Positions 1-64,000 of a DNA stretch of 64,000 nt are shown here, piece by piece. A program made the translations under genes and the position numbers. Under the pieces are notes generated by a model. That model worked only from the letters and a program-made list of their open reading frames with translations. It was not told the DNA's origin and did not search any database. How positions within the stretch are numbered: position 1 is the first letter of the stretch; every line of letters begins with the position of its first letter. Origin of the DNA: a virus; the IMG/VR virus record IMGVR_UViG_3300034069_000900, positions 12,922 through 76,921 of that record, one strand, 5' to 3'.

Positions 1-1
1 C

Positions 2-889
2 CAGCAAATCGAGACGGGCCGAGGCCGACAGACTGACATCCTCGCCAATCATGTGAGTCTCGTCCCGCAGGGCCGCTGCGGTCCTACCTGCGCAATCCAA
101 GACGAAAAGGTTAGCATCATGGCAAAGGGTAAGAACTTCCTGGACAACCTTCGCGCTGCTTTCAAGGCCCGCGACGAGGACGCTTTCGAGGAGGCCATGG
201 AGGTCGCCGCGAAGGAAGGTGTCGAGAACACCAATGAGCCCGAGCGCCCCGAGACCGAGGAGTCCGAGGGGGGTTCTAATCAGCATCACGTCACCGTCAA
301 CATCGGCGGTATGACCCCGGACTCGATGAACGCCATGCGCCACGACGGCAAGAAGGCTCGCGACGAGGACCCCGAGGGCGATACGCCCCCGCCGGACCCG
401 ATGGAGATGATCAAGGCTGCCGTGACCCAGGCACTCGCCCCGGTCGTGGCCCGGCTCGATAGCCTCGAGCAGGCCCTCGATGAGTCCGGTGACCCGGATG
501 ACTCCATGACCACGGATGCTATCGGCCGCGCTGAGATCCTGAAGCCGGGTATCAAGCTGCCGACGTTCGATGCTGCCCCCGGCTCGCGCAAGCAGCGTGA
601 CGCTATCGTGGCGTTCCAGCGTCAGACCCTCTCGGAAGCCTTCAACACCAAGGACGGCCGCGCTGCGATCGCCCCGCTGGTGAGCGGCAACCGTCCTAAC
701 TTCGCCACCATGGACGCCGCAGTCGTTGACGTGGTGTTCCGCGGCGCCAGCGAGCGTATGCGGGACGCCAATAACGCTCGCGTCTCTGTGGCCCTGCCGA
801 CCATCACGACGGCAGACGGCGAGCGCAAGACTTTCGACAACAAGACCTGGAACAACAAGAACAAGGAGTTCTGGGCGCGCAACCGCTAA
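2..889 (+). CDS. DUF2213-type prohead protease/scaffold protein, 5' truncated by the window edge
   Basis: The frame is open from base 2 (QQIETGRGRQTDILANHVSLVPQGRCGPTCAIQD). NHVxLVxxGRCGxxCxIxD matches the end of the DUF2213 domain. An acidic scaffold-like C-terminal part follows, and the gene lies upstream of the decoration and capsid genes. Confidence 0.8.
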   Translation, partial: QQIETGRGRQTDILANHVSLVPQGRCGPTCAIQDEKVSIMAKGKNFLDNLRAAFKARDEDAFEEAMEVAAKEGVENTNEPERPETEESEGGSNQHHVTVNIGGMTPDSMNAMRHDGKKARDEDPEGDTPPPDPMEMIKAAVTQALAPVVARLDSLEQALDESGDPDDSMTTDAIGRAEILKPGIKLPTFDAAPGSRKQRDAIVAFQRQTLSEAFNTKDGRAAIAPLVSGNRPNFATMDAAVVDVVFRGASERMRDANNARVSVALPTITTADGERKTFDNKTWNNKNKEFWARNR

Positions 890-904
890 GCCCGGCACTC
901 AAAC

Positions 905-926
905 TGGAGCGCCGTGAGGCGCTCCA
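905..926 (+). other. 9-bp stem-loop with GNRA (GTGA) loop
   Basis: tggagcgcc-gtga-ggcgctcca in the intergenic gap; no U-tract follows. Confidence 0.5.
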
Positions 927-956
927 CTCTCCTGCAACTGGATAGGGACACAGTCA

Positions 957-1484
957 ATGCCCGTCAGCAACGTTTTCCTCTACCGCATGCCGGCGGGCAT
1001 CCCCGGTGCGGTCAATCGCGAGCTCGCCGCCGTCTCGGAGCCTAACCAGCTGGACGTCACGAACCCGCCCACCGCCTACGGTGACCCGGTCAAGATGGGT
1101 TCCAACGGCAAGATCCAGGCGCTCGCTTCCGGCGATACCACCGCGGCGATCTACGGCTTCTTGGAGCGTCCGTACCCTACCCAGGCCGGTTACGGTTCGG
1201 CACAGGGCTATGGTCAGACGGCACCGATTCCCGGCACCCGTTGCACCGTCATGAAGAGCGGCTATATGTGCGTCGCTGTGCAGGGCGCCACGGCCCCTTC
1301 GCCGGGCTCGGCCGTGTTCGTGCGCGTCGCGGGCACCGTGCCTACGGGTGGTCGCATCGATGGCCTGGAAGCTGTCGCTGACGGCACCCCGGCGAACACC
1401 CCGCAGATCGGCACCCAGAACACCACGTATTTCCGCGGTGCGGGTGACGGCAACGGCAACACTGAGATCGCCTTCAACATCTAA
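957..1484 (+). CDS. head decoration/cement protein
   Basis: 175 aa, rich in Gly/Ala/Pro/Thr, positioned between protease and major capsid. The start (FLYRMPAGIPGAVNR) is typical of this gene in DUF2184-capsid myoviruses. Confidence 0.7.
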   Translation: MPVSNVFLYRMPAGIPGAVNRELAAVSEPNQLDVTNPPTAYGDPVKMGSNGKIQALASGDTTAAIYGFLERPYPTQAGYGSAQGYGQTAPIPGTRCTVMKSGYMCVAVQGATAPSPGSAVFVRVAGTVPTGGRIDGLEAVADGTPANTPQIGTQNTTYFRGAGDGNGNTEIAFNI

Positions 1485-1609
1485 TACCTACAGCGGGCAC
1501 CCCGGCGCCCGCTCCGCCCTAACCGCCGACTTGGGCAGCGGCGCTATAGCGTCGGATGACGCAATGATCCCCGAGAGACGCTCCCCGCGTCATCCAGATG
1601 GAGCCCCTG

Positions 1610-2590
1610 ATGTTCACTCTTGACAACAACCGGATGGGCGCCTACGATGCGCGCACCGTAGATTCTGCCGGCGCCTTCTTCATCGGTGAGCTCGAGCGTC
1701 TGGACCAGACGCTGCATGAGCCCCTGGTTAGTGTTACGTGGTCGCGTGATATCGACCTGCGTGAAGACGTCACCATCGCGGATGAGGCGAGCTCGTTCGC
1801 CAATCTGACGTTCGCCTCGCCCGGCGGCATCAACCCCACCGGTAAGGCGTGGCTCGGCAAGACCGCCAACGCCATCACCGGCATCCAGGCTGACGTGGCG
1901 AAGACCATCAACCCCCTGAACCTCTGGGGCATGGAACTCGCCTACACCATCCCGGAGCTCGAAAGCTCCATGAAGGTGAACCGCCCCATCGATACCCAGA
2001 AGTACGACGGCATGAAGCTGAAGTACAACATGGACATCGACGAGCAGGTTTACGTGGGTGACGCCGGTCTCGGTGTCTACGGCCTACTGAACAACCCGAA
2101 CGTGACCACCACCAATGCGGTGGCCGGTGCTAAGGGCTCTTCCAACTGGTCCCAGAAGACCCCGACCGAGATCCTCTCGGACGTGAACGCCGCGCTGGCT
2201 TCCGCCTGGGCCGCCACGGGTTACGCCTTCGTTCCGACGAAGCTGCTGCTCCCGCCGCTCCAGTACGGTTACATCGTGCAGAATATCAACTCTCAGGCGG
2301 GCAATGTGTCCATCCTGGAGTACCTGAAGAAGAACTCCCTCGCCTCTGCCCAGAACGGCCGTGACCTGGACATCGTCCCAGTCAAGTGGCTCACTGGCCG
2401 TGGTGTCGGCGGCACCGACCGTATGGTCGCCTACACTCAGGATCCGACCCGCGTGCGCTTCCCGCTCACGCCCCTCCTGAACACCGCTGTCCAGTACCGC
2501 GGTATTCATATTCTCACTTTCTACTACAGCCGCCTTGGTGTGGTGGAAATGACCAATGTGGAATTAGTCGGATACACTGACGGGATCTAA
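1610..2590 (+). CDS. major capsid protein (DUF2184 family)
   Basis: Motifs GAFFIGELERLDQTLHEPL, WSRDIDLREDV, DEQVYVGD and GLLN; strong codon bias. A GGAG SD at 1600-1603 favours ATG 1610 over 1598. Confidence 0.9.
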   Translation: MFTLDNNRMGAYDARTVDSAGAFFIGELERLDQTLHEPLVSVTWSRDIDLREDVTIADEASSFANLTFASPGGINPTGKAWLGKTANAITGIQADVAKTINPLNLWGMELAYTIPELESSMKVNRPIDTQKYDGMKLKYNMDIDEQVYVGDAGLGVYGLLNNPNVTTTNAVAGAKGSSNWSQKTPTEILSDVNAALASAWAATGYAFVPTKLLLPPLQYGYIVQNINSQAGNVSILEYLKKNSLASAQNGRDLDIVPVKWLTGRGVGGTDRMVAYTQDPTRVRFPLTPLLNTAVQYRGIHILTFYYSRLGVVEMTNVELVGYTDGI

Positions 2591-2629
2591 ATTGCCGCAC
2601 ATACCCTAAAAGATGTGTTGCGAAGCAAC

Positions 2630-2665
2630 CGCTCCAGCATTACAGTACGTTGTGATGCTGGAGCG
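2630..2665 (+). promoter_or_regulatory. 15-bp hairpin that sequesters the SD of the downstream HNH gene
   Basis: cgctccagcattaca / tgtgatgctggagcg (one G-U pair); the GGAG at 2660-2663 lies in the 3' arm. Confidence 0.55.
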
Positions 2666-2670
2666 TTGTG

Positions 2671-3450
2671 ATGACCACAAGGTTGAAGAAATTAGATCAG
2701 CAATTACTGGCGGATTTGCGCCAGGTGCTCAGATACGACCCGAATACGGGTCAATTCACCTGGCTGATACACACACAAAGTATCCACGGAGCCATATTCC
2801 CCGGTGATCTGGCTGGCACACGTAGCGCAGGCCGCATTCAAATAGGGTACCGAGGCGTAACCTATCGAGCACATGTGCTTGCACATTGGTTCATGACGGG
2901 TGAGAACGTTCCTGAAGGTTATGAGATAGACCACAGAGATCGGAACCCCGGCAATAACCGCTGGAGCAACCTGAGGTTAGTTGAACGCTCGCTAAACAAT
3001 CACAACAGCAACCCCTGCGTCCGGAATACAAGCGGCGTGCGAGGGGTGTCATGGGTGTCCGACAGGAACTACTGGACATCAAGAATAAATGTAGATGGTA
3101 AGGTCTACGTATTAGGTAACTTCAAGATATTTGCTGATGCCGTAGCCGCTCGTATAGCTGCCGAGATAAGGCACTTCGGCGAAGCATTCTCCACGCAAGT
3201 CAGCGAGCCGTTACACCAGCCCGCACCAACCCCGAAAGCCTTGGATAAGCGGCGCACCCGGACTGTTCGGGGTAAGGTCGCGGAGAAAAAACGCCGGACT
3301 AACAGTTCGGGTTACCCCGGTGTATCGCAACACCCGCGAACGCGCCGTTGGAATGTTCGTACCGCCGCAGGCTGGGTCGGCTCTTACGAGACATTAGATG
3401 CTGCGGTCGAAGCGCGCCGAGCAGCTATACAAGATTTGTATGGAGAGTGA
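2671..3450 (+). CDS. HNH homing endonuclease with AP2-like DNA-binding domains
   Basis: LRYDPNTGQFTW; EIDHRDRNPGNNRWSNLR (HNH); NTSGVRGVSW and NSSGYPGVS (AP2-like modules). Lower GC than its neighbours. Confidence 0.9.
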   Translation: MTTRLKKLDQQLLADLRQVLRYDPNTGQFTWLIHTQSIHGAIFPGDLAGTRSAGRIQIGYRGVTYRAHVLAHWFMTGENVPEGYEIDHRDRNPGNNRWSNLRLVERSLNNHNSNPCVRNTSGVRGVSWVSDRNYWTSRINVDGKVYVLGNFKIFADAVAARIAAEIRHFGEAFSTQVSEPLHQPAPTPKALDKRRTRTVRGKVAEKKRRTNSSGYPGVSQHPRTRRWNVRTAAGWVGSYETLDAAVEARRAAIQDLYGE

Positions 3451-3456
3451 GTAGAG

Positions 3457-4131
3457 ATGCCTGATATCGCAGTTGCCCGCGCGTTTACCCTTGTACTCGG
3501 GGACGGTACCCGGCACGCCTTTGTGCCGGGTATCTACCGCAACCAACCCGCTGAGATTGCGGACCACTGGTTCACCAAGGCCAACCTCGTCCCGGATGAG
3601 GCACCCGTGGATATGGCGGAGCCTACCGCTGTAGATGCCGCGGGCGTCGCGGGCATGCAGCAGGCCGTGGCTTTTGCGGAAGATCAGAACCGTCGACTGC
3701 GCGCCGAACTCGCTAGGGTCACAGTCGCCTGGACTGAGGCCGAGATGAAGGCACGGCGGGCGCAAGAGGCGCTTGACGAAGCCGGCGTGGCGCTTCGCAA
3801 CGATGAGTATTCTGCGCAGGAGCGCAACGATGCGTTTGCGCGGGTAAAGGCCGAGCGCGATGCAGCGGTGGCCCGCGCCAATGAGACTGAAGCGGCGGCC
3901 ACGAATGCGGCGGGCAAGGTTGCGGCCCTGACGCAGGACTTCAGCAACGTTTCAGACACCGCTGCTGACGAGCCCGACGAGAAGGTCGGCGACTACGTCG
4001 TGCGGAAGCGCGGTAAGAAGTATCAGGTCGTAAAGCTCGACGTCTACGGCAAGTTGCTAGATACCGTCGGCGAGTATGACGCACGCACTGAAGCGGAAGC
4101 TAAGGCAGAAGAGCTGAAGGCTGTGCCGTAA
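3457..4131 (+). CDS. phage head-associated protein (STY1053-like N-terminus plus coiled coil)
   Basis: N-terminus VARAFTLVLGDG...ADHWFTKAN, followed by a long Ala/Glu heptad region; located between capsid and adaptor. Confidence 0.55.
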   Translation: MPDIAVARAFTLVLGDGTRHAFVPGIYRNQPAEIADHWFTKANLVPDEAPVDMAEPTAVDAAGVAGMQQAVAFAEDQNRRLRAELARVTVAWTEAEMKARRAQEALDEAGVALRNDEYSAQERNDAFARVKAERDAAVARANETEAAATNAAGKVAALTQDFSNVSDTAADEPDEKVGDYVVRKRGKKYQVVKLDVYGKLLDTVGEYDARTEAEAKAEELKAVP

Positions 4132-4532
4132 TGGACGTGCCTACCTTTAGGGCGGTACTGCCGGAGTTTGCGGATGCAACCCGGTTCCCCGACGCACAGA
4201 TCCAGTTCAATATCAATCTTGCGGAAGCCAGCCTACCCCCGGAGGTTTGGGGCGACCGCCTGGAAGCCGGACTGCTGTACTACGCCGCGCACTATGTAGC
4301 CCTCAGCGGGCCACAGGTGTCCGGGGGCTCCGGCGCCGCCTACGGGGTGCCCACCCCTGCGCCGGGGCTTGCAACAGGTCTGGTGGCGTCCAAGAGCGTC
4401 AGCGGTGTAAGCGTGTCGTACGACACAGCAACCGGCCAGACGGAAGGCGGAGGCTCATTCAATCTCACGCGGTATGGTCAGATCTTCCTGACCCTTGCGC
4501 TGCCCGCCGCAGCCGGCGCCCGACAGCTATGA
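4131..4532 (+). CDS. head-tail adaptor (DUF4054 family)
   Basis: TFRAVLPEFAD..FPDAQI, AAHY, SKSVSGVSVSYD, NLTRYGQIF. Confidence 0.85.
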   Translation: MDVPTFRAVLPEFADATRFPDAQIQFNINLAEASLPPEVWGDRLEAGLLYYAAHYVALSGPQVSGGSGAAYGVPTPAPGLATGLVASKSVSGVSVSYDTATGQTEGGGSFNLTRYGQIFLTLALPAAAGARQL

Positions 4533-4747
4533 GTGGTAGTTCAGTGGTGACAAGTTTTACCCCCGGCACCGTCGTGCGTTTGAAGAGCGGTAGCCCGGCT
4601 ATGACCGTCTCTGTAACGTTCGATAACGGTGCGATCCGCACATTCTGGTTCCATAACGGCGAGCTTCGGGAAGGGAATTTCCCTGCGTGCACGCTACGGG
4701 ATGAGAACGACTATGGCGCAGAAACCCGTTACCGTAACGAAAGATAA
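4529..4747 (+). CDS. DUF2158/YodC-like small protein
   Basis: FTPGTVVRLKSGSPAMTV...FWF matches the DUF2158 pattern; ATGA overlap with the upstream stop. Confidence 0.65.
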   Translation: MSGSSVVTSFTPGTVVRLKSGSPAMTVSVTFDNGAIRTFWFHNGELREGNFPACTLRDENDYGAETRYRNER

Positions 4748-5231
4748 TCTCAGCAAGGTACTGAATGCCGTCAAGCAGCTGACCAGTCAGGTCGTGCTGG
4801 TCGGCGTGCCGGGCGAGAACGCCGAACGCAAGCCGGTGCCTGGGGAAAAGAACACTATCACCAACCCGGTGATCGGGTATATTAACGAGTTTGGCTCGCC
4901 CGAGCGCAACATCCCGGCCCGTCCACACCTTGTACCGGCCATCAACGGGATACAGGACAAGATCAATGCGCGCATGCTCCGTATGGGGCAGCAGGCATTG
5001 AGCCTTAAACCTGATGTGATCGACGCCGGGTTCAACGGCGTCGGCCTTATGGGTCAGGTTGCCGTGCAAAAGTACATCCAGGCGACGCTAAAGCCCCCGC
5101 TCGCCGCGCTTACGCTGGCCCGACGCAAGAGCCGTAAGGTAGCGCCCCGCCAGGGCGAGCAGCCCTTAATTGATACGGGCGCTTACCTACAATCTATCAC
5201 GTACGTCGTACGTAAAAAGAGCGAGTTGTGA
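4713..5231 (+). CDS. neck/tail completion protein
   Basis: VLVGVPGENAERK, IGYINEFGSPERNIPARPHL, PLIDTGAYLQSITYVVR are typical of this myovirus neck family. Confidence 0.75.
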   Translation: MAQKPVTVTKDNLSKVLNAVKQLTSQVVLVGVPGENAERKPVPGEKNTITNPVIGYINEFGSPERNIPARPHLVPAINGIQDKINARMLRMGQQALSLKPDVIDAGFNGVGLMGQVAVQKYIQATLKPPLAALTLARRKSRKVAPRQGEQPLIDTGAYLQSITYVVRKKSEL

Positions 5232-5650
5232 CCCGACCTACACTGGATGTCACCTTCGTTCTAGACTCGCCTGAGTTCTACGACGACACGCTGACCGTCT
5301 ATCGATCGCAGACGGCCGTAGATGAGTTCGGCCGGGCGCATAACACGGGGATTTGGCTGCCGTTTGCAGGTGTCGTAACCCCCGATAACGGCCGCGATCT
5401 CAGGCAAGACGGCACAGGCGAGATGCGGGTCGGTACGATCACCATCTACACCCGGATGCCGCTGACTGGGGGCGGTACGGAAGTCGCTTCAGACAGGATA
5501 CGTTGGGGCAACGGTGGCCCCGGCAACTATGTCGTGATCAACGCGACGCCCCTCGCCTATGGTCAGGGGTTCACGCGGGCTGTGTGTCAGCTCGCTGACG
5601 TTAACACCAGCTACCTGACACCCGGCAAAGGCCCTGGCATCTATGGCTAA
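5228..5650 (+). CDS. head closure/head-tail joining protein
   Basis: LDVTFVLDSPEF, DEFGRA, GVVTP; size and synteny fit. Confidence 0.7.
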   Translation: MTRPTLDVTFVLDSPEFYDDTLTVYRSQTAVDEFGRAHNTGIWLPFAGVVTPDNGRDLRQDGTGEMRVGTITIYTRMPLTGGGTEVASDRIRWGNGGPGNYVVINATPLAYGQGFTRAVCQLADVNTSYLTPGKGPGIYG

Positions 5651-6269
5651 CACCTCAGCTACGGGGGGCCCGCTGCTGCCCGCGCTGCCGGGGCCCGCCG
5701 CAGATATCGACTTAGACGCCATCGTGCAGGCATTCGTCAGGGCACTAACGTCGCTGCCCGGCGAGTGCGTGCTGCCGCGGTGGCAACCGGTGAACGACCC
5801 CGGCGACGCGCTACCCCCTATACCGGATGTGTCTGTCAACTGGTGTGCCTGCGGAGCCACCAACATCGCGCGGGACACTAACCCCGCACTGGTGCACAAT
5901 GGCGCGGGGGATGGCAGCACAACGCTGCTAGCCCACGAGACAATCACGTTCGACCTAAGTTTCTATGGCCCCAACGGCGAAGCATACGCTGGGCTCGTGC
6001 GTGATGCGTTCTACATCAGCCAGAACCGTGAGCCTATGCTCGCGCTGGGGCTAGCGTTTTACGATGTCAGCGATCTGAGGCGTGTGCCCGAGATCGTCAG
6101 CATGCGCACACGGCGCCGCACAGACCTGACACTCAGGCTGCGGCGGTGCGTTGCGCGCGTCTATCCTATCCTCAACGTGCTCGAAGGACAAGGCACTATC
6201 CTCGCAGATGGCGGGGATAGTGAAGGTTCCGTCGTGCTGACCCAACCCTTTCAGACCCCGGAGAACTAA
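5643..6269 (+). CDS. tail terminator/neck protein
   Basis: ANTSATGGPLLP, VLPRWQP, SFYGPNGEAYAGLVRD; immediately precedes the sheath gene. Confidence 0.7.
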   Translation: MANTSATGGPLLPALPGPAADIDLDAIVQAFVRALTSLPGECVLPRWQPVNDPGDALPPIPDVSVNWCACGATNIARDTNPALVHNGAGDGSTTLLAHETITFDLSFYGPNGEAYAGLVRDAFYISQNREPMLALGLAFYDVSDLRRVPEIVSMRTRRRTDLTLRLRRCVARVYPILNVLEGQGTILADGGDSEGSVVLTQPFQTPEN

Positions 6270-6272
6270 CCC

Positions 6273-7769
6273 ATGGCGACCGGGCTAAATCCCGCTGATT
6301 TCGTCAATGTCAGCGTCGTAATTGAGCAATTCCCAGCCCAATACCGAAATTTCGGATCCGCGCTGCACATCGGCTCCTCTCCAATCATCGATACCAATGA
6401 GCGTATCCGGCTGTTCACGGGTCTTGACGCAGTCGCACAGACCTTTGGCACTAAGGCACCGGAGTACTTTGCCGCTGCGGCCCACTTTGGGCAGTCGCCG
6501 CAGCCGCAGACGCTCTACATCGGTCGGTGGGCTCAGAATGCGACGGCAGGTCTACTGCATGGCGCCGTGCTGAGCACGACGCAGCAGTTGGTCTCCAACT
6601 TTAGCGGTGTCAACAACGGCGCGCTGAACATCAGCATCGATGGCATCCCCCGCACGATCACCGGCATCAATCTCACTTCGGCACTCAACCTTAACGCAGT
6701 CGCCAACCTAGTTCAGGTGGCTATTGCGGCAGTTGTGCCGGGTGTGCGGGTGATCTGGGGCAATGTGGACAGTCGCTTCACTATCATCAGCCCCACCACG
6801 GGTACGAATTCTAGCGTGAGCTACGCCACGGCCCCCGGTGGTGGCACAGACCTCGGCGCGTTGATGCACTTCACGAGTGTGGATGCCAGCCCCCCGGTCA
6901 TCGGGGTTGCGCCGGAGAGCCTGATCACCTGCGTCGCCAATATGGCGAACATCTCGACCCAGTGGTATGCACTCGAAGTGTTTACGGCAACGCCCCCGGC
7001 GGACGCTGACCACATTGCGGTCGCGCAGTTCATTGAAGCTTCCACGCAGAGCCGCATCTACGGCGTCAACATCCAGAACAGCAACGTGCTCGACAGCACG
7101 ACTAACCTGGATCTGGGCTCGGCATTTAAGACGCTGAACCTCAAGCGCACGTTCTGGCAGTACTCTTCCAACTCCCCGTATGCTGTGGCCTCGCTGTTCG
7201 GGCGAGCCGCCACAGTAGATTTCAACGGTAGCAACACCACCATCACGCTCGCTTACAAGCAAGAGCCGGGTATTGCTGCGGAGTACTTGACCGAGAACCA
7301 GTTCGCCACGCTCAAGGCCAAGAACGGCAACGTATTCGTTAACGTCAATAATGGCACGGCGGTCGTATTCCCCGGCTCTATGGCCAACGGTTACTGGTTT
7401 GATGAGGTGCACGGCACGGACTGGCTCCAGAATGAGATCCAGACGGATGTCTATAACCTGCTCTATCAGACCCCGACCAAGGTACCGCAGACCGACGCGG
7501 GTATGAATCTGATTAAGGCTGTCATCCAGGCGGCTTGCCAGCGCGGCGTTAACAATGGGCTCATCGCCCCCGGCGTCTGGACCGGCCCCAGCATCGGTCA
7601 GCTGAACACGGGCGATACGCTGACGTCGGGCTTCTACGTCTACGCACCTCCGGTCGCTTCGCAGTCTGACGCAGACCGCGCGGCGCGCAAGTCTGTTTCG
7701 TTCCAAGTCGCCATCAAGTTGGCTGGGGCGGTTCACACCGTGCTCATCTCAGTGCTGGCTGATCGCTAA
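6273..7769 (+). CDS. contractile tail sheath protein (DUF3383 family)
   Basis: 498 aa with PEYFAAAAHFGQSPQPQTLYIGRW, TLAYKQEPGI, DEVHGTDWLQN, KVPQTDAG and IKLAGAVH. Confidence 0.92.
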   Translation: MATGLNPADFVNVSVVIEQFPAQYRNFGSALHIGSSPIIDTNERIRLFTGLDAVAQTFGTKAPEYFAAAAHFGQSPQPQTLYIGRWAQNATAGLLHGAVLSTTQQLVSNFSGVNNGALNISIDGIPRTITGINLTSALNLNAVANLVQVAIAAVVPGVRVIWGNVDSRFTIISPTTGTNSSVSYATAPGGGTDLGALMHFTSVDASPPVIGVAPESLITCVANMANISTQWYALEVFTATPPADADHIAVAQFIEASTQSRIYGVNIQNSNVLDSTTNLDLGSAFKTLNLKRTFWQYSSNSPYAVASLFGRAATVDFNGSNTTITLAYKQEPGIAAEYLTENQFATLKAKNGNVFVNVNNGTAVVFPGSMANGYWFDEVHGTDWLQNEIQTDVYNLLYQTPTKVPQTDAGMNLIKAVIQAACQRGVNNGLIAPGVWTGPSIGQLNTGDTLTSGFYVYAPPVASQSDADRAARKSVSFQVAIKLAGAVHTVLISVLADR

Positions 7770-7784
7770 TAGGAGCCGGACGCG

Positions 7785-8240
7785 ATGGCAAATACGACAT
7801 ATAGCTTCATTGACGTCCAGTGTTCTATCGCTGGGCCGGGGGGCTCGCTCATCCTGTCGGAAGGCGGTGTTGCTGAAGAAGGCATCACCGTCGCTATGAC
7901 AGAAGACAAGACCTCCATGACCATCGGTGCGGATGGTCGGGGTATGTTTTCCCTGCATGCCGGCAAGTCCGGGCGTGTCACGGTGCGCCTGCTGAAGAAC
8001 AGCCCCCTCAACTCTCAGTTGATGGCGATGTATAACTATCAGCAGACCTCCAGCGCCTACACGGGACGCAACACCATTGCGCTCTCTAACCCCGTTTGGG
8101 GTGACGACCACGCCTGCCGCAGCTGTGCTTTCATCAAGCTACCTGACAATGCCAACGGCAAGGACGGCGGCACGATGGAGTGGGCGTTCGACTGCATTGA
8201 GATTGACTCGCAGCTTGGGGATGGGTCGCTTACGCTCTAG
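7785..8240 (+). CDS. tail tube protein (DUF3277 family)
   Basis: TYSFIDVQCSIAGPGG, AEEGITV, MTIGADG, SGRVTVRLLKNSPLN, EWAFDC. Confidence 0.88.
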   Translation: MANTTYSFIDVQCSIAGPGGSLILSEGGVAEEGITVAMTEDKTSMTIGADGRGMFSLHAGKSGRVTVRLLKNSPLNSQLMAMYNYQQTSSAYTGRNTIALSNPVWGDDHACRSCAFIKLPDNANGKDGGTMEWAFDCIEIDSQLGDGSLTL

Positions 8241-8250
8241 GAGATGAGAA

Positions 8251-8673
8251 TTGGCTGAGTTTGTTGTAAACGACATCCGGTACCGTTCATCTAAGATGGA
8301 CGCTATGACACAGTTCCATGTGCTGCGCAGGCTGGCCCCCATTGTGGGGCCGTTGCAGACCCTGGCCGACGCAGCGGACGCCGAGGACGCCGGGCACGTT
8401 ACGGCGTTCAAGGAGTTTGCGGAAGCAATCGGCAGTCTATCTGACGAAGCCACGAACTATGTGCTAGACAAGATCCTGCGCACAGTCGAGATGCAGCAGT
8501 CTCCAACTGTTTGGGCGCGCATCAAGCCCGACGGCGTGCTCGGGCTCATGTTCAAAGAGATAGATATGATCGCGATGCTGATGATCGCATCGCACGTCAT
8601 CCGCGAGAACTACGCCGCTGTTTTTCAAAACGGCCTCGCCAGTTCGAACGGCGGGGCCCAACTTCCTCAGTAG
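8251..8673 (+). CDS. tail assembly chaperone
   Basis: Lies between tube and tape measure; YRSSKMDAMTQFHVLRRLAP. Confidence 0.75.
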   Translation: MAEFVVNDIRYRSSKMDAMTQFHVLRRLAPIVGPLQTLADAADAEDAGHVTAFKEFAEAIGSLSDEATNYVLDKILRTVEMQQSPTVWARIKPDGVLGLMFKEIDMIAMLMIASHVIRENYAAVFQNGLASSNGGAQLPQ

Positions 8674-8684
8674 CGCTTGAGAAT

Positions 8685-8846
8685 ATGGGGGATGGCGAGG
8701 AGTTCTATATGAACCCTATTCCCCTGGGGTACTACAGCTACGCGGATCTTGTTGATGGCACCATCCGCATAGAGCATCTCATAGAGATCAATGATCATAT
8801 ACTGATGTCAAGAGAGAATGAGTGGCGGCTTAGGGAAGGCAAGTAG
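8685..8846 (+). CDS. second tail chaperone ORF (possible frameshift extension)
   Basis: MGDGEEFYMNPI...YADLVDGTIRIEHLIEINDHI matches the short pre-tape-measure ORF pattern; the frame is open back to 8511. Confidence 0.6.
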   Translation: MGDGEEFYMNPIPLGYYSYADLVDGTIRIEHLIEINDHILMSRENEWRLREGK

Positions 8847-10780
8847 TGAACCCCGATATCATCAAAGCTTTCCTGATCCAAATTGGGTTTCAGGTAAAGA
8901 AGGGGGAACAAACTGCCGCCCTAGGTGCTCTGACATCTGTAGGCAAAGCAGCTTTCGGGGTTGCTTCCGCACTGACCGCGCTCGCAACGGCGGCAGCCGC
9001 GGCGGCGACCGCGGTGGCGGCTTCATTCGATAAGCTCTATTACGTCAGCCAGCGCACCAACACATCGGTCCAGAACATCCGCTCGCTCAGCTACGCCTTC
9101 GGGCAGGTCGGCGGTAGCTCAGACCAAGCCGTCGGCGCGATCGAATCGTTCCAGCGTGCCATGCGCACGAACCCCGGTGTTGGGTCGTTCGTTCGCAGCC
9201 TGGGCGTTGCCACAGAAGCCGGGGGCAAGGCGCGCGACAATCTAGATGTCCTAATGGACTCGATTGACGCGATACAGAAGCGCACAAAGGGCCAGCAATT
9301 CGCGGGCGCCCAGATGGCTGCCATCCTAGGTATGGATGAGCATACCTACGACATGATGCTGCGGTTTCGTAACGAAATCAAGGCGAATGGTGCAGAATAC
9401 GACAAGTGGACCAAGCTGTTCGGGATCGATGCCAAGGCATCTTCCGCAGCCTCCAACGAATTTATGCACAACCTGCGTGAGATCAGTACGATTGCTTCGC
9501 TTGCCGGGCAGCGGTTGCTCCTGGAGCTCTTACCCGGCCTCAGCAGCATCAAGCAAGCTATCGTGGACTGGCTCAATGCTCACCCCGAGCTCATAGAAAA
9601 GATATTCCGGGGTATTGGCCAAGCTGCCAGCTGGATCGGCGAGAAGGTCAAGGCTGCTTACGAGGTTTTAGCCCCGTTCCTGTCGTATCTCTCGGATCAG
9701 GCCGAGCAGATGTGGGAAGACGGTAGCTTCCTGCGCGCTTGGGAGAAGGTGGCAGGCGCTTTTGAACGCACCGTCAATGCTATTAAGAGCGTCTTGAAGT
9801 GGCTGAACGATCTAGATCGCGCCACGGATATGTCCTCGGGGCTGAACGCGATCAAGAGCTTTCTAGGCTGGGTTGACCGTAAGACCTCCGGGGCGGTGCA
9901 GGAGGGCTTAGGCACCCTCGGGGGGTTGGACCGTGCTACGGACACCGGCGTCGGCGTCGGTAGCCGTAGCGGTCGGGGCGGCCGTGCGGGGGACGGCGGT
10001 GACACGGATGTGGACCTCTCGGCGACCCCCGGCTCCAACGCAAAAATCGCGGGGGCTACCTTCCGCCAAAAGGCCCCTGGCGTCATGCAGCGGCTGATGG
10101 AAGACTTCAAGCTCAATAAGGAAGAGGCTGCGATCGTACTGGGTAATCTCGGCCACGAGAGCGCTGGCTTTACCGCCTTCAAGGAAGGCGGCAATGGCCC
10201 TGGGCGCGGCTGGGCTCAGTGGACAGACCCCGGCCGGAAGGCACGGTTCTTCAAGTACGCTCAGGATAATAAGCTCGATCCTCAGAGTGACGAAGCGAAT
10301 TATGGGTTCTTGAAGTGGGAACTTCAGCACACCCACAAAAGCTCCATTGCCGACCTAAAGAATGGTCGCACCACCTCGGAGAAGATGACGGCTTTCCAGA
10401 AGAGCTTTGAGGGTGCTGGTATCACTGCCTATGGCAGCCGCTATCGCTATGCGCGGGAAGCCATCCGAGCCTATGATGCGGCTAGGCAGGGCGGAAAGGG
10501 TGGTAGCGAGACGACACTGCCGGAGCAGTCGGTGACTGCACCCAAGACGCCCCCGATTAGCATGACCCCCGGCGGGTTCAATGTGAACCGGTTGAATGCA
10601 GCGCCGGCCGGCACCCAAACACCGAACGTCGACAGTTCTAAGACCGTGCAGCAGAACAACCCTGTGCATGTTACGGTCAGCGGGGCGTCGGACCCTGCGG
10701 CCACGGGCCAAGCGGTGGAGGGCGCTGTGAACCGGGCGAATGAGCGCAGTCTGCGTAACGCACAGACCGCAATCCGCTAG
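8846..10780 (+). CDS. tape measure protein with C-terminal phage tail lysozyme domain
   Basis: Ala-rich helical N-terminus (IKAFLIQIGF; SFDKLYYVSQRT); GNLGHESAGF...GWAQWT lysozyme-like motif. Confidence 0.88.
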   Translation: MNPDIIKAFLIQIGFQVKKGEQTAALGALTSVGKAAFGVASALTALATAAAAAATAVAASFDKLYYVSQRTNTSVQNIRSLSYAFGQVGGSSDQAVGAIESFQRAMRTNPGVGSFVRSLGVATEAGGKARDNLDVLMDSIDAIQKRTKGQQFAGAQMAAILGMDEHTYDMMLRFRNEIKANGAEYDKWTKLFGIDAKASSAASNEFMHNLREISTIASLAGQRLLLELLPGLSSIKQAIVDWLNAHPELIEKIFRGIGQAASWIGEKVKAAYEVLAPFLSYLSDQAEQMWEDGSFLRAWEKVAGAFERTVNAIKSVLKWLNDLDRATDMSSGLNAIKSFLGWVDRKTSGAVQEGLGTLGGLDRATDTGVGVGSRSGRGGRAGDGGDTDVDLSATPGSNAKIAGATFRQKAPGVMQRLMEDFKLNKEEAAIVLGNLGHESAGFTAFKEGGNGPGRGWAQWTDPGRKARFFKYAQDNKLDPQSDEANYGFLKWELQHTHKSSIADLKNGRTTSEKMTAFQKSFEGAGITAYGSRYRYAREAIRAYDAARQGGKGGSETTLPEQSVTAPKTPPISMTPGGFNVNRLNAAPAGTQTPNVDSSKTVQQNNPVHVTVSGASDPAATGQAVEGAVNRANERSLRNAQTAIR

Positions 10781-11118
10781 CGCCAAGCACATACGGAAGC
10801 CGAAGCGTTTTCCCAGCAGCCCCCGTTCCGGCGGAGTTTACCGAGCGGGGTCTGTGCATGGGTAGCGCCGGCTTGAGCGTTCCACGTGCCACGCATAGCG
10901 CCATCCTGCTCGTGAGTGACGATAGCGAAGTAGGGCGCGAGTTTTTCGCTCTCATCGTCTACGACTCCGATGGAAAAGCTGCCGTCCGGCTCTGATAGCA
11001 CGTTGCACTGTCCATTAAGATACGTGGTGCCTTCGACCCGTAAAAGGCAGCGCCCCGGTGCCGCAAACGCACTGGACGCTAGAAGCATGGCGCCTACGGT
11101 TGCAATCAGTGTTCTCAT
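10777..11118 (-). CDS. antisense moron, predicted exported protein with four Cys
   Basis: Signal peptide MRTLIATVGAMLLASSAFA; GGAGAG SD upstream of the ATG at 11118. Confidence 0.7.
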   Translation of the reverse strand: MRTLIATVGAMLLASSAFAAPGRCLLRVEGTTYLNGQCNVLSEPDGSFSIGVVDDESEKLAPYFAIVTHEQDGAMRGTWNAQAGATHAQTPLGKLRRNGGCWENASASVCAWR

Positions 11119-11182
11119 AGCACTCTCCAATCAGATGTGACGTCAATTAAGGCTCGCTGAAAAGAAATACAAGGGGCCTCAG

Positions 11183-11920
11183 GTGGCACTGCTCGGAGAA
11201 CAGACCTACGCACTGATCACCACGGGCACACGGGCTATCGGCACACTGATACCCGACGTTGTGATCAGTGAAGGCCACAGGGATGGCCTCATCATCACAC
11301 AGCATCCGGTTGAGAACGGGGGCATCATTACGGACCACGCTTTCAAGCGCCCCGCGGAGCTTGAGATGGTGTGTGGCTGGTCCGACTCCACCGTAGGTTA
11401 CGTGGGATATGCCCGGCAGGTCTATGAAGGGTTGCAACAGCTTCAGGCCGCTCGTCAACCGTTCAATATCACTACGGGCAAGCGGCGATATAAGAACATG
11501 CTTCTGCGCGAGCTTAGCGTGCAGACGGACAAGGACACGGAGAACTCGCTAGTCATCTCAGCCTCTTTCCAAGAGGTGATTATCGTATCGACCCAGACCA
11601 CGAACACGGGTAGTGATACGACGGGGGCTGGTGACGGCAAGGGCAATCAGGCAAACCCGGCGTCTACGGACACAACGGCAGCGCGGGGCGGCACACAGGG
11701 CGTACCCATCACGGACACCAACTTCAACGGCTCGTTCAACCCCGGTCAAACCGACGTAGGGCAAGGTTCGAACTACGGCTCGTTCGGGGACTACACCACT
11801 CTCCCCGGCCTGACCGTGCCGGGCAGTGACATCGGGCCCAGTGTGCTGCCTGAGACCCCGAACCCCGGCACCGGGACGGGTTCAGGGACGCCCTCATACA
11901 ACATCTGGGAGTTCGGATGA
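11183..11920 (+). CDS. baseplate/tail-tip organiser protein (Dit-like position)
   Basis: PDVVISEGHRDGLIITQHPVENG..ITDHAFKRPAEL; TGKRRYKNMLL. Confidence 0.8.
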   Translation: MALLGEQTYALITTGTRAIGTLIPDVVISEGHRDGLIITQHPVENGGIITDHAFKRPAELEMVCGWSDSTVGYVGYARQVYEGLQQLQAARQPFNITTGKRRYKNMLLRELSVQTDKDTENSLVISASFQEVIIVSTQTTNTGSDTTGAGDGKGNQANPASTDTTAARGGTQGVPITDTNFNGSFNPGQTDVGQGSNYGSFGDYTTLPGLTVPGSDIGPSVLPETPNPGTGTGSGTPSYNIWEFG

Positions 11921-12237
11921 TGGCAGTGGTGGAAGTGCCACTGACCCCAAACCCGCAGACGTTCAGTATGTGGCTGGGGTCTAATCAGTACCGGATGCGG
12001 TTGCTCTACAACGACGTGGATGCCGGGGGGTGGGTGCTGGACATAGGCACTATGGATAACGTCCTGTTGATCGGGGGCATCCCCCTCGTTACAGGCTGCG
12101 ATCTGCTGGGACAGTTCCGATATATGAACTTCGGCGGCGGACTGTTCGTAACGACCGACAGTGGCGCGGGCGAGGTGCCGACCTATACGGGCCTAGGCAC
12201 TACCAGCCATCTATACTTTGCCGATTACGTGGTTTGA
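11917..12237 (+). CDS. small baseplate protein
   Basis: EVPLTPNPQTF, GGWVLDI, GIPLVTGCDLLGQFRY; synteny fits. Confidence 0.8.
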   Translation: MMAVVEVPLTPNPQTFSMWLGSNQYRMRLLYNDVDAGGWVLDIGTMDNVLLIGGIPLVTGCDLLGQFRYMNFGGGLFVTTDSGAGEVPTYTGLGTTSHLYFADYVV

Positions 12238-12238
12238 G

Positions 12239-13390
12239 ATGGGATATCAGCAGTACCTCCGCAAGGTAAGTCTGACACTCGAAGGTGGCGGCAAGGCTAT
12301 CGGGTTTGACCCAAACCCCGGCGATTCGAGCGACCGTCAGCTGCGCATCCGGTTCAATGTGCGCCAGGGTGATACATCCACCCCGCCTTCTGCTGATATC
12401 TACATCTATAACCTCAGCAAGACGACGTACGAGTCTGTGCGGAAAGAGTACAAGAGTATCACGCTAGAGGCCGGCTACGAAGGCAATACCGGGATACTCT
12501 TCAAGGGTCAGATCATTCAGGTTCGGCTGTACCGCGAGAATATCACGGATCTAGTCACCCACATCCAGGCGACGTCTTCAGAACAGGCGCGCAATTACGC
12601 GACTGTGAACAAGACACTACCCCCCGGCCACACGTTCAAGGACCGTGTGGACGTCGCTACGCAGGCGATGCAGAAGATGGGTGTGACGGTCGGCCACATT
12701 GATGATTTAGGCAACACCAAGTTCCCTAAGAGCTTCGTATGTTTCGGCATGGCCAAGGACATGCTACGAGATATCTGCTTCGCTACCGGCACCCAGTGGC
12801 ATAACCATAACGGCGTGTTCAACCTCGTCAAGAATGAGAACACCCTGCCCGGCGATACGATTGTTCTCAACGGTAACACGGGGCTGGTGGGCTTCCCGGA
12901 ACAAACGCTTGAAGGCGTCGTGGCCCGTTGCCTACTCAACCCTAAGATACATCCCGCCCAAAAGATACAGATTAATCAGAGCAGTATCCAAGAAGCTGCC
13001 ATCAGTCCCGCTTATGGATCGCAGGCCAATAATGCACTACTCGGGCCCGAAGGCATCCTCGGACTGGCTGCGGATGGCATCTACAAGGCGCTGCTCGTAG
13101 AGCATAACGGCGATAATCGTGGCCCCAACTGGTACACGGAAATCATCTGCGTAAAGAACCAGGGCGGGGCGTCCATCGCACTGGCTCAACGCGGCATCTA
13201 CCGAGACACGCTACAAGACAGCCCCAACACCCCCGGCAACGCGAACGCAGGGGCCACCGCACCCCCGAGCGCGCCCGCGTTCAGCGGGGGCTCGTTCAAT
13301 CCGGGCAGTACGAACGTCGGCCAGGGCACGGCACCAGGGCTGTTTGACAACGTGGGCACGCTGGGCAATAGCAAACCGTTTTCGAGCTGA
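12239..13390 (+). CDS. baseplate hub protein
   Basis: QYLRKVSLTL, LRIRFNV, ADIYIYNLS, LEAGY..N.GILFKG, TGLVGFPEQT, LLNPKI. Confidence 0.82.
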   Translation: MGYQQYLRKVSLTLEGGGKAIGFDPNPGDSSDRQLRIRFNVRQGDTSTPPSADIYIYNLSKTTYESVRKEYKSITLEAGYEGNTGILFKGQIIQVRLYRENITDLVTHIQATSSEQARNYATVNKTLPPGHTFKDRVDVATQAMQKMGVTVGHIDDLGNTKFPKSFVCFGMAKDMLRDICFATGTQWHNHNGVFNLVKNENTLPGDTIVLNGNTGLVGFPEQTLEGVVARCLLNPKIHPAQKIQINQSSIQEAAISPAYGSQANNALLGPEGILGLAADGIYKALLVEHNGDNRGPNWYTEIICVKNQGGASIALAQRGIYRDTLQDSPNTPGNANAGATAPPSAPAFSGGSFNPGSTNVGQGTAPGLFDNVGTLGNSKPFSS

Positions 13391-13398
13391 GCTGAGAC

Positions 13399-14028
13399 AT
13401 GGATATCCGCACCCGCTTTGTTGACAAGGATCCGGATGAGATCCTGGCTACAATCGTAGACGCTGTGCGGTCTCAGATCTACACGGCACTGCCTGTGCGT
13501 GTCGCACAGGACTCAGCCGACGGTCACACCGTAAACCTGACCTCTACAATTCAGGCGGTGCAGCGCAATCCGGACGGCACACAGTCGCTCGTTTCGCTGC
13601 CTATGTTCATGGGTGTGCCAATCCATCACACCGGTGGGGGCGGCGTGACGGTCACTCACCAGCACACCAAAGATGACGAAGGGTTAGTCGTCTTCAGCTC
13701 CAGGTCTATGGACGCGTGGTTCCAGCAGGGTGGTGAGCAAAAGCAGGTCGACGCGCGGATGCACGACCTGTCTGACGGTGTCTACCTGCCAGGGGTGCGC
13801 TCAAACCCCCGCAAGCTTCAAGGCGTCTCAACGAACTCCACCCAGACGCGTACCGACGACAAGAAGTCCCTGCATGATGTAAGCCATAGCGCGATAACAG
13901 CCATCCGTGAGCTCGCAGCACATCAGATCAATGCTGCGGCCATTCAGGCACAGCTGAAGGGTGCCTCGCACATTGTCGATGCTATGTCTATCCAGCATAT
14001 CGCCTCCAAGATCCTACTGAACTGCTGA
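13399..14028 (+). CDS. baseplate central spike (Gp138-like N-terminal domain)
   Basis: IYTALPVRV, VPIHHTGGGGVTVT, DEGLVVFSSRSMDAWFQQGG, RMHDLSDG. Confidence 0.82.
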   Translation: MDIRTRFVDKDPDEILATIVDAVRSQIYTALPVRVAQDSADGHTVNLTSTIQAVQRNPDGTQSLVSLPMFMGVPIHHTGGGGVTVTHQHTKDDEGLVVFSSRSMDAWFQQGGEQKQVDARMHDLSDGVYLPGVRSNPRKLQGVSTNSTQTRTDDKKSLHDVSHSAITAIRELAAHQINAAAIQAQLKGASHIVDAMSIQHIASKILLNC

Positions 14029-14903
14029 TGAGCGCTGGTATCCAACTGCCGAAGGCGCTCCAGCTTATCAGCGGCGTACCCCTGCAAAAGGTGGTCTCTG
14101 TATTTGCCGAGAAGCTCTCCATCACTAAGCGGCTGGACGGGGGCGGCGGTATCGCCTCCCTCATGGCCCAGGTAATTAGAGACGGCAACCTGTCGTCCAT
14201 CATGCAGAACCCCATGGCTACCGCTACGCAGGTCCTCCAGGGCCAACTTGGAGGTTTTGCTACGCAGCTTAACGGAATACCCGGCGCTTCAGGGTTGATC
14301 TCCGCCCTCACAGGTGCTTCAGGGCTGGGGAATGCGCTCAGCATATTCAAGTCGGCGGGGGATAATCTCGCAGGGCTCACCAATGGGGGCTCGGGGTTCT
14401 TTGATATGCTTGGGCACGCCACAACCGTCGATATGGCGGGGGCTGCGCTGCCCTTGGCTGCAACGATGGATGCGGTGACCGCACCCCTTGACTCAGGTGC
14501 GCTGCTGAACTCGATTGCGAGTCAGTTGCCCCCGATGATAGCGCAGGTGGTCTCCGGTCAGGTCAGCCCTGACACCGCCACGGCTTTCGTCAATAGCCAA
14601 ATACAGACACTAGGCGCTATCGTGGCGGGCTCGAGCGGCGCCCTTGCGTACGGGGCTCAGATGCACCCTTCGCTGGCGCTGGTGGCCAGCGTAGGCGGCG
14701 CCCTGGCCGTTCCACCGGCCTTCGATAGCGATGGCTATCGTGTGAACGGGGCGCCCACCGGGTTTCAGCTCGTGCTAAACTCCATTGTACAGCCCGGACC
14801 CGCCGAGGTGATGGCTGCTTCAGTTGCTGCCCAGATACGGCACACTCAGCATAACCCGATAGATGTTGCGGGTATGACGTCACTCGGGGACCCGACCACA
14901 TGA
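14028..14903 (+). CDS. hypothetical Ala/Gly/Leu-rich protein coupled to the spike gene
   Basis: 291 aa ORF with TGATG stop-start overlap upstream and ATGA overlap downstream. Confidence 0.65.
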   Translation: MSAGIQLPKALQLISGVPLQKVVSVFAEKLSITKRLDGGGGIASLMAQVIRDGNLSSIMQNPMATATQVLQGQLGGFATQLNGIPGASGLISALTGASGLGNALSIFKSAGDNLAGLTNGGSGFFDMLGHATTVDMAGAALPLAATMDAVTAPLDSGALLNSIASQLPPMIAQVVSGQVSPDTATAFVNSQIQTLGAIVAGSSGALAYGAQMHPSLALVASVGGALAVPPAFDSDGYRVNGAPTGFQLVLNSIVQPGPAEVMAASVAAQIRHTQHNPIDVAGMTSLGDPTT

Positions 14904-15295
14904 GAGTCCGCAAGGTAGACGCTAATGGGGACTATGTCTTCGGTGGCGATCAGCGAGCGTACTGGCAGGACCGCCCCGAAGGCGTTGCACAGGTCGTAGA
15001 GAGCCGCCTGCATCTATGGATCGGTGAGTGGTACCTAAACCTCGAAGAAGGCACACCGTACCAGACCCAGATACTCGGCAAGCGTACCGAGAACACACGG
15101 GACCCCGTACTACAGGATAGGATCCTAAGTACGCCAGGGGTGCTCAGTATCGTAGACTACGACAGTGCCCTAGCGCGAGACACACGCGGTCTCGTAGTGA
15201 GCGCCACGATACAGACCCCCTACACGACTAATATCTTGTTCAGCGGGGCGCAAGGCACCGCGGAAGTCAATACTACAGTTTACGAGGGGCGCTGA
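14900..15295 (+). CDS. baseplate wedge subunit (gp25-like position)
   Basis: MRVRKVDANGDYVFG, RLHLWIGEWYLNLEEGTPY, RILSTPGV. Confidence 0.85.
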   Translation: MRVRKVDANGDYVFGGDQRAYWQDRPEGVAQVVESRLHLWIGEWYLNLEEGTPYQTQILGKRTENTRDPVLQDRILSTPGVLSIVDYDSALARDTRGLVVSATIQTPYTTNILFSGAQGTAEVNTTVYEGR

Positions 15296-15296
15296 A

Positions 15297-16496
15297 GTGG
15301 GTGCGACACCGGTCTGCTTAATCACGGCTGCGGGCATCCAGCGCCCTGATTTTGCGACGGTCTTAAACTATTTCCAGACTCTATTCCGTTCGCTCTACGG
15401 CGAGGACGTATACCTTGGTGCGGATTGCCAAGATGGTCAGTTTATGACCCTTCTTGCTAATGCTTTGCACGACGCCAACGGTGAGACCGAAGCTGCATAC
15501 TTTGCGTACTCACCCAGCACGGCAATCGGGGTGGGGCTCTCTTCTGTCGTTAAAATTAATGGTATCCAGCGCAAGGCTGCCTCCTATTCGACCTGTGACT
15601 TCTTGATTGTTGGTCAAGTAGGCACCAGCGTTACGGGGGGCATTGTTAGAGATGCCGATGGCAATCAGTGGGCCCTGAACAGTTTCATCATACCTGCTGC
15701 GGGACAGCTGACTGTCTCGGGGGTGTGCCAGACCCTAGGCGCCGTAACGTTGGCCGCAGGCGGTATTAGTACCGCTGCCAGTAAGGGGGGCATCGTCAAC
15801 CCGCAACTCGGGTGGCAGTCCGCTGCAAATCTGGCGGATGCCGTTCCGGGACAGCCGGTGGAGACAGATAGCCAGCTGCGGCAACGGCAGACACTCTCTA
15901 CTGCGCTGCCGGCCCAGACCATCCTAGAGAGTATGCTGGGTGTGCTGTATGCCGTGGCCGGGGTTACGCGCATCCGAGCTTACGAGAATGATACGAACAT
16001 CCAGGATCCTGTGACAGGGGCGCCGGGGCATACCCTGACGTTCGTGATAGAAGGTGGCGACCCCGCCGTCCTAGGCGCTATCATTGCGGCGAAGAAAGGC
16101 ATCGTCGGGACGTACGGCAGTGTCCTTGTTCCGCTCCAAGACGCATATGGCATTCCGCACCCCGTACGGTTTTTCCGGCCAGTGGCGCTACCTATCGCAT
16201 GGAATGTGAGCGTGCGGCCGAAGGCCGGGTACACGCTCGACGTCGCCGCAGCGATCCAGGCTTCACTCGCCGCCTACACCGGTACAGTGCTGATCGGGGG
16301 CAACCAAGAGCTAGCCCCGGCTTATGCAGCGGCCGGGCTGGCGGGGGACCCCCGCTCTGCGACTTTCGAGGTTGTGAGCCTGAAGGCCCTGCGCCGCAAT
16401 GGGGGCGCCGATAACTACGGCGACGTACAAGCGGCATTCAACGAAGCGCCTATCTGCAACCCCGGCGACGTCGTCATCACCCCGGTACTGATATGA
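15297..16496 (+). CDS. baseplate J-like wedge protein
   Basis: AAGIQRPDFATVL, DCQDGQ, YSPSTAIGVGLSSVVKINGI, ETDSQLRQRQ, GVTRIRAYEN. Confidence 0.9.
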   Translation: MGATPVCLITAAGIQRPDFATVLNYFQTLFRSLYGEDVYLGADCQDGQFMTLLANALHDANGETEAAYFAYSPSTAIGVGLSSVVKINGIQRKAASYSTCDFLIVGQVGTSVTGGIVRDADGNQWALNSFIIPAAGQLTVSGVCQTLGAVTLAAGGISTAASKGGIVNPQLGWQSAANLADAVPGQPVETDSQLRQRQTLSTALPAQTILESMLGVLYAVAGVTRIRAYENDTNIQDPVTGAPGHTLTFVIEGGDPAVLGAIIAAKKGIVGTYGSVLVPLQDAYGIPHPVRFFRPVALPIAWNVSVRPKAGYTLDVAAAIQASLAAYTGTVLIGGNQELAPAYAAAGLAGDPRSATFEVVSLKALRRNGGADNYGDVQAAFNEAPICNPGDVVITPVLI

Positions 16497-17287
16497 GCCG
16501 CACACTCGACATCTACACGGGCCGTATCACCCCCTGGCAATCCACCAAACCTAAGTTCGTAGCTACGGTATCAGGCACGCTAGCCCCGATAGTGACGGCA
16601 GGGGCGGTTGCTGCCAGCTTGCCGAGCCTATTCGATCTCGATGTTGCGGTTGGCAGTCAGTTGGACGCCACGGGCCAATGGATCGGTCCGACCCGTAATG
16701 TGCAGTTACCCATTCCGGGCACGGACTTCACATGGTCCGACCCCGCGCGGGGCTGGTCGCTAGGCATCTGGAAAGGCCCGTACTCGCAGCAATACGGCGT
16801 CACGCAGTTGGATGACGATACTTACCGTCGTCTGTTAAAGGCGGTGGTGTTGAGCAATCATTGGGACGGCACAATCCCAGGGATGCAGGCTATATTTGAC
16901 GCATTCTTTATAGACCCCGCCACGCTGGTGTTTATCCAGGATCAGACGCAAGTTCCTTACCCGCAGATTTCATTTGCGTGGGCGACCCCCGGACGGGGTT
17001 GGACACAGGCTGCCTGGGCTGAAAATACGACACTCGGGGCCACTGTCGGCACAGTGGATGTCGCTATCTCTATTTGTATCGCGGGCAAGATACCCCCGCG
17101 CATATACCTAGGGCTACTTGCACAGAACGCCCTCCGCGTGAAACCAGCAGGGGTGACGACCACCTATCGCGTTACCTCGGTAGACAACGCCCCGGTCTTC
17201 GGGTTTGGGGTTGAAAATCAGTATGTATCCGGGTGGGGCAGTGGCGCTTGGGGGGTGACCCCGGAGTATCTACTGAACAACACCTAA
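16493..17287 (+). CDS. baseplate wedge protein (DUF2612 family)
   Basis: FDLDVAVGSQLDATGQWIG, LDDDTYRRLLKA...NHWDG, VKPAGV. Confidence 0.88.
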   Translation: MSRTLDIYTGRITPWQSTKPKFVATVSGTLAPIVTAGAVAASLPSLFDLDVAVGSQLDATGQWIGPTRNVQLPIPGTDFTWSDPARGWSLGIWKGPYSQQYGVTQLDDDTYRRLLKAVVLSNHWDGTIPGMQAIFDAFFIDPATLVFIQDQTQVPYPQISFAWATPGRGWTQAAWAENTTLGATVGTVDVAISICIAGKIPPRIYLGLLAQNALRVKPAGVTTTYRVTSVDNAPVFGFGVENQYVSGWGSGAWGVTPEYLLNNT

Positions 17288-17314
17288 CGCCCCCGCACAA
17301 CCATCAGGTCAGCA

Positions 17315-18586
17315 ATGCCTCAGAACGATTTCGTCCCGTTCGCAACGGGTGCGGGTGCGAACGTGTATTCGGTCGCGACCTATGCTGCCGCAGCCGCCCG
17401 CCAAACGGGTGTCGTTGGGGGCACGGCCGATCCACTGCTTGCGAACAATTCATGGCGGCAGGGTACGGTTGTCGCTTCCATGATCGGGCAGTTCATCACG
17501 TCAGCGGGGTATGACGCCCTCGACAATGGTGACCTGACCACGCTCCTCGTCAACTTCCAGAGTGCGATCACGGCGCTCGCTCAGTCTGGCGCGCCCGGCT
17601 CGACGTCGCTCGTTCACTCCGGCACCGACACCAGCGGAACCGCGAACCAGATCACGCTCTCGACTGTCACGCCCGACATCTCGGCGCTTCAGGACTTCCA
17701 GCTTTTTGAGATCGTCCCGGCCAACAACGTGACCGGCCCGGTCACCCTCACAATCAAGGCGTTCGGCGGACTGCCGCTCTTGCGCCGCAACGGCGGCCAG
17801 CTTGTCAGTGGCGATGCCCCAGCCGGCGCGCCGCTTTTGGCGATGAAATACGGAAACACGTTCCGGCTTCTGGTCGCGGTTCCTTCCGAGATCACGACGA
17901 CGGCGATCACGGTCATCCAGGCACGCAGGATCGCGGGCTCGACCCCGTACCGGTACGCCTCGTCGGGGAATTACACTCTCGCTGTCCCTGCCGGCACGAT
18001 CTTCAGCATCGCTGAGTGTCGTGGGGGTGGTGGTGGCGGTGGCGGTGCCAACGGGACCAACGCGGCCGGTTCTGGTGGTGGCGGTGGTGGCAACGCCGCG
18101 AAGGTCGGGCAGGCGATCACCGACACTGTACTGGCCATCACGGTCGGCGCGGGTGGTTCGCCGGGATCGGCGGGGGGCGGCAACGCAGGCTCGGGTGGCA
18201 CTTCGCTGGTTTCTGTTCAGAGCGGCACGGTTCAAGGCACGAACGGCACGACCTTCACGGCTGGCCAGACCCTGTGCGCGGCTACAGGCGGGACCGGTGG
18301 CTACGGCGGCGTCGGCGGCAACCAGGGCACGCAGCAGGGCCTAGGCGGCGTCGCTTCCGGTGGCGATCTCAACGACAACGGGGACTCGGGCGGTTACCCC
18401 CCGCAGGTCGGCACCTACTCGTTCGGCGGCTCGGGCGGCGCATCTCCCGGCTCCGGCGGCCGACCTGACAACAACTACGCTGCGGCGGGCAACTCATCCT
18501 CGGCGGCCGGCACGGGCGGTAACGGCTCGTCGGCCAACGCTATCGGCGGCTACGGCACCCCCGGCCGCGTGACAATCTATCAATAA
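17315..18586 (+). CDS. tail fibre protein with glycine-rich C-terminal domain
   Basis: The N-terminus MPQNDFVPFATGAGANV...RQGTVVASMIGQF is a conserved baseplate-attachment segment; GGGGGGG repeats lie distally. Confidence 0.82.
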   Translation: MPQNDFVPFATGAGANVYSVATYAAAAARQTGVVGGTADPLLANNSWRQGTVVASMIGQFITSAGYDALDNGDLTTLLVNFQSAITALAQSGAPGSTSLVHSGTDTSGTANQITLSTVTPDISALQDFQLFEIVPANNVTGPVTLTIKAFGGLPLLRRNGGQLVSGDAPAGAPLLAMKYGNTFRLLVAVPSEITTTAITVIQARRIAGSTPYRYASSGNYTLAVPAGTIFSIAECRGGGGGGGGANGTNAAGSGGGGGGNAAKVGQAITDTVLAITVGAGGSPGSAGGGNAGSGGTSLVSVQSGTVQGTNGTTFTAGQTLCAATGGTGGYGGVGGNQGTQQGLGGVASGGDLNDNGDSGGYPPQVGTYSFGGSGGASPGSGGRPDNNYAAAGNSSSAAGTGGNGSSANAIGGYGTPGRVTIYQ

Positions 18587-18597
18587 GGAAAGCGACG

Positions 18598-19044
18598 ATG
18601 GCGCTCTATGCTCTGATCGTGGAAGGTCGTGTTCACGACCTTTCCGAGTCCGAGGATCACTGGCCCGCCGGCCTGTTCGATGTCCGCGACGTGTCTGGTG
18701 TGTCCGACGTGAACCGTGGCTGGATCGCTAAGGGTGACGGCAGCTACAGCGCCCCGGAAGCCGTGGCGCCTCCAACTATCGATCCGGTCGTGCCGGGTTC
18801 CGCGACTAAGCTCGGCCTCAAGCGGGCTCTGTCGGAGACCGGAGATCAGGCGGTGTTCTCCTCGCCGCAGTGGCAGGCGGTCAAGGACCTGCTCAGCAAG
18901 GACGCCGACCTGCAAGAGGAATGGGACCTCGCCATTGAGGTGAAGGCGTCCGATCCGGTCGTGCAGGGTGCCGTCAAAGCGCTGAAGTGGAAACCCGCAC
19001 AGGTGACGGCCTTGATCGTCCGCGCTAACGAGTTCGTGGCGTAG
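18598..19044 (+). CDS. tail fibre assembly-like protein
   Basis: MALYALIVEGRV..., located directly after the fibre gene. Confidence 0.55.
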   Translation: MALYALIVEGRVHDLSESEDHWPAGLFDVRDVSGVSDVNRGWIAKGDGSYSAPEAVAPPTIDPVVPGSATKLGLKRALSETGDQAVFSSPQWQAVKDLLSKDADLQEEWDLAIEVKASDPVVQGAVKALKWKPAQVTALIVRANEFVA

Positions 19045-19052
19045 TTTGGGCT

Positions 19053-19700
19053 ATGACGACGAATCTTCTGACCCTTCCGCTAGTGACAGTGGCTTTTCGT
19101 ACAGGAACTAACGAGTCGTGGCGGGACGCGGTGGCTTTCGTCACAGCGGGTTCCATCACGCCGTTCCCTAGTTTTGGTAACACGGGGAATGGCACAGTCA
19201 TGTCACTGAGTATACTACCCGGCGCCTACACGGGAGTCTACACGCTGAAAATGACAAGCGCTACACAGTTTAGTCTGACGGACCCTGACGGGTACCTGAT
19301 AGGCACGGGTGTGGTGAACGTGCCGTTCATGGGTTCGGGCGTCAGTCTCACTCTGCTGCCCGGGACATCCCCCTTCGTCGCTGGGGACATTATCACCTTG
19401 AACGTGCTGCCGCAGCCGATTGACCTCACAGGTATTCGGTTTGTGATGCAGATGCGTACGGCGACACCTTCAGCACAAATCCTTGTGTCGGCAGATACCA
19501 ATGACGGCACGCTTGTCAACGGGGGCACTAGCGGCGTACTCGGGCTGGCGATCGTAGCCTCCACGATGGCTACGGTGCCGATAAGCCCCGACAATACGCC
19601 ACACGTTCTTGACGTCCTGGCTATTGCGGACGGCGACCAGCGTCAGTGTATCACCGGCACCAATCAAGTTGTGGCGGGTATTACGTTCCCCGCGAATTGA
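19053..19700 (+). CDS. hypothetical virion-associated protein
   Basis: Beta-rich, Thr/Gly-rich; QPIDLTGIRFVMQMR resembles BppU/LtfC-like Ig modules. Confidence 0.5.
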   Translation: MTTNLLTLPLVTVAFRTGTNESWRDAVAFVTAGSITPFPSFGNTGNGTVMSLSILPGAYTGVYTLKMTSATQFSLTDPDGYLIGTGVVNVPFMGSGVSLTLLPGTSPFVAGDIITLNVLPQPIDLTGIRFVMQMRTATPSAQILVSADTNDGTLVNGGTSGVLGLAIVASTMATVPISPDNTPHVLDVLAIADGDQRQCITGTNQVVAGITFPAN

Positions 19701-19707
19701 GGGCGCC

Positions 19708-20004
19708 ATGTCATCTTCGATGCGCCCTCTCACACGGCAAGTCTATCAGCGCACCACACACCCCGACCCGACAGCGGGCACGCGCCGCTCCGAGACTTTC
19801 CCCGAGCCAGTCAGCGTTACATCCGGACCCCATCAGACAGGGGGCTTAATCGCCGGGGCCCCCGGCGGCCCCGGCCCGGCAGGACCCAGTGGCCCGGCGG
19901 GGCCTAACGGCCCGGCAGGCCCTCAGGGGCCCATGGGTCCCCAAGGAGTGCAAGGACCCCCCGGCTCGGCGAGCGATGGCGTGGTCGACGGAGGGTTCTT
20001 CTAA
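19708..20004 (+). CDS. short collagen-like fibre protein
   Basis: About 14 Gly-X-Y triplets (GPAGPSGPAGPNGPAGPQGPMGPQGVQGPPG); ends in VVDGGFF. Confidence 0.7.
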   Translation: MSSSMRPLTRQVYQRTTHPDPTAGTRRSETFPEPVSVTSGPHQTGGLIAGAPGGPGPAGPSGPAGPNGPAGPQGPMGPQGVQGPPGSASDGVVDGGFF

Positions 20005-20007
20005 GCT

Positions 20008-21027
20008 ATGACGAACATCATTAAACTCAAGCGTCGTACCAGCGGCACTACCGGTTCACCCGCCTCGCTCAGTTCCGGTGAACCCGCTTTCAACGAAACT
20101 ACCGCAGATCTCAACCTGTACTACGGCGCGGGCGATAATGGCTCGGGGCAGGCGACCAGTATTATGGTGATTGGGGGCTTCGGCTCCGTTTTCAATCAAA
20201 AAGTCACTGCCTTCCGGCTAGACCAGTTTGCCGCTGCAACCGCCCCACTCAGCGGCGTTGATCCGACTCAGCCCTACCATCTTTCCACGAAGAATTATGT
20301 CGACAATGCGATCCAGGGGCAGAGCCCCAAGAACGCAGTCCAGTATGCGACGTATGGTGCGGCTCTACCGGCATATTCCGCTTCAGGTGGGGTACTGACG
20401 GCCACAGCCAATGGCGCACTCGTTGTGGATGGCGCGACTCCTGCCGCCGGCCAGAGCGTCCTCGTGAAGGATGAGCCGGTCCAAGCGAATAACGGCATCT
20501 ACACTGTAACTAATCCGGGCTCGTCTAGCACGGCTTTCGTACTGACGCGCCGGAACGACGCGAATACCTGGGCGGAGATACCGGGGGCTTCAGTATTTGT
20601 TGAAGCCGGCGCTAATAACGCCGAGACAGGTTGGGTCAGCTCCTCACCGATCAACGGCACGATCAACACCACGTCGATCACATTCGTCCAGTTTTCAGCT
20701 GCGGGCACAACCCAAGCGGGCAATGGTCTCACAAAGAGTGGACAGACCCTCTCTGTTCTCGCTGATACGGGTATTTCCGTATCTGCGACGGGTGTGCGCA
20801 TCTCTGCAACATACGCAGGGCAGACGTCCATAACGACACTTGGTACAATCGGCACGGGGACGTGGCAGGGCTCGACAGTAGCCTTGAACTACGGAGGTAC
20901 GGGTGCCAACCTTACAGCGCTGGCCGACGGTTCCATTCTTAAGAAAGTGGGCACCGCTGTTGTAGCGGCCTCGCCGGGCACCGATTATCTCAGTAGCACT
21001 TCAACTGTGGACGGGGGTACATTCTGA
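20008..21027 (+). CDS. fibre/decoration protein
   Basis: N-terminus IKLKRRTSG...SLSSGEPAFN; VLVKDE...NNGIY motif; ends in VDGGTF. Confidence 0.7.
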   Translation: MTNIIKLKRRTSGTTGSPASLSSGEPAFNETTADLNLYYGAGDNGSGQATSIMVIGGFGSVFNQKVTAFRLDQFAAATAPLSGVDPTQPYHLSTKNYVDNAIQGQSPKNAVQYATYGAALPAYSASGGVLTATANGALVVDGATPAAGQSVLVKDEPVQANNGIYTVTNPGSSSTAFVLTRRNDANTWAEIPGASVFVEAGANNAETGWVSSSPINGTINTTSITFVQFSAAGTTQAGNGLTKSGQTLSVLADTGISVSATGVRISATYAGQTSITTLGTIGTGTWQGSTVALNYGGTGANLTALADGSILKKVGTAVVAASPGTDYLSSTSTVDGGTF

Positions 21028-21299
21028 TGGCGATCATCGCAATCAGTAACCTCCGACGCGACCCGGCACTTGCTAACGCCTCGGGGCTCCTCGCAGGTGC
21101 CACAGGTCAGAAAGGGGATTCGGGTCCAGCAGGGCCCGCAGGTCAGGCGGGCGCCTCGGGGGCTGCCGGTCGCGGTATCTCATCCGTCGCCACCGATAAC
21201 AACAACCACCTCATCGTCACCTTTACAGATGGCAGCACGCAGGACATCGGGCCTGTGACGGTACCTCCGCCTTCAGGGGCGGATGGCGGCACCTTCTAG
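21027..21299 (+). CDS. short collagen-like fibre protein
   Basis: GQKGDSGPAGPAGQAGASGAAGRGISSV; ends in ADGGTF. Confidence 0.65.
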   Translation: MAIIAISNLRRDPALANASGLLAGATGQKGDSGPAGPAGQAGASGAAGRGISSVATDNNNHLIVTFTDGSTQDIGPVTVPPPSGADGGTF

Positions 21300-21390
21300 G
21301 CGGCCACTTTCATCCTTGGATACGTTGACCGCTGTGTGATCGCTTCCGCGACCAAGCGCCGTATTCCCCTGCACCCCTACAGGCCCATTC

Positions 21391-23151
21391 ATGGCAGCAC
21401 CTATCCAACTCAAGCGGTCGAAGACTGCCGGCAACACTCCCCCGTCATTGGCGGATGGCGAGGTTGGGATAAACATCCCGGATCGCCTTATGTTTGTTAA
21501 TGACGGCAGCGGCAATCTGCGCACTGTCAACCTCACCTCTGACGCCGAGAAAGTTTCTGCCGGCGCGATCGCAAACGCACTCGGCGGCAAGCTGTCGACA
21601 ACAGGGGATGCATCGCAGACGACGGTAGTGCCGAGCTACTCGGCAGCAGCAGGGACGATTGCTAAGTCTATCTCGCAGTTCCGGTACATCGTCTTTCTAG
21701 AGAATTTCGGCGGGGGTCCCGGTGTCGATAACGGCCCGGCGCTGACGGCTGCGAGCAACTACTGCGCAAGCAACAGCGGCGGCATCATTCAATTGAAGGA
21801 TGGCGTTCGCTATCCCGTCAATAGCGCGGCATCCCTCGGACGCAACATCATCGTCCGAGGCGCGAGTGCGTTTTCGGACCCCGGCAACCCGTTCGGGACC
21901 ACGACGCAATTTTTTACCTACATGCAGCAGACGGGAGCCCTTGTCTTTGGCTCGAACGGCACCATCGCCTTGGGTTCTGGCGGTGGTATGGAAAATGTCT
22001 TTGCGGTTCGGTCGAACCTCAAGCTCGATGGGTCCGATCTGCCGTCGTCGTTCAGCGGGACATGCGTCACCGCCGGCACCTCACAACAGAATGTCGATGG
22101 TACAGTCCTTCGCGGTTGCGCGATCATCGGTTTCGATACAGCACTGTCTGCGACCTACGCATCCCGCCTCCGGCTTGAGAACAATCTAGTCGACTGTAAC
22201 AACGGGTTCTTGATGACCAACAGCGCCGATTTCGGGCGCTTGATCGGCAATCATTTCTACGGCGTGACGCAGGCTGGGGCCACCGGCCACGAGACATTCT
22301 CAAACCGCTCCGGCACTGCTATCGGATTGTACGGGACGTCGGTTGGCGGACTGTATATGCTGAGCAACTTCTCATATGCCTATCAGATCGGGCTGGATGC
22401 ACAGGTCCCCGGTCAGATCACCATCGATCAGCTTTGGATCGACGGCACGTCTACTACCGATGCGCAGTCACGCCCCCTCGTCGCAAGCACTATCGGCATC
22501 CGCTTTGCCGCCGGCAGTTATATGGAGCCGCAAGTCAGCAATCTGCGAATTTGCTGTCAAGGTACGGCGGTGGTGCTTGGGACAAGCACGTCAGGGGCCT
22601 ACCAGTTCACGAACGTCTTTATGTGGGTGAACACCGTCAACTGGAACGTCACGGCCAACAACCTTGAGGTGTCGAACTTCTCAATCCGCGGTTACGACTC
22701 GGGTTTTATCTTCAACAACGCGGCCGCATCCAGCACGGCGAAGTTGATGAACGGCCTGCTGCTGGACCGCAACACGAACGGCTCAAACCCTATCGATGTG
22801 AACGCTGGGGGTGGCGACCCCACCCTCATCTCTGTGTCTCGTTCGGGCTTCCCTTTGGACCTTCAAAACGAGTCCCGCACGACCGTCAGCCCGGACGGCA
22901 ACGGTCTGATCACGATCCCGAACGGCAAGTCGTGGGTCATCGTCACGGGCACGCAGCCTATCGCCAGCATCGCGCCGGCATTCGACGGCTACACTCTTAC
23001 GCTTGAGTTCGCGCAAAGTGGCAACGCGTTCTCAGGTTCGAATTTCCTGCTGGCTGCCGCCTACTCGACCACGAAAACCGGGGCCAACATCACTGTCCGG
23101 TTCAGCCGCAGGCTCGGGCAGTGGATTGAGATCGGGCGCGGCCCTCAGTGA
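21391..23151 (+). CDS. tailspike / polysaccharide depolymerase-like beta-helix protein
   Basis: N-terminus PIQLKRSKTAGNTPPSLADGEVGIN; ENFGGGPGVDNGPALTAA (pectate-lyase-3-like start), followed by Asn/Gly/Ile-rich repeats. Confidence 0.72.
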   Translation: MAAPIQLKRSKTAGNTPPSLADGEVGINIPDRLMFVNDGSGNLRTVNLTSDAEKVSAGAIANALGGKLSTTGDASQTTVVPSYSAAAGTIAKSISQFRYIVFLENFGGGPGVDNGPALTAASNYCASNSGGIIQLKDGVRYPVNSAASLGRNIIVRGASAFSDPGNPFGTTTQFFTYMQQTGALVFGSNGTIALGSGGGMENVFAVRSNLKLDGSDLPSSFSGTCVTAGTSQQNVDGTVLRGCAIIGFDTALSATYASRLRLENNLVDCNNGFLMTNSADFGRLIGNHFYGVTQAGATGHETFSNRSGTAIGLYGTSVGGLYMLSNFSYAYQIGLDAQVPGQITIDQLWIDGTSTTDAQSRPLVASTIGIRFAAGSYMEPQVSNLRICCQGTAVVLGTSTSGAYQFTNVFMWVNTVNWNVTANNLEVSNFSIRGYDSGFIFNNAAASSTAKLMNGLLLDRNTNGSNPIDVNAGGGDPTLISVSRSGFPLDLQNESRTTVSPDGNGLITIPNGKSWVIVTGTQPIASIAPAFDGYTLTLEFAQSGNAFSGSNFLLAAAYSTTKTGANITVRFSRRLGQWIEIGRGPQ

Positions 23152-23234
23152 TCGTGCCCCTCGGCGACATCACTCCCGCCACCGTCGAGTTCAGACGGGC
23201 GGCGCTCTAACCGAGTCGTATCGGAGAAACTTGT

Positions 23235-25499
23235 GTGGCTACACGCCCGATGACCCTTGCCGACTTGTTCGGCGCGGATCTCTCTGCCTTCTGGGACCCG
23301 TTCGACTCCTCAACGATCACCCAATCGGCTGGGTCGATCTCGCAGCTCGGCGACGAGAGCGTGGCGGGTGGCGCGCGGCCGGGCGGTACACCCGTCAACG
23401 CTAACCAGTCCACCCCCGCCACGCAGCCGACCTATTCGGCGACCGGCCTCGCTGGTAACCCTGCGTTCCTGGGAAATGGATCGCAGTATTTCGATATCGC
23501 GCCGGTGACGGGGTTGCCGGTTGGGCAGACCGATGTCACGATGTTCGCGTTGGTGCAGGCGTCTGCGAACTACCAAAACAACTCTATCGTTTTTTCATAC
23601 GGATCTGGAGGCAACGGCAACTATCACCTCTTCGGGTTTGCCAATGGTTATCCGAACTGGTGGTACACCGATCTGGGTGGTGGGTCGGGAGACTTTCACG
23701 GCACATCGGACGTCACGAAGGCGCCTTCGCTCTGCATTCTGTCGCTCGGCACAAGCGGCAGCAATGTCAACGTCGAAATGCGGGTCAACAGCGTTGTCGA
23801 AGCGACGGGCACCGCTAAAAACATCGTTTTTGGTTCTGACGGCGGCCGTCTTCTCGGTACGATCAACGATTACTGCAATCCGGCGGCGTGTGCCGCAGGT
23901 GCGGTCGGCGTGGTTCGCCGGATCATTACCGCCGATGAAAAACAGAAACTTGAAGGCATCCTGTTGTGGCGGCAGGGCGTCCAGACCTCGTCTGGCGGCC
24001 CTCTCCCGTCCTCGCACCCATACTATTCGGCGGCCCCGACCGTCACGACAGGGGGCGGCTCTACGACCGCTTCGCTGGCCGCAACCGAGGCGTCAGACAG
24101 CGCCGCATTCGCGGCAACCACGAACGTCACGGCGAACCTCGCCGCCAACGAGGCGCGCGATACCGCTGCGGTCAGCGCTACCGTTGCAAATCGGGCGACC
24201 CTAGCCACCACCGAGGCTCGCGACACTGCCTCTGTCTCGGCACAGGTTGCCACCCGCATTACGGTTGCCGCCACCGAACCGAGCGACACAGCCGCCTTTT
24301 CTGCGCAGGCGACGAATTCTGCGTCTCTCGCGACGACCGAGCCGTCCGACGTCGCTGCGTTCATGGCCGGCGGGGCGGTCCCTGCGGCGCTGGCTGCGAC
24401 GGAGGGATCAGACACCGCAACGATCAGTGCGGCGACATCGACCCCCGCGAGCCTAGCGGCCACAGAACCCAGCGATATCGCTGCCGTTGCGGTAGGGGCG
24501 ACCACCGCGACAAGCCTCGCGGCTACGGAAGCTTCAGACACGGCCTCATTCTCGGCCAGCGCGAGTACCCCCGCTGCCCTTGCAACGACAGAAACCTCAG
24601 ACACAGCCTCGTTCTCGGCGAGCAGCCAGACTGCATCGGCTCTCGCGGCGACCGAAAGCCCTGACGCATCGGTCATCGCCGTATCGGTCGGCACGAACGC
24701 CACGCTAGCAGCCACGGAGACACCCGACACCGCCGCCATCTCCGCAGGTGGCGCCATCCTCGCCAGCCTCGCGACAACTGAGGGGCGCGACACAGCCTCG
24801 ATGGCGATGACCGTCAGCACGACGGCCAGCCTCGCGGCGACGGAAGGCTCTGACACCGCGGCGATCTCAGCGGGCGGAGCGATCACCGCCAGCCTTGCCA
24901 CTACGGAGACCCCTGACACCGCGAGCTTCGCAGTCTCCGCGCGGACGACGATCAGCCTTGCGGCGACTGAGACGCGGGACACCGCTTCGTTCTCAGCTAG
25001 CGGCACGATCCCTGCCACGCTGGCTGTAACAGAGATGAGCGACGCCGCATCCGTTTTTCTAAGTGCGGCTACGTCCGTCACCCTTGCGGTTACGGAGGCG
25101 GGCGACACAGCCTCGTTTTTCGAAACCGCGCAGACAGGGACTTCGCTCGCAGCGACAGAGGTCCCAGATCGATCCACCATCGCTGTCGCGGCGAACACCT
25201 CATCAGCGTTGGCCGCTACTGAAGTCGCCGATACCGCCGCGATATCCACTTTCGCCGCAACGATGGCGGTTCTCGCGGTCAGCGAGCCCATCGACGTCGC
25301 GGCGATCACGGCGACCGTCTCAGCCGGGATCGTCATCACGGCGACCCTGGCGGCTTCCGAGGCGCCGGACACTGCCGCCATCGGATCGCATGTCTACCCG
25401 CTGCCAGACTTCACGCTGAGCGGCGTGTTCCCCGACGCCATCGCCTTGGCCGGCGTCTTTCCGACCACGATCAGCCTCATCGGCCGCGCGCCGCGCTAG
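23235..25499 (+). CDS. virion adhesin-like protein: lectin/LamG-like N-terminal domain plus about 21 tandem 21-aa repeats
   Basis: FWDPFDSSTITQSAGSISQLGDES...QPTY N-terminal pattern; repeats LAATExxDTAxxx. Confidence 0.7.
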   Translation: MATRPMTLADLFGADLSAFWDPFDSSTITQSAGSISQLGDESVAGGARPGGTPVNANQSTPATQPTYSATGLAGNPAFLGNGSQYFDIAPVTGLPVGQTDVTMFALVQASANYQNNSIVFSYGSGGNGNYHLFGFANGYPNWWYTDLGGGSGDFHGTSDVTKAPSLCILSLGTSGSNVNVEMRVNSVVEATGTAKNIVFGSDGGRLLGTINDYCNPAACAAGAVGVVRRIITADEKQKLEGILLWRQGVQTSSGGPLPSSHPYYSAAPTVTTGGGSTTASLAATEASDSAAFAATTNVTANLAANEARDTAAVSATVANRATLATTEARDTASVSAQVATRITVAATEPSDTAAFSAQATNSASLATTEPSDVAAFMAGGAVPAALAATEGSDTATISAATSTPASLAATEPSDIAAVAVGATTATSLAATEASDTASFSASASTPAALATTETSDTASFSASSQTASALAATESPDASVIAVSVGTNATLAATETPDTAAISAGGAILASLATTEGRDTASMAMTVSTTASLAATEGSDTAAISAGGAITASLATTETPDTASFAVSARTTISLAATETRDTASFSASGTIPATLAVTEMSDAASVFLSAATSVTLAVTEAGDTASFFETAQTGTSLAATEVPDRSTIAVAANTSSALAATEVADTAAISTFAATMAVLAVSEPIDVAAITATVSAGIVITATLAASEAPDTAAIGSHVYPLPDFTLSGVFPDAIALAGVFPTTISLIGRAPR
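24075..25383 (+). repeat. coding tandem repeat, 63-bp (21-aa) period, about 21 degenerate copies
   Basis: For example LAATEASDSAAFAATTNVTAN / LAANEARDTAAVSATVANRAT / LATTEARDTASVSAQVATRIT; the 20th unit carries a 4-aa insertion. Confidence 0.9.
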
Positions 25500-25508
25500 G
25501 AGCCCTCA

Positions 25509-25916
25509 ATGTCTGTGAATTATACGACTACCGTAGCGTCTGCCCGGTTGCAGGTCATGGCTGACTCTGTGGCCAGCAAGACTATCGCTGCCGCCACTGG
25601 AACCGCTACGGCGGGTCAGCTTGTCATCGGCACCTCGGCCCTGTCGGGTTCAACCGGGGTGCTCGTGACCGTGCCGCTGCCCGCCACGGCGTTCACGATC
25701 AGCGGCAAGGTGGCGACACTTCAGGGCGTTCCGCTCAGTGCCACCGCCACCGCTTCCGGCACCGCCGCTCTGGCTGAACTGCGCAACAACGCAGGAACCA
25801 CCATCATCTCCGGCCTGACGGTCGGCACGACGGGAACCGATGTCACGGTAGGTACCACCGCAATTTCCTCGGGCCAGACGGTCACGACGAACTCAGGCAC
25901 CGTTACCCACCCGTAA
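25509..25916 (+). CDS. small virion structural protein
   Basis: Thr/Ala/Gly-rich, GTAALAELRNNAGTTIISGLTVG; GGAG SD. Confidence 0.65.
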   Translation: MSVNYTTTVASARLQVMADSVASKTIAAATGTATAGQLVIGTSALSGSTGVLVTVPLPATAFTISGKVATLQGVPLSATATASGTAALAELRNNAGTTIISGLTVGTTGTDVTVGTTAISSGQTVTTNSGTVTHP

Positions 25917-25926
25917 GGAGACAACT

Positions 25927-26208
25927 ATGGCTTCCCAAATTGATTCCCGCCAGTTCGACGGCACGCTCAAGAGCGCCAAGGACATCTGCGCTTGGGCAGG
26001 CAAGGGCAAGGCCGTTTATGGCCCGTCCTTCGCCACCGAGGACGACCACGACGCCGGCCTGAACCTCCTCGCCGAGGGCAAGGGCGAGGACGGCACCCCG
26101 TTTCCGATCTACACGACCGTCGAGAAGGGCGATTGGGTGCTGCACAACGGCGACAGCTTCGTCGTGTTCACCGACGCTCAGTACCAGTTCGCCTATCCCT
26201 CGAAGTAG
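25927..26208 (+). CDS. hypothetical protein
   Basis: AAGGAG SD and phage-like codon usage; VEKGDWVLHNGDSFVV. Confidence 0.65.
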   Translation: MASQIDSRQFDGTLKSAKDICAWAGKGKAVYGPSFATEDDHDAGLNLLAEGKGEDGTPFPIYTTVEKGDWVLHNGDSFVVFTDAQYQFAYPSK

Positions 26209-26215
26209 GTATAAC

Positions 26216-26992
26216 ATGCTCGGCAGTTGGCTGCCCACTCCGTCGCCGTGCTCCGGCGTATCTGCGGCGATCTCGACATTCCCGGCGGGCGACACCCGCA
26301 CGTGGAGCGTCGCCCTCGCCAAGGATCTGACCGGTTACACGGCGGAATGGCGAATGGGTGTCCCCGTCAGCGGCTCCCTGCCGAGCCTTCTGCCGGTCGC
26401 CTATTCACCGCCCGAGATCGTCGTCTTCAAGACCTCGGCGGCCAACCTCGCCATCGTCAGGAACGGCGACGGCACGTCTACGCTCACATGGACCACGACC
26501 TATGCCGACACGGTCGGTCTCGACCCCGCCCCGTACTGGCATCAGGCCGTTGTAATCGACCCGCAGGGCAACCCGACCACCGTAGTGGAGGGCCGCGTGA
26601 TCCTCACACAATCGCTCCGCGCTCAGTCCTTCAGCGAAGGTCCAGTGCCGCTGTCCAACCCGCCGACGATCTCGTTTGGGGTATGGCAAGGCGACAGCAC
26701 GCCGCCGCAAACCTGGGGCTTCCAAAACCCGGATGGGTCGCTGATTGACCTGACCGGCTCCGTCCTCGTGCTCACGGTGATGGTCGGGGGCTCGCTCCTG
26801 CTGTCGGCTCGCTCTGACGATGGAACAGGTGCCCTCACCGCCAACGTCGCCACCGCCACGGTGACGTGGAACTATACCAGCGCACAGAGCCTAAGCATCC
26901 CGACGAGCGGGGCGACCTATCAGCTCCACCGACTGATCGGGGGCACGACGCAGCTTTGGGCTCACGGCAGCGTGGTTGGGTTGACGCCATGA
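26216..26992 (+). CDS. hypothetical virion protein with two BppU/LtfC-like modules
   Basis: FPAGDTRTW..DLTGYTAEW and WQGDST..W.FQNPDGSLIDLTGS are internally repeated modules. Confidence 0.55.
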   Translation: MLGSWLPTPSPCSGVSAAISTFPAGDTRTWSVALAKDLTGYTAEWRMGVPVSGSLPSLLPVAYSPPEIVVFKTSAANLAIVRNGDGTSTLTWTTTYADTVGLDPAPYWHQAVVIDPQGNPTTVVEGRVILTQSLRAQSFSEGPVPLSNPPTISFGVWQGDSTPPQTWGFQNPDGSLIDLTGSVLVLTVMVGGSLLLSARSDDGTGALTANVATATVTWNYTSAQSLSIPTSGATYQLHRLIGGTTQLWAHGSVVGLTP

Positions 26993-27648
26993 GCGGGTCG
27001 TCGGTCGTTCGCGTCACCGTCGCGTCGCCCGTGCCGGTGATCCGCGTCGCAGCGCCGACGATGCCGGCGGTCGTGCGGGTTCAGTCGCTAGGGACACAGG
27101 GACCGGCGGGGCAGCAGGGCCTACCTGGCTACGCCAAGCGCTTCGGCACCATCGATTATACCGACAACGATCGGATGGTCATCGACGCCAACAGCAACGT
27201 CGTGAGCGGCGCTCCGTTCGTTCTGCCGCCGGGGCAGTGGATGCCTGTCCTGCGCCATCTCACACCCTCGGCCGCAAACTTCAATCTGCCGTCCGGCCCT
27301 TGGACTAACTTTGTATTCTGGGACAATGCGACATCGACCCTGCGCGCTCGCGCTGTCGGCGACGTCCTGCTGTTCAAGTTCAGCTATGTCGTGGTGCCAT
27401 CTCAGCGGGGCGGGGGGCTTCGGTTCTCCGTTCGGCCGAACGACGATATCACCTTCGAGTTCGGCCCCGACCCTATCGCTCTGACCGCCGATGCGGGGGA
27501 GACGCAGCCTGGTTCGGAAACCTTCTCGGAGCAGTGCCGGACGCGCTTCGTGAACAATGGAGCCACCGTCTACCTGATGGCGACGTCAGGGGCGACGCTA
27601 CTCGAATTCTCGCCCGAAGTGACGCCCCTCGACTTCGCCGTGCCATGA
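26989..27648 (+). CDS. hypothetical virion protein
   Basis: ATGA overlap with the upstream stop; short GTQGPAGQQGLPG segment. Confidence 0.6.
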   Translation: MSGSSVVRVTVASPVPVIRVAAPTMPAVVRVQSLGTQGPAGQQGLPGYAKRFGTIDYTDNDRMVIDANSNVVSGAPFVLPPGQWMPVLRHLTPSAANFNLPSGPWTNFVFWDNATSTLRARAVGDVLLFKFSYVVVPSQRGGGLRFSVRPNDDITFEFGPDPIALTADAGETQPGSETFSEQCRTRFVNNGATVYLMATSGATLLEFSPEVTPLDFAVP

Positions 27649-28115
27649 CCATCCCCATCGGCTTCGATCAGGCTTCCGGTTCGCTCGTCATCGTGGGCAA
27701 CGGGGTGTTTCCACCCCGGTCCCTGACGGCGCAGTGGTCCAGCGTCATGCCGGGTTACATCCAGATCAACGATCTTGGCGGTCGCGGCGAGCAGATGGTG
27801 ATCTGGTCGGACGTCACCAACCTTGACCAGTCGTTCACGCCGAACGGGCAGGGAGAGGCGATCGCCTACTTGCTGGCTGAGTTCTCGAAAGGTCCTGTTA
27901 CCGGTTCATCTGAGCACAACTACGCCCTGCCGGCCTCGGCCGGTCAGCCTGTCTTCCCACTGAGCCCTGCCCCCGTAGACGTCAACACGGTGACCCTCGT
28001 GGTCAATGGTGTTGCCTACTACCCACCGGACACTGCCGTCTCATCCCTTGCTGTCGCGTGGCAAGGACCGTTCCCGCTAGATCCAACCGACGTGATCCGC
28101 GTCGCTTATTTCTGA
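27645..28115 (+). CDS. hypothetical virion protein
   Basis: ATGA overlap; C-terminal TLVVNGVAY...DVIRVAY Ig-like motif shared with the next gene. Confidence 0.6.
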   Translation: MTIPIGFDQASGSLVIVGNGVFPPRSLTAQWSSVMPGYIQINDLGGRGEQMVIWSDVTNLDQSFTPNGQGEAIAYLLAEFSKGPVTGSSEHNYALPASAGQPVFPLSPAPVDVNTVTLVVNGVAYYPPDTAVSSLAVAWQGPFPLDPTDVIRVAYF

Positions 28116-28123
28116 GGTGACCT

Positions 28124-28822
28124 GTGACCATTCCGGCAAAACAGATTAACTACTTCCTCGAAGCTCGAGTTGGTGTTTCGGGGTTCTCGTCGGCAGGAGG
28201 CGCATCCGACACGATCACGTCGGCCCTGACGACAGCGCTCTCGACTGCTTCACGAGCGGGCGGATCGGTTCCGCTCCAAGTCGGTAGCGCCAACCTGGAA
28301 GGCGTTGACACTGCTACCGGTTTCAACCTCACCCCGATCTACATCGCATCCGGCGTGCGCCTGACCGACACCAATGGCAACGACGTCTATGGCAAGATCA
28401 CTAACAGCGGTTCGACGTGGACGCTCTCGTACTTCTCGGCGCCGAGTGGGGCGGAGGCTGCCTACACGATGGCAGCCTCGACCTCTATCGCCTTTGAGGT
28501 CCCCTACATCTTCAGCTTCGCCGACCTCCCGCTGACCGCGATCACGGCGGTCACAGATCGGCACATCGCGCCAGACCCTGCCAACCAGGGCATGCGGTTG
28601 CAGACCGATGCGCTGACCGTCACGGCGACCAACACTGTGTCGGCACTGTCCCGCACGCAGAACGGTGGCGTCTTCTTCCTCTACGTCAACGGTGTGGCGT
28701 ACCGGAACGTCGGTGGCTCCCCGCCGGTCTCCGTCTCGGGCACGGTGGTGACGTGGAATGCGACCAACGCGCAGTTCGCACTGGCGACTACGGATGAAGT
28801 AACCGCGTTCTACTCGTATTGA
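28124..28822 (+). CDS. hypothetical virion protein
   Basis: Ser/Thr/Gly-rich; FLYVNGVAY...DEVTAFYSY C-terminus. Confidence 0.62.
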   Translation: MTIPAKQINYFLEARVGVSGFSSAGGASDTITSALTTALSTASRAGGSVPLQVGSANLEGVDTATGFNLTPIYIASGVRLTDTNGNDVYGKITNSGSTWTLSYFSAPSGAEAAYTMAASTSIAFEVPYIFSFADLPLTAITAVTDRHIAPDPANQGMRLQTDALTVTATNTVSALSRTQNGGVFFLYVNGVAYRNVGGSPPVSVSGTVVTWNATNAQFALATTDEVTAFYSY

Positions 28823-28831
28823 GATTAGCTA

Positions 28832-29146
28832 GTGACTAACCCCGTTCAGGCCAAACAAGTACGCGGAGGCGCCCACGGCAAGTTTACGGGGACAACTACG
28901 ACTCCGTTCTCTGTGTCCGTGGGAGCTACACAGACCATGACGCTTACGGTCATCCCCGTGACTACCGGTGACAGTCTTGCGGCGGGCGAAGATATATCTA
29001 TCCAGCCGACGGCGGGGTTACCTCCAGGGATCAATCTTGCGTATGCCTATGTTTCAGCGTTAAATACTGTGATCATAGGCTTTACAGCTTCATCGCTGGT
29101 AAGCCTTTCACAGAGTGTGAACTGGCGTGTCACGGCGCATCGCTGA
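28832..29146 (+). CDS. hypothetical virion protein
   Basis: 104 aa, beta-rich, at the end of the structural operon. Confidence 0.55.
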   Translation: MTNPVQAKQVRGGAHGKFTGTTTTPFSVSVGATQTMTLTVIPVTTGDSLAAGEDISIQPTAGLPPGINLAYAYVSALNTVIIGFTASSLVSLSQSVNWRVTAHR

Positions 29147-29438
29147 GTGTTGGTATAATTTCTATAGATTGCCTGATGGTAACCTGAAGCGAGGGTTGCC
29201 GTGCTGGTCACGCGCTTCAGCAGTGCGGCATGGGGCAGAGGTTCGTGCAGTCTCAGGAGCCCGCATCGTATATCGGCTCCGGGTGCGCGCGCAGGCCCCC
29301 GCGGTCTCCGTGGCGCGCGGTTTCAAGATAAGATTGGATCGCAGCTATGGTACGCGTCGCCGCAGTGCTCGCCCTCGTTCTGATGACGACCGCCCCCAGT
29401 GTGGCGCAACCCCGCAAGAACAAACCTGTGTGTGTTAA
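29127..29438 (+). CDS. hypothetical protein (uncertain)
   Basis: From the ORF track; no clear SD; overlaps its neighbours. Confidence 0.3.
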   Translation: MSRRIAECWYNFYRLPDGNLKRGLPCWSRASAVRHGAEVRAVSGARIVYRLRVRAQAPAVSVARGFKIRLDRSYGTRRRSARPRSDDDRPQCGATPQEQTCVC

Positions 29439-29484
29439 AGTCTACGACCAGGGCGTAGGCTGGATACGCATCTGTGCCCCGTAA
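29347..29484 (+). CDS. 45-aa predicted exported peptide with a Cys pair
   Basis: MVRVAAVLALVLMTTAPSVAQPRKNKPVCVKVYDQGVGWIRICAP; read by hand, below the ORF-track cutoff. Confidence 0.45.
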   Translation: MVRVAAVLALVLMTTAPSVAQPRKNKPVCVKVYDQGVGWIRICAP

Positions 29485-29502
29485 CCTTGTTGAGTATCTG
29501 AA

Positions 29503-30066
29503 ATGACCGCACTGTTCATATCCAAGGTTACGACCTACGGCCCCCGGTTGATGAAAGACTTCGGCCTTACGGCTGAAGAGTGTGCCGCAATATTCGGTAA
29601 TCTTGGGCACGAGAGCGCAGGTTTTGCGGTCCTACAAGAACAGGGCAAGCGACACGGTACGGGGGGTTGGGGTTGGGCACAATGGACAGGCCCCCGGCGC
29701 CGGAGCTTTGATGCCTTTGCACTGAGCCATAAGCTCTCCAAAGATAGCGATGAGGCCAACTACGAATATCTGTGTTTTGAGTTACGGGGGCTGGAGCGGG
29801 GCGCACTCACATCGCTGAAGCGCGCGGTGGGGCTGGAGAACAAGGTACGTGCTTTCGAGCGGGGCTTTGAGCGCGCAGGCATCCCGGCGATACCAAGCCG
29901 GGTGGTGTGGGGCCGGCTTGCCCTTACGGTGCTAAACCACCTCAGCGGCAAGGGCCCCGCGCCGGAAGCCAAGGCCCCAGCGCTACCCCGCAAAGCGAGC
30001 CGCCCCCGCCCAGTCGGGGGTCGGGTGACGCCCCGCACGCATCATCACCGGCATCGTCGAGGCTGA
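29503..30066 (+). CDS. endolysin, phage-tail-lysozyme-like domain with basic C-terminal tail
   Basis: GNLGHESAGF...GWAQWTGPRR; lies at the start of the membrane-gene cluster. Confidence 0.8.
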   Translation: MTALFISKVTTYGPRLMKDFGLTAEECAAIFGNLGHESAGFAVLQEQGKRHGTGGWGWAQWTGPRRRSFDAFALSHKLSKDSDEANYEYLCFELRGLERGALTSLKRAVGLENKVRAFERGFERAGIPAIPSRVVWGRLALTVLNHLSGKGPAPEAKAPALPRKASRPRPVGGRVTPRTHHHRHRRG

Positions 30067-30070
30067 GCAC

Positions 30071-30853
30071 GTGACCGCACTCGTCAAACCCCGCGATATC
30101 GGTTGGTACGGGTTTCGACCTGACCTGCCTGACCGGCGCGATAAGCTGTTCGCGCCGAAGCCGGCGCTGCTGACAGCCGCCCCGCCCCCGATCGACCTGC
30201 GCCACTGGTGCCCCCCGGTTATGGACCAGGGTGACGTCGGGGCTTGTTCAGCGCACGCTATCACCGCGGCGCTACGCTTCATCCTTATCAAGCAGGGCAA
30301 GCCTGACATCGCCCTCAGTCGGCTCCAGCTCTACTATGACGAGCGAGTCGTAGAAGGCACTGTAGCCTCTGATGCTGGGGCGGAGCTCCGTAACGGGTTG
30401 AAGTGTGCTGCCAAGCTCGGCGTCGCGCATGAGCCACTCTGGCCGTACAACCCGCTCAAGTTTAAAAGTAAACCGACCAAGCGAGTCTATGCTGACGCGT
30501 TGAAGTTCACTGCGCTCACGTACGAACGTGTCGAGGTCAATGTAGCGCACATCAAGGCTGCACTTGCTTCGGGCTTTCCGGTGATTATCGGTATAAGCAT
30601 CTTCGATGCTTTCGAGAGTGACGCCGTTGCTCAGACTGCCATGGTGCCGATGCCCGCGCCTACCGATGCCCCGCTCGGCGGACACGCGATGCTAGCTGTC
30701 GGCTACGGGCAGAAGCCAGGGTGTTTCACTGTACTCAACAGCTGGAACACAGACTGGGGCGACAAAGGCTACTGTTATATTCCCGAAGCATACCTAGGCG
30801 ATACTGACCTAGGCAGCGACTACTGGACCATAACCAGCTTGAAGGTGTCGTGA
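30071..30853 (+). CDS. papain-like (C1 family) cysteine peptidase
   Basis: Catalytic motifs DQGDVGACSAHA (Gln/Cys), GGHAMLAVGY (His) and VLNSWNTDWGDKGY (Asn); GFRPDLPDRRD N-terminus as in bacterial C1 peptidases. Confidence 0.92.
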   Translation: MTALVKPRDIGWYGFRPDLPDRRDKLFAPKPALLTAAPPPIDLRHWCPPVMDQGDVGACSAHAITAALRFILIKQGKPDIALSRLQLYYDERVVEGTVASDAGAELRNGLKCAAKLGVAHEPLWPYNPLKFKSKPTKRVYADALKFTALTYERVEVNVAHIKAALASGFPVIIGISIFDAFESDAVAQTAMVPMPAPTDAPLGGHAMLAVGYGQKPGCFTVLNSWNTDWGDKGYCYIPEAYLGDTDLGSDYWTITSLKVS

Positions 30854-30854
30854 T

Positions 30855-31100
30855 ATGACTAAGATTGAGAAGGTGACCGTTTCGAGATCTAAACCCAAGG
30901 CAGCGGCGAAGCCAGCGCCCAAGGCCACCGCGCATAAGGCTGCGGCACCAAAGCCTGAAATCCCCAGTGTCGATATCCCGATGGTACAGCAGCACAAGGG
31001 CAAGCTGGCGCTAGCCGCTGGCGTGACGGCAGGCGCCGCCCTGTTGTTCGGGCGGGCCCTGTTCGGCGTAGGCCGGACCATGCTCCGCCGGGGCCGCTAA
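30855..31100 (+). CDS. small basic membrane protein
   Basis: Lys/Ala/Pro-rich N-terminus and one hydrophobic segment. Confidence 0.55.
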   Translation: MTKIEKVTVSRSKPKAAAKPAPKATAHKAAAPKPEIPSVDIPMVQQHKGKLALAAGVTAGAALLFGRALFGVGRTMLRRGR

Positions 31101-31102
31101 CC

Positions 31103-31291
31103 GTGCGCTGGCTACTTGGCACCCTGTTCGTTGGCGGCTGCGGACTGTTGTGGTTCGGCAATAAGGCCATGAACGACCCCGATCAATCCGCCGACGTGCG
31201 TGTAGGCGGGGTCATCCCCGCTTTCATCGGGGGCTGCATGCTGGTCCTCGATGTGCTCCTCGCCCTGATATGGCTCGTTATGCGCGCCTGA
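31103..31291 (+). CDS. small two-TM protein (holin candidate)
   Basis: Two hydrophobic segments in 62 aa, within the lysis region. Confidence 0.5.
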   Translation: MRWLLGTLFVGGCGLLWFGNKAMNDPDQSADVRVGGVIPAFIGGCMLVLDVLLALIWLVMRA

Positions 31292-31313
31292 GCGGCGCCT
31301 GAAAGGATTCACT

Positions 31314-31817
31314 ATGTTCACGCCCACCCGCACCGTTCTCGCTATGCTGTGTGCCGCGCCCCTGCTTGGTGCCTGTAACACAACCGCCATCCAGCAGATC
31401 GCCGGTACTCTCACCGCCGGTACGATCACGCTTGGGCAGCTGACCCCGGCCATCCTAGACGCGGCTGGCGTCAGCACGTCTGACAAGGACAAGGCTAACG
31501 CCATCCTCGCTCAGATTGTCAACACGGCAAAGCTCTCTTGCGGACTAGCCCCGACCGCCACCAGCATCCTCAACATCGTGGCGGCCCTTAACCCAACTGC
31601 CACTGCCGTCGCCGTGCCGATCAACACGGTCGTCAACGTCGCTTGCGAAGCACTCACTGCGCCTTCCGCACAGGTGGTCAGCACGACCAAGGCAGCCCGC
31701 ACCCGCGTCGCTGCCTCCGTACCTGTCGTGCAGACCGTGCGGGGACAGATTAAGGTCAATGGTGTGGTGGTCACTGTGACCGGGTTTACGGACCCCGCCT
31801 ACGCCGCTGCTCAATAA
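31314..31817 (+). CDS. lipoprotein
   Basis: Lipobox LLGAC at about residue 21; AAAGGA SD. Confidence 0.75.
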   Translation: MFTPTRTVLAMLCAAPLLGACNTTAIQQIAGTLTAGTITLGQLTPAILDAAGVSTSDKDKANAILAQIVNTAKLSCGLAPTATSILNIVAALNPTATAVAVPINTVVNVACEALTAPSAQVVSTTKAARTRVAASVPVVQTVRGQIKVNGVVVTVTGFTDPAYAAAQ

Positions 31818-31829
31818 GGAAATGTAGAT

Positions 31830-32477
31830 ATGCGCGTCCTAATCACACTCATCGCGCTGCTCGCCGCCTCCTCAGCCTATGCTGAGGAAGCGGTACGAGC
31901 CGTCGGCACCGCCGGAGATACCGTTGTCGTATTCCCCTGGGGTCAGTGGGTCCTCGCGATTTCCAACGCCTTCCTGGAAGCTGCCGCCCCGGTCATCGTG
32001 GCTTTCATCATGGGGTTCATCGGCAAGAACTACCCGCTGCTGAAATCATTTATCTCCGAGCAGCTTGTGGAAAATCAGGTCGCTAAGTTCGTGGCCTATG
32101 CCGAGAACGCGGAAGCCGGGGTCGTCAAGGGTGCGCACCTTGACATCAATGTCGGTCAGTCCGTGCTGGGTACCGCTGTCGCACGCGCCATCGAGACGGC
32201 AAACGTCAACCTCTTGGCCCGGAAGGCTGTCAAGTGGGCCGGGGGCCCGGAGGCTATCGCCAAGAAGGCGTTTAGGCGCCTGCACCTGGATAGCACCGCC
32301 AGCGCCGCGACCGTTCTGGTGCCCGTGCTGGAAAAGATCCAGAACGGTACGCTTTTGCCGGAGAAGATCGCCACCGTAAAGGTCATCCCCTCGGCGCCCA
32401 CGCAGCCGGTGCCCAAGGTGACCCCGGTGCCGACCCGGAAGCTGGCCGCCGTGATCAAGCGCAACCCCGCACACTAA
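31830..32477 (+). CDS. membrane protein with signal peptide and TM segment (lysis region)
   Basis: MRVLITLIALLAASSAYA; PVIVAFIMGFIG. Confidence 0.65.
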   Translation: MRVLITLIALLAASSAYAEEAVRAVGTAGDTVVVFPWGQWVLAISNAFLEAAAPVIVAFIMGFIGKNYPLLKSFISEQLVENQVAKFVAYAENAEAGVVKGAHLDINVGQSVLGTAVARAIETANVNLLARKAVKWAGGPEAIAKKAFRRLHLDSTASAATVLVPVLEKIQNGTLLPEKIATVKVIPSAPTQPVPKVTPVPTRKLAAVIKRNPAH

Positions 32478-32508
32478 GATGCCCGCACGAGGCTCGAGGA
32501 GGACGACC

Positions 32509-33210
32509 ATGTCACCTTCGACCGGTGATAACGATCTCGGCACCCCCGGACAGATGTACATCGGGGTGCTTGAGAATCGCATCAGCACACTTGACCGCCA
32601 GCAGCGTGAGCTTGCCCAGGATATCGGTAACCTGGGCTCTCAGATGGAACGCTCGCTCAAGGCTGCCGTCGATAGCTTCGGCCGGCAGATGGATGCGCTC
32701 TCCAGTAAGGTGGATGAGCGTAGTAAGATACCCTGGCCCGCACTGGGTGTGATGCTCTCGTTCATTACGGTGATCGGGGGTCTTGTCTGGTATCCCGTTA
32801 AGTACAATCAGGATAAGCTCGAAGCTGCCGTTGTGCGTATTGCGGATAGTGCTGTAAACAAGACTGAACTAGAGAACCGGTTGGGTACCGCCGCACAGCG
32901 CCGCGATGACTTCCAGCGGGCCACGGACTCCCGCATAGATTCATTACAACGTCAAGAGGACGTAATGGATCAAAAGATCGTACCCCTGGACTGGCACAAG
33001 GACAAATGGGCGGCTAACGAGCGGGAATTAGGCAATCTGCGGGACACCGCTCAGCGTAGTGAGAACAACCTTCAGAGACAGCTTGATGAAGTAAAGCGCT
33101 CATTCGGGGATACATTCAGTCTCCGGGACGCACTCCAGACAATGCAGCGCCGTCTCGACAGTCTAGAGACATTTCAGAGTTCTGCACGGGGGCGAGCAGC
33201 CGGGGGTTGA
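32509..33210 (+). CDS. coiled-coil membrane protein (lysis region)
   Basis: GAGGAGG SD before ATG 32509; a single TM segment (WPALGVMLSFITVIGGLVW) flanked by heptad regions. Confidence 0.68.
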   Translation: MSPSTGDNDLGTPGQMYIGVLENRISTLDRQQRELAQDIGNLGSQMERSLKAAVDSFGRQMDALSSKVDERSKIPWPALGVMLSFITVIGGLVWYPVKYNQDKLEAAVVRIADSAVNKTELENRLGTAAQRRDDFQRATDSRIDSLQRQEDVMDQKIVPLDWHKDKWAANERELGNLRDTAQRSENNLQRQLDEVKRSFGDTFSLRDALQTMQRRLDSLETFQSSARGRAAGG

Positions 33211-33227
33211 TCCCCCGGCCCCTCTAG

Positions 33228-34601
33228 TCATGCCTTGGACGCCTCGAGCTCGTGAATATACCGAATCACGTTCTCCGAGAAGCCGTCAATATGGGTCCAG
33301 GCCCCGTAGCCCACGCCGTTCTTGTACGAAGCCACGTTGATCAGATAGTTGTGTGTGCCAAACGGCTTTGCCAGCCGGGGCGAATCCGCGTGGCTCACAG
33401 CACAATCCTGCTCATCCGTGATAACGATCACGCGGTCCGCAGAGTGCTGCTCCTTCAGCACATGCTCGAGCATGGGCTTCAAGAAGATACCCCCGCTACC
33501 GAGAGTGCGCATTTGAGCGATGAATGCATCCCGCAGGGCCATACCCTTGCGCGCAGGCACCTGTGCCGTGGCATGAGTACGCCGCGCGTCACTACCGGCA
33601 GTAGCATAAAGGATAGGCTCCTCGCAGCAGTGAGCGGCTACGGCAGCCAGCGCAGCGCCCGCATCGAGGCGTGTCATGGTGGACCGCCCGCCGAGGGCGC
33701 TCATCATCGAGCCCGAGACATCCAGCACGATCACCGTGCGCCCCGCAAGCCGAGGCATTTGTTCGAAGCTCGCAACGAGGGCTTCATCCAGTGCATTCTC
33801 ATACAGAGGCGCTTCCCGTGCCGCCGCAAAAAAGCGGAAAGGCAGCACGCGCTCAGCACCATTCGCGCGGGCGCGGATAGCGGACTCCACTAGCTCCCGC
33901 GGAACTCCGGCCTGCACCATGTTGCGCAGGTTGCGGATGAGTGCGAGGTAACCGAGCCTGCCTTCCTGGATTAACCGGGTGAAAGTTTCCTTCTTGTCAG
34001 CACCCCCGGAGAGCGCGACTTCCCAGGTGTCCGGGGTCTTAAGCTCGCGGGCGACGGCGCGCTTGTACAGGGCGCTCCGCGCCTCGCCCCCCGGCTGAGG
34101 GTGCACCATGCGGATGACGTCACGCAGCTTGATCACCGTGTCGCGGTCGTACTTGCCCAGGCTGTACTCGCTGAACTTGTGCAGCGCCCGTGCCAGCCCC
34201 TTCTTGAGCTGAGCCGCGATCGGGGTCTTGCCGTCCTTCCAGTACAGGGACAGGAGCTCCGCCGGCTCGTCGGCGCGACTAACCACCCGCTCCACCGTCG
34301 TAGCGACGACCGGGTTGCCGCGCGCGTTGCGCACGAGCTCACGGACCAGCAACAGCGAGACATGGCGAAGGTTCCGCTCGTGCCGCGCCTCGATGGCCAG
34401 CAACGCTAGGTCGCTGGGGTTGACCTTGGCGGCGAGCTCCTTGATGCGGTCAGCAGCGCTTACCCCGGACTCGTAGAACTGGTCCTCGAACAGCAGGCAC
34501 GCCAGGACGGTGCGCCGTAATTCCTGGAGCGGGTTGATTGCATGGGCGGGGCTGCCGCCGTAGGTGGTGCGGGTGTTGACAGCCTTGACGTTCGTGCGCA
34601 T
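33228..34601 (-). CDS. rsr: TROVE-domain Ro60-like RNA-binding protein with vWA domain
   Basis: QELRRTVLACLLFEDQFYESG, RHVSLLL, KKGLARALHKFSEYSLGKY, LRDVIRMVHP, TWEVALS, LGYLALIRNLRN, LPFRFFAA; MIDAS DVSGSM and VITDEQ. Confidence 0.93.
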   Translation of the reverse strand: MRTNVKAVNTRTTYGGSPAHAINPLQELRRTVLACLLFEDQFYESGVSAADRIKELAAKVNPSDLALLAIEARHERNLRHVSLLLVRELVRNARGNPVVATTVERVVSRADEPAELLSLYWKDGKTPIAAQLKKGLARALHKFSEYSLGKYDRDTVIKLRDVIRMVHPQPGGEARSALYKRAVARELKTPDTWEVALSGGADKKETFTRLIQEGRLGYLALIRNLRNMVQAGVPRELVESAIRARANGAERVLPFRFFAAAREAPLYENALDEALVASFEQMPRLAGRTVIVLDVSGSMMSALGGRSTMTRLDAGAALAAVAAHCCEEPILYATAGSDARRTHATAQVPARKGMALRDAFIAQMRTLGSGGIFLKPMLEHVLKEQHSADRVIVITDEQDCAVSHADSPRLAKPFGTHNYLINVASYKNGVGYGAWTHIDGFSENVIRYIHELEASKA

Positions 34602-34623
34602 CTCATCGTCCCTTCACAGAATA

Positions 34624-34648
34624 AGCCCCGAGCACAATGCTCGGGGCT
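34624..34648 (-). terminator. 11-bp hairpin between the Y-RNA array and the TROVE start (terminator/attenuator or processing site)
   Basis: agccccgagca-caa-tgctcggggct; followed on the - strand by TATTCT (a weak U-tract). Confidence 0.5.
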
Positions 34649-34667
34649 CGATTTGACGCGACAGGGT

Positions 34668-34770
34668 GGAACAGAGGAAACAATCGGCCCCGGAAGCTCA
34701 CACCCGAGGGTGCGGTTGGATTCGAACCAACATTTACCAGAAGTATCCGCTGACCTACACCATCTGTTCC
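34668..34770 (-). ncRNA. Y-RNA-like RNA, unit 1 (contains a T-arm)
   Basis: - strand: GGAACAGA UGGUGUAG..UACUUC..GUUGG-UUCGAAU-CCAAC..AUUGUUUCC UCUGUUCC; terminal 8-bp stem. Confidence 0.8.
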
Positions 34771-34790
34771 ATACTGTAGCGCCGAGGTAC

Positions 34791-34950
34791 GGCGGGCCGG
34801 GGGAAACAATCGAGTGTCGTGACGTGTGCGCTCTAACCAGACTGAGCTACAGAACGATCCTAGGTTGCCCTAGCATGCCCTGGTTCGATTTGAACGAACG
34901 ACCTCACCCTTAGCAAGGAAGTAACGACCCTCTACACCACCCAACCCGCC
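34791..34950 (-). ncRNA. YrlA-type Y RNA with a circularly permuted tRNA-like domain, unit 2
   Basis: Terminal stem GGCGGGUUGGG/CCCGGCCCGCC (the G-U pairs form only on the - strand). The T-arm precedes a hairpin-capped acceptor stem, which precedes the D-arm UAGCUCAGUCUGGUUAGAGC. Confidence 0.88.
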
Positions 34951-34963
34951 ATACCTCAACACA

Positions 34964-35040
34964 ACGGTTTAGAGGAAACAAGCGGCTCCAGCATGCACTG
35001 CTCCAGAAGAAGTAGCTGACGCCTTCACCATCTAAACCGT
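34964..35040 (-). ncRNA. Y-RNA-like RNA, unit 3 (minimal)
   Basis: Perfect 10-bp terminal stem ACGGUUUAGA/UCUAAACCGU enclosing UGGUGAAG..UACUUC..CUUGUUUCC. Confidence 0.8.
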
Positions 35041-35042
35041 AG

Positions 35043-35115
35043 TGCCGTCCGGGAAACAAGCGGGCACCGCATCCCTGTTTCGATGAAGTAGCGGTACCCA
35101 ACACCACGGGCGACA
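35043..35115 (-). ncRNA. Y-RNA-like RNA, unit 4 (minimal)
   Basis: UGUCGCCCG UGGUGUUG GGUACCGC UACUUC..GCGGUGCCC GCUUGUUUCC CGGACGGCA. Confidence 0.8.
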
Positions 35116-35123
35116 TTTGTAGG

Positions 35124-35822
35124 TTAGCCTCGGTGCGTTCGGGGCACAAGCGGCGCCTGCCGCCGGTCCAGGGCCCAGGCTAGCCCCGCAGCGCCAGCTA
35201 CCAGGGCGGCCCCAACCGCAGCGGCGCCCCACAGCAGCAAGCGCTCGTCCACGGCCCCGTGCGCCCAACCCTGGATCAGGGGGTCCTCGACCAGCACCTT
35301 GCCGCCAATAGCCCCGAGTGCAATAGCCCCGAGCCAGATGAGCCAGGGGGCACGCTCGAGCAACCACATCAGAGCAGCCGCCCCGAGGATGACGAACGGT
35401 ACGCAGACAAGGATGCCAAACACGATAAGGTGCCAGTCGCCCCCACTGATGCCGATGATGGCGGCGACATTATCCAGCGACATCGTAATATCTGCGATTG
35501 CGATGGCGCCTACCGCCGTCAGCAGCGAGGTTGAGGGGGCCTTCTCATCATCCGCAGCATGGCGGGTCATCTTATAGGCCACGTACAGCAGGTACAGCCC
35601 CCCGGCGATTGCGACGCCGGGCCATTGCAGCAGCCACGCACCGCCTAGCGCCGCAGCTACGCGCAAGACGATAGCCGCCCCCGCGCCGAGTATCATGCCC
35701 CAGACCCGCTGTGCCGGGGGTAGCCCCTGACACACGAGGGCGACGACCATGGCGTTATCCCCGCTCAACAAGGCGTCGGTCAGTATGATGCCGACCCCGC
35801 GGGCGATGTAATCGTGTTCCAT
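35124..35822 (-). CDS. terC: TerC-family (YjbE-like) integral membrane protein
   Basis: IILTDALLSGDNAMVVAL, GAGAAIVLRV, IAIADITMSLDNVAAI. Confidence 0.9.
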   Translation of the reverse strand: MEHDYIARGVGIILTDALLSGDNAMVVALVCQGLPPAQRVWGMILGAGAAIVLRVAAALGGAWLLQWPGVAIAGGLYLLYVAYKMTRHAADDEKAPSTSLLTAVGAIAIADITMSLDNVAAIIGISGGDWHLIVFGILVCVPFVILGAAALMWLLERAPWLIWLGAIALGAIGGKVLVEDPLIQGWAHGAVDERLLLWGAAAVGAALVAGAAGLAWALDRRQAPLVPRTHRG

Positions 35823-35836
35823 TACATTCCCCTATG

Positions 35837-35865
35837 AAAAAGGGCGCCCCTTGCGGAAGCGCCCT
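35837..35865 (-). terminator. intrinsic terminator downstream of terB
   Basis: - strand AGGGCGCUUCC-GCAA-GGGGCGCCCU followed by UUUU. Confidence 0.7.
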
Positions 35866-35887
35866 GCCCTGTTCAGCCCTGGGCCGG

Positions 35888-36325
35888 TCAGCCCAAGAGC
35901 TTACCCTTATCCACACCTAGCTCTTTGGCGATGGTGTCCAGCACCTTGTGCTCGTCCTGACCGATGCCGCCGTTATCGGCGACGTCAGCAGCGATGAGGA
36001 ACACGTCCTGCTTCTGCTCGGCCGGGCGGGCCGCCATAGCCTGGATGGCCCGGATGTTCGTCATACGTCCATGACGCGTTTTGGCGTTGTTCAGGGCCTC
36101 GGTCAGCGCGGACTCGATGGCGGCCGGGGTGAATGCTGCCTTGAGCTCGGGCTTGTTGCTGATGCCGGCGATGGCGGACTCGATCTCGGCATCCTCGATC
36201 ACGCCGTCGGCCGCCGTTACGTTGGCGCAGGCCGCCGCAAGGGCGTTGAGGAATACGGTGTCGCCCTTGTACTTGGTAAATGCTGCGGTGGCGTCGCCCA
36301 CCAGCTTTTGCAGAAAGCTCATCAT
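35888..36325 (-). CDS. terB: TerB-family protein
   Basis: FLNALAAACANVTAADGVIEDAE..., VADNGGIGQDEHKVLDTIAKELGV. Confidence 0.85.
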   Translation of the reverse strand: MMSFLQKLVGDATAAFTKYKGDTVFLNALAAACANVTAADGVIEDAEIESAIAGISNKPELKAAFTPAAIESALTEALNNAKTRHGRMTNIRAIQAMAARPAEQKQDVFLIAADVADNGGIGQDEHKVLDTIAKELGVDKGKLLG

Positions 36326-36334
36326 CTCATCCTC

Positions 36335-36442
36335 TCAGGTCTTCGTGCGGTAAAACCACCTCGCACCTCGCCAGCAAAAGTACAGACACGTACACATGCC
36401 GACGATGTCGAGGAACCTATCCGCTATAGCCCAGACAACCAT
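36335..36442 (-). CDS. 35-aa hydrophobic peptide
   Basis: MVVWAIADRFLDIVGMCTCLYFCWRGARWFYRTKT with a GGAGG SD; read by hand. Confidence 0.45.
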   Translation of the reverse strand: MVVWAIADRFLDIVGMCTCLYFCWRGARWFYRTKT

Positions 36443-36471
36443 GTGCGGCCTCCAGAGAGCTACACGATAAT

Positions 36472-36678
36472 TCAGGTCGCTTCGGCTCGCAAACGCTCCA
36501 GCCTGCGCGGGCCGGTGATATTGCGCTTGGGATCACTGTACCCCGGCCCCACCGGGGGCAGCAGGTTGCGCGGCACCTTGCGGCTCAGGCCCCCGTTGGC
36601 GCGCTGCAACGTGCGGCGGAGCGCACGGTATGTCTCCTTCTTGCGGGGTGTCTTAGCTTTACGCTCCGGGTCACTCAT
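36472..36678 (-). CDS. small basic hypothetical protein
   Basis: MSDPERKAK...; GAGG SD overlapping the end of the upstream ORF. Confidence 0.5.
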   Translation of the reverse strand: MSDPERKAKTPRKKETYRALRRTLQRANGGLSRKVPRNLLPPVGPGYSDPKRNITGPRRLERLRAEAT

Positions 36679-36679
36679 T

Positions 36680-36931
36680 TTACCATTCCTCTGCGACCGG
36701 GGCGGCAAATGCACCCCCGACCGTAACAAGGTGCCTTCTGTCCTCATCAAAGTAAATTTTGCCGGCTCGCCAGAGCACCTGATCGCCTACCGCTGGCAGA
36801 ACTTCCGCGTCTTCCACATACACACAGATCTCCTTCAACCTGTGGTCTATTACCCACAGTCTGCAGACGTTACCATCATTCACAGCGTCGTAACTGCGAG
36901 TTATCTCCAGCACCCGAACAGCTACAGCCAT
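36680..36931 (-). CDS. hypothetical protein
   Basis: Coupled to the helicase stop. Confidence 0.5.
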   Translation of the reverse strand: MAVAVRVLEITRSYDAVNDGNVCRLWVIDHRLKEICVYVEDAEVLPAVGDQVLWRAGKIYFDEDRRHLVTVGGAFAAPVAEEW

Positions 36932-38388
36932 TTCGCCGCCCCATCCTGTAGGATACCCCTCACCACATCTTTCTTGGTGCGCAGACTGTTGATAATCTTC
37001 TCGTCCAATGACTGCGGCACGACGAGGTCAACGTAAGTAACCGTATTGCGCTGACCGATACGGTGCGCACGATCTTCGCTCTGCTCACGCAGCTCGAGGT
37101 CATGGTTATTGCTGTAGTAGACTACAAGTGTCGCCTTTGTCCAGTTGCGGCCTCGCCCCCCGGCCTGCTGGCTCGCCAGCATGAACCTCTTTTCACCGGC
37201 CTGAAACGCGAGCTCCCCGGCATCACGCTCGGCTTGGTTGACGCCACCGTGCCACTCCGCAACACAATCCCGCCCGTAAGTCTCGCGGAGGAACTTAGAT
37301 ACTGCGGCGATGTCACTTCTGTAATTGCACCAGATGATAGTCGATTCATCACTCTCGTCTATAACCTCCTGCAACGCTGCGATACGGTTGTTTTCCAGCC
37401 GTATCACTTCGCCGTCGTCCAGCTTGAGGTGTCCGCACAGGATCTGATGCAACCGGAGCAGCTGCGTCACGACGATCTGCGATGTGCTGAACTCGCCGTC
37501 CATCTCAGCCATAGCGGTCTTGCGCATCTCATTATAGACACGCTTCTGCTCGGCCGTAAGCTCTACGCTGCGGCGTTCATACACCTTCTCGGGCAGGTCC
37601 AGGCACTCAGCTTTACGCTTACGGATACTGTGTCGCTCGATGATCTTGGCTAACTGATCCGTGTTCTTCGCTCCCGTGATCATATGCACGGTGCGCCCAT
37701 TGGCGATGATATCGCGCATCGTGCAGTACGCCGCACGGAACGTGTAATAGCTCCGGTGACCCAGCGCCCCTCGCTCGAGGAACTCGAACTGACAGAACAG
37801 GTCTGTCGGCAAGCCCTTCGTGGGGCTACCCGTAAGGATGCGGCGGTACGCAGCCAACCGGCTGAGCTCCAGCAGGCGCTTCGTCCGGGTGGAGCGGGGG
37901 TCCTGCATCACCGTAGACTCGTCCACGACGATCATGCTGCGGTGGGCTCTCAGAAAGCGCCGGGCTAGGTCCGTAGCGGCAGCCGTCATACTGAGGGCTT
38001 CCACATTCATCACCAGCACACGCACCCCCGGCCGGGTGGTGTCGAGCAGGGCGGTGTGGGCTGCGTGTGACTTCTTGGGGTCGTCTCGATTCCAGGTGTG
38101 CACGTACGCGGTTTCATCTATACCAGACCACAGCCACCGCTGGAGCTCACCGGGGTTCTCATTATCCCGGCGCGACCAGTTCGTGTAGACGCCTTTCGGA
38201 GCGATAACCAGCAGCCCCTCCAGCCGATCGTGCAGGTGTAGGAGGCAGAAGTTGTCAATCAACACACGGCTTTTGCCTAAGCCCATTTCCAGCAGATACC
38301 CGAAGCCGGGGCGCCGCCAGCCCGCCTCCAGGGCTTCGCGCTGGTGTTGAAATGGAGTTGTGCGGGGGTTGTAGTTGACCGGTAGCAT
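36922..38388 (-). CDS. SNF2-like (SF2) helicase
   Basis: PFQHQREAL, EMGLGKS, IVVDEST, RILTGSP, GGRGRNWT, EQSEDRAHRIGQ. Confidence 0.92.
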   Translation of the reverse strand: MLPVNYNPRTTPFQHQREALEAGWRRPGFGYLLEMGLGKSRVLIDNFCLLHLHDRLEGLLVIAPKGVYTNWSRRDNENPGELQRWLWSGIDETAYVHTWNRDDPKKSHAAHTALLDTTRPGVRVLVMNVEALSMTAAATDLARRFLRAHRSMIVVDESTVMQDPRSTRTKRLLELSRLAAYRRILTGSPTKGLPTDLFCQFEFLERGALGHRSYYTFRAAYCTMRDIIANGRTVHMITGAKNTDQLAKIIERHSIRKRKAECLDLPEKVYERRSVELTAEQKRVYNEMRKTAMAEMDGEFSTSQIVVTQLLRLHQILCGHLKLDDGEVIRLENNRIAALQEVIDESDESTIIWCNYRSDIAAVSKFLRETYGRDCVAEWHGGVNQAERDAGELAFQAGEKRFMLASQQAGGRGRNWTKATLVVYYSNNHDLELREQSEDRAHRIGQRNTVTYVDLVVPQSLDEKIINSLRTKKDVVRGILQDGAAKWL

Positions 38389-38539
38389 ACGAACCGAAGT
38401 ACAGGGCCGTCAAACTGAAATGAATGACCGGGGTTGTAGTATCCAATCTTGCGCGCTCACACACAAGGACTTCGTTTTACTTCGGCTTTCGCGCCCCCGG
38501 CCGCGGGCGCGCTGATTACTCACCACCGGCTCTTCGCAC

Positions 38540-38720
38540 TAGCCCCTATTGGCAAATTGGAGGTCCATTTTTGCCAATATTATTTTTCTCCAGCAGCCTG
38601 AGTCGTTTATACCCCGGAATATTGGCATATTGCCGTTTTGGAGGTTTTACAAAATTTTGTTGGAGTGGACGGTCTACGGGCGGCGCGCGCATTTTGCGCG
38701 GGCGTGCGAGGGGCAATATC
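38540..38720. other. candidate replication origin: AT-rich intergenic region with short inverted iteron-like repeats
   Basis: TATTGGCAA (38547), TTGCCAATATT (38571), AATATTGGCATATTGCC (38618) and GGCAATAT (38712), between the divergent helicase and the SSB/primase operon. Confidence 0.45.
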
Positions 38721-38783
38721 CGTTAGTCATTTGTTTGCTCCACGATCTAATGCCGTGTATCTACAGGGGTCCTGGAGGTACTG

Positions 38784-39362
38784 ATGCAGGACAGTCTCTT
38801 AGCCGAGTTGAGTGCAGAAGCGGAAACGACTGCACAAGCCTTCCCGGATAACTTGAGCCGGCTGAGGCAATTAGCGGGTGAAGTTGCCCAGCTAGACCGC
38901 GAGATAGATGAGCTAGAGCAGCAACTTTCCGAAAAGAAAGCTACCCGCAACCGCATCCTCTCACGTGACATGATCGATGTGATGGACGAGTGCGCGGTGG
39001 ACTCTATCGTAGCCGGGGGCTACAGTTACGCCGCAAGTGAGTACTGTAAGGCTTCTATCGGCGCGCAGCATCCCAACCCCGGCGCTGCCTACGCTTACCT
39101 CGAGCAGGAAGGTGCGGGCGACCTGATCAACCGGACGGTGGAGGTGCGCTTCCCCCGCGGGTTCGAAGATGAAGTCGAAGCCCTGGCCCGGCACGCCCGC
39201 GAGCATTATCAGATGGCGGAAGTCAGCATCAGCAAGGGCGTGCCCTGGGCGCGGCTGACATCCTGGGTCAAAGAGCAGCGCAAGGCGGGCCAGGATTTGC
39301 CGCTAGAGTTGCTAGGTGCGACCGTAGGTCGTGTCGTAAAGGTGAAGCCGAGCAAGGAGTAG
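38784..39362 (+). CDS. conserved replication-module protein with N-terminal coiled coil
   Basis: GGAGG SD; pattern (AYAYLEQEGAGDLI; RLTSWVKEQ) is common upstream of SSB-like genes in related phages. Confidence 0.7.
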   Translation: MQDSLLAELSAEAETTAQAFPDNLSRLRQLAGEVAQLDREIDELEQQLSEKKATRNRILSRDMIDVMDECAVDSIVAGGYSYAASEYCKASIGAQHPNPGAAYAYLEQEGAGDLINRTVEVRFPRGFEDEVEALARHAREHYQMAEVSISKGVPWARLTSWVKEQRKAGQDLPLELLGATVGRVVKVKPSKE

Positions 39363-39366
39363 AGAC

Positions 39367-40245
39367 ATGGCACGCGCAGCACAAGCCCCTGTAGACGAAG
39401 AGAAGACGACAGCCCTAACAGCGGCAAACACTGCCGGGTTGCCCGCGGACTTGATGGCTGAAGCCGCTGAGTACGAGGGCCAGGGTACCAGTGCCAATGC
39501 GGACGACAATATCGTCCCGTTCATGGTATTGCTCCAGGATATGTCCCCGGAGACTAAGAAGCGTGACCCGAAGTACGTGGAAGGCGCCGAAGCCGGCAAG
39601 TGGATGAATAAGGCCACCGGTAAGGTTTACGACAGTTTCGATTTTCAACCCTGTGCATTCCAGCGCGCGATTGTGGTGTGGGTGCCGCGCGACGCCGGGG
39701 GCGGACTCAAGGGGCGCTACCCCCTGACCCACCCTACCCCGGAAGCCGCGTGCGAGGCCTTGGGCGGTAAGCAGGTCCCCGACCCCCGCGACAGCAGCGG
39801 TAAGAAGATGGTCTGGCGTGACGGCGACGGCAACGACCTGACGGATACTCGCTATCAGTACGGTCACATCGTCAACGAGGACGGCACCCTAGAGCCTGTG
39901 CTGATGTCGTTCAGCAGCACTCATCACGGCCCGGCCCGTCAGTTCATGACGATGCAACGGGGCCCCACCGCTCAGATGCCCCGGAGCAACGGGGGTGTGA
40001 TGGTGGCGCCTTCCTGGTTCCGCAAGTACCGGGTGGCGTCCCAGGAGCGCACGGGTAACGGGAACAGCTGGTTCGTGCCGAAGTTTGAAGATTACGGCAA
40101 CCAGGGCTGGATCGGGGATGCGAACATCCGCGCCGCCGGCAAGATGCTGAACGAGTCCGTCGGCACGGGCAAGGTACAGGCCGGGGACGAGAGCCACGCG
40201 CAGGGCGGGGCTGCCGCTGCGGACGACTCGGACGTCCCGTTCTAG
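39367..40245 (+). CDS. ssDNA-binding/annealing-like protein
   Basis: PFMVLLQDMSPE, GNSWFVP, acidic C-terminus ending DDSDVPF. Confidence 0.65.
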   Translation: MARAAQAPVDEEKTTALTAANTAGLPADLMAEAAEYEGQGTSANADDNIVPFMVLLQDMSPETKKRDPKYVEGAEAGKWMNKATGKVYDSFDFQPCAFQRAIVVWVPRDAGGGLKGRYPLTHPTPEAACEALGGKQVPDPRDSSGKKMVWRDGDGNDLTDTRYQYGHIVNEDGTLEPVLMSFSSTHHGPARQFMTMQRGPTAQMPRSNGGVMVAPSWFRKYRVASQERTGNGNSWFVPKFEDYGNQGWIGDANIRAAGKMLNESVGTGKVQAGDESHAQGGAAAADDSDVPF

Positions 40246-40319
40246 GGATTGCGGCCAACGTCGCCATGACGTGACAGCCGGAGAGACGGCACCTCACATG
40301 ACATATGAGGCCAAGCGGG

Positions 40320-41870
40320 ATGTCAGCCGCAACACCCGCCGACTTGACGCGTCGGCTTATGAAACTGATGGAAGGATATGCCGAATCTTACGGCACCTAT
40401 GATGCTGTCCAATACAACCCGGACAAAGGTGGTAAGCTAGAGATCAAGGCCACCGCCCGCACCGTGCGGGCCAACGTGACTGTAGAGCTCTGGCAGGACC
40501 ATGTGGACGGGCGCCGTTCCATCGGCATCGTGCCTATTCGGGATAATGACACGGCGCTCTGGGGAGTCATAGATGTTGACACTTACGACCTCGAGCATGT
40601 CGATATTGTCAAGAACATCGCCAAACATAAGCTGCCCCTCGTCGTGTGCCGCTCGAAGTCAGGCGGAGCGCACATCTTCCTGTTCCTCAAGGAGCCTGTC
40701 TCCGCGACGCTGATGCAGGCCCGCCTCAAGGAGATAGCCGCGACGCTGGGGTACGGGGGTAGCGAGATATTCCCGAAGCAGCGTACGGTGGCTTGGGAGC
40801 GCGGCGACTGTGGTAGCTGGCTCAATATGCCGTACTTTGATGCTGAGGTGACGGACCGCTACGGCATCAAGGATACCGGCCTCGGCATGAGCTTGGAAGA
40901 GTTCCTGGTCGCAGCAGAAGCGGCCCAACAGCCGGCGAGCTTCCTGGAAGACCAGGAGTTCCGCAAGAAACCCGCAAAGGACCCCGACTTCGGCGATGGT
41001 CCCCCGTGCATTCAGCACCTCGTCGCTATGGGCTTCCCGCAGGGTACCCGGAACAACGGGTTGTTTGCCCTAGGTACATTCGCTAAGAAGAAATACGGCC
41101 AGCGATGGCAGGAGCGCTTGGAGGACTGGAACAGGCAGTTCATGGACCCCCCGGTCGCCGCCCAGGAGCTGATAGAAGTCATCAAATCGCTGGAGCGCAA
41201 GGAGTACCAGTACCGCTGCCGGGATCAACCCCTGTGCGCGCACTGCAACAGCAGCTTATGTCGCACCCGCAAGTTCGGGGTGGGCGGGGAGGATGACTTC
41301 CCTCAGATAGATGGCCTTTCGGTACTGGACACTGAGCCCCCGCTCTGGTTCATGAACGTCGGCGATGTGCGCCTCGAGCTGACGACCGATGAGCTACAGA
41401 ACTACAGATTGTTTCACCGGGTATGCATGGAGAAGCTGTTCACCTGCTACCGGATGATGAAGCACGATGATTGGCTGCGTATTGTAGCCACGGCCATGAA
41501 AGATGCCGTGCGTATTGACGCCCCCCGCGAGGTCAGCCGTACGGGCCAGTTCCAGGACCACCTAGAGGACTTCTTGACACAACGCCACCGCGGCGAGATG
41601 CGGGATGATTTGTTGGTGGGGCGCCCCTGGCTGGACCCCGAGAGCAATCAGCATTATTTCAGGCTGCGTGACCTTAAGAAGCATCTGGAGCAGGCTAACT
41701 TCAAAGATTACTCAGACGCACAGATTATCACCCGTATTCGCGAGATGGGTGGTGATAAGAAAGTGTTTAACCTGAAGGGCCGATGCGTTAATACATGGTC
41801 CCTGCCCGAGGGTAGCTTCAGCGAAGCTCCGGTACTCGATCTTCCCAGCCTTGAGGATGAGCCGATCTGA
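40320..41870 (+). CDS. AEP-type primase with PriCT-like domain
   Basis: GIVPIRD, WGVIDVD, VCRSKSGGAHIFLF, EIFPKQ, WLNMPYF, PPC...GTRNNGLF, CRDQPLCAHC. Confidence 0.88.
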   Translation: MSAATPADLTRRLMKLMEGYAESYGTYDAVQYNPDKGGKLEIKATARTVRANVTVELWQDHVDGRRSIGIVPIRDNDTALWGVIDVDTYDLEHVDIVKNIAKHKLPLVVCRSKSGGAHIFLFLKEPVSATLMQARLKEIAATLGYGGSEIFPKQRTVAWERGDCGSWLNMPYFDAEVTDRYGIKDTGLGMSLEEFLVAAEAAQQPASFLEDQEFRKKPAKDPDFGDGPPCIQHLVAMGFPQGTRNNGLFALGTFAKKKYGQRWQERLEDWNRQFMDPPVAAQELIEVIKSLERKEYQYRCRDQPLCAHCNSSLCRTRKFGVGGEDDFPQIDGLSVLDTEPPLWFMNVGDVRLELTTDELQNYRLFHRVCMEKLFTCYRMMKHDDWLRIVATAMKDAVRIDAPREVSRTGQFQDHLEDFLTQRHRGEMRDDLLVGRPWLDPESNQHYFRLRDLKKHLEQANFKDYSDAQIITRIREMGGDKKVFNLKGRCVNTWSLPEGSFSEAPVLDLPSLEDEPI

Positions 41871-42301
41871 TGCCAGAGCCCCTCCAAGCTACCCCCGAGG
41901 ATGTCGAGCGGTTCATGTCCTATGTGGACCGTTTGCCCAACGGCTGCTGGTACTGGATGGGTGGGCGCAGCCGGGGCAAGGGCAATCGTCGATGGTATGG
42001 CACATTCACCATCAAGGGGCGCAAAGCCTCTGTCCGGGCGCATCGGTTTGCTAGTGAGGTCTTAGGCGGCCAAGTCTGCCCGCCGGACCACCACCGCGAC
42101 CACAAGTGCTGTTTCAGCATGTGCGTCAATCCGGACCATATTGAAGTCGTCACAAAAGAAGTCAATCAGCAGCGGCGGTGGGCGCGAGCGCGCCAACTGC
42201 TGTGCGAGGAGGTATGCAATGAGGAAGGAACTGGAGCAGCAGGCGCAACGCCTGCATCTTCTCATTCACCAGTTACAGAGCTCCGTGATAGTTGCGGCTG
42301 A
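41870..42301 (+). CDS. HNH endonuclease (zinc-binding loop type)
   Basis: GCWYWMG, YGTF, RAHRFA, DHKCCFSMCVNPDHIE. Confidence 0.85.
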   Translation: MPEPLQATPEDVERFMSYVDRLPNGCWYWMGGRSRGKGNRRWYGTFTIKGRKASVRAHRFASEVLGGQVCPPDHHRDHKCCFSMCVNPDHIEVVTKEVNQQRRWARARQLLCEEVCNEEGTGAAGATPASSHSPVTELRDSCG

Positions 42302-42443
42302 AGCTGACGGCGATGACTACGAAACTATCGTGAAGACTGCGTCAGGGGTGTTGTGGGAGGGGTTGGAGAACATCGATATGGCCGGGGGCGATTCAGCAAT
42401 GATACTGATGATGGTGCTGCTGACAGAAGGGGTCCGGGTATGA
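42219..42443 (+). CDS. hypothetical protein
   Basis: GAGGAGG SD; ATGA overlap with the helicase start. Confidence 0.5.
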   Translation: MRKELEQQAQRLHLLIHQLQSSVIVAAEADGDDYETIVKTASGVLWEGLENIDMAGGDSAMILMMVLLTEGVRV

Positions 42444-43948
42444 CAACATCGCTTCTATTGGGCCCACCCGGCACTGGGAAAACCACCACGCTGCTGAATT
42501 ACGTGGAGGATGAGCTGAGCTCGGGCACAGCCCCTGACCGCATCGGGTACGTCTCTTTCACGAAAAAGGCTGCGTACGAAGCCCGCGACCGTGCGTGTAA
42601 GCGGTTTGGCTTTAAGAAGACACAACTTCCTTACTTCAGAACCCTTCACAGTCTGTGCTTCGGTGCCCTTGGCCTTAGCTCATCGGATGTGCTCAACGGC
42701 AGGGGCATGCAACTCTTCGGCGATTGGATAGGGGTCAGTGTCAGCGGTCACCCCCCGGCCGAGGATGCGCTGCTTACCGGGTTTGAAGAAGGTGATAGGT
42801 GCCTATTCATTGATGGATTGGCCCGTGCCCGTGGCGTATCCCTCCGGGAGCAGTACAACACAAACCACGATAATCTACCCTGGCCCTTAGTAGAGCGGGT
42901 GTCTCGCGGGCTTATGGAGTACAAGAAGCGCCGGCATCTTGTGGACTTCTCGGGGATGCTTGAGATGTTCGCCGCGGGCCACTGGCCGGGGCGTATTGAG
43001 GTACTGTTTGTAGATGAAGCGCAAGACCTGAGCCCCCTGCAATGGCGCGTTGTATCGCAACTCGCACGCGGCGCCCGGCGGGTGGTAATAGCTGGGGATG
43101 ATGATCAGGCAATTTACGCGTGGTCAGGGGCGGCGGTACAGCACTTCGTGGACCTCCCCGGTCAGCCCACCGTTCTGGGGCAGTCTTGGCGGGTACCTCA
43201 AAAGATCCAGGCGGTGGCGAGCGAAGTGCTGGGCCGCATTGTCCGGCGCCGGCCCAAAGCCTGGGCGCCCCGGCCGGAAGAAGGCTGCGTGCGGCGCGTG
43301 CAGTCCTTGGACGAGGTGGAGTTCACCCCCGGCGAGGAGATGCTGCTGCTGAGCCGCAATACGAGCTTCATACGCAAGGACGTAGAACCCGCCCTGCGCA
43401 GCGAAGGCGTGCTGTATGACTACCGCGGTGAGCAGTCTGTGGCCCCGGAGCTGGTGGCCGCTATTTTGGACTGGGAGCGCCTGCGGGCGGGCGGTGAGGT
43501 GACGGTGCGGGAAGCGCGCGGTATCTACGCCCATATGACCCAGGGCCGGGGCTACGCGCACGGTCATCGTAAGCTGGAGAGTTATAAGAATGACGACCAG
43601 CTTGTGTGCGCCAGTGAGCTTAAGAGCCATGGCGGCTTGAACACAACGGCGATATGGCACGAAGCGCTAGACCGGGTGCCGGGGCAGGAGCGCGCCTACA
43701 TGGTCAAGTGCCTGCGCCAGGGTGAGAAGCTGGCCCGTAAGCCTACGACCCGCGTGAGTACGATCCACGGGGCTAAGGGCGGTGAAGCCGACCATGTCGT
43801 GCTGCTGCGGGATATGTCATATCGCAGTTATATGCAGGGTCAGCAGGACCCCGAGGACGAAGCGCGTGTGTTCTACGTCGCTGCGACGCGTGCCCGGCAC
43901 AAACTGACTATCGTGGCGCCCCGGACGAACAAGAGTTACGATATTTGA
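42440..43948 (+). CDS. UvrD/Rep-like SF1 helicase
   Basis: LGPPGTGKTT, VSFTKKAA, FRTLHS, FVDEAQD, AGDDDQAIY, STIHGAKGGEAD, RVFYVAATRAR. Confidence 0.93.
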   Translation: MTTSLLLGPPGTGKTTTLLNYVEDELSSGTAPDRIGYVSFTKKAAYEARDRACKRFGFKKTQLPYFRTLHSLCFGALGLSSSDVLNGRGMQLFGDWIGVSVSGHPPAEDALLTGFEEGDRCLFIDGLARARGVSLREQYNTNHDNLPWPLVERVSRGLMEYKKRRHLVDFSGMLEMFAAGHWPGRIEVLFVDEAQDLSPLQWRVVSQLARGARRVVIAGDDDQAIYAWSGAAVQHFVDLPGQPTVLGQSWRVPQKIQAVASEVLGRIVRRRPKAWAPRPEEGCVRRVQSLDEVEFTPGEEMLLLSRNTSFIRKDVEPALRSEGVLYDYRGEQSVAPELVAAILDWERLRAGGEVTVREARGIYAHMTQGRGYAHGHRKLESYKNDDQLVCASELKSHGGLNTTAIWHEALDRVPGQERAYMVKCLRQGEKLARKPTTRVSTIHGAKGGEADHVVLLRDMSYRSYMQGQQDPEDEARVFYVAATRARHKLTIVAPRTNKSYDI

Positions 43949-43970
43949 AACAACTTATAAGAACAAACCC

Positions 43971-43999
43971 TTTACAGAGACGATCGGCGAACCTATAAT
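43971..43999 (+). promoter_or_regulatory. sigma70-type promoter
   Basis: TTTACA-17 bp-TATAAT. Confidence 0.75.
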
Positions 44000-44047
44000 C
44001 AGTGCGCTAGCACTTCTACACAAATTACCGCACACCAGGAGTTGAGT

Positions 44048-44368
44048 ATGGCCGAAGAGACCGTTAAGAAGCAGCGTTCGCCCCGCATCCCGGACACCGC
44101 CGTCATTCGCATGGGAAAGAATGATGAGGGTGTTTCATACGGCGGTAGTCTAAACCCCAAGCGTGCTGGCAGTCTCGCGCACGGCCGGTTCGGCGCCTAT
44201 AAGGAAGGCTGCACCGTGGCGGATGCCAAGGCAGCGGGTCTGACGGCAGCCGACATCACGTACGACCGCGACCACGGGTATATCGCCATCGATCTACCCC
44301 CGGCAGCGGAGAAGCCCGCCAAGGCACCCCGCGCCAAGAAGACCGAGGACGCCAAGCAGGCGGCCTGA
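44048..44368 (+). CDS. small basic protein with NPKR domain
   Basis: NPKRAGSLAHGRFGAYKEGCTV...DITYDRDHGYI and a Lys/Ala tail; has its own promoter and terminator. Confidence 0.75.
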   Translation: MAEETVKKQRSPRIPDTAVIRMGKNDEGVSYGGSLNPKRAGSLAHGRFGAYKEGCTVADAKAAGLTAADITYDRDHGYIAIDLPPAAEKPAKAPRAKKTEDAKQAA

Positions 44369-44398
44369 CCTACCCCGTAACTCGTAGTTTACGAGCAG

Positions 44399-44428
44399 CC
44401 CCCGGCCCCGCGGCCGGGGGTTTTGTTT
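44399..44428 (+). terminator. intrinsic terminator
   Basis: cccccggcc-ccgc-ggccggggg followed by ttttgttt. Confidence 0.85.
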
Positions 44429-44587
44429 GTGCGCCGACCGCACCGAAGTTAGTGTTGGGGCGTGCCCGGCCCCCAAGACGTCGCGTCCTCCGTTGTGCTC
44501 CTCCTGCGACGATTCCTGCCGCTGCCGCTCCTGGCCTCATCGCTGTGGTGCGCAGGCCGGGGGCCGGGCACATCCTTAGGGGGTAGT

Positions 44588-45446
44588 GATGCGAGTGATA
44601 GGCACTGAGGGACTGCGCACCAAAGAGCTATTCGCCTTCATGCGCGAGCGGTACGCAATATTCCTCAAGAAGGAGGCCGGGGAGCCCAAGCCCTGGACCG
44701 CAGACCCAATCCTGCAACGCTTCCGCTTCTGTAACATTTATCGCGAGGATGATAAGGTCACCCGGTGGATCCGGGTCAACTGGCGTGAGCCCCACACCGA
44801 TGACCCCGACCTGTGGTTCGCCATGGTCGTCGCCCGGCATCTTAACCTGCCCGCCAGCTTAGAAGAGCTAGGGTACCCGGTGCCCTGGGACGGCGCCCGC
44901 TTCGTGGAGCTGATGACCGCCCGCAAGGCGCGCAATGAGCGTAACTTCAGCGCCGCTTACATGATCGGCACCAATGGCAACCCGGTCGAGAAGGCTATAT
45001 TCCTAGAAGATCGTATCTTCACGCCACTTTGGCAGGCTCGAGATACGCTGCGCCCGCGGGCCGGGGATACGTTGACCGCCTATCACATGATGCTGGGACA
45101 GATCTACGGCTTGGCGAGCTTCCTGACCGCGCAGGTTATCGCAGATACTAAGTTTCATGGCGTGCTGCGACAGGCCCCGGACTGGTGGGATTTTGCTGCG
45201 AGCGGGCCGGGCAGCCGGCGCGGGCTGAACCGGGTAATAGGACGCGATAAGGATGCCGGCTGGCGCGAGGACGACTGGCGCCTGACACTGGCGCGGTTGC
45301 GCGGGGCCGTGGAGCCCCTGGTGCTGGATGCAGGTATGCCCCCGCTCAGTGCGCAGGATCTTCAGAACTCCTTGTGCGAGTTCGATAAATACGAGCGCGC
45401 TCGTCTGGGCGAGGGGCGCCCGAAGCAGCTGTACGCAGGAGTATGA
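44588..45446 (+). CDS. 5-hmdU DNA kinase (aGPT-Pplase clade 1 family)
   Basis: FAFMRERYAI, PKPWTADPILQRFRFCNIYREDDKVTRWI, ASFLTAQVIADTK, GPGSRRGLNR, DLQNSLCEFDKYER. Confidence 0.88.
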
Positions 45447-45688
45447 CCATGTCCGAGGACCACGCCCTGAAGGCTAATTCACTAAGCTCTGAGACCCTAG
45501 CGGCGATACAGCATCTTTCCGACACAGTCCAGACTGAACACGGCACTCAGAACGGGCAGACCGCCTTATACTGGCACATTCTGCATACCGTCTCTGACCA
45601 CATCGTCTTAGACCGGGCGCCGGCTTCCCCAGAAGCCCTCGAGCGGATGCGTGAGTTCGCTGAGGCGCAGGGCCTGAAATCCTTGTAG
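45443..45688 (+). CDS. hypothetical protein
   Basis: ATGA overlap with the kinase stop. Confidence 0.5.
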   Translation: MTMSEDHALKANSLSSETLAAIQHLSDTVQTEHGTQNGQTALYWHILHTVSDHIVLDRAPASPEALERMREFAEAQGLKSL

Positions 45689-45698
45689 CAGACATCGC

Positions 45699-45727
45699 TT
45701 TACAGCTAACTGAAAAGGCTGTATGAG
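45699..45727 (+). promoter_or_regulatory. sigma70-like promoter with GCTAACTGA spacer motif
   Basis: TTTACA-17 bp-TATGAG upstream of the second helicase. Confidence 0.5.
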
Positions 45728-45766
45728 TTCCCTTATGCCCCGCAGCGGGGCCTGAGGAGAGCCGCG

Positions 45767-47299
45767 ATGAGCGTTCGTTGGTCCACTGAGCAGCAGGCCG
45801 TTTTCCACTTCGTCACCCTCGGCCGCGGCTCCGCCGTCGTCGAAGCTGTGGCTGGCGCTGGCAAGACGACTACTCTGGTCGAAGCCGTCCGCCGTATGAG
45901 CGGCAGCGTGTTCCTCGGCGCTTACAACAAGAAGATGGGCGATGAGTTGAAGCACCGCGTCGCCGACTTGCGCAACGTCAAGGCTTCGACGTTCCACGCC
46001 GCCGGGTACGGCGCCCTCCGCTCCATCCTGCCCCGCGACCATAAGATCGAAGGCAAGAAGCTGCGCAACATCGCGGCTGAAGTCGTGCACAACACCCGGT
46101 TCGCTGGGTACGAGCCCGCTGTCGAAGCCCTCGCCAGCATGGCCAAGCAGCGCGGGTTCTACATCAAGACCCTCGTGCCCGCCCCGGTGCGCGACGAGTG
46201 GTACGACCTGATCAACCGTTACGACATCATGGATAAGCTCCCCGAGGAGGCCAGCGTCGAGGACCTGATCGACTTGACCGTGCGCACCCTGCAACTCAGC
46301 AATGAAGACCTGCGCACCATCGACTTTGACGACATGATATATCTCTGCCTGCTGCGCGGCGCCCGCGTGTTCCAGAACGACTGGGTGCTGATCGACGAGG
46401 CGCAGGACACCAACGCCACCCGCCGTGAGCTCGCCGCGCGTATGCTGAAGCGGGGCGGCAGGTTGATCGCGGTCGGCGACCCCCGGCAGGCGATCTTCGG
46501 CTTCACCGGGGCTGACGGCGATAGCCTCGACCTCATCAAGCAGCAGTTCGGGGCCCAGACCCTGAAGCTCGGCACCACTTACCGCTGCCCCAAGGCTGTT
46601 GTCGCTGCGGCCCGCGAGTACGTCGACCACATCACCCCGGCCCCCACCGCGCCTGAAGGCGAGCACCTCAAGATGACGCTGCGTGAGGCCACCTTGCTCG
46701 TGGCCCCCGGCGACGCCATCCTGTGCCGGTACAATAAGGACCTCGTGGACCTGTGCTTCAAGCTGATCCGCGAAGGCAAGCCGGCTAAGATCGAAGGCCG
46801 CGCCATCGGCGAGAACCTCGCCGCCCTGGCGGGCCGCTGGAAGGTTAGCACCCTGCACGCCCTGGAGACCAAGCTGACCCGCTACGAGGAGCGCGAGGTC
46901 GCTAAGGCGCAGGCCAAGGACGACGAGGCCAAGGTCGAGCGCATCCAGGACCAGTGCGCCACGCTGCGGGTGCTGATGGAGCGCGGTGCCGAGCAGGGCA
47001 TCACCACCGTCGATGGTCTCAAGGCCATGATCAAGTCCATGTTTGACGACGTCGGCGCTAGCCCCCGGCTCATCGTCCTGAGCTCCGTGCACCGCAGCAA
47101 GGGGCTGGAATGGCCACGCGTGTTCGTCCTGGGGCGCCGGCAGTATATGCCCTCGCGCCGCGCTAAGCAGGCTTGGCAGCAGACACAGGAGCTGAATTTG
47201 TGCTATGTTGCTCTCACCCGGAGCCAAAACGTTCTAGTCGATGTAGACCTGCCCACGAGCGAGCAAAATGCTATTAAGCAAGTTCCTAAAGCTGCTTGA
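45767..47299 (+). CDS. second UvrD-like SF1 helicase
   Basis: STEQQAVF, EAVAGAGKTTTL, AYNK, ASTFHAAG, LIDEAQD, AVGDPRQAIFGF, SSVHRSKGLEW, YVALTRS. Confidence 0.92.
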   Translation: MSVRWSTEQQAVFHFVTLGRGSAVVEAVAGAGKTTTLVEAVRRMSGSVFLGAYNKKMGDELKHRVADLRNVKASTFHAAGYGALRSILPRDHKIEGKKLRNIAAEVVHNTRFAGYEPAVEALASMAKQRGFYIKTLVPAPVRDEWYDLINRYDIMDKLPEEASVEDLIDLTVRTLQLSNEDLRTIDFDDMIYLCLLRGARVFQNDWVLIDEAQDTNATRRELAARMLKRGGRLIAVGDPRQAIFGFTGADGDSLDLIKQQFGAQTLKLGTTYRCPKAVVAAAREYVDHITPAPTAPEGEHLKMTLREATLLVAPGDAILCRYNKDLVDLCFKLIREGKPAKIEGRAIGENLAALAGRWKVSTLHALETKLTRYEEREVAKAQAKDDEAKVERIQDQCATLRVLMERGAEQGITTVDGLKAMIKSMFDDVGASPRLIVLSSVHRSKGLEWPRVFVLGRRQYMPSRRAKQAWQQTQELNLCYVALTRSQNVLVDVDLPTSEQNAIKQVPKAA

Positions 47300-47846
47300 A
47301 GATATACCCCGCACGGGGCCCAAGGGCTGCCAGGAGTGGCCCTTGGGTAAGTTTAATGATGGCTATGGGGGTGTGTCCATCGGTGGTGTGCGGGGTACGC
47401 AGAAAGCTCATCGTGTGTCTCTGAGCCTGAAACTCGGTAGGCCTCTGCGGGAAAATATGCTGGCTCTGCATACCTGCGACAACAAAGGCTGTGTCTGCCG
47501 AGATCACTTGTATGAGGGTACTCACTCACAAAATAGCATGGATGCACTGACGCGAGGGCAGTACCCTAAAGGGGCGCGGCATGGCACAAAAACCAAACCT
47601 GCCAGAGTACCTCGAGGATTAAACCACGGCTGTATGCGATCCAGGGGTAAGTTTTCGAAGCTGAGCGACGAAGATATCCTCGAGATAGGGCGCAGCTACT
47701 TGGAGGGAAACATAACGCAAGCCACATTGGCCACACGTTATGGGGTCAGTCGACAAACCGTGCAACGTATAGTCCGTGGAAAGTCATGGAAGCTTGTCGG
47801 GGCCGCCATTTCCACGCATAGGATACCTCGGAGAGGGATTGCATGA
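47268..47846 (+). CDS. HNH endonuclease with C-terminal HTH
   Basis: CQEW, GYGGV, KAHRVS, ALHTCDNKGCVCRDHL.EGTHSQN; ATLATRYGVSRQTVQRIVRGKSW. Confidence 0.85.
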   Translation: MLLSKFLKLLEDIPRTGPKGCQEWPLGKFNDGYGGVSIGGVRGTQKAHRVSLSLKLGRPLRENMLALHTCDNKGCVCRDHLYEGTHSQNSMDALTRGQYPKGARHGTKTKPARVPRGLNHGCMRSRGKFSKLSDEDILEIGRSYLEGNITQATLATRYGVSRQTVQRIVRGKSWKLVGAAISTHRIPRRGIA

Positions 47847-47956
47847 GCCAGAATACGATAATCACCGTAGCGTGCATAGCGAGCGTCACGGCCCTCGCTC
47901 TGGGCGGGGTGCAGGAGTGGTATATACTGCTCATCGCCCTCATATTCCTCACGTAG
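47843..47956 (+). CDS. 37-aa membrane peptide
   Basis: MSQNTIITVACIASVTALALGGVQEWYILLIALIFLT; ATGA overlap; read by hand. Confidence 0.45.
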   Translation: MSQNTIITVACIASVTALALGGVQEWYILLIALIFLT

Positions 47957-47966
47957 AAGGTGCGTC

Positions 47967-48455
47967 ATGGCACAGATACAAGACATCGAGGCCTCCACAA
48001 AGCCGTGCAGCAAGTGCAAGCATGTGTGGCCTGCCCAAGAGTTCCCGGAAGGCAGCATACAGCGCATCGATTACGCGCGGTGCGCTAAGGAAGGGTGCTT
48101 CTGCACGACGGCGCGGGGCTCGCTGGGGGATTGCGGCAAGAAAGCTAAGTTCTGGGACCCTGTGAACGAGGAGGATAGACCGATGGCCAGCTACGACCCC
48201 GATACGCATGATGCGATACCGCTGCCCCTGTGCTTTGTGGGGCTCGGTGGCGTCGTGTTCACTGGGATTGTTATACTCGTTTGGCTGCTCGGCGCGCTGT
48301 TCGGATCTTCGACTACGGAGAGCCCGGCGGAAGCTAGGTGGCGCACCAAATACTACGAGCTCGCGTGCAAGTCACGCGGGCTAGTGCTCAACGTCCAGAG
48401 CACGTACATCGTGTGCATGGACCCTAAGTCCAAAGCCATGTATGAGATAGAGTAA
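47967..48455 (+). CDS. Cys-rich plus TM protein with probable internal start at 48183
   Basis: N-terminal CxxC...C.C...C; GAGGAGG SD before the in-frame ATG 48183; the C-terminus is paralogous to the next gene. Confidence 0.6.
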   Translation: MAQIQDIEASTKPCSKCKHVWPAQEFPEGSIQRIDYARCAKEGCFCTTARGSLGDCGKKAKFWDPVNEEDRPMASYDPDTHDAIPLPLCFVGLGGVVFTGIVILVWLLGALFGSSTTESPAEARWRTKYYELACKSRGLVLNVQSTYIVCMDPKSKAMYEIE

Positions 48456-48469
48456 GGGGGGTTGGAGCT

Positions 48470-48739
48470 ATGGCAGTGACATGTGAATACGATCTGGAAA
48501 CACATACGGTAGTGAGGGATATAATCCTGTATCCGGGGGTGTTTCTAGCGATATCCGGGGTAGCCCTATGGATATTGATCCTATTCGCACCCCGGCCCAC
48601 AGAGAATGCGGATACAAAGAATTGGCGCACCAAATACTACGAGCTCTCGTGCCGCAGCCGTGGCCTGGAGCTCAACACCCGCAATTATAACAATTACTGC
48701 ATGGACCCCAAGTCCAAAGCGCTGTACGAGGTTGACTGA
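48470..48739 (+). CDS. small TM protein, paralog of the upstream C-terminal domain
   Basis: WRTKYYELSCRSRGL...CMDPKSKALYEVD. Confidence 0.65.
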   Translation: MAVTCEYDLETHTVVRDIILYPGVFLAISGVALWILILFAPRPTENADTKNWRTKYYELSCRSRGLELNTRNYNNYCMDPKSKALYEVD

Positions 48740-48920
48740 ATGAACGTGAAGCCCTTGTAGCTTCGCGCTACGAAAGGAGGTGATGTCACTTGACCGGGGC
48801 GCCGCTCCCACGCACAGATACATTGATATTCGCCCCGGCAGCCTGTGCGAGTGCTGCCGGGGCGATTTACGTACGAGCGTGACTGCGGTAAACTGAACCG
48901 AGTTCGTTGGAGTTACGGCA

Positions 48921-49454
48921 ATTCAGGTTTTTGTGCCAGAGGTCAGTTTCCCGCACAGCGTCGCCGTGTTGGATAATCGCCGCCTCAACAAGCAGATCAC
49001 TGAAGCGATACAGCTGCTCAACGCCATGCGGCGCCTGGATGAGCGGGACGCAGCCCTCGTGGCCGGGGCTGCTACAGCTAAGGGCGCTGTAGAACAATTT
49101 AAGCGGATCGGGTGGTCGGCGCACCCCGCACTCATCGCATGGCGGGGATATGCGCCGGCCCTGGCGTTGTACACTACGTTCGCTATCCGTGAGTGGCTCA
49201 ACCGGGGGTTCAACAACAACCGTCCCCCGCCTTACGATGCTGACTGGCAGCCCAATCCAGCTGCGGAGTACGCCGGGCAGCTACCCCCGGCCGCTGAAGT
49301 GGTGCTACCCCCCTGGCTGGGCGATAACCTCATCCACGCTACGCACCGCTCCAATCTGCTCCGCAAGGAGCCTGTGTGGTACGAAGCTTACGGGTGGAGC
49401 GAAGGGCCGGATCTAGCGTACATCTGGCCCGATCCCAAAGATTACAATTTCTAG
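48921..49454 (+). CDS. pyrimidine dimer DNA glycosylase / endonuclease V-like (MSMEG_6728-type) protein
   Basis: [28 protein letters not shown]...[14 protein letters not shown]. The start is probably ATT 48921 (ORF track: GTG 48933). Confidence 0.82.
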
Positions 49455-49522
49455 CAGATTCCTTTACGCTACCCCCGCACGAGGGTAAGCTTGCGCCGTA
49501 CACAGCAGCGGAGAGACGAGTC

Positions 49523-50599
49523 ATGGGCAAGGTACGGGTCGCTATTGCGGGCGTCGGCAACTGCGCAAACTCTTTCGTACAGGGGCTCAACTATTACGGT
49601 ACTCACCCGGAAGCGGACGGCTCTATCACCCCGGTCATCGGGGGTTATACGGCCGCTGATGTGGAGGTCGTCGCCGCCTTCGATGTCGTGGAAGGTAAGG
49701 TCGGCAAGTGCCTTGTAGACGCGATATGGGCCGCGCCCAACGATACGATTCATTTCCAGCCTGACTGGCCCAGCGCAGATGGTCCTATCGTTCAGCGCGG
49801 TGAGACGCTCGACGGTCTGGGTCGGTACATCCGCGAGGTTGTGAAGGAGTCCTCCGAGACCCCCTGTGACGTGGCCCAGGCACTCAAGGACAGCGGCGCT
49901 ACGGTTCTCGTCAACTACATGCCTGTCGGCAGCGAGCTCGCCGCGCGGTACTACGCGGAAGCTGCCCTCAAAGCGGGCTGCGCTTTCGTCAACTGCATGC
50001 CCGCTTTCATCGCCAGCACTCCGGAGTGGGAGGAGCGCTTCATCGCTGCGGGGCTGCCCATCATTGGTGATGATATCAAGAGTCAGGTGGGCGCGACCAT
50101 CGTGCACAGAGTGCTGGCCAACCTGCTGCACGCCCGCGGCGTACGCCTGAAACGCACCAGTCAGCTCAACGTGGGCGGCAACAGCGACTTCCTGAATATG
50201 CTGGAACGCGACCGTCTGCAATCTAAGAAGATCAGCAAGACGCAGGCAGTGACTTCCGCCGTGGGTGGGGCGCCGCTGCCGGCCCGTGACGTGCACGTCG
50301 GGCCGAGCGACTATGTGCCCTGGCTGACGGACCGCAAGTGGGCGCACATCCGGCTGGAGGGCGAAGCCTTCGGCGGCGTGCCGCTCAACATCGAGCTCAA
50401 GCTAGAAGTCTGGGATAGCCCCAACTCGGCCGGGGTCGTGCTGGACGCCGTGCGCTGCGCCCAACTCGGCCTGGACAAGGGGCTTAAGGGCGCGCTGACG
50501 GTGCCGTGTGCTGCTTACATGAAGTCCCCGCCCACGCAGATGGATGACGGCGAAGTCGCCGCGCTGATGCAGGATTACGCCGGGAAGGCTTGGGAGTAG
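49523..50599 (+). CDS. ino1: myo-inositol-1(3)-phosphate synthase
   Basis: [84 protein letters not shown]. Confidence 0.95.
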
Positions 50600-50603
50600 C
50601 ACC

Positions 50604-51632
50604 GTGGCACTGATCAAACCTATCGACAACGACCACCCTGGCGACTGGCATCACGAGCGCTTCATCGAGTTCGCCGCGGCGAAGGCAGCAATCAATGAGC
50701 CAACCCCGCACATGGGGGTGGTGACCTGGATGGTGCGGGGGCAACCCGAACCCGAAGCGATATGGCGGGCGGGGCTATACCTCGCCGCCTACTCAGTTCT
50801 GACCGGGGAGGGCATCTGGTCCTCCTGGTCGCACGAGCAGATCGCGGCGGACCCGGCGGGCAAGGCGTTCGTACCCTGGCTGGCCGACCACTGGCCGGGG
50901 GTGCATACTCGCAAGCCCCGGCGGTGCGTGCGCACCGTGCGCCAGTTCAGCCAGTGCGCCCTCGGCTTCGCGGACTGGGCCCGCGACGAGTTCCCCCGCA
51001 TGCGGGACGCGCGCTGGGCTAATCCGGAAGAAGAGTACGATGCGTGGTGGAAGTCGGCCAATAGCATCCCGTACTTTGGGCGCTATGTCAGTATCCGCCT
51101 GCTCGAGCTCATGCGGCGATGGGGGCATATGCGGGCCAATCTGTACGACATCCGGGCCGTGGGGGCGCACAGCCCCATCCGGTGCTTGATGCTGCTACGG
51201 CCCGATCGAGTCGCCGACCTAGCCACAGGCGACGCCCGCACTGTCAACGCTATCGCCGGGGAAGTGCTGGACGAGCTGAAGGGTATGGGCATGAATATGT
51301 CCCACTTCACGTATGCGACACTGCTTTGCGAGTACCGGTCGAACTATGAAGGCGGTACGGATTACGCCGGCAACCAGCACGACGAGGAGCTCGAATATTC
51401 GTTGAGCCGATACGCCGACTTCTGGCGAGAACGGGGCCTCAAGTCGCAGCTGTATGAAGCCCGCGCCGCGATTGACCCGCATGAGTGTCTGGGTGAGATA
51501 CAGGGTTGGACCAAGCGGCGCCTGGACGTGGCGGGGTGGCTGCGTACCCGCGGCATCGTCTGGGACGACACGAAATACGATTATCACAAATCTATCGCGG
51601 CGGATGCGCCCGTACTGAGGGTCATGGCATGA
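50604..51632 (+). CDS. amino acid:DNA transferase-like (aGPT-Pplase clade 2/3) DNA-modifying enzyme
   Basis: IPYFGRYVSIRLLELMR (HhH-like) and TYATLLCEYR...Y.G..D; context with 5-hmdU kinase and hydroxymethylase. Confidence 0.68.
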   Translation: MALIKPIDNDHPGDWHHERFIEFAAAKAAINEPTPHMGVVTWMVRGQPEPEAIWRAGLYLAAYSVLTGEGIWSSWSHEQIAADPAGKAFVPWLADHWPGVHTRKPRRCVRTVRQFSQCALGFADWARDEFPRMRDARWANPEEEYDAWWKSANSIPYFGRYVSIRLLELMRRWGHMRANLYDIRAVGAHSPIRCLMLLRPDRVADLATGDARTVNAIAGEVLDELKGMGMNMSHFTYATLLCEYRSNYEGGTDYAGNQHDEELEYSLSRYADFWRERGLKSQLYEARAAIDPHECLGEIQGWTKRRLDVAGWLRTRGIVWDDTKYDYHKSIAADAPVLRVMA

Positions 51633-52102
51633 GAGCGGGTGCAGCAGAAATCAGCCCCGGTAAGTTGTATCAGCGCGGCAACTTCCTCAAATGGCCCTAC
51701 GCCCAGAAGCACCGGCTGCTGACCACCTTGGGCGTGACCATGGTGGTCAATATGTGGGGCAAGGTGGACCCGGACCTCTCTACAGAAGACCAGGGGCGTA
51801 CGTACCTCAACTGGCTGTGCTCACCTTCTAGCGTGCCCCCGAACGCCGACCTGTACATCCAGTTTATAACCGATGCCATGAAGGCCGGGCACAATGTGCT
51901 TGTGCACTGTGAAGCTGGCCGGGGGCGGAGCGTGTGGATGGCGGCCCGGCTGCTGGCCGCCTACGAAGGTATCCCCAAGCGCGAGGCCCTGGCGCGGGTG
52001 CAAGTCGCCGTGCCGGGGCACAAACTGACGCCCACCCTGCGGGCTGATTTGGAGAGTGATGATGCCGCTGATACAGATACGCGGAACAAATGGCTCGGGT
52101 AA
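51629..52102 (+). CDS. dual-specificity/PTP-like phosphatase (CX5R)
   Basis: VLVHCEAGRGRS; ATGA overlap with the transferase stop. Confidence 0.85.
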   Translation: MRAGAAEISPGKLYQRGNFLKWPYAQKHRLLTTLGVTMVVNMWGKVDPDLSTEDQGRTYLNWLCSPSSVPPNADLYIQFITDAMKAGHNVLVHCEAGRGRSVWMAARLLAAYEGIPKREALARVQVAVPGHKLTPTLRADLESDDAADTDTRNKWLG

Positions 52103-52631
52103 GACGTACCTGATCAACAAGTTGATCAGCGAGCTCGGGCCGCCGGATGGCGAGCACAAGTTCGAAAATGGCAAGTTTGCTGCGAGCCTATGGTCGCAGC
52201 AGAAGATTGCTATCTTCGGCAAGTACACAAATGCCTGCGGGGGCTGCGACGGCTTCAGTTGGCCGGGGGCTGCGGAAGACATGGAGCGCGAGATCGTAAA
52301 GCTTCACGATGAGGGTTATACCTCAATCGTCGAGGGCCTGACTGTGAGTTGCTGGGGCCTCGCGCGGTTGCAGCGCCTCAAGCCACTCGGGCTGCACGTA
52401 CTCCAGCTCAACACCCCGTTTGAGGACTGCTTCAGTGCGATCCTCGATCGTCGGGCGGCCAAGGCCGCGAGCAAAGGTCAGGAGCCTAAGCCCCTGGACC
52501 GCAAGAACCCCTGGCGCAAGTTCACGGGTCTATTAAGTGTCATGCCGTTCCACCGTAAAGGGGGTATTGAGATAAACGAGTATAGTCGGGACGAGGCTGC
52601 CGTAGAGTTGCGGCGCGTATTGAGCCTTTGA
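52056..52631 (+). CDS. P-loop kinase of thymidine-modification clusters
   Basis: IQIRGTNGSGKT, GKYTNACGGCDG, SIVEG. Confidence 0.78.
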   Translation: MMMPLIQIRGTNGSGKTYLINKLISELGPPDGEHKFENGKFAASLWSQQKIAIFGKYTNACGGCDGFSWPGAAEDMEREIVKLHDEGYTSIVEGLTVSCWGLARLQRLKPLGLHVLQLNTPFEDCFSAILDRRAAKAASKGQEPKPLDRKNPWRKFTGLLSVMPFHRKGGIEINEYSRDEAAVELRRVLSL

Positions 52632-52698
52632 TCTATTTGCTCTGCGAAGGGTTAGATGCGATATTGACTATCGCCGCCCTTTGCAGAGTAGATGAGCG

Positions 52699-53718
52699 AT
52701 GTACGTCATTCCGTGCCGAAATGTAAACGACGCGTGGCCTGAAGCCATCAACGTCATCCAGCGCAACGGCACCCGCCAAGATACCCGCAACGGCCCGGCC
52801 CTCGTCGCCCCGTTCCCGGTCTGTACGATGTACACCCACCCTACCGAGTGCGTCCTCCTGGACCCTATACGGGATAGCAACCCGTTCTTCAGCGTCATGG
52901 AGTCCTTGTGGATGCTGGCGGGGCGGGATGACGCGACTTTCCTGGACCAGTTCGTCAGTGACTTCAGCGCGCGGTTTGCCGAGCCCAACGGGCGGATGTA
53001 CGGGGCGTACGGGTATCGGTGGCGCAACAATTTCTTGCTGAACGACTCCACGGACACAGCCACCGATCAGCTAGATGCTGTCGTGGACATGCTGTGGCGC
53101 GATAAGCAAACCCGACAAGCTGTCATTCAGATGTGGGACCCCGAGCTAGACTTGGGCCCGCACATCGTAAAGGACCGCCCATGCAACCTAAGCATCAGCC
53201 TGCGCGCTGACCGGGGTGTGCTGGACATGCTGGTCAACTGCCGCAGCAACGACATCGTTTACGGGGCGTATGGCGCTAATGCCGTGCACTTCAGCTTATT
53301 ACAGCAGTACCTCGCCGCGCGTATCGGCATACCAGTGGGCATCTACCATCAGGTCAGCTTCAACTGGCATATGTATGAGAACACCACTGACCATGTGGAC
53401 CGGGGGGCCGCCTTGCTGAGCGCGCAGGAACCCTACCCCGGCACCGTGCCGCTGGTGGACCACCCTGAGTCGTTTGATGAGGAGCTCGACCTGCTGCTGG
53501 CGGGTAGCCCGTGGGAACACCATGAGGGGCAGTTCCGAAACAAGTTCCTAAGCGACACGGCGCTGCCGCTGTGGCGGGCGAACAGCTACCGACGTGAGAA
53601 GCAGTACGACAAGGCCCTGGCTACCGCCTCCACCATCCTAGCTCCGGATTGGCGGGCCGCAGCTGTGGCGTGGTTGCAGCGCCGGGCCGCGCGGCATGAG
53701 GAGAAGCAGCATGGCTGA
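52699..53718 (+). CDS. thymidylate synthase-like dUMP hydroxymethylase
   Basis: NPFFSVMESLWMLAGR, YGAYGYRW, DQL, TRQAVIQMW, DRPCN, RSNDIVYGAYGANAVHF, SFNWHMY. Confidence 0.85.
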   Translation: MYVIPCRNVNDAWPEAINVIQRNGTRQDTRNGPALVAPFPVCTMYTHPTECVLLDPIRDSNPFFSVMESLWMLAGRDDATFLDQFVSDFSARFAEPNGRMYGAYGYRWRNNFLLNDSTDTATDQLDAVVDMLWRDKQTRQAVIQMWDPELDLGPHIVKDRPCNLSISLRADRGVLDMLVNCRSNDIVYGAYGANAVHFSLLQQYLAARIGIPVGIYHQVSFNWHMYENTTDHVDRGAALLSAQEPYPGTVPLVDHPESFDEELDLLLAGSPWEHHEGQFRNKFLSDTALPLWRANSYRREKQYDKALATASTILAPDWRAAAVAWLQRRAARHEEKQHG

Positions 53719-53893
53719 GGAGCGTTGCCCATACTGTCACAGGACCCCGCAGGAGCTCGGCCGAGTGCCCTGCCAGGGCCGGCACACTGCCGCCCGCAAC
53801 GGCCGCACGGACCCGCTGTGCGCTGAGCAATACGTCCGCCAGGGGTGGCGGGCCCTGCAACGGCTGCCGGCCGTCACAAGCCCTGAAAGCTAG
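53711..53893 (+). CDS. small Cys-rich hypothetical protein
   Basis: CPYC...PC...LC; overlaps the upstream stop. Confidence 0.45.
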   Translation: MAEERCPYCHRTPQELGRVPCQGRHTAARNGRTDPLCAEQYVRQGWRALQRLPAVTSPES

Positions 53894-53902
53894 GAGCCCC
53901 GC

Positions 53903-54148
53903 ATGATGTCATGCGTAGGAACGCCTCTTGATATCAATCGGCCACTGCGTACTCGCGATGGCCGGCGCGCCAGGTACATTGCAAATGATCGCCCCACTGT
54001 CATGGGCGGATACGCATATCCCCTGCGGGTGTCGGTGGAACATCCTAACGAGCCGGGGGCCTGGACAGAATGGGACTACATGCTAGATGGTCGATGGAAG
54101 TCAAACGACCCAGATAACCACAACGATCTAATCTACGCAGAAGACTAG
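53903..54148 (+). CDS. hypothetical phage protein
   Basis: PLRTRDGRRARYIA...DGR...DL pattern; AGGAG SD. Confidence 0.6.
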   Translation: MMSCVGTPLDINRPLRTRDGRRARYIANDRPTVMGGYAYPLRVSVEHPNEPGAWTEWDYMLDGRWKSNDPDNHNDLIYAED

Positions 54149-54158
54149 GAGCCCCCGT

Positions 54159-54713
54159 ATGACCGACCATGTGACCGACCGCCTGTATCTGGCGGGGCGG
54201 GTGGAAAGATACGCGACATGGCCGACGATACACAAGCAAACTGTCGGTGAACATTGTTGGCAGATCTATAACATCCATTGTCAGATATTCGGCACCCCGG
54301 ATCCGGGTGTGGCGTACACTATCATGAACCACGATAGCGCCGAACTAATAGTGGGTGATCCGCCTTTTCCTATTAAGGCCAATAACCCTGATCTCAAGGC
54401 AGCTTACACCCGCATAGAACCTGAAGCTGAAAAGCGACTCGGCGTAAAGCTGCCAGCGCTTGACGCCAACGATAAGGTGCGCATCAAAGTCTGCGATCTG
54501 CTCGAAATGTTCATTTTCGGAATAGTTGAGAGGGAGATGGGCAACGTGCTCGCCAGTCCTGTAGTGATGCGCACGCGGGATGCTGCCCTAGCGCTATCTT
54601 ACGAGATGCTGCCCCCGGATGATCACGCTTCCGTGGTACTATTTACAGAAGCTGAGATCCGCGCACACGACAAGCGCATGTTTCAGTTGAAGAGGATGAG
54701 CGATGAAGACTGA
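54159..54713 (+). CDS. HD-domain 5'-deoxynucleotidase-like protein (YfbR-like)
   Basis: GRVERY, QTVGEHCW, NHDSAELIVGDPPFPIK, KVCDLLE. Confidence 0.85.
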   Translation: MTDHVTDRLYLAGRVERYATWPTIHKQTVGEHCWQIYNIHCQIFGTPDPGVAYTIMNHDSAELIVGDPPFPIKANNPDLKAAYTRIEPEAEKRLGVKLPALDANDKVRIKVCDLLEMFIFGIVEREMGNVLASPVVMRTRDAALALSYEMLPPDDHASVVLFTEAEIRAHDKRMFQLKRMSDED

Positions 54714-55410
54714 AGAGATACTCGCCGAACGCGGCAACAAGTACGGGGAATACGCTGAGAACGCTCGCGTAATGCAGCGCATAAAAGATGCCCTGCGCTC
54801 GGGCAGAAGCTGGGATAAAGCCCCGGACACCGTCAAGGAAGCCCTGGAGTGCGTAGCCCTCAAATTGGGGCGAATCGTCAATGGTGACCCGCTCTACGAT
54901 GACAACTACAGGGACGCCATCGGGTATCTTACATTGGCGCTGGAAGATATTACCGCACGGGCGGCGCGGGACAGCCTTGAAGCTGCTATTCAGCAACCCT
55001 TTGCACCGCACCTGACTGGGGGTTGCTTGCCGGGGGTCGTGGGCGGCAGCCTGAACGGGGCTACCCCGCAAGACGCGGCAGTGCGGGTGTTCGTAGAGGC
55101 CATGGGCTATAGGGAAGTAAATCCCACGGAAGCCGGACCGCCCGGCACTGAGCCGCAGGACGCTGGTCACGCCGCAGAGCCCAACGAACGCAAGGTCCCC
55201 CGCGCGGATGGCATCCACCTGACCCCCGATCACTTCGGCATGTATTTCCGCACGGTGGCAAGTGTGATGGGCCGCCTAGAAGTCAACGACGGCCCCGAGC
55301 CGGAGCGCTTCCCGTTCAAGCTCAACGGGCGCCGTTACACGGAGTACGGGTTCTGCGCTGCGGCGGACGGCGACCCTATCCATGATATCATCGCATTCCA
55401 TCCGCACTAG
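54703..55410 (+). CDS. DUF6378/DUF3310-like N-terminal domain protein
   Basis: ILAERGNKYG, KLGRIVNGD...DNYRDAIGY. Confidence 0.7.
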   Translation: MKTEEILAERGNKYGEYAENARVMQRIKDALRSGRSWDKAPDTVKEALECVALKLGRIVNGDPLYDDNYRDAIGYLTLALEDITARAARDSLEAAIQQPFAPHLTGGCLPGVVGGSLNGATPQDAAVRVFVEAMGYREVNPTEAGPPGTEPQDAGHAAEPNERKVPRADGIHLTPDHFGMYFRTVASVMGRLEVNDGPEPERFPFKLNGRRYTEYGFCAAADGDPIHDIIAFHPH

Positions 55411-55421
55411 GGAGGTCACGA

Positions 55422-57500
55422 GTGGCGCGCGGGCATGTACCGGGACAAATGGACATCTTCAAGCCGCAGAGCAGCTGGAAGCCACCCACTGAACTCCCGG
55501 ACCTGCGGCGCCGCGTCATCGTAGCGATCGATAGCGAAACGCGCGACCGGGGGCTGGAAGCCAACCGTGGACCGGGGTGGCCGTTCGGGCGTGATTTCTG
55601 CCGGTTGTGTGGGATAAGCTGGGCGGCGGAAGGCTCGGTGGGGTACGCCCCGGTCGGGCACCCGGACACCGAGAACTTCCCGCTTGAGAACGTGCTGCGG
55701 TGGCTGGACGACTTGTTCAAGTCTGGTACACGCATCGTCATGCACAACGGGCCCTACGACGTCGGCGTGTTTGGTACATACGGGGTGGTGCCCCCGGCTA
55801 ACTTGGAAGATACACTAGCCGCAGCCGTGATGCTGGACGAAGACCAACCGCTATACCCCGGCAACTCACGTGCCTATAGCTTGGACAACTGCTGCGCCCG
55901 TTACGGTATCGAAGGCAAAGATACGGACCTGCTACGACAGGCGGTGCGCGCATACGGGGGCAACCCTAACAAACCGGCCGGTGACCTGTGGCGGGTGCCT
56001 GCACGCTACGCAGGTCCCTATGCCGAACAGGATGGGGTAGCCACGCTGGAGCTCTGGCAGCACCAGGAGCCGCAGCTGCGCGCCCAAGAGGTGTGGGACG
56101 CCTACCGCACGGAGATGGAGCTCATACCCATGGTCGTCGCCATGCGGCGCCGGGGTATCCGTATCGACGCAGGCATGGTGGACCGCACACGCACTGAGTT
56201 CCTGGGGCGGCGCGACGCCCTACTCAAGCGCATCAGCGAGCAAGCGGGTAGCCGGCGCCTGATGACAATCGGAGACGTGCGTAGCCCGCAGTTCCTAGAG
56301 AAGCTGTTCACACAGGAAGGCATCCCGTTCCCCCGCACCGAGAAGACTAAACAGGGTAGCTTCTCGGCGGATTGGATGGAGAAGTACGACCACTGGTTGC
56401 CGCAAGCCCTGGTCGACATCATCCGCTATGAGGACGCCGCGCAAAAGTTCTTGGCAAACTACCTGACCGGCTACGCCCACCGGGGGCGCATCCACGCCGA
56501 AGTCCATCAGTTCCGCAGCGACGACGGCGGTACGAAGTCACACCGGTTCAGCTACTCGGAGCCCCCGCTCCAGCAGATGCCTTCCCCGGACAAAGACCCC
56601 ACTGACGCTCTGAAGAAGGTGATCACAGAGCGGGCCACCGGCACCCTCATCCGTAGATGCTTCCTGCCCGAGCAGGGGGAAGCTTGGGGCTCGGTCGACT
56701 TCTCATCGCAGGAACCCCGGCTGGTCGTGCACTTTGCCAGCCTGTGTAAGTGTCCCGGCGCGGATGAGGCTGTGCGGCAGTACCTCGAGAACCCCCGCCT
56801 GGACTACCACCAAATGACGGCAGACCTAACCGGGCTGCCGCGCGCCAAAGCTAAGATCCTTAATTTAGCGATGTTATACGGCTATGGTCGCGCCAGCATG
56901 GCCGCGCACCTCGGTGTGGGGCTAGCAGAAGCCGACGAGCTCGCCCGGCAGTACCACGAGCGCCTCCCGTTCATCAAGCCCTTTGAGGAGCGCTGCAAGA
57001 CAACCGCAACTAACCGGGGGTACATCCGCCTGATCGATGGCGCTCGCATCAGGTACAATATGTGGGAAGGGCCGTATCTCAGCGCCGAGGAGCGCCTGGA
57101 AGCGCACAAGCTAGGCCATGTGACCACGTACTGCTCGCGCGAGGAAGCACAGCGTCGGCAGGAAGACCCCGCCCACCCCTGGGCCGGCAGGGTGCTGCGC
57201 CGGGCGGACACCCGCAAGGGGCTCAATAATTTGATCCAAGGTAGCGCCGCGCGGCAGACCAAGATCGCGATGCGGAACATGTGGCGTGCTGGGATACTGC
57301 CCCTGCTACAGCTGCATGACGAAGTCGCCGTGAGTGTCAGATCCAAGCAGGAACTCGAGCAGGTTGCACAGTTCATGGTAGAGGCAACACCTCTCCGCGT
57401 TCCGACCGTTGTAGACGCTGAGGTCGGTGATAATTGGGGCAACGCCAAAATGTCTTGGGATAAATATGAGCAGAACCGACAAGCGCAAGCCGCTGCCTAG
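55422..57500 (+). CDS. polA: family A DNA polymerase with 3'-5' exonuclease domain
   Basis: IDSETRD, HNGPYD, YAEQD; GTKSHRFSYSEPPLQQ, DFSSQEPR (motif A), RAKAKILNLAMLYG (motif B), LQLHDE (motif C). Confidence 0.95.
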   Translation: MARGHVPGQMDIFKPQSSWKPPTELPDLRRRVIVAIDSETRDRGLEANRGPGWPFGRDFCRLCGISWAAEGSVGYAPVGHPDTENFPLENVLRWLDDLFKSGTRIVMHNGPYDVGVFGTYGVVPPANLEDTLAAAVMLDEDQPLYPGNSRAYSLDNCCARYGIEGKDTDLLRQAVRAYGGNPNKPAGDLWRVPARYAGPYAEQDGVATLELWQHQEPQLRAQEVWDAYRTEMELIPMVVAMRRRGIRIDAGMVDRTRTEFLGRRDALLKRISEQAGSRRLMTIGDVRSPQFLEKLFTQEGIPFPRTEKTKQGSFSADWMEKYDHWLPQALVDIIRYEDAAQKFLANYLTGYAHRGRIHAEVHQFRSDDGGTKSHRFSYSEPPLQQMPSPDKDPTDALKKVITERATGTLIRRCFLPEQGEAWGSVDFSSQEPRLVVHFASLCKCPGADEAVRQYLENPRLDYHQMTADLTGLPRAKAKILNLAMLYGYGRASMAAHLGVGLAEADELARQYHERLPFIKPFEERCKTTATNRGYIRLIDGARIRYNMWEGPYLSAEERLEAHKLGHVTTYCSREEAQRRQEDPAHPWAGRVLRRADTRKGLNNLIQGSAARQTKIAMRNMWRAGILPLLQLHDEVAVSVRSKQELEQVAQFMVEATPLRVPTVVDAEVGDNWGNAKMSWDKYEQNRQAQAAA

Positions 57501-58011
57501 TGCGGAGTACATCCGGGAACACCTGTATTATTGCCCCGACACAGGTGCTCTTACATGGCGCAAATGCCCACCGCACCGTAGAGTAGCGATAGGTCAGGAC
57601 GCAGCCCCGGTGTGCTCTGGCGCTGGGCGCACGCGTATTACGTTCCGCAATGGCGGGGTGCGTTATGCGGCCCCTCGTGTGATCTGGTGTTATATGACTG
57701 GGGAAGACCCTGGTGAATTGGATATAGATCATAGGGACAGAGACAAACTGAATAATCGCTGGAGCAATCTCCGTAAAGTGGATGTGTCCCTCAATCAGCA
57801 AAACAAAAGCGCGGATCGTGACAGTCTGAGCGGGCTGCGGGGTGTGTGGCAACTCAAACATGGTGTCTGGGCAGCACAGATTGTCAGACGGGGTGTGCGT
57901 CGCACGTTGGGCTGGACGTTTCCATCAGCGGCGGAGGCTAGTGCTGCCTATGAAAAGGCGGCTGCTGAGCACGAGGCTGGGCTATGGCCTATGCAATCAG
58001 GGGCCGCCTGA
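57466..58011 (+). CDS. HNH homing endonuclease with AP2-like domain
   Basis: LYYCPDTGALTW, DIDHRDRDKLNNRWSNLR, SGLRGV; overlaps the polA end. Confidence 0.88.
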   Translation: MSRTDKRKPLPSAEYIREHLYYCPDTGALTWRKCPPHRRVAIGQDAAPVCSGAGRTRITFRNGGVRYAAPRVIWCYMTGEDPGELDIDHRDRDKLNNRWSNLRKVDVSLNQQNKSADRDSLSGLRGVWQLKHGVWAAQIVRRGVRRTLGWTFPSAAEASAAYEKAAAEHEAGLWPMQSGAA

Positions 58012-58174
58012 GCTCGGCCAGTATCAGCTCCATAAGCAGGATACCGACGGTCACATACATCACGGCGCCCAGCACGCGGCGGGCGGTAGTGGACTTGCGG
58101 CGCAGCAGGCACATGCTGAGCCAGAGCCCCGGCAGCAGGGCCGCCAGGGCGACGATGAGGGTGAACCTGCGCAT
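57989..58174 (-). CDS. small two-TM protein
   Basis: Two hydrophobic helices separated by a basic loop. Confidence 0.5.
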   Translation of the reverse strand: MRRFTLIVALAALLPGLWLSMCLLRRKSTTARRVLGAVMYVTVGILLMELILAELRRPLIA

Positions 58175-58177
58175 GAC

Positions 58178-58393
58178 TCAGTCCGCAAGCCTGTACTGAC
58201 ACTCGGTGGACAGCACGAAGCGGCCGTCCCGGAGCACGATGAGTGTGATGAAAGGATCCTCCGCATCATCGCGGACGATGAGGCCGGGGATGGTGCGCTC
58301 GGCATCGTAGTTGAAACATACTTCAACCTTCTTACCGCTATGTGCTCCCTGCTGTGGGAACTTATCGTATCCAATTTTACCGTGAACGCCCAT
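58178..58393 (-). CDS. conserved small phage protein
   Basis: FPQQG...VCFNYD...IVRDDAEDP...DGRFVLSTECQY; GGAG SD. Confidence 0.7.
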   Translation of the reverse strand: MGVHGKIGYDKFPQQGAHSGKKVEVCFNYDAERTIPGLIVRDDAEDPFITLIVLRDGRFVLSTECQYRLAD

Positions 58394-58433
58394 GGCTCTG
58401 GTCTCCTGAACCTTTGAGGTAAGGGGGTGGGGC

Positions 58434-58934
58434 TCAGAGCCCCACCTTCGAGTCGATACGGATGTAGTCGCGCTCGGTGTCGAAGCTCAGGTCGCAGCGC
58501 CAGCGGCCGGGGTTGCTGCCGGGCTGGAGCTTGTGAGCCGCAGCGAGGTACTCGCCGACTGTCATGCCGTCGCGGTAGAGCGCGAAGCGGGCGGCGCTGT
58601 CGCTCTTGGCGCGCTTCGGGTTGGCCTTCGCCAGGATGGTGATGACGTGCGTGTCGTCATAGGTAGGCTTGGGGCCGCGCCGAGCCGCGAGGCCGTGGAC
58701 GGGGGCCTTCGGGGCGGGCTTGACCACCTGCGGCTTGGGGGCCGGCTCGGGCTTGCGCAGCACCGGACCCGCGTCGGTCATGAAGGGCTCGAGGCCGAGG
58801 GACTTGCACAGCGCCTCGACGCGGGAAACGGCGACGGGTTTCGTGGACGCGAGGCCGAGGGGCTTGGCGGCGTGGGCGTTGTAGAGGTCGGCCAGCTGCT
58901 GACGGTTGAGGGTGTTCAGGATAGCGTGGGACAT
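58434..58934 (-). CDS. NPKR-domain protein
   Basis: NPKRAKSDSAARFALYRDGMTV...DLSFDTERDYI; GAGGAG SD before ATG 58934; has its own promoter. Confidence 0.72.
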   Translation of the reverse strand: MSHAILNTLNRQQLADLYNAHAAKPLGLASTKPVAVSRVEALCKSLGLEPFMTDAGPVLRKPEPAPKPQVVKPAPKAPVHGLAARRGPKPTYDDTHVITILAKANPKRAKSDSAARFALYRDGMTVGEYLAAAHKLQPGSNPGRWRCDLSFDTERDYIRIDSKVGL

Positions 58935-58980
58935 GATGTGTGCTCCTCGTCTCGGGCGGCTCGCTCTCGGCCACAAAATG

Positions 58981-59009
58981 AGTCTAAGCGATATCAGTTA
59001 GCTTGTAAA
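58981..59009 (-). promoter_or_regulatory. sigma70-like promoter with GCTAACTGA spacer motif
   Basis: - strand TTTACA-17 bp-TAGACT. Confidence 0.62.
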
Positions 59010-59127
59010 GCGAGGTTATGACCGCAAAGTGAAAAAAAGTTTCGGCCCCGGCGCCTGCGGTAGGCACTGAGGACAAAGAATGCTAGAGTGTGCAAGGGCT
59101 TAACTGCCAGCGTCAATAGCAGATCTT

Positions 59128-59841
59128 ATGATGCAACCTATCCTCCGGGTCATTGATGTGGAAACTTCAGGGCTGGACCCCGCAGCCGGCGCCGCCCTGC
59201 TAGAGGTCGGCATCGTCACCCGCGACGTACCTGCGGGGACCGGGGTACCCCGTTACTACCCGACGGGGTGGTTCGTAGAACACGACGGGCCCATCCCGCC
59301 TGAAGCGAAAGCCGTGCACCATATCACTGAAAGCCACGTCAGCCTCGCTGGGGGCGCCAAGACGCGCGCCATCCATAGTACGCTCCTGCGGCAGTTCGAC
59401 AACGAGGCTGCTGTCTGGGCCGCACACAATGCGGACTTCGACCGTCGGTTCCTGCCGGAGCTCCAGCGGCCGTTCGTTTGCACGTACCGCTGCGCCCTGC
59501 ACTTATGGCCCGAGGCCCCTGGGCATAGTGTACAGGTCCTGCGCTACTGGCTAGGCGGCGAACCCGCCCCGGAGGACCTGGACGGCCGCGCGCCCCATCG
59601 CGCTCTCTACGATTGTTTCTGCACCATGCAGATCCTTGAGCGCATGCTGGTGACACATACCGTAGATGAACTCCTAGCGCTCACGGCAGAACCTGTCTTG
59701 CTGTATCGGGTGAGGTTCGGTAAGCACAAAGGCGCTCTATGGAGCCAGCTGCCCCAGGATTACCTCCGGTGGGTGCTGCGCGACGGGGGCTTCGACGCTG
59801 ACGTCGTGCACACGGCCCGCTATTATCTAGGATTGCTATGA
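59128..59841 (+). CDS. DnaQ-like 3'-5' exonuclease (exonuclease X-like)
   Basis: VIDVETSG, AAHNADFD, PHRALYD; C-terminal FGKHKG..W...P.DYL.W module. Confidence 0.88.
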   Translation: MMQPILRVIDVETSGLDPAAGAALLEVGIVTRDVPAGTGVPRYYPTGWFVEHDGPIPPEAKAVHHITESHVSLAGGAKTRAIHSTLLRQFDNEAAVWAAHNADFDRRFLPELQRPFVCTYRCALHLWPEAPGHSVQVLRYWLGGEPAPEDLDGRAPHRALYDCFCTMQILERMLVTHTVDELLALTAEPVLLYRVRFGKHKGALWSQLPQDYLRWVLRDGGFDADVVHTARYYLGLL

Positions 59842-60293
59842 CCGGCCCCGAACGCGCCTTCCGCAGGCTCATCACGCACAACCTAGGCGCCCCCGACTGG
59901 GTCTGGACACCCGTAGAATCCAGGGGTACGGTGGACGGCATCCCTGATTTGTTTTGGGCCCACCGTACCGCCCGCACGAGCGGGTGGCTCGAGACTAAGG
60001 TGGTGACAGGGTGGCGCGTCGACCTGCGGCCGCATCAGGTACGTTGGGCCCAAAGTTACACGCGGGCCGGGGTGCGGTGTGCTATCGCCGTGCGGCAGAT
60101 GGGCACCGGTCAGGACGGCGTGCCCCGCGACGTGCTCTGGCTGCTGGACGGTGCCCAGGCTGCGCGCTGGGCCCACGAAGGACTGCCGCAGGGCTTGAAA
60201 ATAAACACGGGCCCCGGCGTGCTAGCACGCTACACCGGAGGCCCGCGGCACTGGGACTGGCCGGGTTTCGCCGGCCAACTGCGCGCTCAGTAA
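59838..60293 (+). CDS. VRR-NUC / Holliday junction resolvase-like nuclease
   Basis: GIPDL...WLETK...LRPHQ (PD-(D/E)XK). Confidence 0.75.
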   Translation: MTGPERAFRRLITHNLGAPDWVWTPVESRGTVDGIPDLFWAHRTARTSGWLETKVVTGWRVDLRPHQVRWAQSYTRAGVRCAIAVRQMGTGQDGVPRDVLWLLDGAQAARWAHEGLPQGLKINTGPGVLARYTGGPRHWDWPGFAGQLRAQ

Positions 60294-61402
60294 GCGTCCC
60301 GATACGTGTCGTACAGGCTCTTGACCTTGTCCTTCTTGGTCAGTACGAGCACAGCGTCCCCGCATTTGTACTCATACTCGCCTTTACGACCATCGGCCCG
60401 CACGAGATGTTCAGGCCCGAACTCAACATTGGCGATCTGCTCGTACTTGGGCCCTTCCCAGTCAGCCTGCGTCGAGCGGAACCTGTCCTTACGCGGAATG
60501 CTGTAGAAAGAGACGTCGTAGTCATCATCACGCTGGAGTGGGTGGCCTGTAACTTCCTCCATATCGGTGCGTGCAGGGTCGAACGGGGCGCCTTTGAGGA
60601 AGTAACTAGCTGTGAATACGTGGTAGGTGCCGAAGTCCGGTCGGACGTTCAGCATCGCGAGAGATTCCCGCGGCGTCTCGCCATAGCGGTTCATTTCCTC
60701 CACGAGTGCCTTGAGCATATCGAGGTTGAACCGATCGTAGAGGCTCGTGACTGCCAGTACCGCGTCGATCTGCGTCTTGTCCTTTAGCAGGTCCTCGCAG
60801 TACTCCAGGATAAAGGCCTCCTCTAGCGTCTCGTACTTGAGCGAGTAGTACATGCGTCCCGGCCGGTTGCGCATGTAGTCACTGATGCGGTGACTATCGT
60901 TGGTGGTTACGATGAACAGCTTCTTCGTAACGGCCGTGCCGTCGAACAGGGTCAGCAGGGCCGACTGCCACTCCTGCTCGTAATAAACCTTCTCGAACTC
61001 ATCGAAGATTACGACACAGGGCTCGTCGATAGACTGGATGAAGGCGTTGAAGCCTTCGCCGCACAGCGGGGAGTTGACGACAAGCGTGGAGATGCCCTGC
61101 GCGCGTGCCTCCGTGGAAAGCAGCGTGGCCATCAGCGTCTTACCGCTGCCCTTCTCGCCCGAGAGCATAACACCCGTGGAACGTGGCCGGCTGTTGAACG
61201 TCGCCAGGATGCGGTCCGCACGGTGCGGGGTGCTACCGTAGATCTTGGGCGGCAGTTTGAAATCGTCCTGCGCCTGGAGGTAGAACCCTTCCGGGGTTAC
61301 GCCGACGCTGTAGGTGCCGAGCGGCAGGCTGGACTTGACGCGCCCCGGCAAGTCATGGGGCACGGGCTTCAGGATGGTGTTCTCGCGGACGTAAGTGGAC
61401 AT
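60287..61402 (-). CDS. AAA+ ATPase
   Basis: GEKGSGKT, IFDEFEK, TTN, NRPGRMYY. Confidence 0.88.
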   Translation of the reverse strand: MSTYVRENTILKPVPHDLPGRVKSSLPLGTYSVGVTPEGFYLQAQDDFKLPPKIYGSTPHRADRILATFNSRPRSTGVMLSGEKGSGKTLMATLLSTEARAQGISTLVVNSPLCGEGFNAFIQSIDEPCVVIFDEFEKVYYEQEWQSALLTLFDGTAVTKKLFIVTTNDSHRISDYMRNRPGRMYYSLKYETLEEAFILEYCEDLLKDKTQIDAVLAVTSLYDRFNLDMLKALVEEMNRYGETPRESLAMLNVRPDFGTYHVFTASYFLKGAPFDPARTDMEEVTGHPLQRDDDYDVSFYSIPRKDRFRSTQADWEGPKYEQIANVEFGPEHLVRADGRKGEYEYKCGDAVLVLTKKDKVKSLYDTYRDAY

Positions 61403-61428
61403 CTCTACTCTGCTCCTCTCGAGTAAAC

Positions 61429-61647
61429 TCAGTCTTTCAGGAAGGCCACCGCGATGCGGATGCGCTTGGGCGGCTTGCGGTGGTCCGGCAGCGCCATCTT
61501 CTGCACGTACACATCGCGCAGCACCGGGACATCCCCGCTCTCATCTGGTACTGCCTTGTACCGGACGGTCTGCGTGTGGACCTGGAATATCGCCATATCC
61601 ACTACCTCCAGGTCGTCATCCGCTTTGTTGTCAGTTCCCGCCATCAC
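61429..61647 (-). CDS. small hypothetical protein
   Basis: GAGGAGG SD; basic C-terminus. Confidence 0.55.
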   Translation of the reverse strand: MMAGTDNKADDDLEVVDMAIFQVHTQTVRYKAVPDESGDVPVLRDVYVQKMALPDHRKPPKRIRIAVAFLKD

Positions 61648-61654
61648 GGCCTCC

Positions 61655-63022
61655 TCAGTTCAGCGCCCCACCCTTGGGTGCTTTGGACTTCTGGAACGGT
61701 AACAGGTGCTCCTCATCGAACTCGCTGTCGCCGGGGCCGCTATGCGCTTGCGTAGCGCCCGCTGCCATGCACAGTTCTCGGATCGCATCCGGGTACGTGC
61801 CCCGCTCGCTCTCCTGCACCAGGGCATAGACTGCGGCCGTCAAGTCCTCTTCTGTCAACCCGGTCATAGTACCTTCGGCTAAGTCGCGCCGAAAGGCTTG
61901 ACTGCGCGCGCGGTTGCCAAGCTCGGTGATCATCGCACCGCTGACGATATGCCGCATCGTCAGGTGGAGCGGGCCCTTGTCCGACTGCATCGTCACGAGC
62001 GTGTGGACCGGGCTGAGCAGCAGGTCCACCGCACGCTCGGCCAGCGCTGCCGGGAACGGGTACCCGCCCCCGGACTGGTAGCTCGCGTGCCCACGGGGCA
62101 CCTTGCCGCCATGATACTTCAGCGCCACCGGGGCGTTGTGCAGCCCCTTGCGCAGCACGGCCACACACGCATCCCGATCGGGGCGAGGCACTCGTACCTT
62201 GACATCGATGCGGCCGGGGCGCAATACGGCGGCATCCATCGCGTGGGCCCGGTTGGTGGCCAGCAGGACGAACGCCCCGGTACCACTTATGCCGTCCATC
62301 TCTGCGAGGAACGTGGCGACGTTGGCTTCGTCCCACGGCGCCGCCGGCCGTCCATTGAGCCCATCGCGCGCGGGCAGCAAGGCGTCGGCCTCATCGATGA
62401 ATATAAGCAGAGGCGCCCCGTACCGCGCGGCATAGGCACGGGCGTAGGCGAATATATCACGGATCATCTTCTCCGTGACCCCGACGTAAGGCGTCTGTAC
62501 CTCAGGGCCGCTCAGCCGCAGCATCCACGGGCGATCGTCCCCGTGGAGGTCGCGCATGGCACGCGCCGCTGCCTTGGCGAACATCGTCTTGCCGCAGCCG
62601 GGGGCACCTTCCAGCAGCACCCCGCGCGGCACTCGCATCCCGTAGTGCTTGTAGAGCTCCGGGTGCTTAACCCCGGCCTCGAGTGCTTCACGCAGCACCG
62701 TGCGGGCTTCTTCCGCACCGACGATGTCGTCCCACGCGACGTCCGGGGCCTCGGTGAGTAGGTAGTCCTTGACGCTATCGCGCAGCCGGGTCTCTTCCAT
62801 CGCCAGCTGCGTCGCACTCGGGGGCAGTTTGACAGTGACGGGCGCCAGACCCGGCTCAGGCGCCGCCGCGGGCTCGGCCGCAGCCTGTGCCGCACGCGAA
62901 GCTGCCCGCAGGCGGTTGATCGTTTCGCTCGCGCGCCGGCCCACACACGCCGGACAGCGGCAATCTTCCGGGGGTGCACCACCCGGTACGGCTTCCTGGC
63001 AGGGCTCAAACATCTTCTGCAT
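61655..63022 (-). CDS. AAA+ ATPase (CDC48/ARC-like)
   Basis: PDVAWDDIVG, GVLLEGAPGCGKT, YVGVTE, IFIDEAD, FLAEMDG, ATNR..AMDAAVLRPGRID, SGAMI. Confidence 0.9.
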   Translation of the reverse strand: MQKMFEPCQEAVPGGAPPEDCRCPACVGRRASETINRLRAASRAAQAAAEPAAAPEPGLAPVTVKLPPSATQLAMEETRLRDSVKDYLLTEAPDVAWDDIVGAEEARTVLREALEAGVKHPELYKHYGMRVPRGVLLEGAPGCGKTMFAKAAARAMRDLHGDDRPWMLRLSGPEVQTPYVGVTEKMIRDIFAYARAYAARYGAPLLIFIDEADALLPARDGLNGRPAAPWDEANVATFLAEMDGISGTGAFVLLATNRAHAMDAAVLRPGRIDVKVRVPRPDRDACVAVLRKGLHNAPVALKYHGGKVPRGHASYQSGGGYPFPAALAERAVDLLLSPVHTLVTMQSDKGPLHLTMRHIVSGAMITELGNRARSQAFRRDLAEGTMTGLTEEDLTAAVYALVQESERGTYPDAIRELCMAAGATQAHSGPGDSEFDEEHLLPFQKSKAPKGGALN

Positions 63023-63032
63023 CAGCTCAATC

Positions 63033-63239
63033 CTACGGTGTCAGGGCATCGAGCGCCCCCGCCGCTGCAATCCTGTCTCCGGCCGCGAGCGCATACACTA
63101 GCTTCTGCACGGACCCCGGCATAGCCAGCAGACGGGCGGCCCCCGCCGCCGTCAGCGGCTGGGCGGCATACGCCGTAGCCCAAGCGAGTATGCGGGCACG
63201 GGCAGCGGCAGTGCTAAGTTCGTATGAATGGAACATCAA
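63033..63239 (-). CDS. Ala-rich hypothetical protein
   Basis: From the ORF track only. Confidence 0.4.
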   Translation of the reverse strand: MMFHSYELSTAAARARILAWATAYAAQPLTAAGAARLLAMPGSVQKLVYALAAGDRIAAAGALDALTP

Positions 63240-63269
63240 AGGCTCCGGGGTTGCTATGCCCCGGAGCCT
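63238..63269 (-). terminator. intrinsic terminator
   Basis: ggctccgggg/ccccggagcc 10-bp stem followed on the - strand by UUUGAUGUU. Confidence 0.65.
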
Positions 63270-63300
63270 ATACTCAACGCATTACCGGGCCGTTAACGCG

Positions 63301-63999
63301 TCAGGCGCCGATCTTCTGCTTGATTTCCAGGGTGTTGGACCGCGCGTACTCCGCGGACTGCGCCCCGGCCTTCGTGGTGGTGTCGATGCGGCGCAGCCGG
63401 TCCTGAGCATCGTTGGCGTAGCTATGGATGGCGCCGACAATACCCCGGATGGTGTCGACGCTGTCCTGCGAGGCGAGACCGTCGATATCCTCGCCCAGGA
63501 TAGCCCCGGTGACCATGGTCTTGAGCGCACCGTACAGCTGCTCCGCTGGGGTGACCGTCACGTCCTTGGGCTCCAGGAGCTCGGTGTGGCGCTTCATGCC
63601 GATGGCCGCCGCGATAAGGTCCTCAGACGTGATGCGCTCACGGTCCTCCACCAGCATGGAGAGCTTGGCACGCTCCACAACCTCGCGGATCGTCGCGGGG
63701 ATCCAGCCCTCGATCGTCTCGCCGACCACGGCGAGGTCCGCCGTGGGGTCCAGCAACTCGCGGGAGTAGTGCCGCACCAGCTGCATAGCCGCAGAGGCAT
63801 CCGGGGGCTGGATGCTGACGATGCTATCGAACCTGCCGGGCCGCAGCAGGGCGCGGTCGATCTTCTCGATGAAGTTGGTGGTCAGCACGACCATCATCTC
63901 CATATCCTTGGTCACCACGCCGTCCAGCAGGTTGACGAGGTCGTTGACGTCCTCGTCCTCACGGTCTGCCGCCCGGTCGATGTCCTCCGCGAAGATGAC
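63301..63999 (-). CDS. AAA+ ATPase, C-terminal part (5' end outside the window)
   Basis: VIFAEDID (Walker B), NLLDG, TTN..EKIDRALLRPGRFD. Confidence 0.88.
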   Translation of the reverse strand, partial: VIFAEDIDRAADREDEDVNDLVNLLDGVVTKDMEMMVVLTTNFIEKIDRALLRPGRFDSIVSIQPPDASAAMQLVRHYSRELLDPTADLAVVGETIEGWIPATIREVVERAKLSMLVEDRERITSEDLIAAAIGMKRHTELLEPKDVTVTPAEQLYGALKTMVTGAILGEDIDGLASQDSVDTIRGIVGAIHSYANDAQDRLRRIDTTTKAGAQSAEYARSNTLEIKQKIGA

Positions 64000-64000
64000 G

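What the first reader, a model, noticed from the sequence alone, without database searches (positions are those of the whole stretch)
33228..35115. Phage-encoded Ro60 (TROVE) protein with a tandem array of four Y-RNA-like ncRNAs directly upstream
Seen: four units on the - strand (34668-34770, 34791-34950, 34964-35040, 35043-35115). Each has its own unrelated terminal stem but the same internal signature UGGUG(U/A)(A/U)G...UACUUC...UUGUUUCC. G-U pairs in unit 2 favour the - strand, the same strand as the TROVE gene. Cargo differs: a T-arm (unit 1), a full tRNA-like domain (unit 2), short hairpins (units 3-4). Established: bacterial Ro60/Rsr binds Y RNAs encoded beside it, and Y RNA tethers Ro60 to PNPase. 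A few phages are known to encode both. Inference: a shared Ro-binding scaffold with interchangeable effector domains could be a modular RNP set, for example decoys for host anticodon nucleases or adaptors redirecting RNA decay.
Basis: partly seen in the sequence, partly recalled or inferred. Interest (0 to 1): 0.88.

Follow-up and report, generated by a model that had tools for sequence, protein, structure and literature searches.

The report
Phage Ro60 gene with four Y RNAs
An uncultured phage carries a gene for the ring-shaped RNA-binding protein Ro60 and, just upstream, four small structured RNA genes that share one conserved "handle" but carry different heads (one a rearranged tRNA-Ile look-alike); this is a divergent, array-forming version of the known Ro60/Y-RNA partnership, and I found it to be common in phages and some bacteria.

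Summary
The 94-kb record is a phage. ORF 33228-34601(-) is a Ro60/TROVE protein; its closest solved relative is Thermus phage phiLo Ro60.

A covariance model built only from other phages' units recovers all four (E 1.6e-12 to 6.3e-8) and hits nothing else in the genome. The shared handle is: closing stem, U bulge, GG/CC, internal loop, 8-bp second stem, then invariant UACUUC. It recurs 225 times beside TROVE genes in 80 IMG/VR loci, three reference phages and this window, always on the TROVE strand, with strong compensatory covariation. It also recurs 93 times in 29 bacterial contigs.

The handle is a divergent form of the published Ro-binding motif GNCGAA. No unit reaches Rfam's YrlA threshold.

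The cargo classes (short hairpin, T-arm only, permuted tRNA) match published bacterial Y RNAs. The "modular RNP set" is therefore the accepted Y-RNA model, not a new idea.

One possibly new point: the hairpin before the T-arm is an anticodon-arm look-alike. In unit 2 both halves match tRNA-Ile. That gives limited anatomical support to the decoy idea.

No expression data exist. The scan has noted similar Ro60-like gene plus RNA arrays on other phage DNA.

Verdict: a real, divergent variant of a known system; moderate interest.

The parts
33228..34601 (-). Ro60/TROVE protein gene (457 aa) with a vWA domain and the MIDAS-type motif DVSGS
   Evidence: Pfam TROVE 2.5e-13 and vWA_Ro60 28.2 bits against a cut-off of 27.7. 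phrog_850 1.1e-43. Full-length match to Thermus phage phiLo Ro60, 9KOP/9L5Y, E 3.4e-27. AAGGGA lies 7 nt before the ATG.
34616..34650 (-). Terminator-like hairpin (11-bp G+C-rich stem, UUG loop, then UAUUCU) between unit 1 and the TROVE start; probable 3' end of the array transcript
   Evidence: Read from the sequence. Strongest local hairpin in the fold of the spacer. Rfam sub-threshold hits here match only terminator hairpins of unrelated sRNAs. The consensus terminator scan did not list it.
34668..34770 (-). Y-RNA unit 1 (103 nt): handle plus T-arm plus a closed hairpin, no D-arm (YrlB-like)
Evidence: R1 30.3 bits, E 6.3e-8. Fold.
34791..34950 (-). Y-RNA unit 2 (160 nt): handle plus a circularly permuted tRNA-Ile-like domain. 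Order: anticodon-arm-like hairpin, AGGUC, T-arm, acceptor-like stem capped by a GCAA hairpin, D-arm.
   Evidence: R1 37.7 bits, E 5.4e-10. YrlA model positions 23-86, 24.2 bits, E 0.011. Fold z -3.1. Both halves hit only tRNA-Ile genes in 5,426 E. coli genomes, in permuted order.
34964..35040 (-). Y-RNA unit 3 (77 nt): handle plus a short apical hairpin/loop; 5' loop reads GGUGAAG
   Evidence: R1 44.9 bits, E 5.7e-12. Fold z -2.6.
35043..35115 (-). Y-RNA unit 4 (73 nt): handle plus a short apical loop; begins 9 nt after the terC stop codon
   Evidence: R1 46.9 bits, E 1.6e-12. Fold. ORF table.

Best explanation
The 522-nt spacer between terC and the TROVE gene encodes four Y RNAs (73, 77, 160 and 103 nt). 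They are probably made as one precursor that ends at the hairpin at 34616-34650.

Each RNA closes on itself through a long 5'/3' stem. It then presents one conserved handle: a U bulge, two G-C pairs, an asymmetric internal loop (5' YGNA, 3' GNYURUU), an 8-bp helix, and the invariant single-stranded UACUUC.

The handle is a divergent form of the Ro60-binding element of bacterial Y RNAs (GNCGAA on the 5' strand, CUUG on the 3' strand). I infer that the phage Ro60 ring binds it, giving four ribonucleoproteins with different heads: two single-stranded-loop hairpins, one T-arm module and one permuted tRNA-Ile mimic.

By analogy with Deinococcus Rsr-Yrn1-PNPase and phage phiLo Ro60-Yrl-PNPase, the heads would tether Ro60 to host RNA-handling proteins (PNPase for the loops, tRNA-binding factors for the tRNA-like heads). 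This would reshape or restrain host RNA decay during infection.

Shown here: the RNA family, its structure, and its strict genomic linkage to TROVE. Inferred: transcription, processing, binding by Ro60, and the partners.
For: - Motif statistics in the window: 4 hits against 0.01 expected.
- A model built from other phages finds exactly these four units and nothing else in the window or the 94-kb genome.
- Protein-first search: 225 R1 hits at E<=0.01 in 84 sources, all on the TROVE strand and mostly directly upstream; 93 hits in 29 bacterial-contig TROVE loci, all on the TROVE strand.
- Motif-first scan of IMG/VR: 55 of 79 loci held carry a TROVE homolog, 54 of them on the same strand, at a median of 227 nt; 51 motifs lie upstream.
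- Covariation: 90.8% of cells are paired, against 58.5% when shuffled and 39-48% when slid; 18 of 18 pairs have two-sided changes. RNAalifold predicts the same structure de novo on a plain MAFFT alignment, with 15 of 18 pairs compensatory.
- Handle consensus and invariant positions.
- Register-for-register correspondence with the Rfam YrlA consensus, seen in the cmscan alignments, and with the published motifs GNCGAAN0-1G and YUAY.
- The protein is full-length homologous to phiLo Ro60. That protein binds two upstream Yrl RNAs through a CGAA-containing internal bulge and forms ternary complexes with host PNPase (PMC12135203).
- M. smegmatis YrlA and YrlB are cut from one precursor, and YrlB has a T-arm.
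Against: - No RNA data: no RNA run was listed for this sequence, so transcription, ends and processing are unproven.
- No promoter-like site was found by the consensus scan.
- The units do not reach Rfam's YrlA gathering score (24.2 against 69).
- The 5' loop reads UG(U/A)(A/U), not CGAA. In phiLo, mutating CGAA reduced binding.
- Of four phiLo residues reported to contact RNA, my reading of the printed alignment (the residue offset is my inference) keeps only the two lysines (K141, K142); R137 and R178 are A and Q here.
- The phage has no PNPase, RtcB or RNA ligase of its own, so any partner must come from the host, which is unknown.
Confidence: 0.8

Rival explanations
1. Anti-defence decoys. 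The tRNA-like heads, tethered to Ro60, imitate specific host tRNAs including their anticodon arms. They would soak up or misdirect tRNA-targeting defence nucleases or other defence proteins, rather than (or besides) steering general RNA decay.
For: - In 37 of 145 T-arm-bearing units the 17 nt at the exact tRNA offset form a 5-bp stem with a 7-nt loop carrying U33 and a purine at 37. Shifted control windows give 0-1.
- Stem positions 30/31 covary with 39/40.
- Anticodon-like triplets include Asn GUU, Lys UUU, Thr UGU, Ser GCU, Arg and Ile.
- Unit 2 of the window is collinear with tRNA-Ile through the anticodon loop.
- A Ro60-like protein of phage Bas63 was reported to counter the Ppl defence system (bioRxiv 10.1101/2024.10.10.617714).
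Against: - No defence system or nuclease is linked to this locus.
- Most units (about two thirds) have no tRNA-like head.
- In unit 2 the hairpin has only 4 of 5 pairs and competes with the canonical YrlA pairing to the strand after the D-arm, also 4 of 5 (and the sequence).
- Chen et al. read this hairpin as a variable arm.
- The set may include a few genuine tRNA genes.
Confidence: 0.12
2. A cis-acting leader. The repeated handles would be Ro60 binding sites in the 5' untranslated region of the TROVE mRNA, giving autoregulation or attenuation, rather than genes for stable trans-acting RNAs.
For: - The array is directly upstream on the same strand, with a terminator-like hairpin between it and the start codon.
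- No separate promoter for TROVE was detected.
Against: - In several relatives the array lies downstream of TROVE (4 of 55).
- Units carry elaborate tRNA-like heads that a leader would not need.
- Homologous RNAs in bacteria and in phiLo are stable species bound in trans.
Confidence: 0.05
3. A decayed tRNA gene cluster or a selfish repeat family with no link to Ro60.
For: - Unit 2 resembles tRNA-Ile and unit 1 has a T-arm.
- In CcrColossus one unit is annotated as tRNA-Gln.
Against: - ARAGORN finds no tRNA in the window. The only tRNA-model hit near the cut-off is a chimera of the D-arm of unit 2 and the T-arm of unit 1.
- Two thirds of the family's units have no tRNA part.
- The handle is under strong structural selection.
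- Linkage to TROVE, and strand agreement with it, is near-absolute.
Confidence: 0.03

Closest known systems
Thermus phage phiLo Ro60 with Yrl1 and Yrl2 (PMC12135203; PDB 9KOP, 9L5Y)
   Same: - It is the closest solved relative of the window's protein (E 3.4e-27, full length).
- The Y-like RNAs lie directly upstream of the gene.
- They have a stem / internal bulge / stem handle with a CGAA-type motif.
- The phage lacks its own PNPase and binds the host enzyme in vitro.
   Different: - phiLo has two RNAs, this phage has four.
- No tRNA-like heads are described for phiLo.
- The loop here reads UGUA, UGAA or UGUU, not CGAA.
- I could not fetch the phiLo RNA sequences, so whether they fit model R1 is untested.
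Bacterial Rsr with YrlA/YrlB (Salmonella, M. smegmatis; Chen et al. 2014, PMC4201824; Rfam RF02553)
   Same: - Encoded next to the Ro60 gene on the same strand.
- One RNA has a T-arm, closed acceptor and D-arm domain; another has a T-arm only or a small loop.
- In M. smegmatis, YrlA and YrlB come from one precursor.
- A conserved YUAY lies before the V stem-loop, matching (U)UAC of UACUUC.
- Ro motif on the 5' strand.
   Different: - Units score far below Rfam's threshold (24 against 69 bits).
- The paired GGCGA/UCGCC helix is opened into an internal loop.
- The 3' strand and UACUUC are also conserved, whereas Wang et al. (citing Chen et al. 2014) state that only the 5' strand is conserved in bacteria.
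- Arrays hold 3-8 units rather than the two described there.
Deinococcus radiodurans Rsr-Yrn1-PNPase (RYPER)
   Same: - Several small RNAs are encoded upstream of rsr.
- The Y RNA tethers the Ro ring to PNPase through single-stranded loops. This is the model I use for units 3 and 4.
   Different: - That is a cellular stress-response system.
- No PNPase interaction was tested for this phage, and the host is unknown.
Caulobacter phage CcrColossus TROVE locus (YrlA reported by Chen et al. 2014)
   Same: - 49% identical protein.
- Eight handle units lie in tandem upstream of the gene, with the same UACUUC and UUGUUCC signature.
   Different: - It has more units, most of them tRNA-like, and its own TTGACA promoter-like box.
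- One unit is annotated as tRNA-Gln.
Metazoan Ro60 with Y1, Y3, Y4, Y5 RNAs
   Same: - One protein, several RNAs.
- The RNAs share a conserved closing helix (UGGUCCGA / CUUGACC from my own knowledge; compare UGGUG.. / (A/C)UUGUUUCC here) and have divergent loops.
   Different: - Separate Pol III genes, no tRNA-like domains, eukaryotic partners.

Membership tests
Ro60/TROVE protein family | TROVE domain (PF05731) above Pfam's cut-off | tested here: met
   50.5 bits against a cut-off of 23, E 2.5e-13. Only profile positions 272-351 match, so the protein is divergent.
Ro60/TROVE protein family | C-terminal Ro60-type vWA domain with a MIDAS motif | tested here: met
   PF25045 28.2 bits against a cut-off of 27.7. 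The DVSGS motif is visible in the translation and aligned to phiLo Ro60.
Ro60/TROVE protein family | Full-length similarity to a solved Ro60 ring | tested here: met
   phmmer E 3.4e-27 over residues 12-454 against 22-484 of 9KOP/9L5Y. The ring fold itself was not modelled.
YrlA (Rfam RF02553) | Score at or above the gathering threshold of 69 bits | tested here: not met
   No hit at gathering level in the window. The best hit is 24.2 bits, E 0.011, covering model positions 23-86 of unit 2 only.
YrlA (Rfam RF02553) | T-arm, closed acceptor-like stem-loop and D-arm in that order | tested here: met
   True for unit 2 only: cmscan alignment and tRNA-Ile hits to both halves in permuted order. Units 1, 3 and 4 lack it.
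YrlA (Rfam RF02553) | GNCGAAN0-1G motif near the 5' end | tested here: not met
   Units read GGUGUAG, GGUGAAG and GGUGUUG: one to three mismatches, always U for C. Across the family this position is U in 58% and C in 42%.
Y RNA (Ro60-associated ncRNA, functional class) | Encoded close to the Ro60 gene on the same strand | tested here: met
   The units lie 67 to 514 nt upstream of the start codon on the - strand. The same holds in more than 100 related loci.
Y RNA (Ro60-associated ncRNA, functional class) | Long stem formed by the 5' and 3' ends that carries a conserved Ro-binding element, with a variable distal module | tested here: met
   Folds, covariation, consensus.
Y RNA (Ro60-associated ncRNA, functional class) | Bound and stabilised by Ro60 in vivo | not testable with these tools
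   No RNA or RIP data; no RNA run was listed.
tRNA genes | Cloverleaf recognised by ARAGORN or by Rfam tRNA at 29 bits or more | tested here: not met
   ARAGORN finds none. The best tRNA-model hit is 22.1 bits and joins parts of two different units.

The most novel reading that the evidence does not exclude
The tRNA-like Y RNAs of these arrays would not be generic tRNA mimics. They would be handle-tethered copies of particular tRNAs that keep an anticodon-arm look-alike (Ile-like body with a GCU triplet here; Asn, Lys, Thr, Ser and Arg in relatives). A phage would then carry a small library of Ro60-bound anticodon-arm decoys or sensors aimed at tRNA-targeting host defences or tRNA-damage pathways.
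Probability: 0.12. Interest if true: 0.85.

Novelty: new variant of a known kind. Interest (0 to 1): 0.5.

Why it matters
The role of Ro60 and its Y RNAs in bacteria is still largely open, and in phages almost entirely so. The purpose of the tRNA-like domain is unknown.

This locus, and the several hundred related units found here, show three things:
- Phage and some bacterial Ro60 genes usually come with arrays of 3-8 partner RNAs.
- The arrays share a strictly conserved handle that current Rfam thresholds miss.
- The heads are diversified, and some keep anticodon-arm-like hairpins of identifiable tRNAs.

This gives a usable covariance model for annotation. It names invariant nucleotides to mutate: the G and A of the 5' loop, UACUUC, and UU-CC. 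It also points to culturable models (CcrColossus on Caulobacter, the Tenjo group on Xanthomonas) in which the function can be tested. For this window alone, the result is a well-supported annotation rather than a surprise.

Tried and rejected
- Rfam at gathering thresholds found nothing in the window. The sub-threshold hits other than YrlA and tRNA match only the terminator hairpin and were dismissed.
- The tRNA-model hit at 34707-34856 is a chimera of the D-arm of unit 2 and the T-arm of unit 1, the mirror image of the tandem-tRNA artefact that Chen et al. warn about.
- The ORFs overlapping the array (34542-34913 +, 34603-34809 -, 34910-35149 -, 35032-35367 -) have no Pfam match and were treated as spurious.
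- The consensus promoter scan found no site. A weak TTGTGC-N17-TAACCT ahead of unit 4 is my reading only.
- No RNA-seq run was listed.
- I could not obtain the phiLo Yrl sequences: no supplement is held and the phage did not appear in the listed phage hits.
- The Chen 2014 supplementary tables are not held, so I cannot say how many units per phage they reported.
- My first regex detector was crude and was replaced by model R1.
- Model R1 finds nothing at E<=0.1 in crAss001, Halogranum virus HGTV-1 or Vibrio phage phiKT1024, and only weak hits in Streptomyces phage BRock, Bacillus phage G and a Rhizobium phage. The handle as modelled therefore does not cover all TROVE phages.
- I first rejected the decoy idea on the ground that YrlA-type domains lack an anticodon loop. 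I withdrew that objection.
- The weak R1 hit at 28778-28815 (E 0.83) lies antisense inside a coding ORF and is taken as chance.
- No structure prediction or complex prediction was run; sequence evidence for the protein was sufficient, and the complex tool does not take RNA.
Full report
**What the window is.** The window is part of a 94-kb IMG/VR virus record, estimated 82% complete. Genes around the locus are typical of a tailed phage: a tail lysozyme, Pam3 gp33/gp34-like proteins, an AEP primase, a UvrD helicase and a 5-hmdU DNA kinase, plus an SNF2 helicase. DNA runs holding the sequence come from a plant metagenome. The host is unknown. The nearest cellular TROVE homologs (53-55% identity) are in Alphaproteobacteria such as Reyranella and Hyphomicrobiaceae.

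**The protein.** ORF 33228-34601(-) encodes 457 aa. Four lines of evidence identify it:
- Pfam TROVE (E 2.5e-13) and the Ro60-type vWA domain, just above its cut-off.
- PHROG 850, 'RNA-binding protein', over its whole length (1.1e-43).
- Among solved structures, only Thermus phage phiLo Ro60 (9KOP/9L5Y), E 3.4e-27 over residues 12-454.
- The MIDAS-type DVSGS motif is present.

The gene is far from rare in phages. tblastn finds it in 92 reference phage records, including Xanthomonas, Caulobacter/Brevundimonas jumbo, crAss-like, Rhizobium, Streptomyces, Vibrio, Gordonia and Bacillus G phages and a haloarchaeal virus.

**The four units.**
- The composite 5' motif occurs four times against 0.01 expected.
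- The 3' octamer occurs four times in the whole window, once per unit.
- Each unit folds into the same architecture.
- The spacer folds 40 kcal/mol better on the - strand than on the + strand.
- A G+C-rich hairpin followed by UAUUCU (34616-34650) separates unit 1 from the TROVE ribosome-binding site.

**Independent test with relatives.** Xanthomonas phage Tenjo, Brevundimonas phage Kabachok and Caulobacter phage CcrColossus all have long gene-free gaps upstream of their TROVE genes. By eye these gaps hold 5, about 5, and 8 units with the same signature.
- I aligned 15 short units from other phages, none from this window, and built covariance model R1.
- R1 finds units 4, 3 and 1 in the window with default filters.
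- With filters off it finds all four, at E 1.6e-12 to 6.3e-8, and nothing on the other strand.
- In the whole genome it hits only the array.

**Distribution and linkage.**
- Across 80 IMG/VR TROVE loci, three reference phages and the window, R1 gives 225 hits at E<=0.01. Every one is on the TROVE strand. Most are packed just upstream of the gene and a minority just downstream.
- In 29 contigs of bacterial assemblies it gives 93 hits, again all on the TROVE strand.
- One of these, in Reyranella, is flanked by ordinary cellular genes (ankyrin-repeat protein, GST). The subfamily is therefore not confined to phages.
- A motif-first scan of IMG/VR is independent of the protein. Of 79 loci held, 55 carry a TROVE homolog in the held DNA: 54 on the same strand, at a median distance of 227 nt, with 51 motifs upstream. 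Many of the other 24 are too short to judge or may be chance matches.

**Structure and conservation.** On 139 distinct units, 90.8% of cells in the 18 handle pairs are standard pairs. This compares with 58.5% after shuffling and 39-48% when partners are slid. All 18 pairs show two-sided changes. That alignment is fitted to the model, so I also ran RNAalifold on a plain MAFFT alignment. It predicted the same three helices, with compensatory changes in 15 of 18 pairs.

The consensus reads, from 5' to 3':
- variable closing stem;
- U (98%);
- GG;
- Y, G (100%), N, A (93%);
- an 8-bp helix;
- N, then UACUUC (97-100% per base);
- cargo;
- the return strand of the helix;
- G, N, Y, U, R, UU;
- CC;
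- return strand of the closing stem.

The hits were selected by a model that contains these motifs, so the percentages are upper bounds.

**Relation to the known Ro-binding element.** Rfam's YrlA consensus, printed in the cmscan alignments, begins GGCGAAUG, then a helix strand, then CUA. It ends ACUUG-UCGCC. The units here read GG(U)G(U/A)AG, helix strand, UUACUUC, and end (A/C)UUG-UUUCC. The order and spacing are the same.

What differs is that the paired GGCGA/UCGCC of YrlA is degraded to GG/CC plus an internal loop. phiLo Yrl RNAs are likewise described as carrying CGAA in an internal bulge. Chen et al. defined GNCGAAN0-1G and a conserved YUAY that begins the V loop. These correspond to the 5' loop and to the UAC of UACUUC.

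Two features appear new relative to those papers:
- the conservation of the 3' strand;
- the conservation of the full UACUUC at a fixed 8-bp distance, even in units without any tRNA-like part.

The fixed distance suggests that one protein, or one complex, reads both elements. That is my inference.

**Cargo.** Among the 139 best units, 90 are short hairpins (median 74 nt), 26 have T and D arms (median 138 nt) and 21 have a T-arm only. The window's set of two hairpins, one T-arm unit and one tRNA-like unit is a typical sample. It matches what Chen et al. described for three bacteria: one tRNA-like RNA, one with a small loop, and M. smegmatis YrlB with a T-arm, with YrlA and YrlB cut from one precursor.

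**The hairpin before the T-arm.** I first thought the decoy idea was excluded because YrlA replaces the anticodon loop with the Ro stem. That does not hold for this subfamily.
- In many tRNA-like units the 17 nt ending a 4-5-nt variable-loop spacer (usually AGGUC) before the T stem form a 5-bp stem and a 7-nt loop. The loop has U33 and A37 or G37. The first stem bases are the UUC of UACUUC, and positions 30/31 covary with 39/40.
- This holds for 37 of 145 T-arm units at the canonical offset, against 0-1 at shifted offsets. A few genuine tRNA genes may contaminate that count.
- In the window's unit 2 the segment reads CUUCC-UUGCUAA-GGGUG-AGGUC.
- A blastn search of 5,426 E. coli genomes returns only tRNA-Ile genes: residues 33-74 at 81-83% identity and residues 100-127 at 93-96%. 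The E-values are weak because the database is huge, but every listed hit is tRNA-Ile.
- Unit 2 is therefore a permuted tRNA-Ile look-alike that keeps the loop heptamer. Its stem can form either locally (4 of 5 pairs) or with CACAC after the D-arm (4 of 5 pairs). I cannot decide between the two.
- Chen et al. called this element the variable arm.

**Function.** Nothing was measured for this phage, and no RNA run was listed. The record holds two ordinary tRNA genes elsewhere and no RtcB or RNA ligase. Any partner enzyme must therefore be the host's.

The best-supported model rests on homology. Ro60 binds the handle, and the heads recruit host factors. PNPase is the documented case, in Deinococcus and, in vitro, in phiLo, where complex formation slowed PNPase. 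A Ro60-like protein of phage Bas63 was reported to counter the Ppl defence system. Abundant putative Y RNAs upstream of an Rsr-like gene were seen in a Listeria phage transcriptome.

**Novelty.** Phage Ro60 with adjacent Y RNAs is published (Chen 2014, 22 phages including CcrColossus; phiLo 2025). I found no description of:
- arrays as the norm;
- this handle with its invariant UACUUC and conserved 3' strand;
- the anticodon-arm-like hairpins.

The supplementary tables of Chen 2014 were not available to me. Earlier notes of this scan report similar Ro60-like gene plus handle-RNA arrays in other phages. I treat those as leads only.

Noticed in passing
window 35124-35822 (-) and 35888-36325 (-): TerC (3e-39) and TerB (6.7e-7) family genes lie directly upstream of the array on the same strand, with a terminator-like hairpin (35841-35865) between them. 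No terB or terC gene is annotated beside TROVE in Tenjo, Kabachok or CcrColossus, so they do not look like conserved partners of the Ro60 locus.
   Followed up: partly
window 44586-45446 (+): A 5-hmdU DNA kinase helical domain (1.8e-37) suggests that this phage hypermodifies thymidine in its DNA.
   Followed up: no
L004:1664-1731 (CcrColossus, JX100810.1): The annotated tRNA-Gln lies inside one of the eight Y-RNA units (R1 hit at 1658-1826). The handle's 5' strand appears to serve as a pseudo acceptor/D region, followed by an anticodon-arm-like hairpin (CUG) and a T-arm. After the T-arm the sequence reads ..GUCCACC-A-CCA, which is complementary to the start of the unit. The annotation is probably a Y-RNA unit misread as a tRNA, or a dual-fold RNA.
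   Followed up: partly
L114:4380-5286 (Bacteroides phage crAss001): The crAss001 TROVE gene (39% identity) has no R1 hit at E<=0.1. A 900-nt gene-free gap lies downstream of it, holding a 144-nt stretch that the tRNA model spans end to end (46.6 bits). This may be a more divergent Y-RNA set.
   Followed up: no
L117:5040-5203 (Streptomyces phage BRock): A near-threshold match to the manA RNA motif (49.7 against 55.2 bits) lies among the tRNA genes next to the Ro-like gene.
   Followed up: no
window 29503-30066 (+) and 30071-30853 (+): A phage tail lysozyme domain protein is followed directly by a papain-family (Peptidase_C1) cysteine protease, an unusual neighbour in a lysis or structural module.
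   Followed up: no
window 28778-28815 (-): A weak partial match to the handle model (11.3 bits, E 0.83), containing GGUUACUUCA, lies antisense inside ORF 28124-28822. Probably chance.
   Followed up: no
L085 (Reyranella sp. CPCC 100927, NZ_VOHA01000001.1): A TROVE gene 55% identical to the phage's, with two handle units upstream, sits between an ankyrin-repeat protein gene and a glutathione S-transferase gene. This is an apparently cellular context, not a prophage.
   Followed up: partly
G000:C1:4233-4305 and 6649-6722 (outside the window): The phage has two ordinary tRNA genes about 40 kb away from the Y-RNA array. Their identity was not determined.
   Followed up: no

Follow-up and report, generated by a model that had tools for sequence, protein, structure and literature searches.

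A phage inositol-phosphate synthase gene coupled to a putative thymidine-hypermodification operon

Five consecutive plus-strand genes in the 64,000-nt stretch of viral DNA analyzed here (the window) join an inositol-phosphate synthase to predicted functions in thymidine hypermodification. INO1 (49523..50599; ATG start at 49523 with GGAGAG upstream, stop at 50599) is separated by a 4-nt gap from a gene for an ADDT-like transferase (50604..51632; GTG start at 50604, stop at 51632), which ends in an ATGA overlap with a CX5R phosphatase gene (51629..52102; ATG start at 51629, stop at 52102). The phosphatase gene in turn overlaps a P-loop kinase gene (52056..52631; stop at 52631), and a thymidylate synthase (TS)-like, dUMP-hydroxymethylase-like gene follows (52699..53718). 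A preliminary description had reported this coupling as a 4-nt gap, a 4-nt overlap, and a 47-nt overlap with the TS-like gene next, and we re-found all of these junctions, the last overlap being 41 to 47 nt according to whether the kinase gene starts at GTG 52056 or at ATG 52059/52062.

Judged by its sequence, the INO1 product is a bona fide, ordinary-looking myo-inositol-1-phosphate (inositol-3-phosphate) synthase (MIPS). It matches the Pfam family Inos-1-P_synth (PF01658; E = 7.6e-37) and, over residues 3 to 351, Mycobacterium tuberculosis Ino1 (1gr0; E = 4.6e-122), with every conserved block and motif retained, and it is 64 to 68% identical to the housekeeping MIPS of the Alphaproteobacteria Methylobacterium and Devosia.

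The transferase is predicted to be a divergent clade-2 aGPT-Pplase/ADDT-like enzyme that transfers a group onto 5-phosphomethyl-dU (5-PmdU) in DNA. Its match to PF18724 (ADDT) in Pfam scores 28.3 bits (cut-off, 26.2), and a profile built from its clade matches gp123 of Caulobacter phage Cr30, a canonical ADDT, at 6e-9; no solved Pplase2 structure was found by sequence with this profile. The top three PDB matches of the AF2 model (pLDDT 94.9) in Foldseek are PaMx11 gp46/PUGT (probability 1.0, TM 0.53 to 0.66, 14 to 15% identity), and C242-E243, invariant among 29 homologs, aligns with the catalytic Cys247 of PUGT. Its neighbor, which accompanies this transferase clade as a constant partner, is a CX5R phosphatase of the dual-specificity/atypical DUSP fold, with a DSPc match (Pfam; E = 6.9e-09), the motif HCEAGRGRS, residues D47, C94, and R100 that are invariant among 30 orthologs, and an AF2 model (pLDDT 91.9) that Foldseek matches to DUSP28, DUSP18, and DUSP22 at a TM of about 0.7. 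The fold is that of a generic DUSP, with no inositol-phosphate-specific feature, and because some loci (L009 and L011) have a HAD phosphatase as well as the CX5R phosphatase, the latter has an ambiguous role and may do another job, for example on 5-PmdU.

The in-operon P-loop protein is, by sequence comparison, a homolog of the validated 5-hmdU DNA kinase (5-HMUDK) of phages M6 and PaMx11. It has the Walker A motif GTNGSGKT, matches phrog_800 (E = 1.5e-13), and is 32% identical to PaMx11 gp49 (E = 9e-19) and 27% identical to M6 gp54 (E = 3e-6), both of which are listed as 5-hmdU DNA kinases and the second of which was shown to be necessary (PMC8989533). The preliminary description had instead placed the 5-hmdU DNA kinase at 44588-45446, and these labels were swapped. 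We reject the 44586..45446 product (plus strand) as the validated type of kinase: it is a PF18723 protein (HMUDK_hel, formerly aGPT-Pplase1; Pfam E = 1.8e-37), homologous to M6 gp55 and PaMx11 gp50, with 34 to 35% identity at those positions by tblastn, and M6 gp55 is dispensable in vitro for kinase and transfer activity (PMC8989533). The TS-like product is probably a thymidylate-synthase-fold dUMP hydroxymethylase; it matches PF00303 (Thymidylat_synt; E = 1.1e-20) and phrog_5131 (E = 7e-91), is 41% identical to PaMx11 gp51, and has MilA CMP hydroxymethylase as its best PDB match, above all thymidylate synthases, with an Asn at the position of the MilA Asp that indicates uracil. Farther downstream on the same strand, an HD-domain YfbR-like 5'-deoxynucleotidase (54159..54713; PF12917, E = 4.7e-11), syntenic with PaMx11 gp52 and M6 gp59 and retained downstream of the TS-like gene in PolA-type relatives, probably shapes the nucleotide pool. 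It is followed by a DUF6378-like gene (54703..55410; weak PF19905 match, phrog_17775 at 5e-20) that recurs in the module and is conserved in relatives, and by a family A DNA polymerase gene (polA; 55422..57500; PF00476, E = 2.1e-38), whose product is 32 to 35% identical to PolA of PaMx11-type and HTVC023P-type phages and is the expected replicase incorporating 5-hmdUTP.

The order Pplase2, tailoring slot, P-loop kinase, TS-like hydroxymethylase, HD protein, and PolA is shared with the 5-NedU cluster of M6 (gp51-gp59) and with the 5-AcNmdU cluster of PaMx11, in which gp46 is PUGT/Pplase2, gp47 an FAD lyase, gp48 an acetyltransferase, gp49 the 5-HMUDK, gp50 Pplase1, gp51 the dUMP hydroxymethylase, and gp52 the HD protein. 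Identities to these systems are 32% for the kinase, 41% for the TS-like protein, about 35% for the PF18723 protein, and 32% for PolA, whereas PaMx11 gp46 and the transferase have the same fold and the same Cys at just 14 to 15% identity. The operon differs from both clusters in having the CX5R phosphatase in the tailoring slot, MIPS ahead of the transferase, and the PF18723 gene 5 kb upstream, and in lacking PLP, radical SAM, FAD, and acetyltransferase enzymes of the PaMx11/M6 type; in place of the glycine of those systems, a polyol or its phosphate is the predicted nucleophile. The logic of the earlier proposal, a tailoring slot given over to inositol chemistry, is supported by the synteny with the M6 and PaMx11 clusters.

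We found that the linkage recurs widely. Among 36 non-redundant contigs carrying the ADDT-like transferase clade, 24 have ino1 adjacent to the transferase gene (within 3.5 kb), and the CX5R phosphatase gene lies beside it in 34. Only 19 of 50,697 phage records have an ino1 homolog match, so the association is far beyond chance, and among viral loci seeded with ino1, ADDT adjoins it in all of those assessable (13/13). The usual order is INO1-ADDT-DSP, with ADDT-DSP-INO1 in L005 and L032, and the linkage spans both hmU sources (TS-type and TET-type, the latter joined to INO1 in L018), differing replication modules, and two distant ADDT clades. At one locus (L020; protein P0055) the transferase and phosphatase are fused as one protein. 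The second, canonical ADDT clade is ino1-adjacent in loci L013-L016 and in the cultured phage Cr30, where ino1 (gp121) lies two genes from ADDT (gp123; Pfam 1.3e-52), with a glycosyltransferase-like, TAGT-like gene (gp122) between them; Cr30 differs from the window phage in being a T4-like myovirus and in having no CX5R phosphatase. In RP13, ino1 lies between the PF18723 gene and the HMUD2 kinase gene. Sister loci also carry accessory genes at the INO1-ADDT junction (FkbM-family [O-]methyltransferase-like, radical SAM/SPASM, and HAD phosphatase), consistent with polyol tailoring, and others in the transferase clade have TET/JBP plus ParB and TAGT. The preliminary description had allowed that ino1 might prove unlinked to transferase homologs in related phages; the recurrence of ino1, transferase, and CX5R phosphatase, in varied orders and in a second clade, speaks against this. 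We found no paper in the literature linking inositol to DNA modification. The ino1-transferase pairing across dozens of unrelated phage contigs points to an undescribed, putative inositol-bearing DNA base.

We lean toward reading the locus, from homology and synteny, as an M6/PaMx11-type thymidine-hypermodification operon in which the phage's own inositol-phosphate synthase makes the group borne by the base, which is probably a cyclitol. The TS-fold enzyme would form 5-hydroxymethyl-dUMP, PolA would place 5-hmdU in DNA, and the P-loop kinase, like M6 gp54 and PaMx11 gp49, would phosphorylate the 5-hydroxymethyl on DNA to give 5-PmdU. MIPS, on the strength of its identity to cellular enzymes, very likely converts glucose-6-phosphate to myo-inositol-3-phosphate. 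The conserved Cys of the transferase would then generate an exocyclic methylene intermediate, which a hydroxyl group from either inositol 3-phosphate or free inositol would attack, leaving an ether-linked cyclitol on the C5-methyl. Such a nucleophile parallels the serine hydroxyl used by the serine:DNA transferase gp247 of Salmonella phage ViI, which forms an ether at the C5-methylene of 5-PmdU (PMC8989533). In the ViI 5-NeOmdU pathway, gp247 acts with a PLP decarboxylase and the amino-acid donor is matured by decarboxylation, whereas here dephosphorylation would mature a donor that is a cyclitol (phosphate). The CX5R phosphatase would strip the phosphate of inositol either ahead of transfer or once the group is on DNA, the L020 fusion slightly favoring the second order. 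The predicted product is 5-(inosityl-oxymethyl)-dU, and the modified base, like other thymidine hypermodifications, would presumably impede host nucleases. Its nucleoside mass of 420.138 Da (C16H24N2O11; 500.104 Da with the phosphate kept) agrees with the earlier arithmetic, including its being an isomer of the base J nucleoside. Base J, the beta-D-glucosyl-hydroxymethyluracil of kinetoplastids, likewise joins 5-hmU to a six-membered, polyhydroxylated ring, but there a glycosyltransferase uses UDP-glucose and forms an acetal (glycosidic) bond; here a kinase-activated base and a Pplase2-type transferase would give an ether to a carbocycle, with no sugar nucleotide.

Alternatively, the transferase-phosphatase pair could attach another metabolite to 5-PmdU (a sugar phosphate, glycerol phosphate, phosphoserine, phosphoethanolamine, or an amine), with inositol a later step or an optional lineage variant. 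It is the phosphatase, not ino1, that consistently accompanies the transferase; ino1 is missing from eight well-flanked loci (3 kb or more of sequence on either side), six of which retain the ADDT-phosphatase pair; TET-type loci have a TAGT glycosyltransferase between ADDT and the phosphatase, in place of ino1; and all characterized Pplase2 enzymes use amines or serine as substrates (PMC8989533, PMC13458397). Phage ino1 is therefore not obligatory, being either dispensable or replaced by metabolite from the host. However, in the ADDT tree some ino1-less loci are placed within ino1-linked branches, a pattern more readily explained by host supply than by a switch of substrate. The window also encodes no other substrate-making enzyme (no IMPase and no TAGT), ino1 abuts the transferase gene, and ino1 adjoins the second ADDT clade too, and we consider this alternative unlikely, if far from negligible.

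It is very improbable that the MIPS homolog forms some other cyclitol phosphate, or uses another sugar phosphate, and that the adduct is a non-inositol carbocycle. The five-membered cyclitol-phosphate synthase Ari2 (6k96) does belong to the MIPS family, and the radical SAM/SPASM and methyltransferase genes of sister loci suggest further ring remodeling, but Ari2 matches at just 2.3e-54 and 188 bits compared with 411 bits for genuine Ino1, and both the retained motifs and the similarity to housekeeping MIPS argue for inositol. We also doubt, with scarcely less conviction, that ino1 acts on its own as an auxiliary metabolic gene, raising the host's inositol for use in lipids, mycothiol, or osmolytes and located in the nucleotide-metabolism region by genome architecture only. 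Its sequence does not set the enzyme apart from cellular MIPS, and phage genomes do group their early and metabolic genes, but the tight start/stop codon coupling and the ADDT adjacency across two clades, varied orders, and different replication modules argue otherwise. Menderavirus phages do carry ino1 without any ADDT, yet that ino1 itself sits within a 7-deazaguanine DNA-modification cluster.

The five-gene layout of the preliminary description is borne out by re-examination of the ORFs and their junctions. The operon lies on the + strand and opens with INO1 (49523-50599), whose ATG is preceded by a GGAGAG ribosome-binding site; after a 4-nt gap comes a gene for an amino acid:DNA transferase (ADDT)-like protein (50604-51632), then a CX5R phosphatase gene joined to it by an ATGA overlap (51629-52102), a P-loop protein gene overlapping the phosphatase gene by 41-47 nt (52056-52631), and a thymidylate-synthase-fold gene (52699-53718). 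On the same strand there follow a small ORF, an HD-domain YfbR-like nucleotidase (54159-54713), a DUF6378-like ORF (54703-55410), and a family A DNA polymerase (PolA; 55422-57500), and a gene for a PF18723 protein (44586-45446) is situated 5 kb upstream of the operon. The window is a section of a viral contig of 94 kb in IMG/VR (CheckV completeness, 82%), which derives from a plant metagenome assembly; neither IMPase nor TAGT genes were found in this contig.

The gene order closely parallels those of two characterized thymidine hypermodification clusters. In PaMx11 the order is Pplase2, FAD lyase, acetyltransferase, kinase, Pplase1, hydroxymethylase, and HD protein, with PolA further on, and in M6 it is Pplase2, PLP enzyme, radical SAM enzyme, kinase, Pplase1, hydroxymethylase, and HD protein; the window has MIPS (inositol-phosphate synthase), Pplase2-like protein, CX5R phosphatase, kinase, hydroxymethylase, HD protein, DUF6378, and PolA. 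The tailoring slot is thus filled by FAD lyase and acetyltransferase in PaMx11 and by PLP and radical SAM enzymes in M6, whereas in the window it holds MIPS and the CX5R phosphatase, in agreement with the earlier proposal that inositol-phosphate chemistry occupies this position.

INO1 is, as judged from its sequence, a genuine MIPS, predicted to convert glucose-6-phosphate to inositol 3-phosphate. It aligns over its full length with Mycobacterium tuberculosis Ino1 (1gr0; residues 3-351, 411 bits, E = 4.6e-122), keeping the N-terminal NAD-binding glycine motif and the family blocks, including WDSPNSAG and two more of 18 and 20 residues, and it matches PF01658 at E = 7.6e-37. The match to the five-membered-cyclitol synthase Ari2 (6k96) is far weaker (188 bits, E = 2.3e-54), such that INO1 combines full-length MIPS similarity (PF01658/PF07994) with a position nearer to true MIPS than to Ari2. 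Its closest cellular kin are the housekeeping MIPS proteins of Methylobacterium, Devosia, and other Alphaproteobacteria, with 64-68% identity; the resolution of the INO1 tree is too low for acquisitions to be counted. Two 'long' INO1 proteins (P0064 and P0065) were considered as fusions and rejected as chimeric tandem assemblies.

The assignment of the transferase to the Pplase2/ADDT fold family is supported by sequence and by structural modeling. The PF18724 score is a marginal pass (28.3 bits against a gathering cut-off of 26.2), a precomputed PF18724 match is present in 45 of 62 homologs, and the transferase-clade profile matches the canonical ADDT Cr30 gp123 at 6.1e-9; the same profile has no match among PDB sequences at E up to 1, and PaMx11 PUGT (gp46) is reached by fold comparison only. 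An AF2 model built on 29 homologs (pLDDT 94.9) has the all-helical, HhH-containing Pplase2 fold, and its top three PDB matches are PUGT structures (8z2n/8z2m; probability 1.0, TM 0.53-0.66, 14-15% identity), with the next matches having TM < 0.2. Among the 29 homologs C242-E243 is invariant, as are the acidic residues D182, D260, E262, and E298, and hhalign places C242 on PUGT Cys247, in a low-confidence alignment (E = 0.059). Seven arginines (R106, R107, R160, R184, R245, R287, and R306) are likewise invariant and are specific to this clade. Cys247 is the PUGT catalytic residue, and the neighboring Glu is conserved in M6 and ViI (PMC11472151, PMC8989533). Searches of 50,697 phage records with the operon (megablast) and the transferase (tblastn) returned nothing, so there is no cultured phage with the transferase clade of the window; a genome-contig scan with the single transferase protein found no relative, and thus yields neither a prophage nor a host.

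The P-loop protein is predicted to be the 5-hmdU DNA kinase. It has a Walker A motif (GTNGSGKT), is related to PaMx11 gp49 (32%, E = 9e-19) and M6 gp54 (27%, E = 3e-6), and sits between the Pplase2-like and TS-like genes; gp49 and gp54 are 5-hmdU DNA kinases (Lee et al. 2021, PMC8989533). The kinase label had previously been placed on the gene at 44586-45446, which is the wrong gene: it corresponds to M6 gp55 and PaMx11 gp50 (former aGPT-Pplase1), and gp55 is dispensable in vitro for the kinase and transfer steps (PMC8989533), so the two labels need swapping. We note that PaMx11 gp49 (L056, 4218-4787) and M6 gp54 (L059, 4186-4749) are mistakenly labeled 'terminase small subunit' in GenBank/RefSeq, and that this label for 5-hmdU DNA kinases has spread into PHROG 800 and many phage records. 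The TS-fold protein is probably a dUMP hydroxymethylase, a call based on similarity and residues rather than on a strict sequence rule separating hydroxymethylases from thymidylate synthases. It is 41% identical to PaMx11 gp51, its best PDB match is the hydroxymethylase MilA, ahead of any thymidylate synthase, and it has the PCN Cys and an Asn (GANA) where the cytosine-specific MilA has Asp.

The phosphatase has the HCX5R(S/T) P-loop of PF00782 (HCEAGRGRS) on a DUSP fold, with TM values of ~0.7 to DUSP28, DUSP22, and DUSP23. C94, R100, and the upstream D47 are invariant in 30 orthologs, and D47 would be the general acid. In both sequence and fold it comes closest to generic atypical DUSPs and archaeal PTPs, and comparison with the inositol-phosphate-specific PTP-like groups (PTP-like phytases, PFA-DSP/Siw14, and PTEN) revealed no similarity of the kind that would place it among them; neither its sequence nor the fold search, which returned generic DUSPs only, indicates a substrate. 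The predicted complex of transferase and phosphatase scored 0.00, which counts neither for nor against binding.

An ino1 unlinked to transferase homologs in related phages would be a stand-alone metabolic gene, as the preliminary description pointed out; instead, the linkage recurs. Among 36 nonredundant contigs collected by seeding with the transferase clade, window included, 24 have ino1 within 3.5 kb of the transferase gene, 34 have the CX5R phosphatase next to it, and 35 have an adjacent kinase. Seeding with INO1 alone gave 14 viral loci, and ADDT adjoins ino1 in 13 after iterative profile annotation; the fourteenth begins within ino1 at a contig end. Because just 19 of the 50,697 phage records have a matching ino1 homolog, the association is far above chance.

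The usual order in relatives is INO1-ADDT-DSP (DSP being the CX5R phosphatase), with ADDT-DSP-INO1 in two loci (L005, L032), and genes for a HAD phosphatase (L009, L011), an FkbM-type methyltransferase (L018, L043), or a radical SAM/SPASM protein (L006, L041) may be inserted between INO1 and ADDT. Locus L018 combines INO1-FkbM-ADDT-DSP with a type 3 P-loop kinase and a TET/JBP dioxygenase in place of the TS-type route, and in L020 (P0055; identical in L039 and L040) transferase and phosphatase are fused in one 529-aa polypeptide. A second, remotely related ADDT clade is also ino1-adjacent, in loci L013-L016 and in the cultured, T4-like Caulobacter phage Cr30 (L003, NC_025422.1, 54208-57655), where gp123 is a canonical ADDT (Pfam, 1.3e-52), gp121 is ino1, and gp122 between them is a weak TAGT/glucosyltransferase-like protein. 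In Ralstonia phage RP13 (L002, LC554890.1, 87801-97421), ino1 (ORF125) lies between a PF18723 gene (ORF120, 3e-47) and an HMUD2-type kinase gene (ORF133, 1.4e-13); no Pplase2 was detected in RP13, and it is therefore possible that its PF18723 protein acts as the transferase. With varied gene orders, two ADDT clades, and the RP13 arrangement, the ino1-ADDT association is recurrent and architecture-independent.

Cr30 gp121, gp122, and gp123 carry hypothetical or stand-alone annotations, and the nearby gp114, a P-loop 'terminase small subunit', is probably a kinase. Anti-CBASS genes lie within a few kilobases of ino1 in both phages, Acb3 in Cr30 (L003, 15864-16664, 1.8e-68) and Acb1 in RP13 (L002, 12631-13221, 8.7e-15), giving these neighborhoods a counter-defense appearance.

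In eight transferase-clade loci ino1 is absent although both flanks extend for 3 kb or more, and four further ino1-less loci end too early for a verdict. Of the eight well-flanked loci, five have the cassette ParB-ADDT-(TAGT)-DSP-kinase-TET, a class described as ParB-dependent T-dioxygenase clusters by O'Toole et al. (PMC13229309), who make no mention of a phosphatase or inositol. In the ADDT tree the ino1-less members nest among ino1-linked ones, with L022 sister to the subclade of the window (support, 100/99), and this nesting suggests that they lost ino1 and are supplied by the host, and not that the substrate changed. All 14 control bacterial genomes have IMPase-family genes, so free inositol could also come from host activity. 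Two ORFs in ino1-less loci were considered as replacements and rejected: a 366-aa ORF upstream of ADDT in L022, as a hidden MIPS, is a ParB-like protein, and a 379-aa ORF in L050 (7376-8515), as a cyclitol synthase, is AcrVA2-like (anti-CRISPR; protein-atlas feature score, 0.97). The AcrVA2-like gene is located upstream of the rSAM-ADDT genes, in the region that holds ino1 in sister loci, and the radical SAM/SPASM gene is kept. The most divergent transferase-clade member (L021, 5558-7867) has the order TAGT, HAD phosphatase, ADDT, with a DnaE-type replication module and neither ino1 nor a CX5R phosphatase.

The most likely route is one in which 5-hmdU would be made before replication and phosphorylated on DNA by the P-loop kinase, after which the transferase would form an exocyclic methylene via its Cys. 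Inositol 3-phosphate or inositol would add to this methylene through one of its hydroxyls, paralleling the serine hydroxyl in ViI gp247, and the CX5R enzyme would then dephosphorylate, yielding 5-(inosityl-oxymethyl)-dU with an ether linkage and a mass of 420.138 Da, or 500.104 Da with a phosphate. The mass arithmetic of the preliminary description was correct, and because the nucleoside is an isomer of that of base J, mass-only surveys could mislabel it.

That an inositol-derived group ends up on the base is the reading we mildly favor. A different donor, with inositol secondary, is less probable, and we give it appreciable weight. Two loci (L009, L011) encode a HAD as well as a CX5R phosphatase, so the CX5R enzyme may act elsewhere than on inositol phosphate, for example in clearing unreacted 5-PmdU. 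The gene context argues for a donor other than an amino acid, and for that reason amino acid specificity of the transferase in the window is doubtful. It is unlikely, given the recurrent linkage, that ino1 is a stand-alone metabolic gene, and a non-inositol cyclitol, set against the closeness of INO1 to Ino1, is more improbable still. That stand-alone reading draws on ino1 occurring apart from a transferase: in Menderavirus phages (Stenotrophomonas phage Moby; L001, MN095772.1, 28187-33601), where no ADDT was found in the genome, ino1 is placed between FolE and QueC/DpdA-like TGT/QueE, inside a FolE-QueC-DpdA-QueE 7-deazaguanine DNA-modification cluster. Inositol chemistry may also be tied to purine modification.

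The operon backbone is that of the known thymidine hypermodification pathway, and the adduct possibly represents a new chemical class. The fuller proposal is tentative, and we hold it with somewhat less than even confidence: a new class of DNA base in which a cyclitol is ether-linked to 5-hydroxymethyluracil by a transferase-phosphatase pair that dephosphorylates an inositol 3-phosphate donor on DNA, the cyclitol being myo-inositol, O-methylated or remodeled in some lineages, and the metabolite perhaps entering hmC-type and 7-deazaguanine clusters. Known natural DNA modification classes comprise sugars, amino acids, polyamines, and 7-deazapurines, and searches of the full-text literature (including hypermodification, hmU, 7-deazaguanine, aaDNA transferase, and Cr30) turned up no paper that places inositol in a pathway of DNA modification. 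Were the proposal confirmed, natural DNA modifications would gain a further chemical class, that of a carbocyclic polyol; the known donors of Pplase2/ADDT enzymes, amines and serine, would be joined by polyols or polyol phosphates; and a Cys-phosphatase would take part in maturing a DNA base. The adduct would be bulky, uncharged, and nonglycosidic, such that glycosidases should not remove it, with relevance to restriction/CRISPR evasion, enzymatic DNA labeling, and nanopore base-calling. The hypothesis is directly testable, because the cultured phage Cr30 has the ino1-ADDT pairing.

We also note several features of the surroundings of the operon. Directly 5' of ino1 is a gene for a T4 endonuclease V-like pyrimidine-dimer DNA glycosylase (48933-49454; PF03013, 2.8e-13), which is not kept in related loci. 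Further upstream are Pam3 gp33-like and gp34-like proteins (38784-40245 and 40305-41870; PF23984, PF23977) and an AEP-type primase (AEP-TOTE domain), a trio that also precedes the module in L020. The replication module of the window is rich in homing-endonuclease-like genes, with three HNH endonuclease-like ORFs (41870-42301, 47268-47846, and 57427-58011) alternating with two UvrD-like helicases (42353-43948 and 45767-47299) and PolA.
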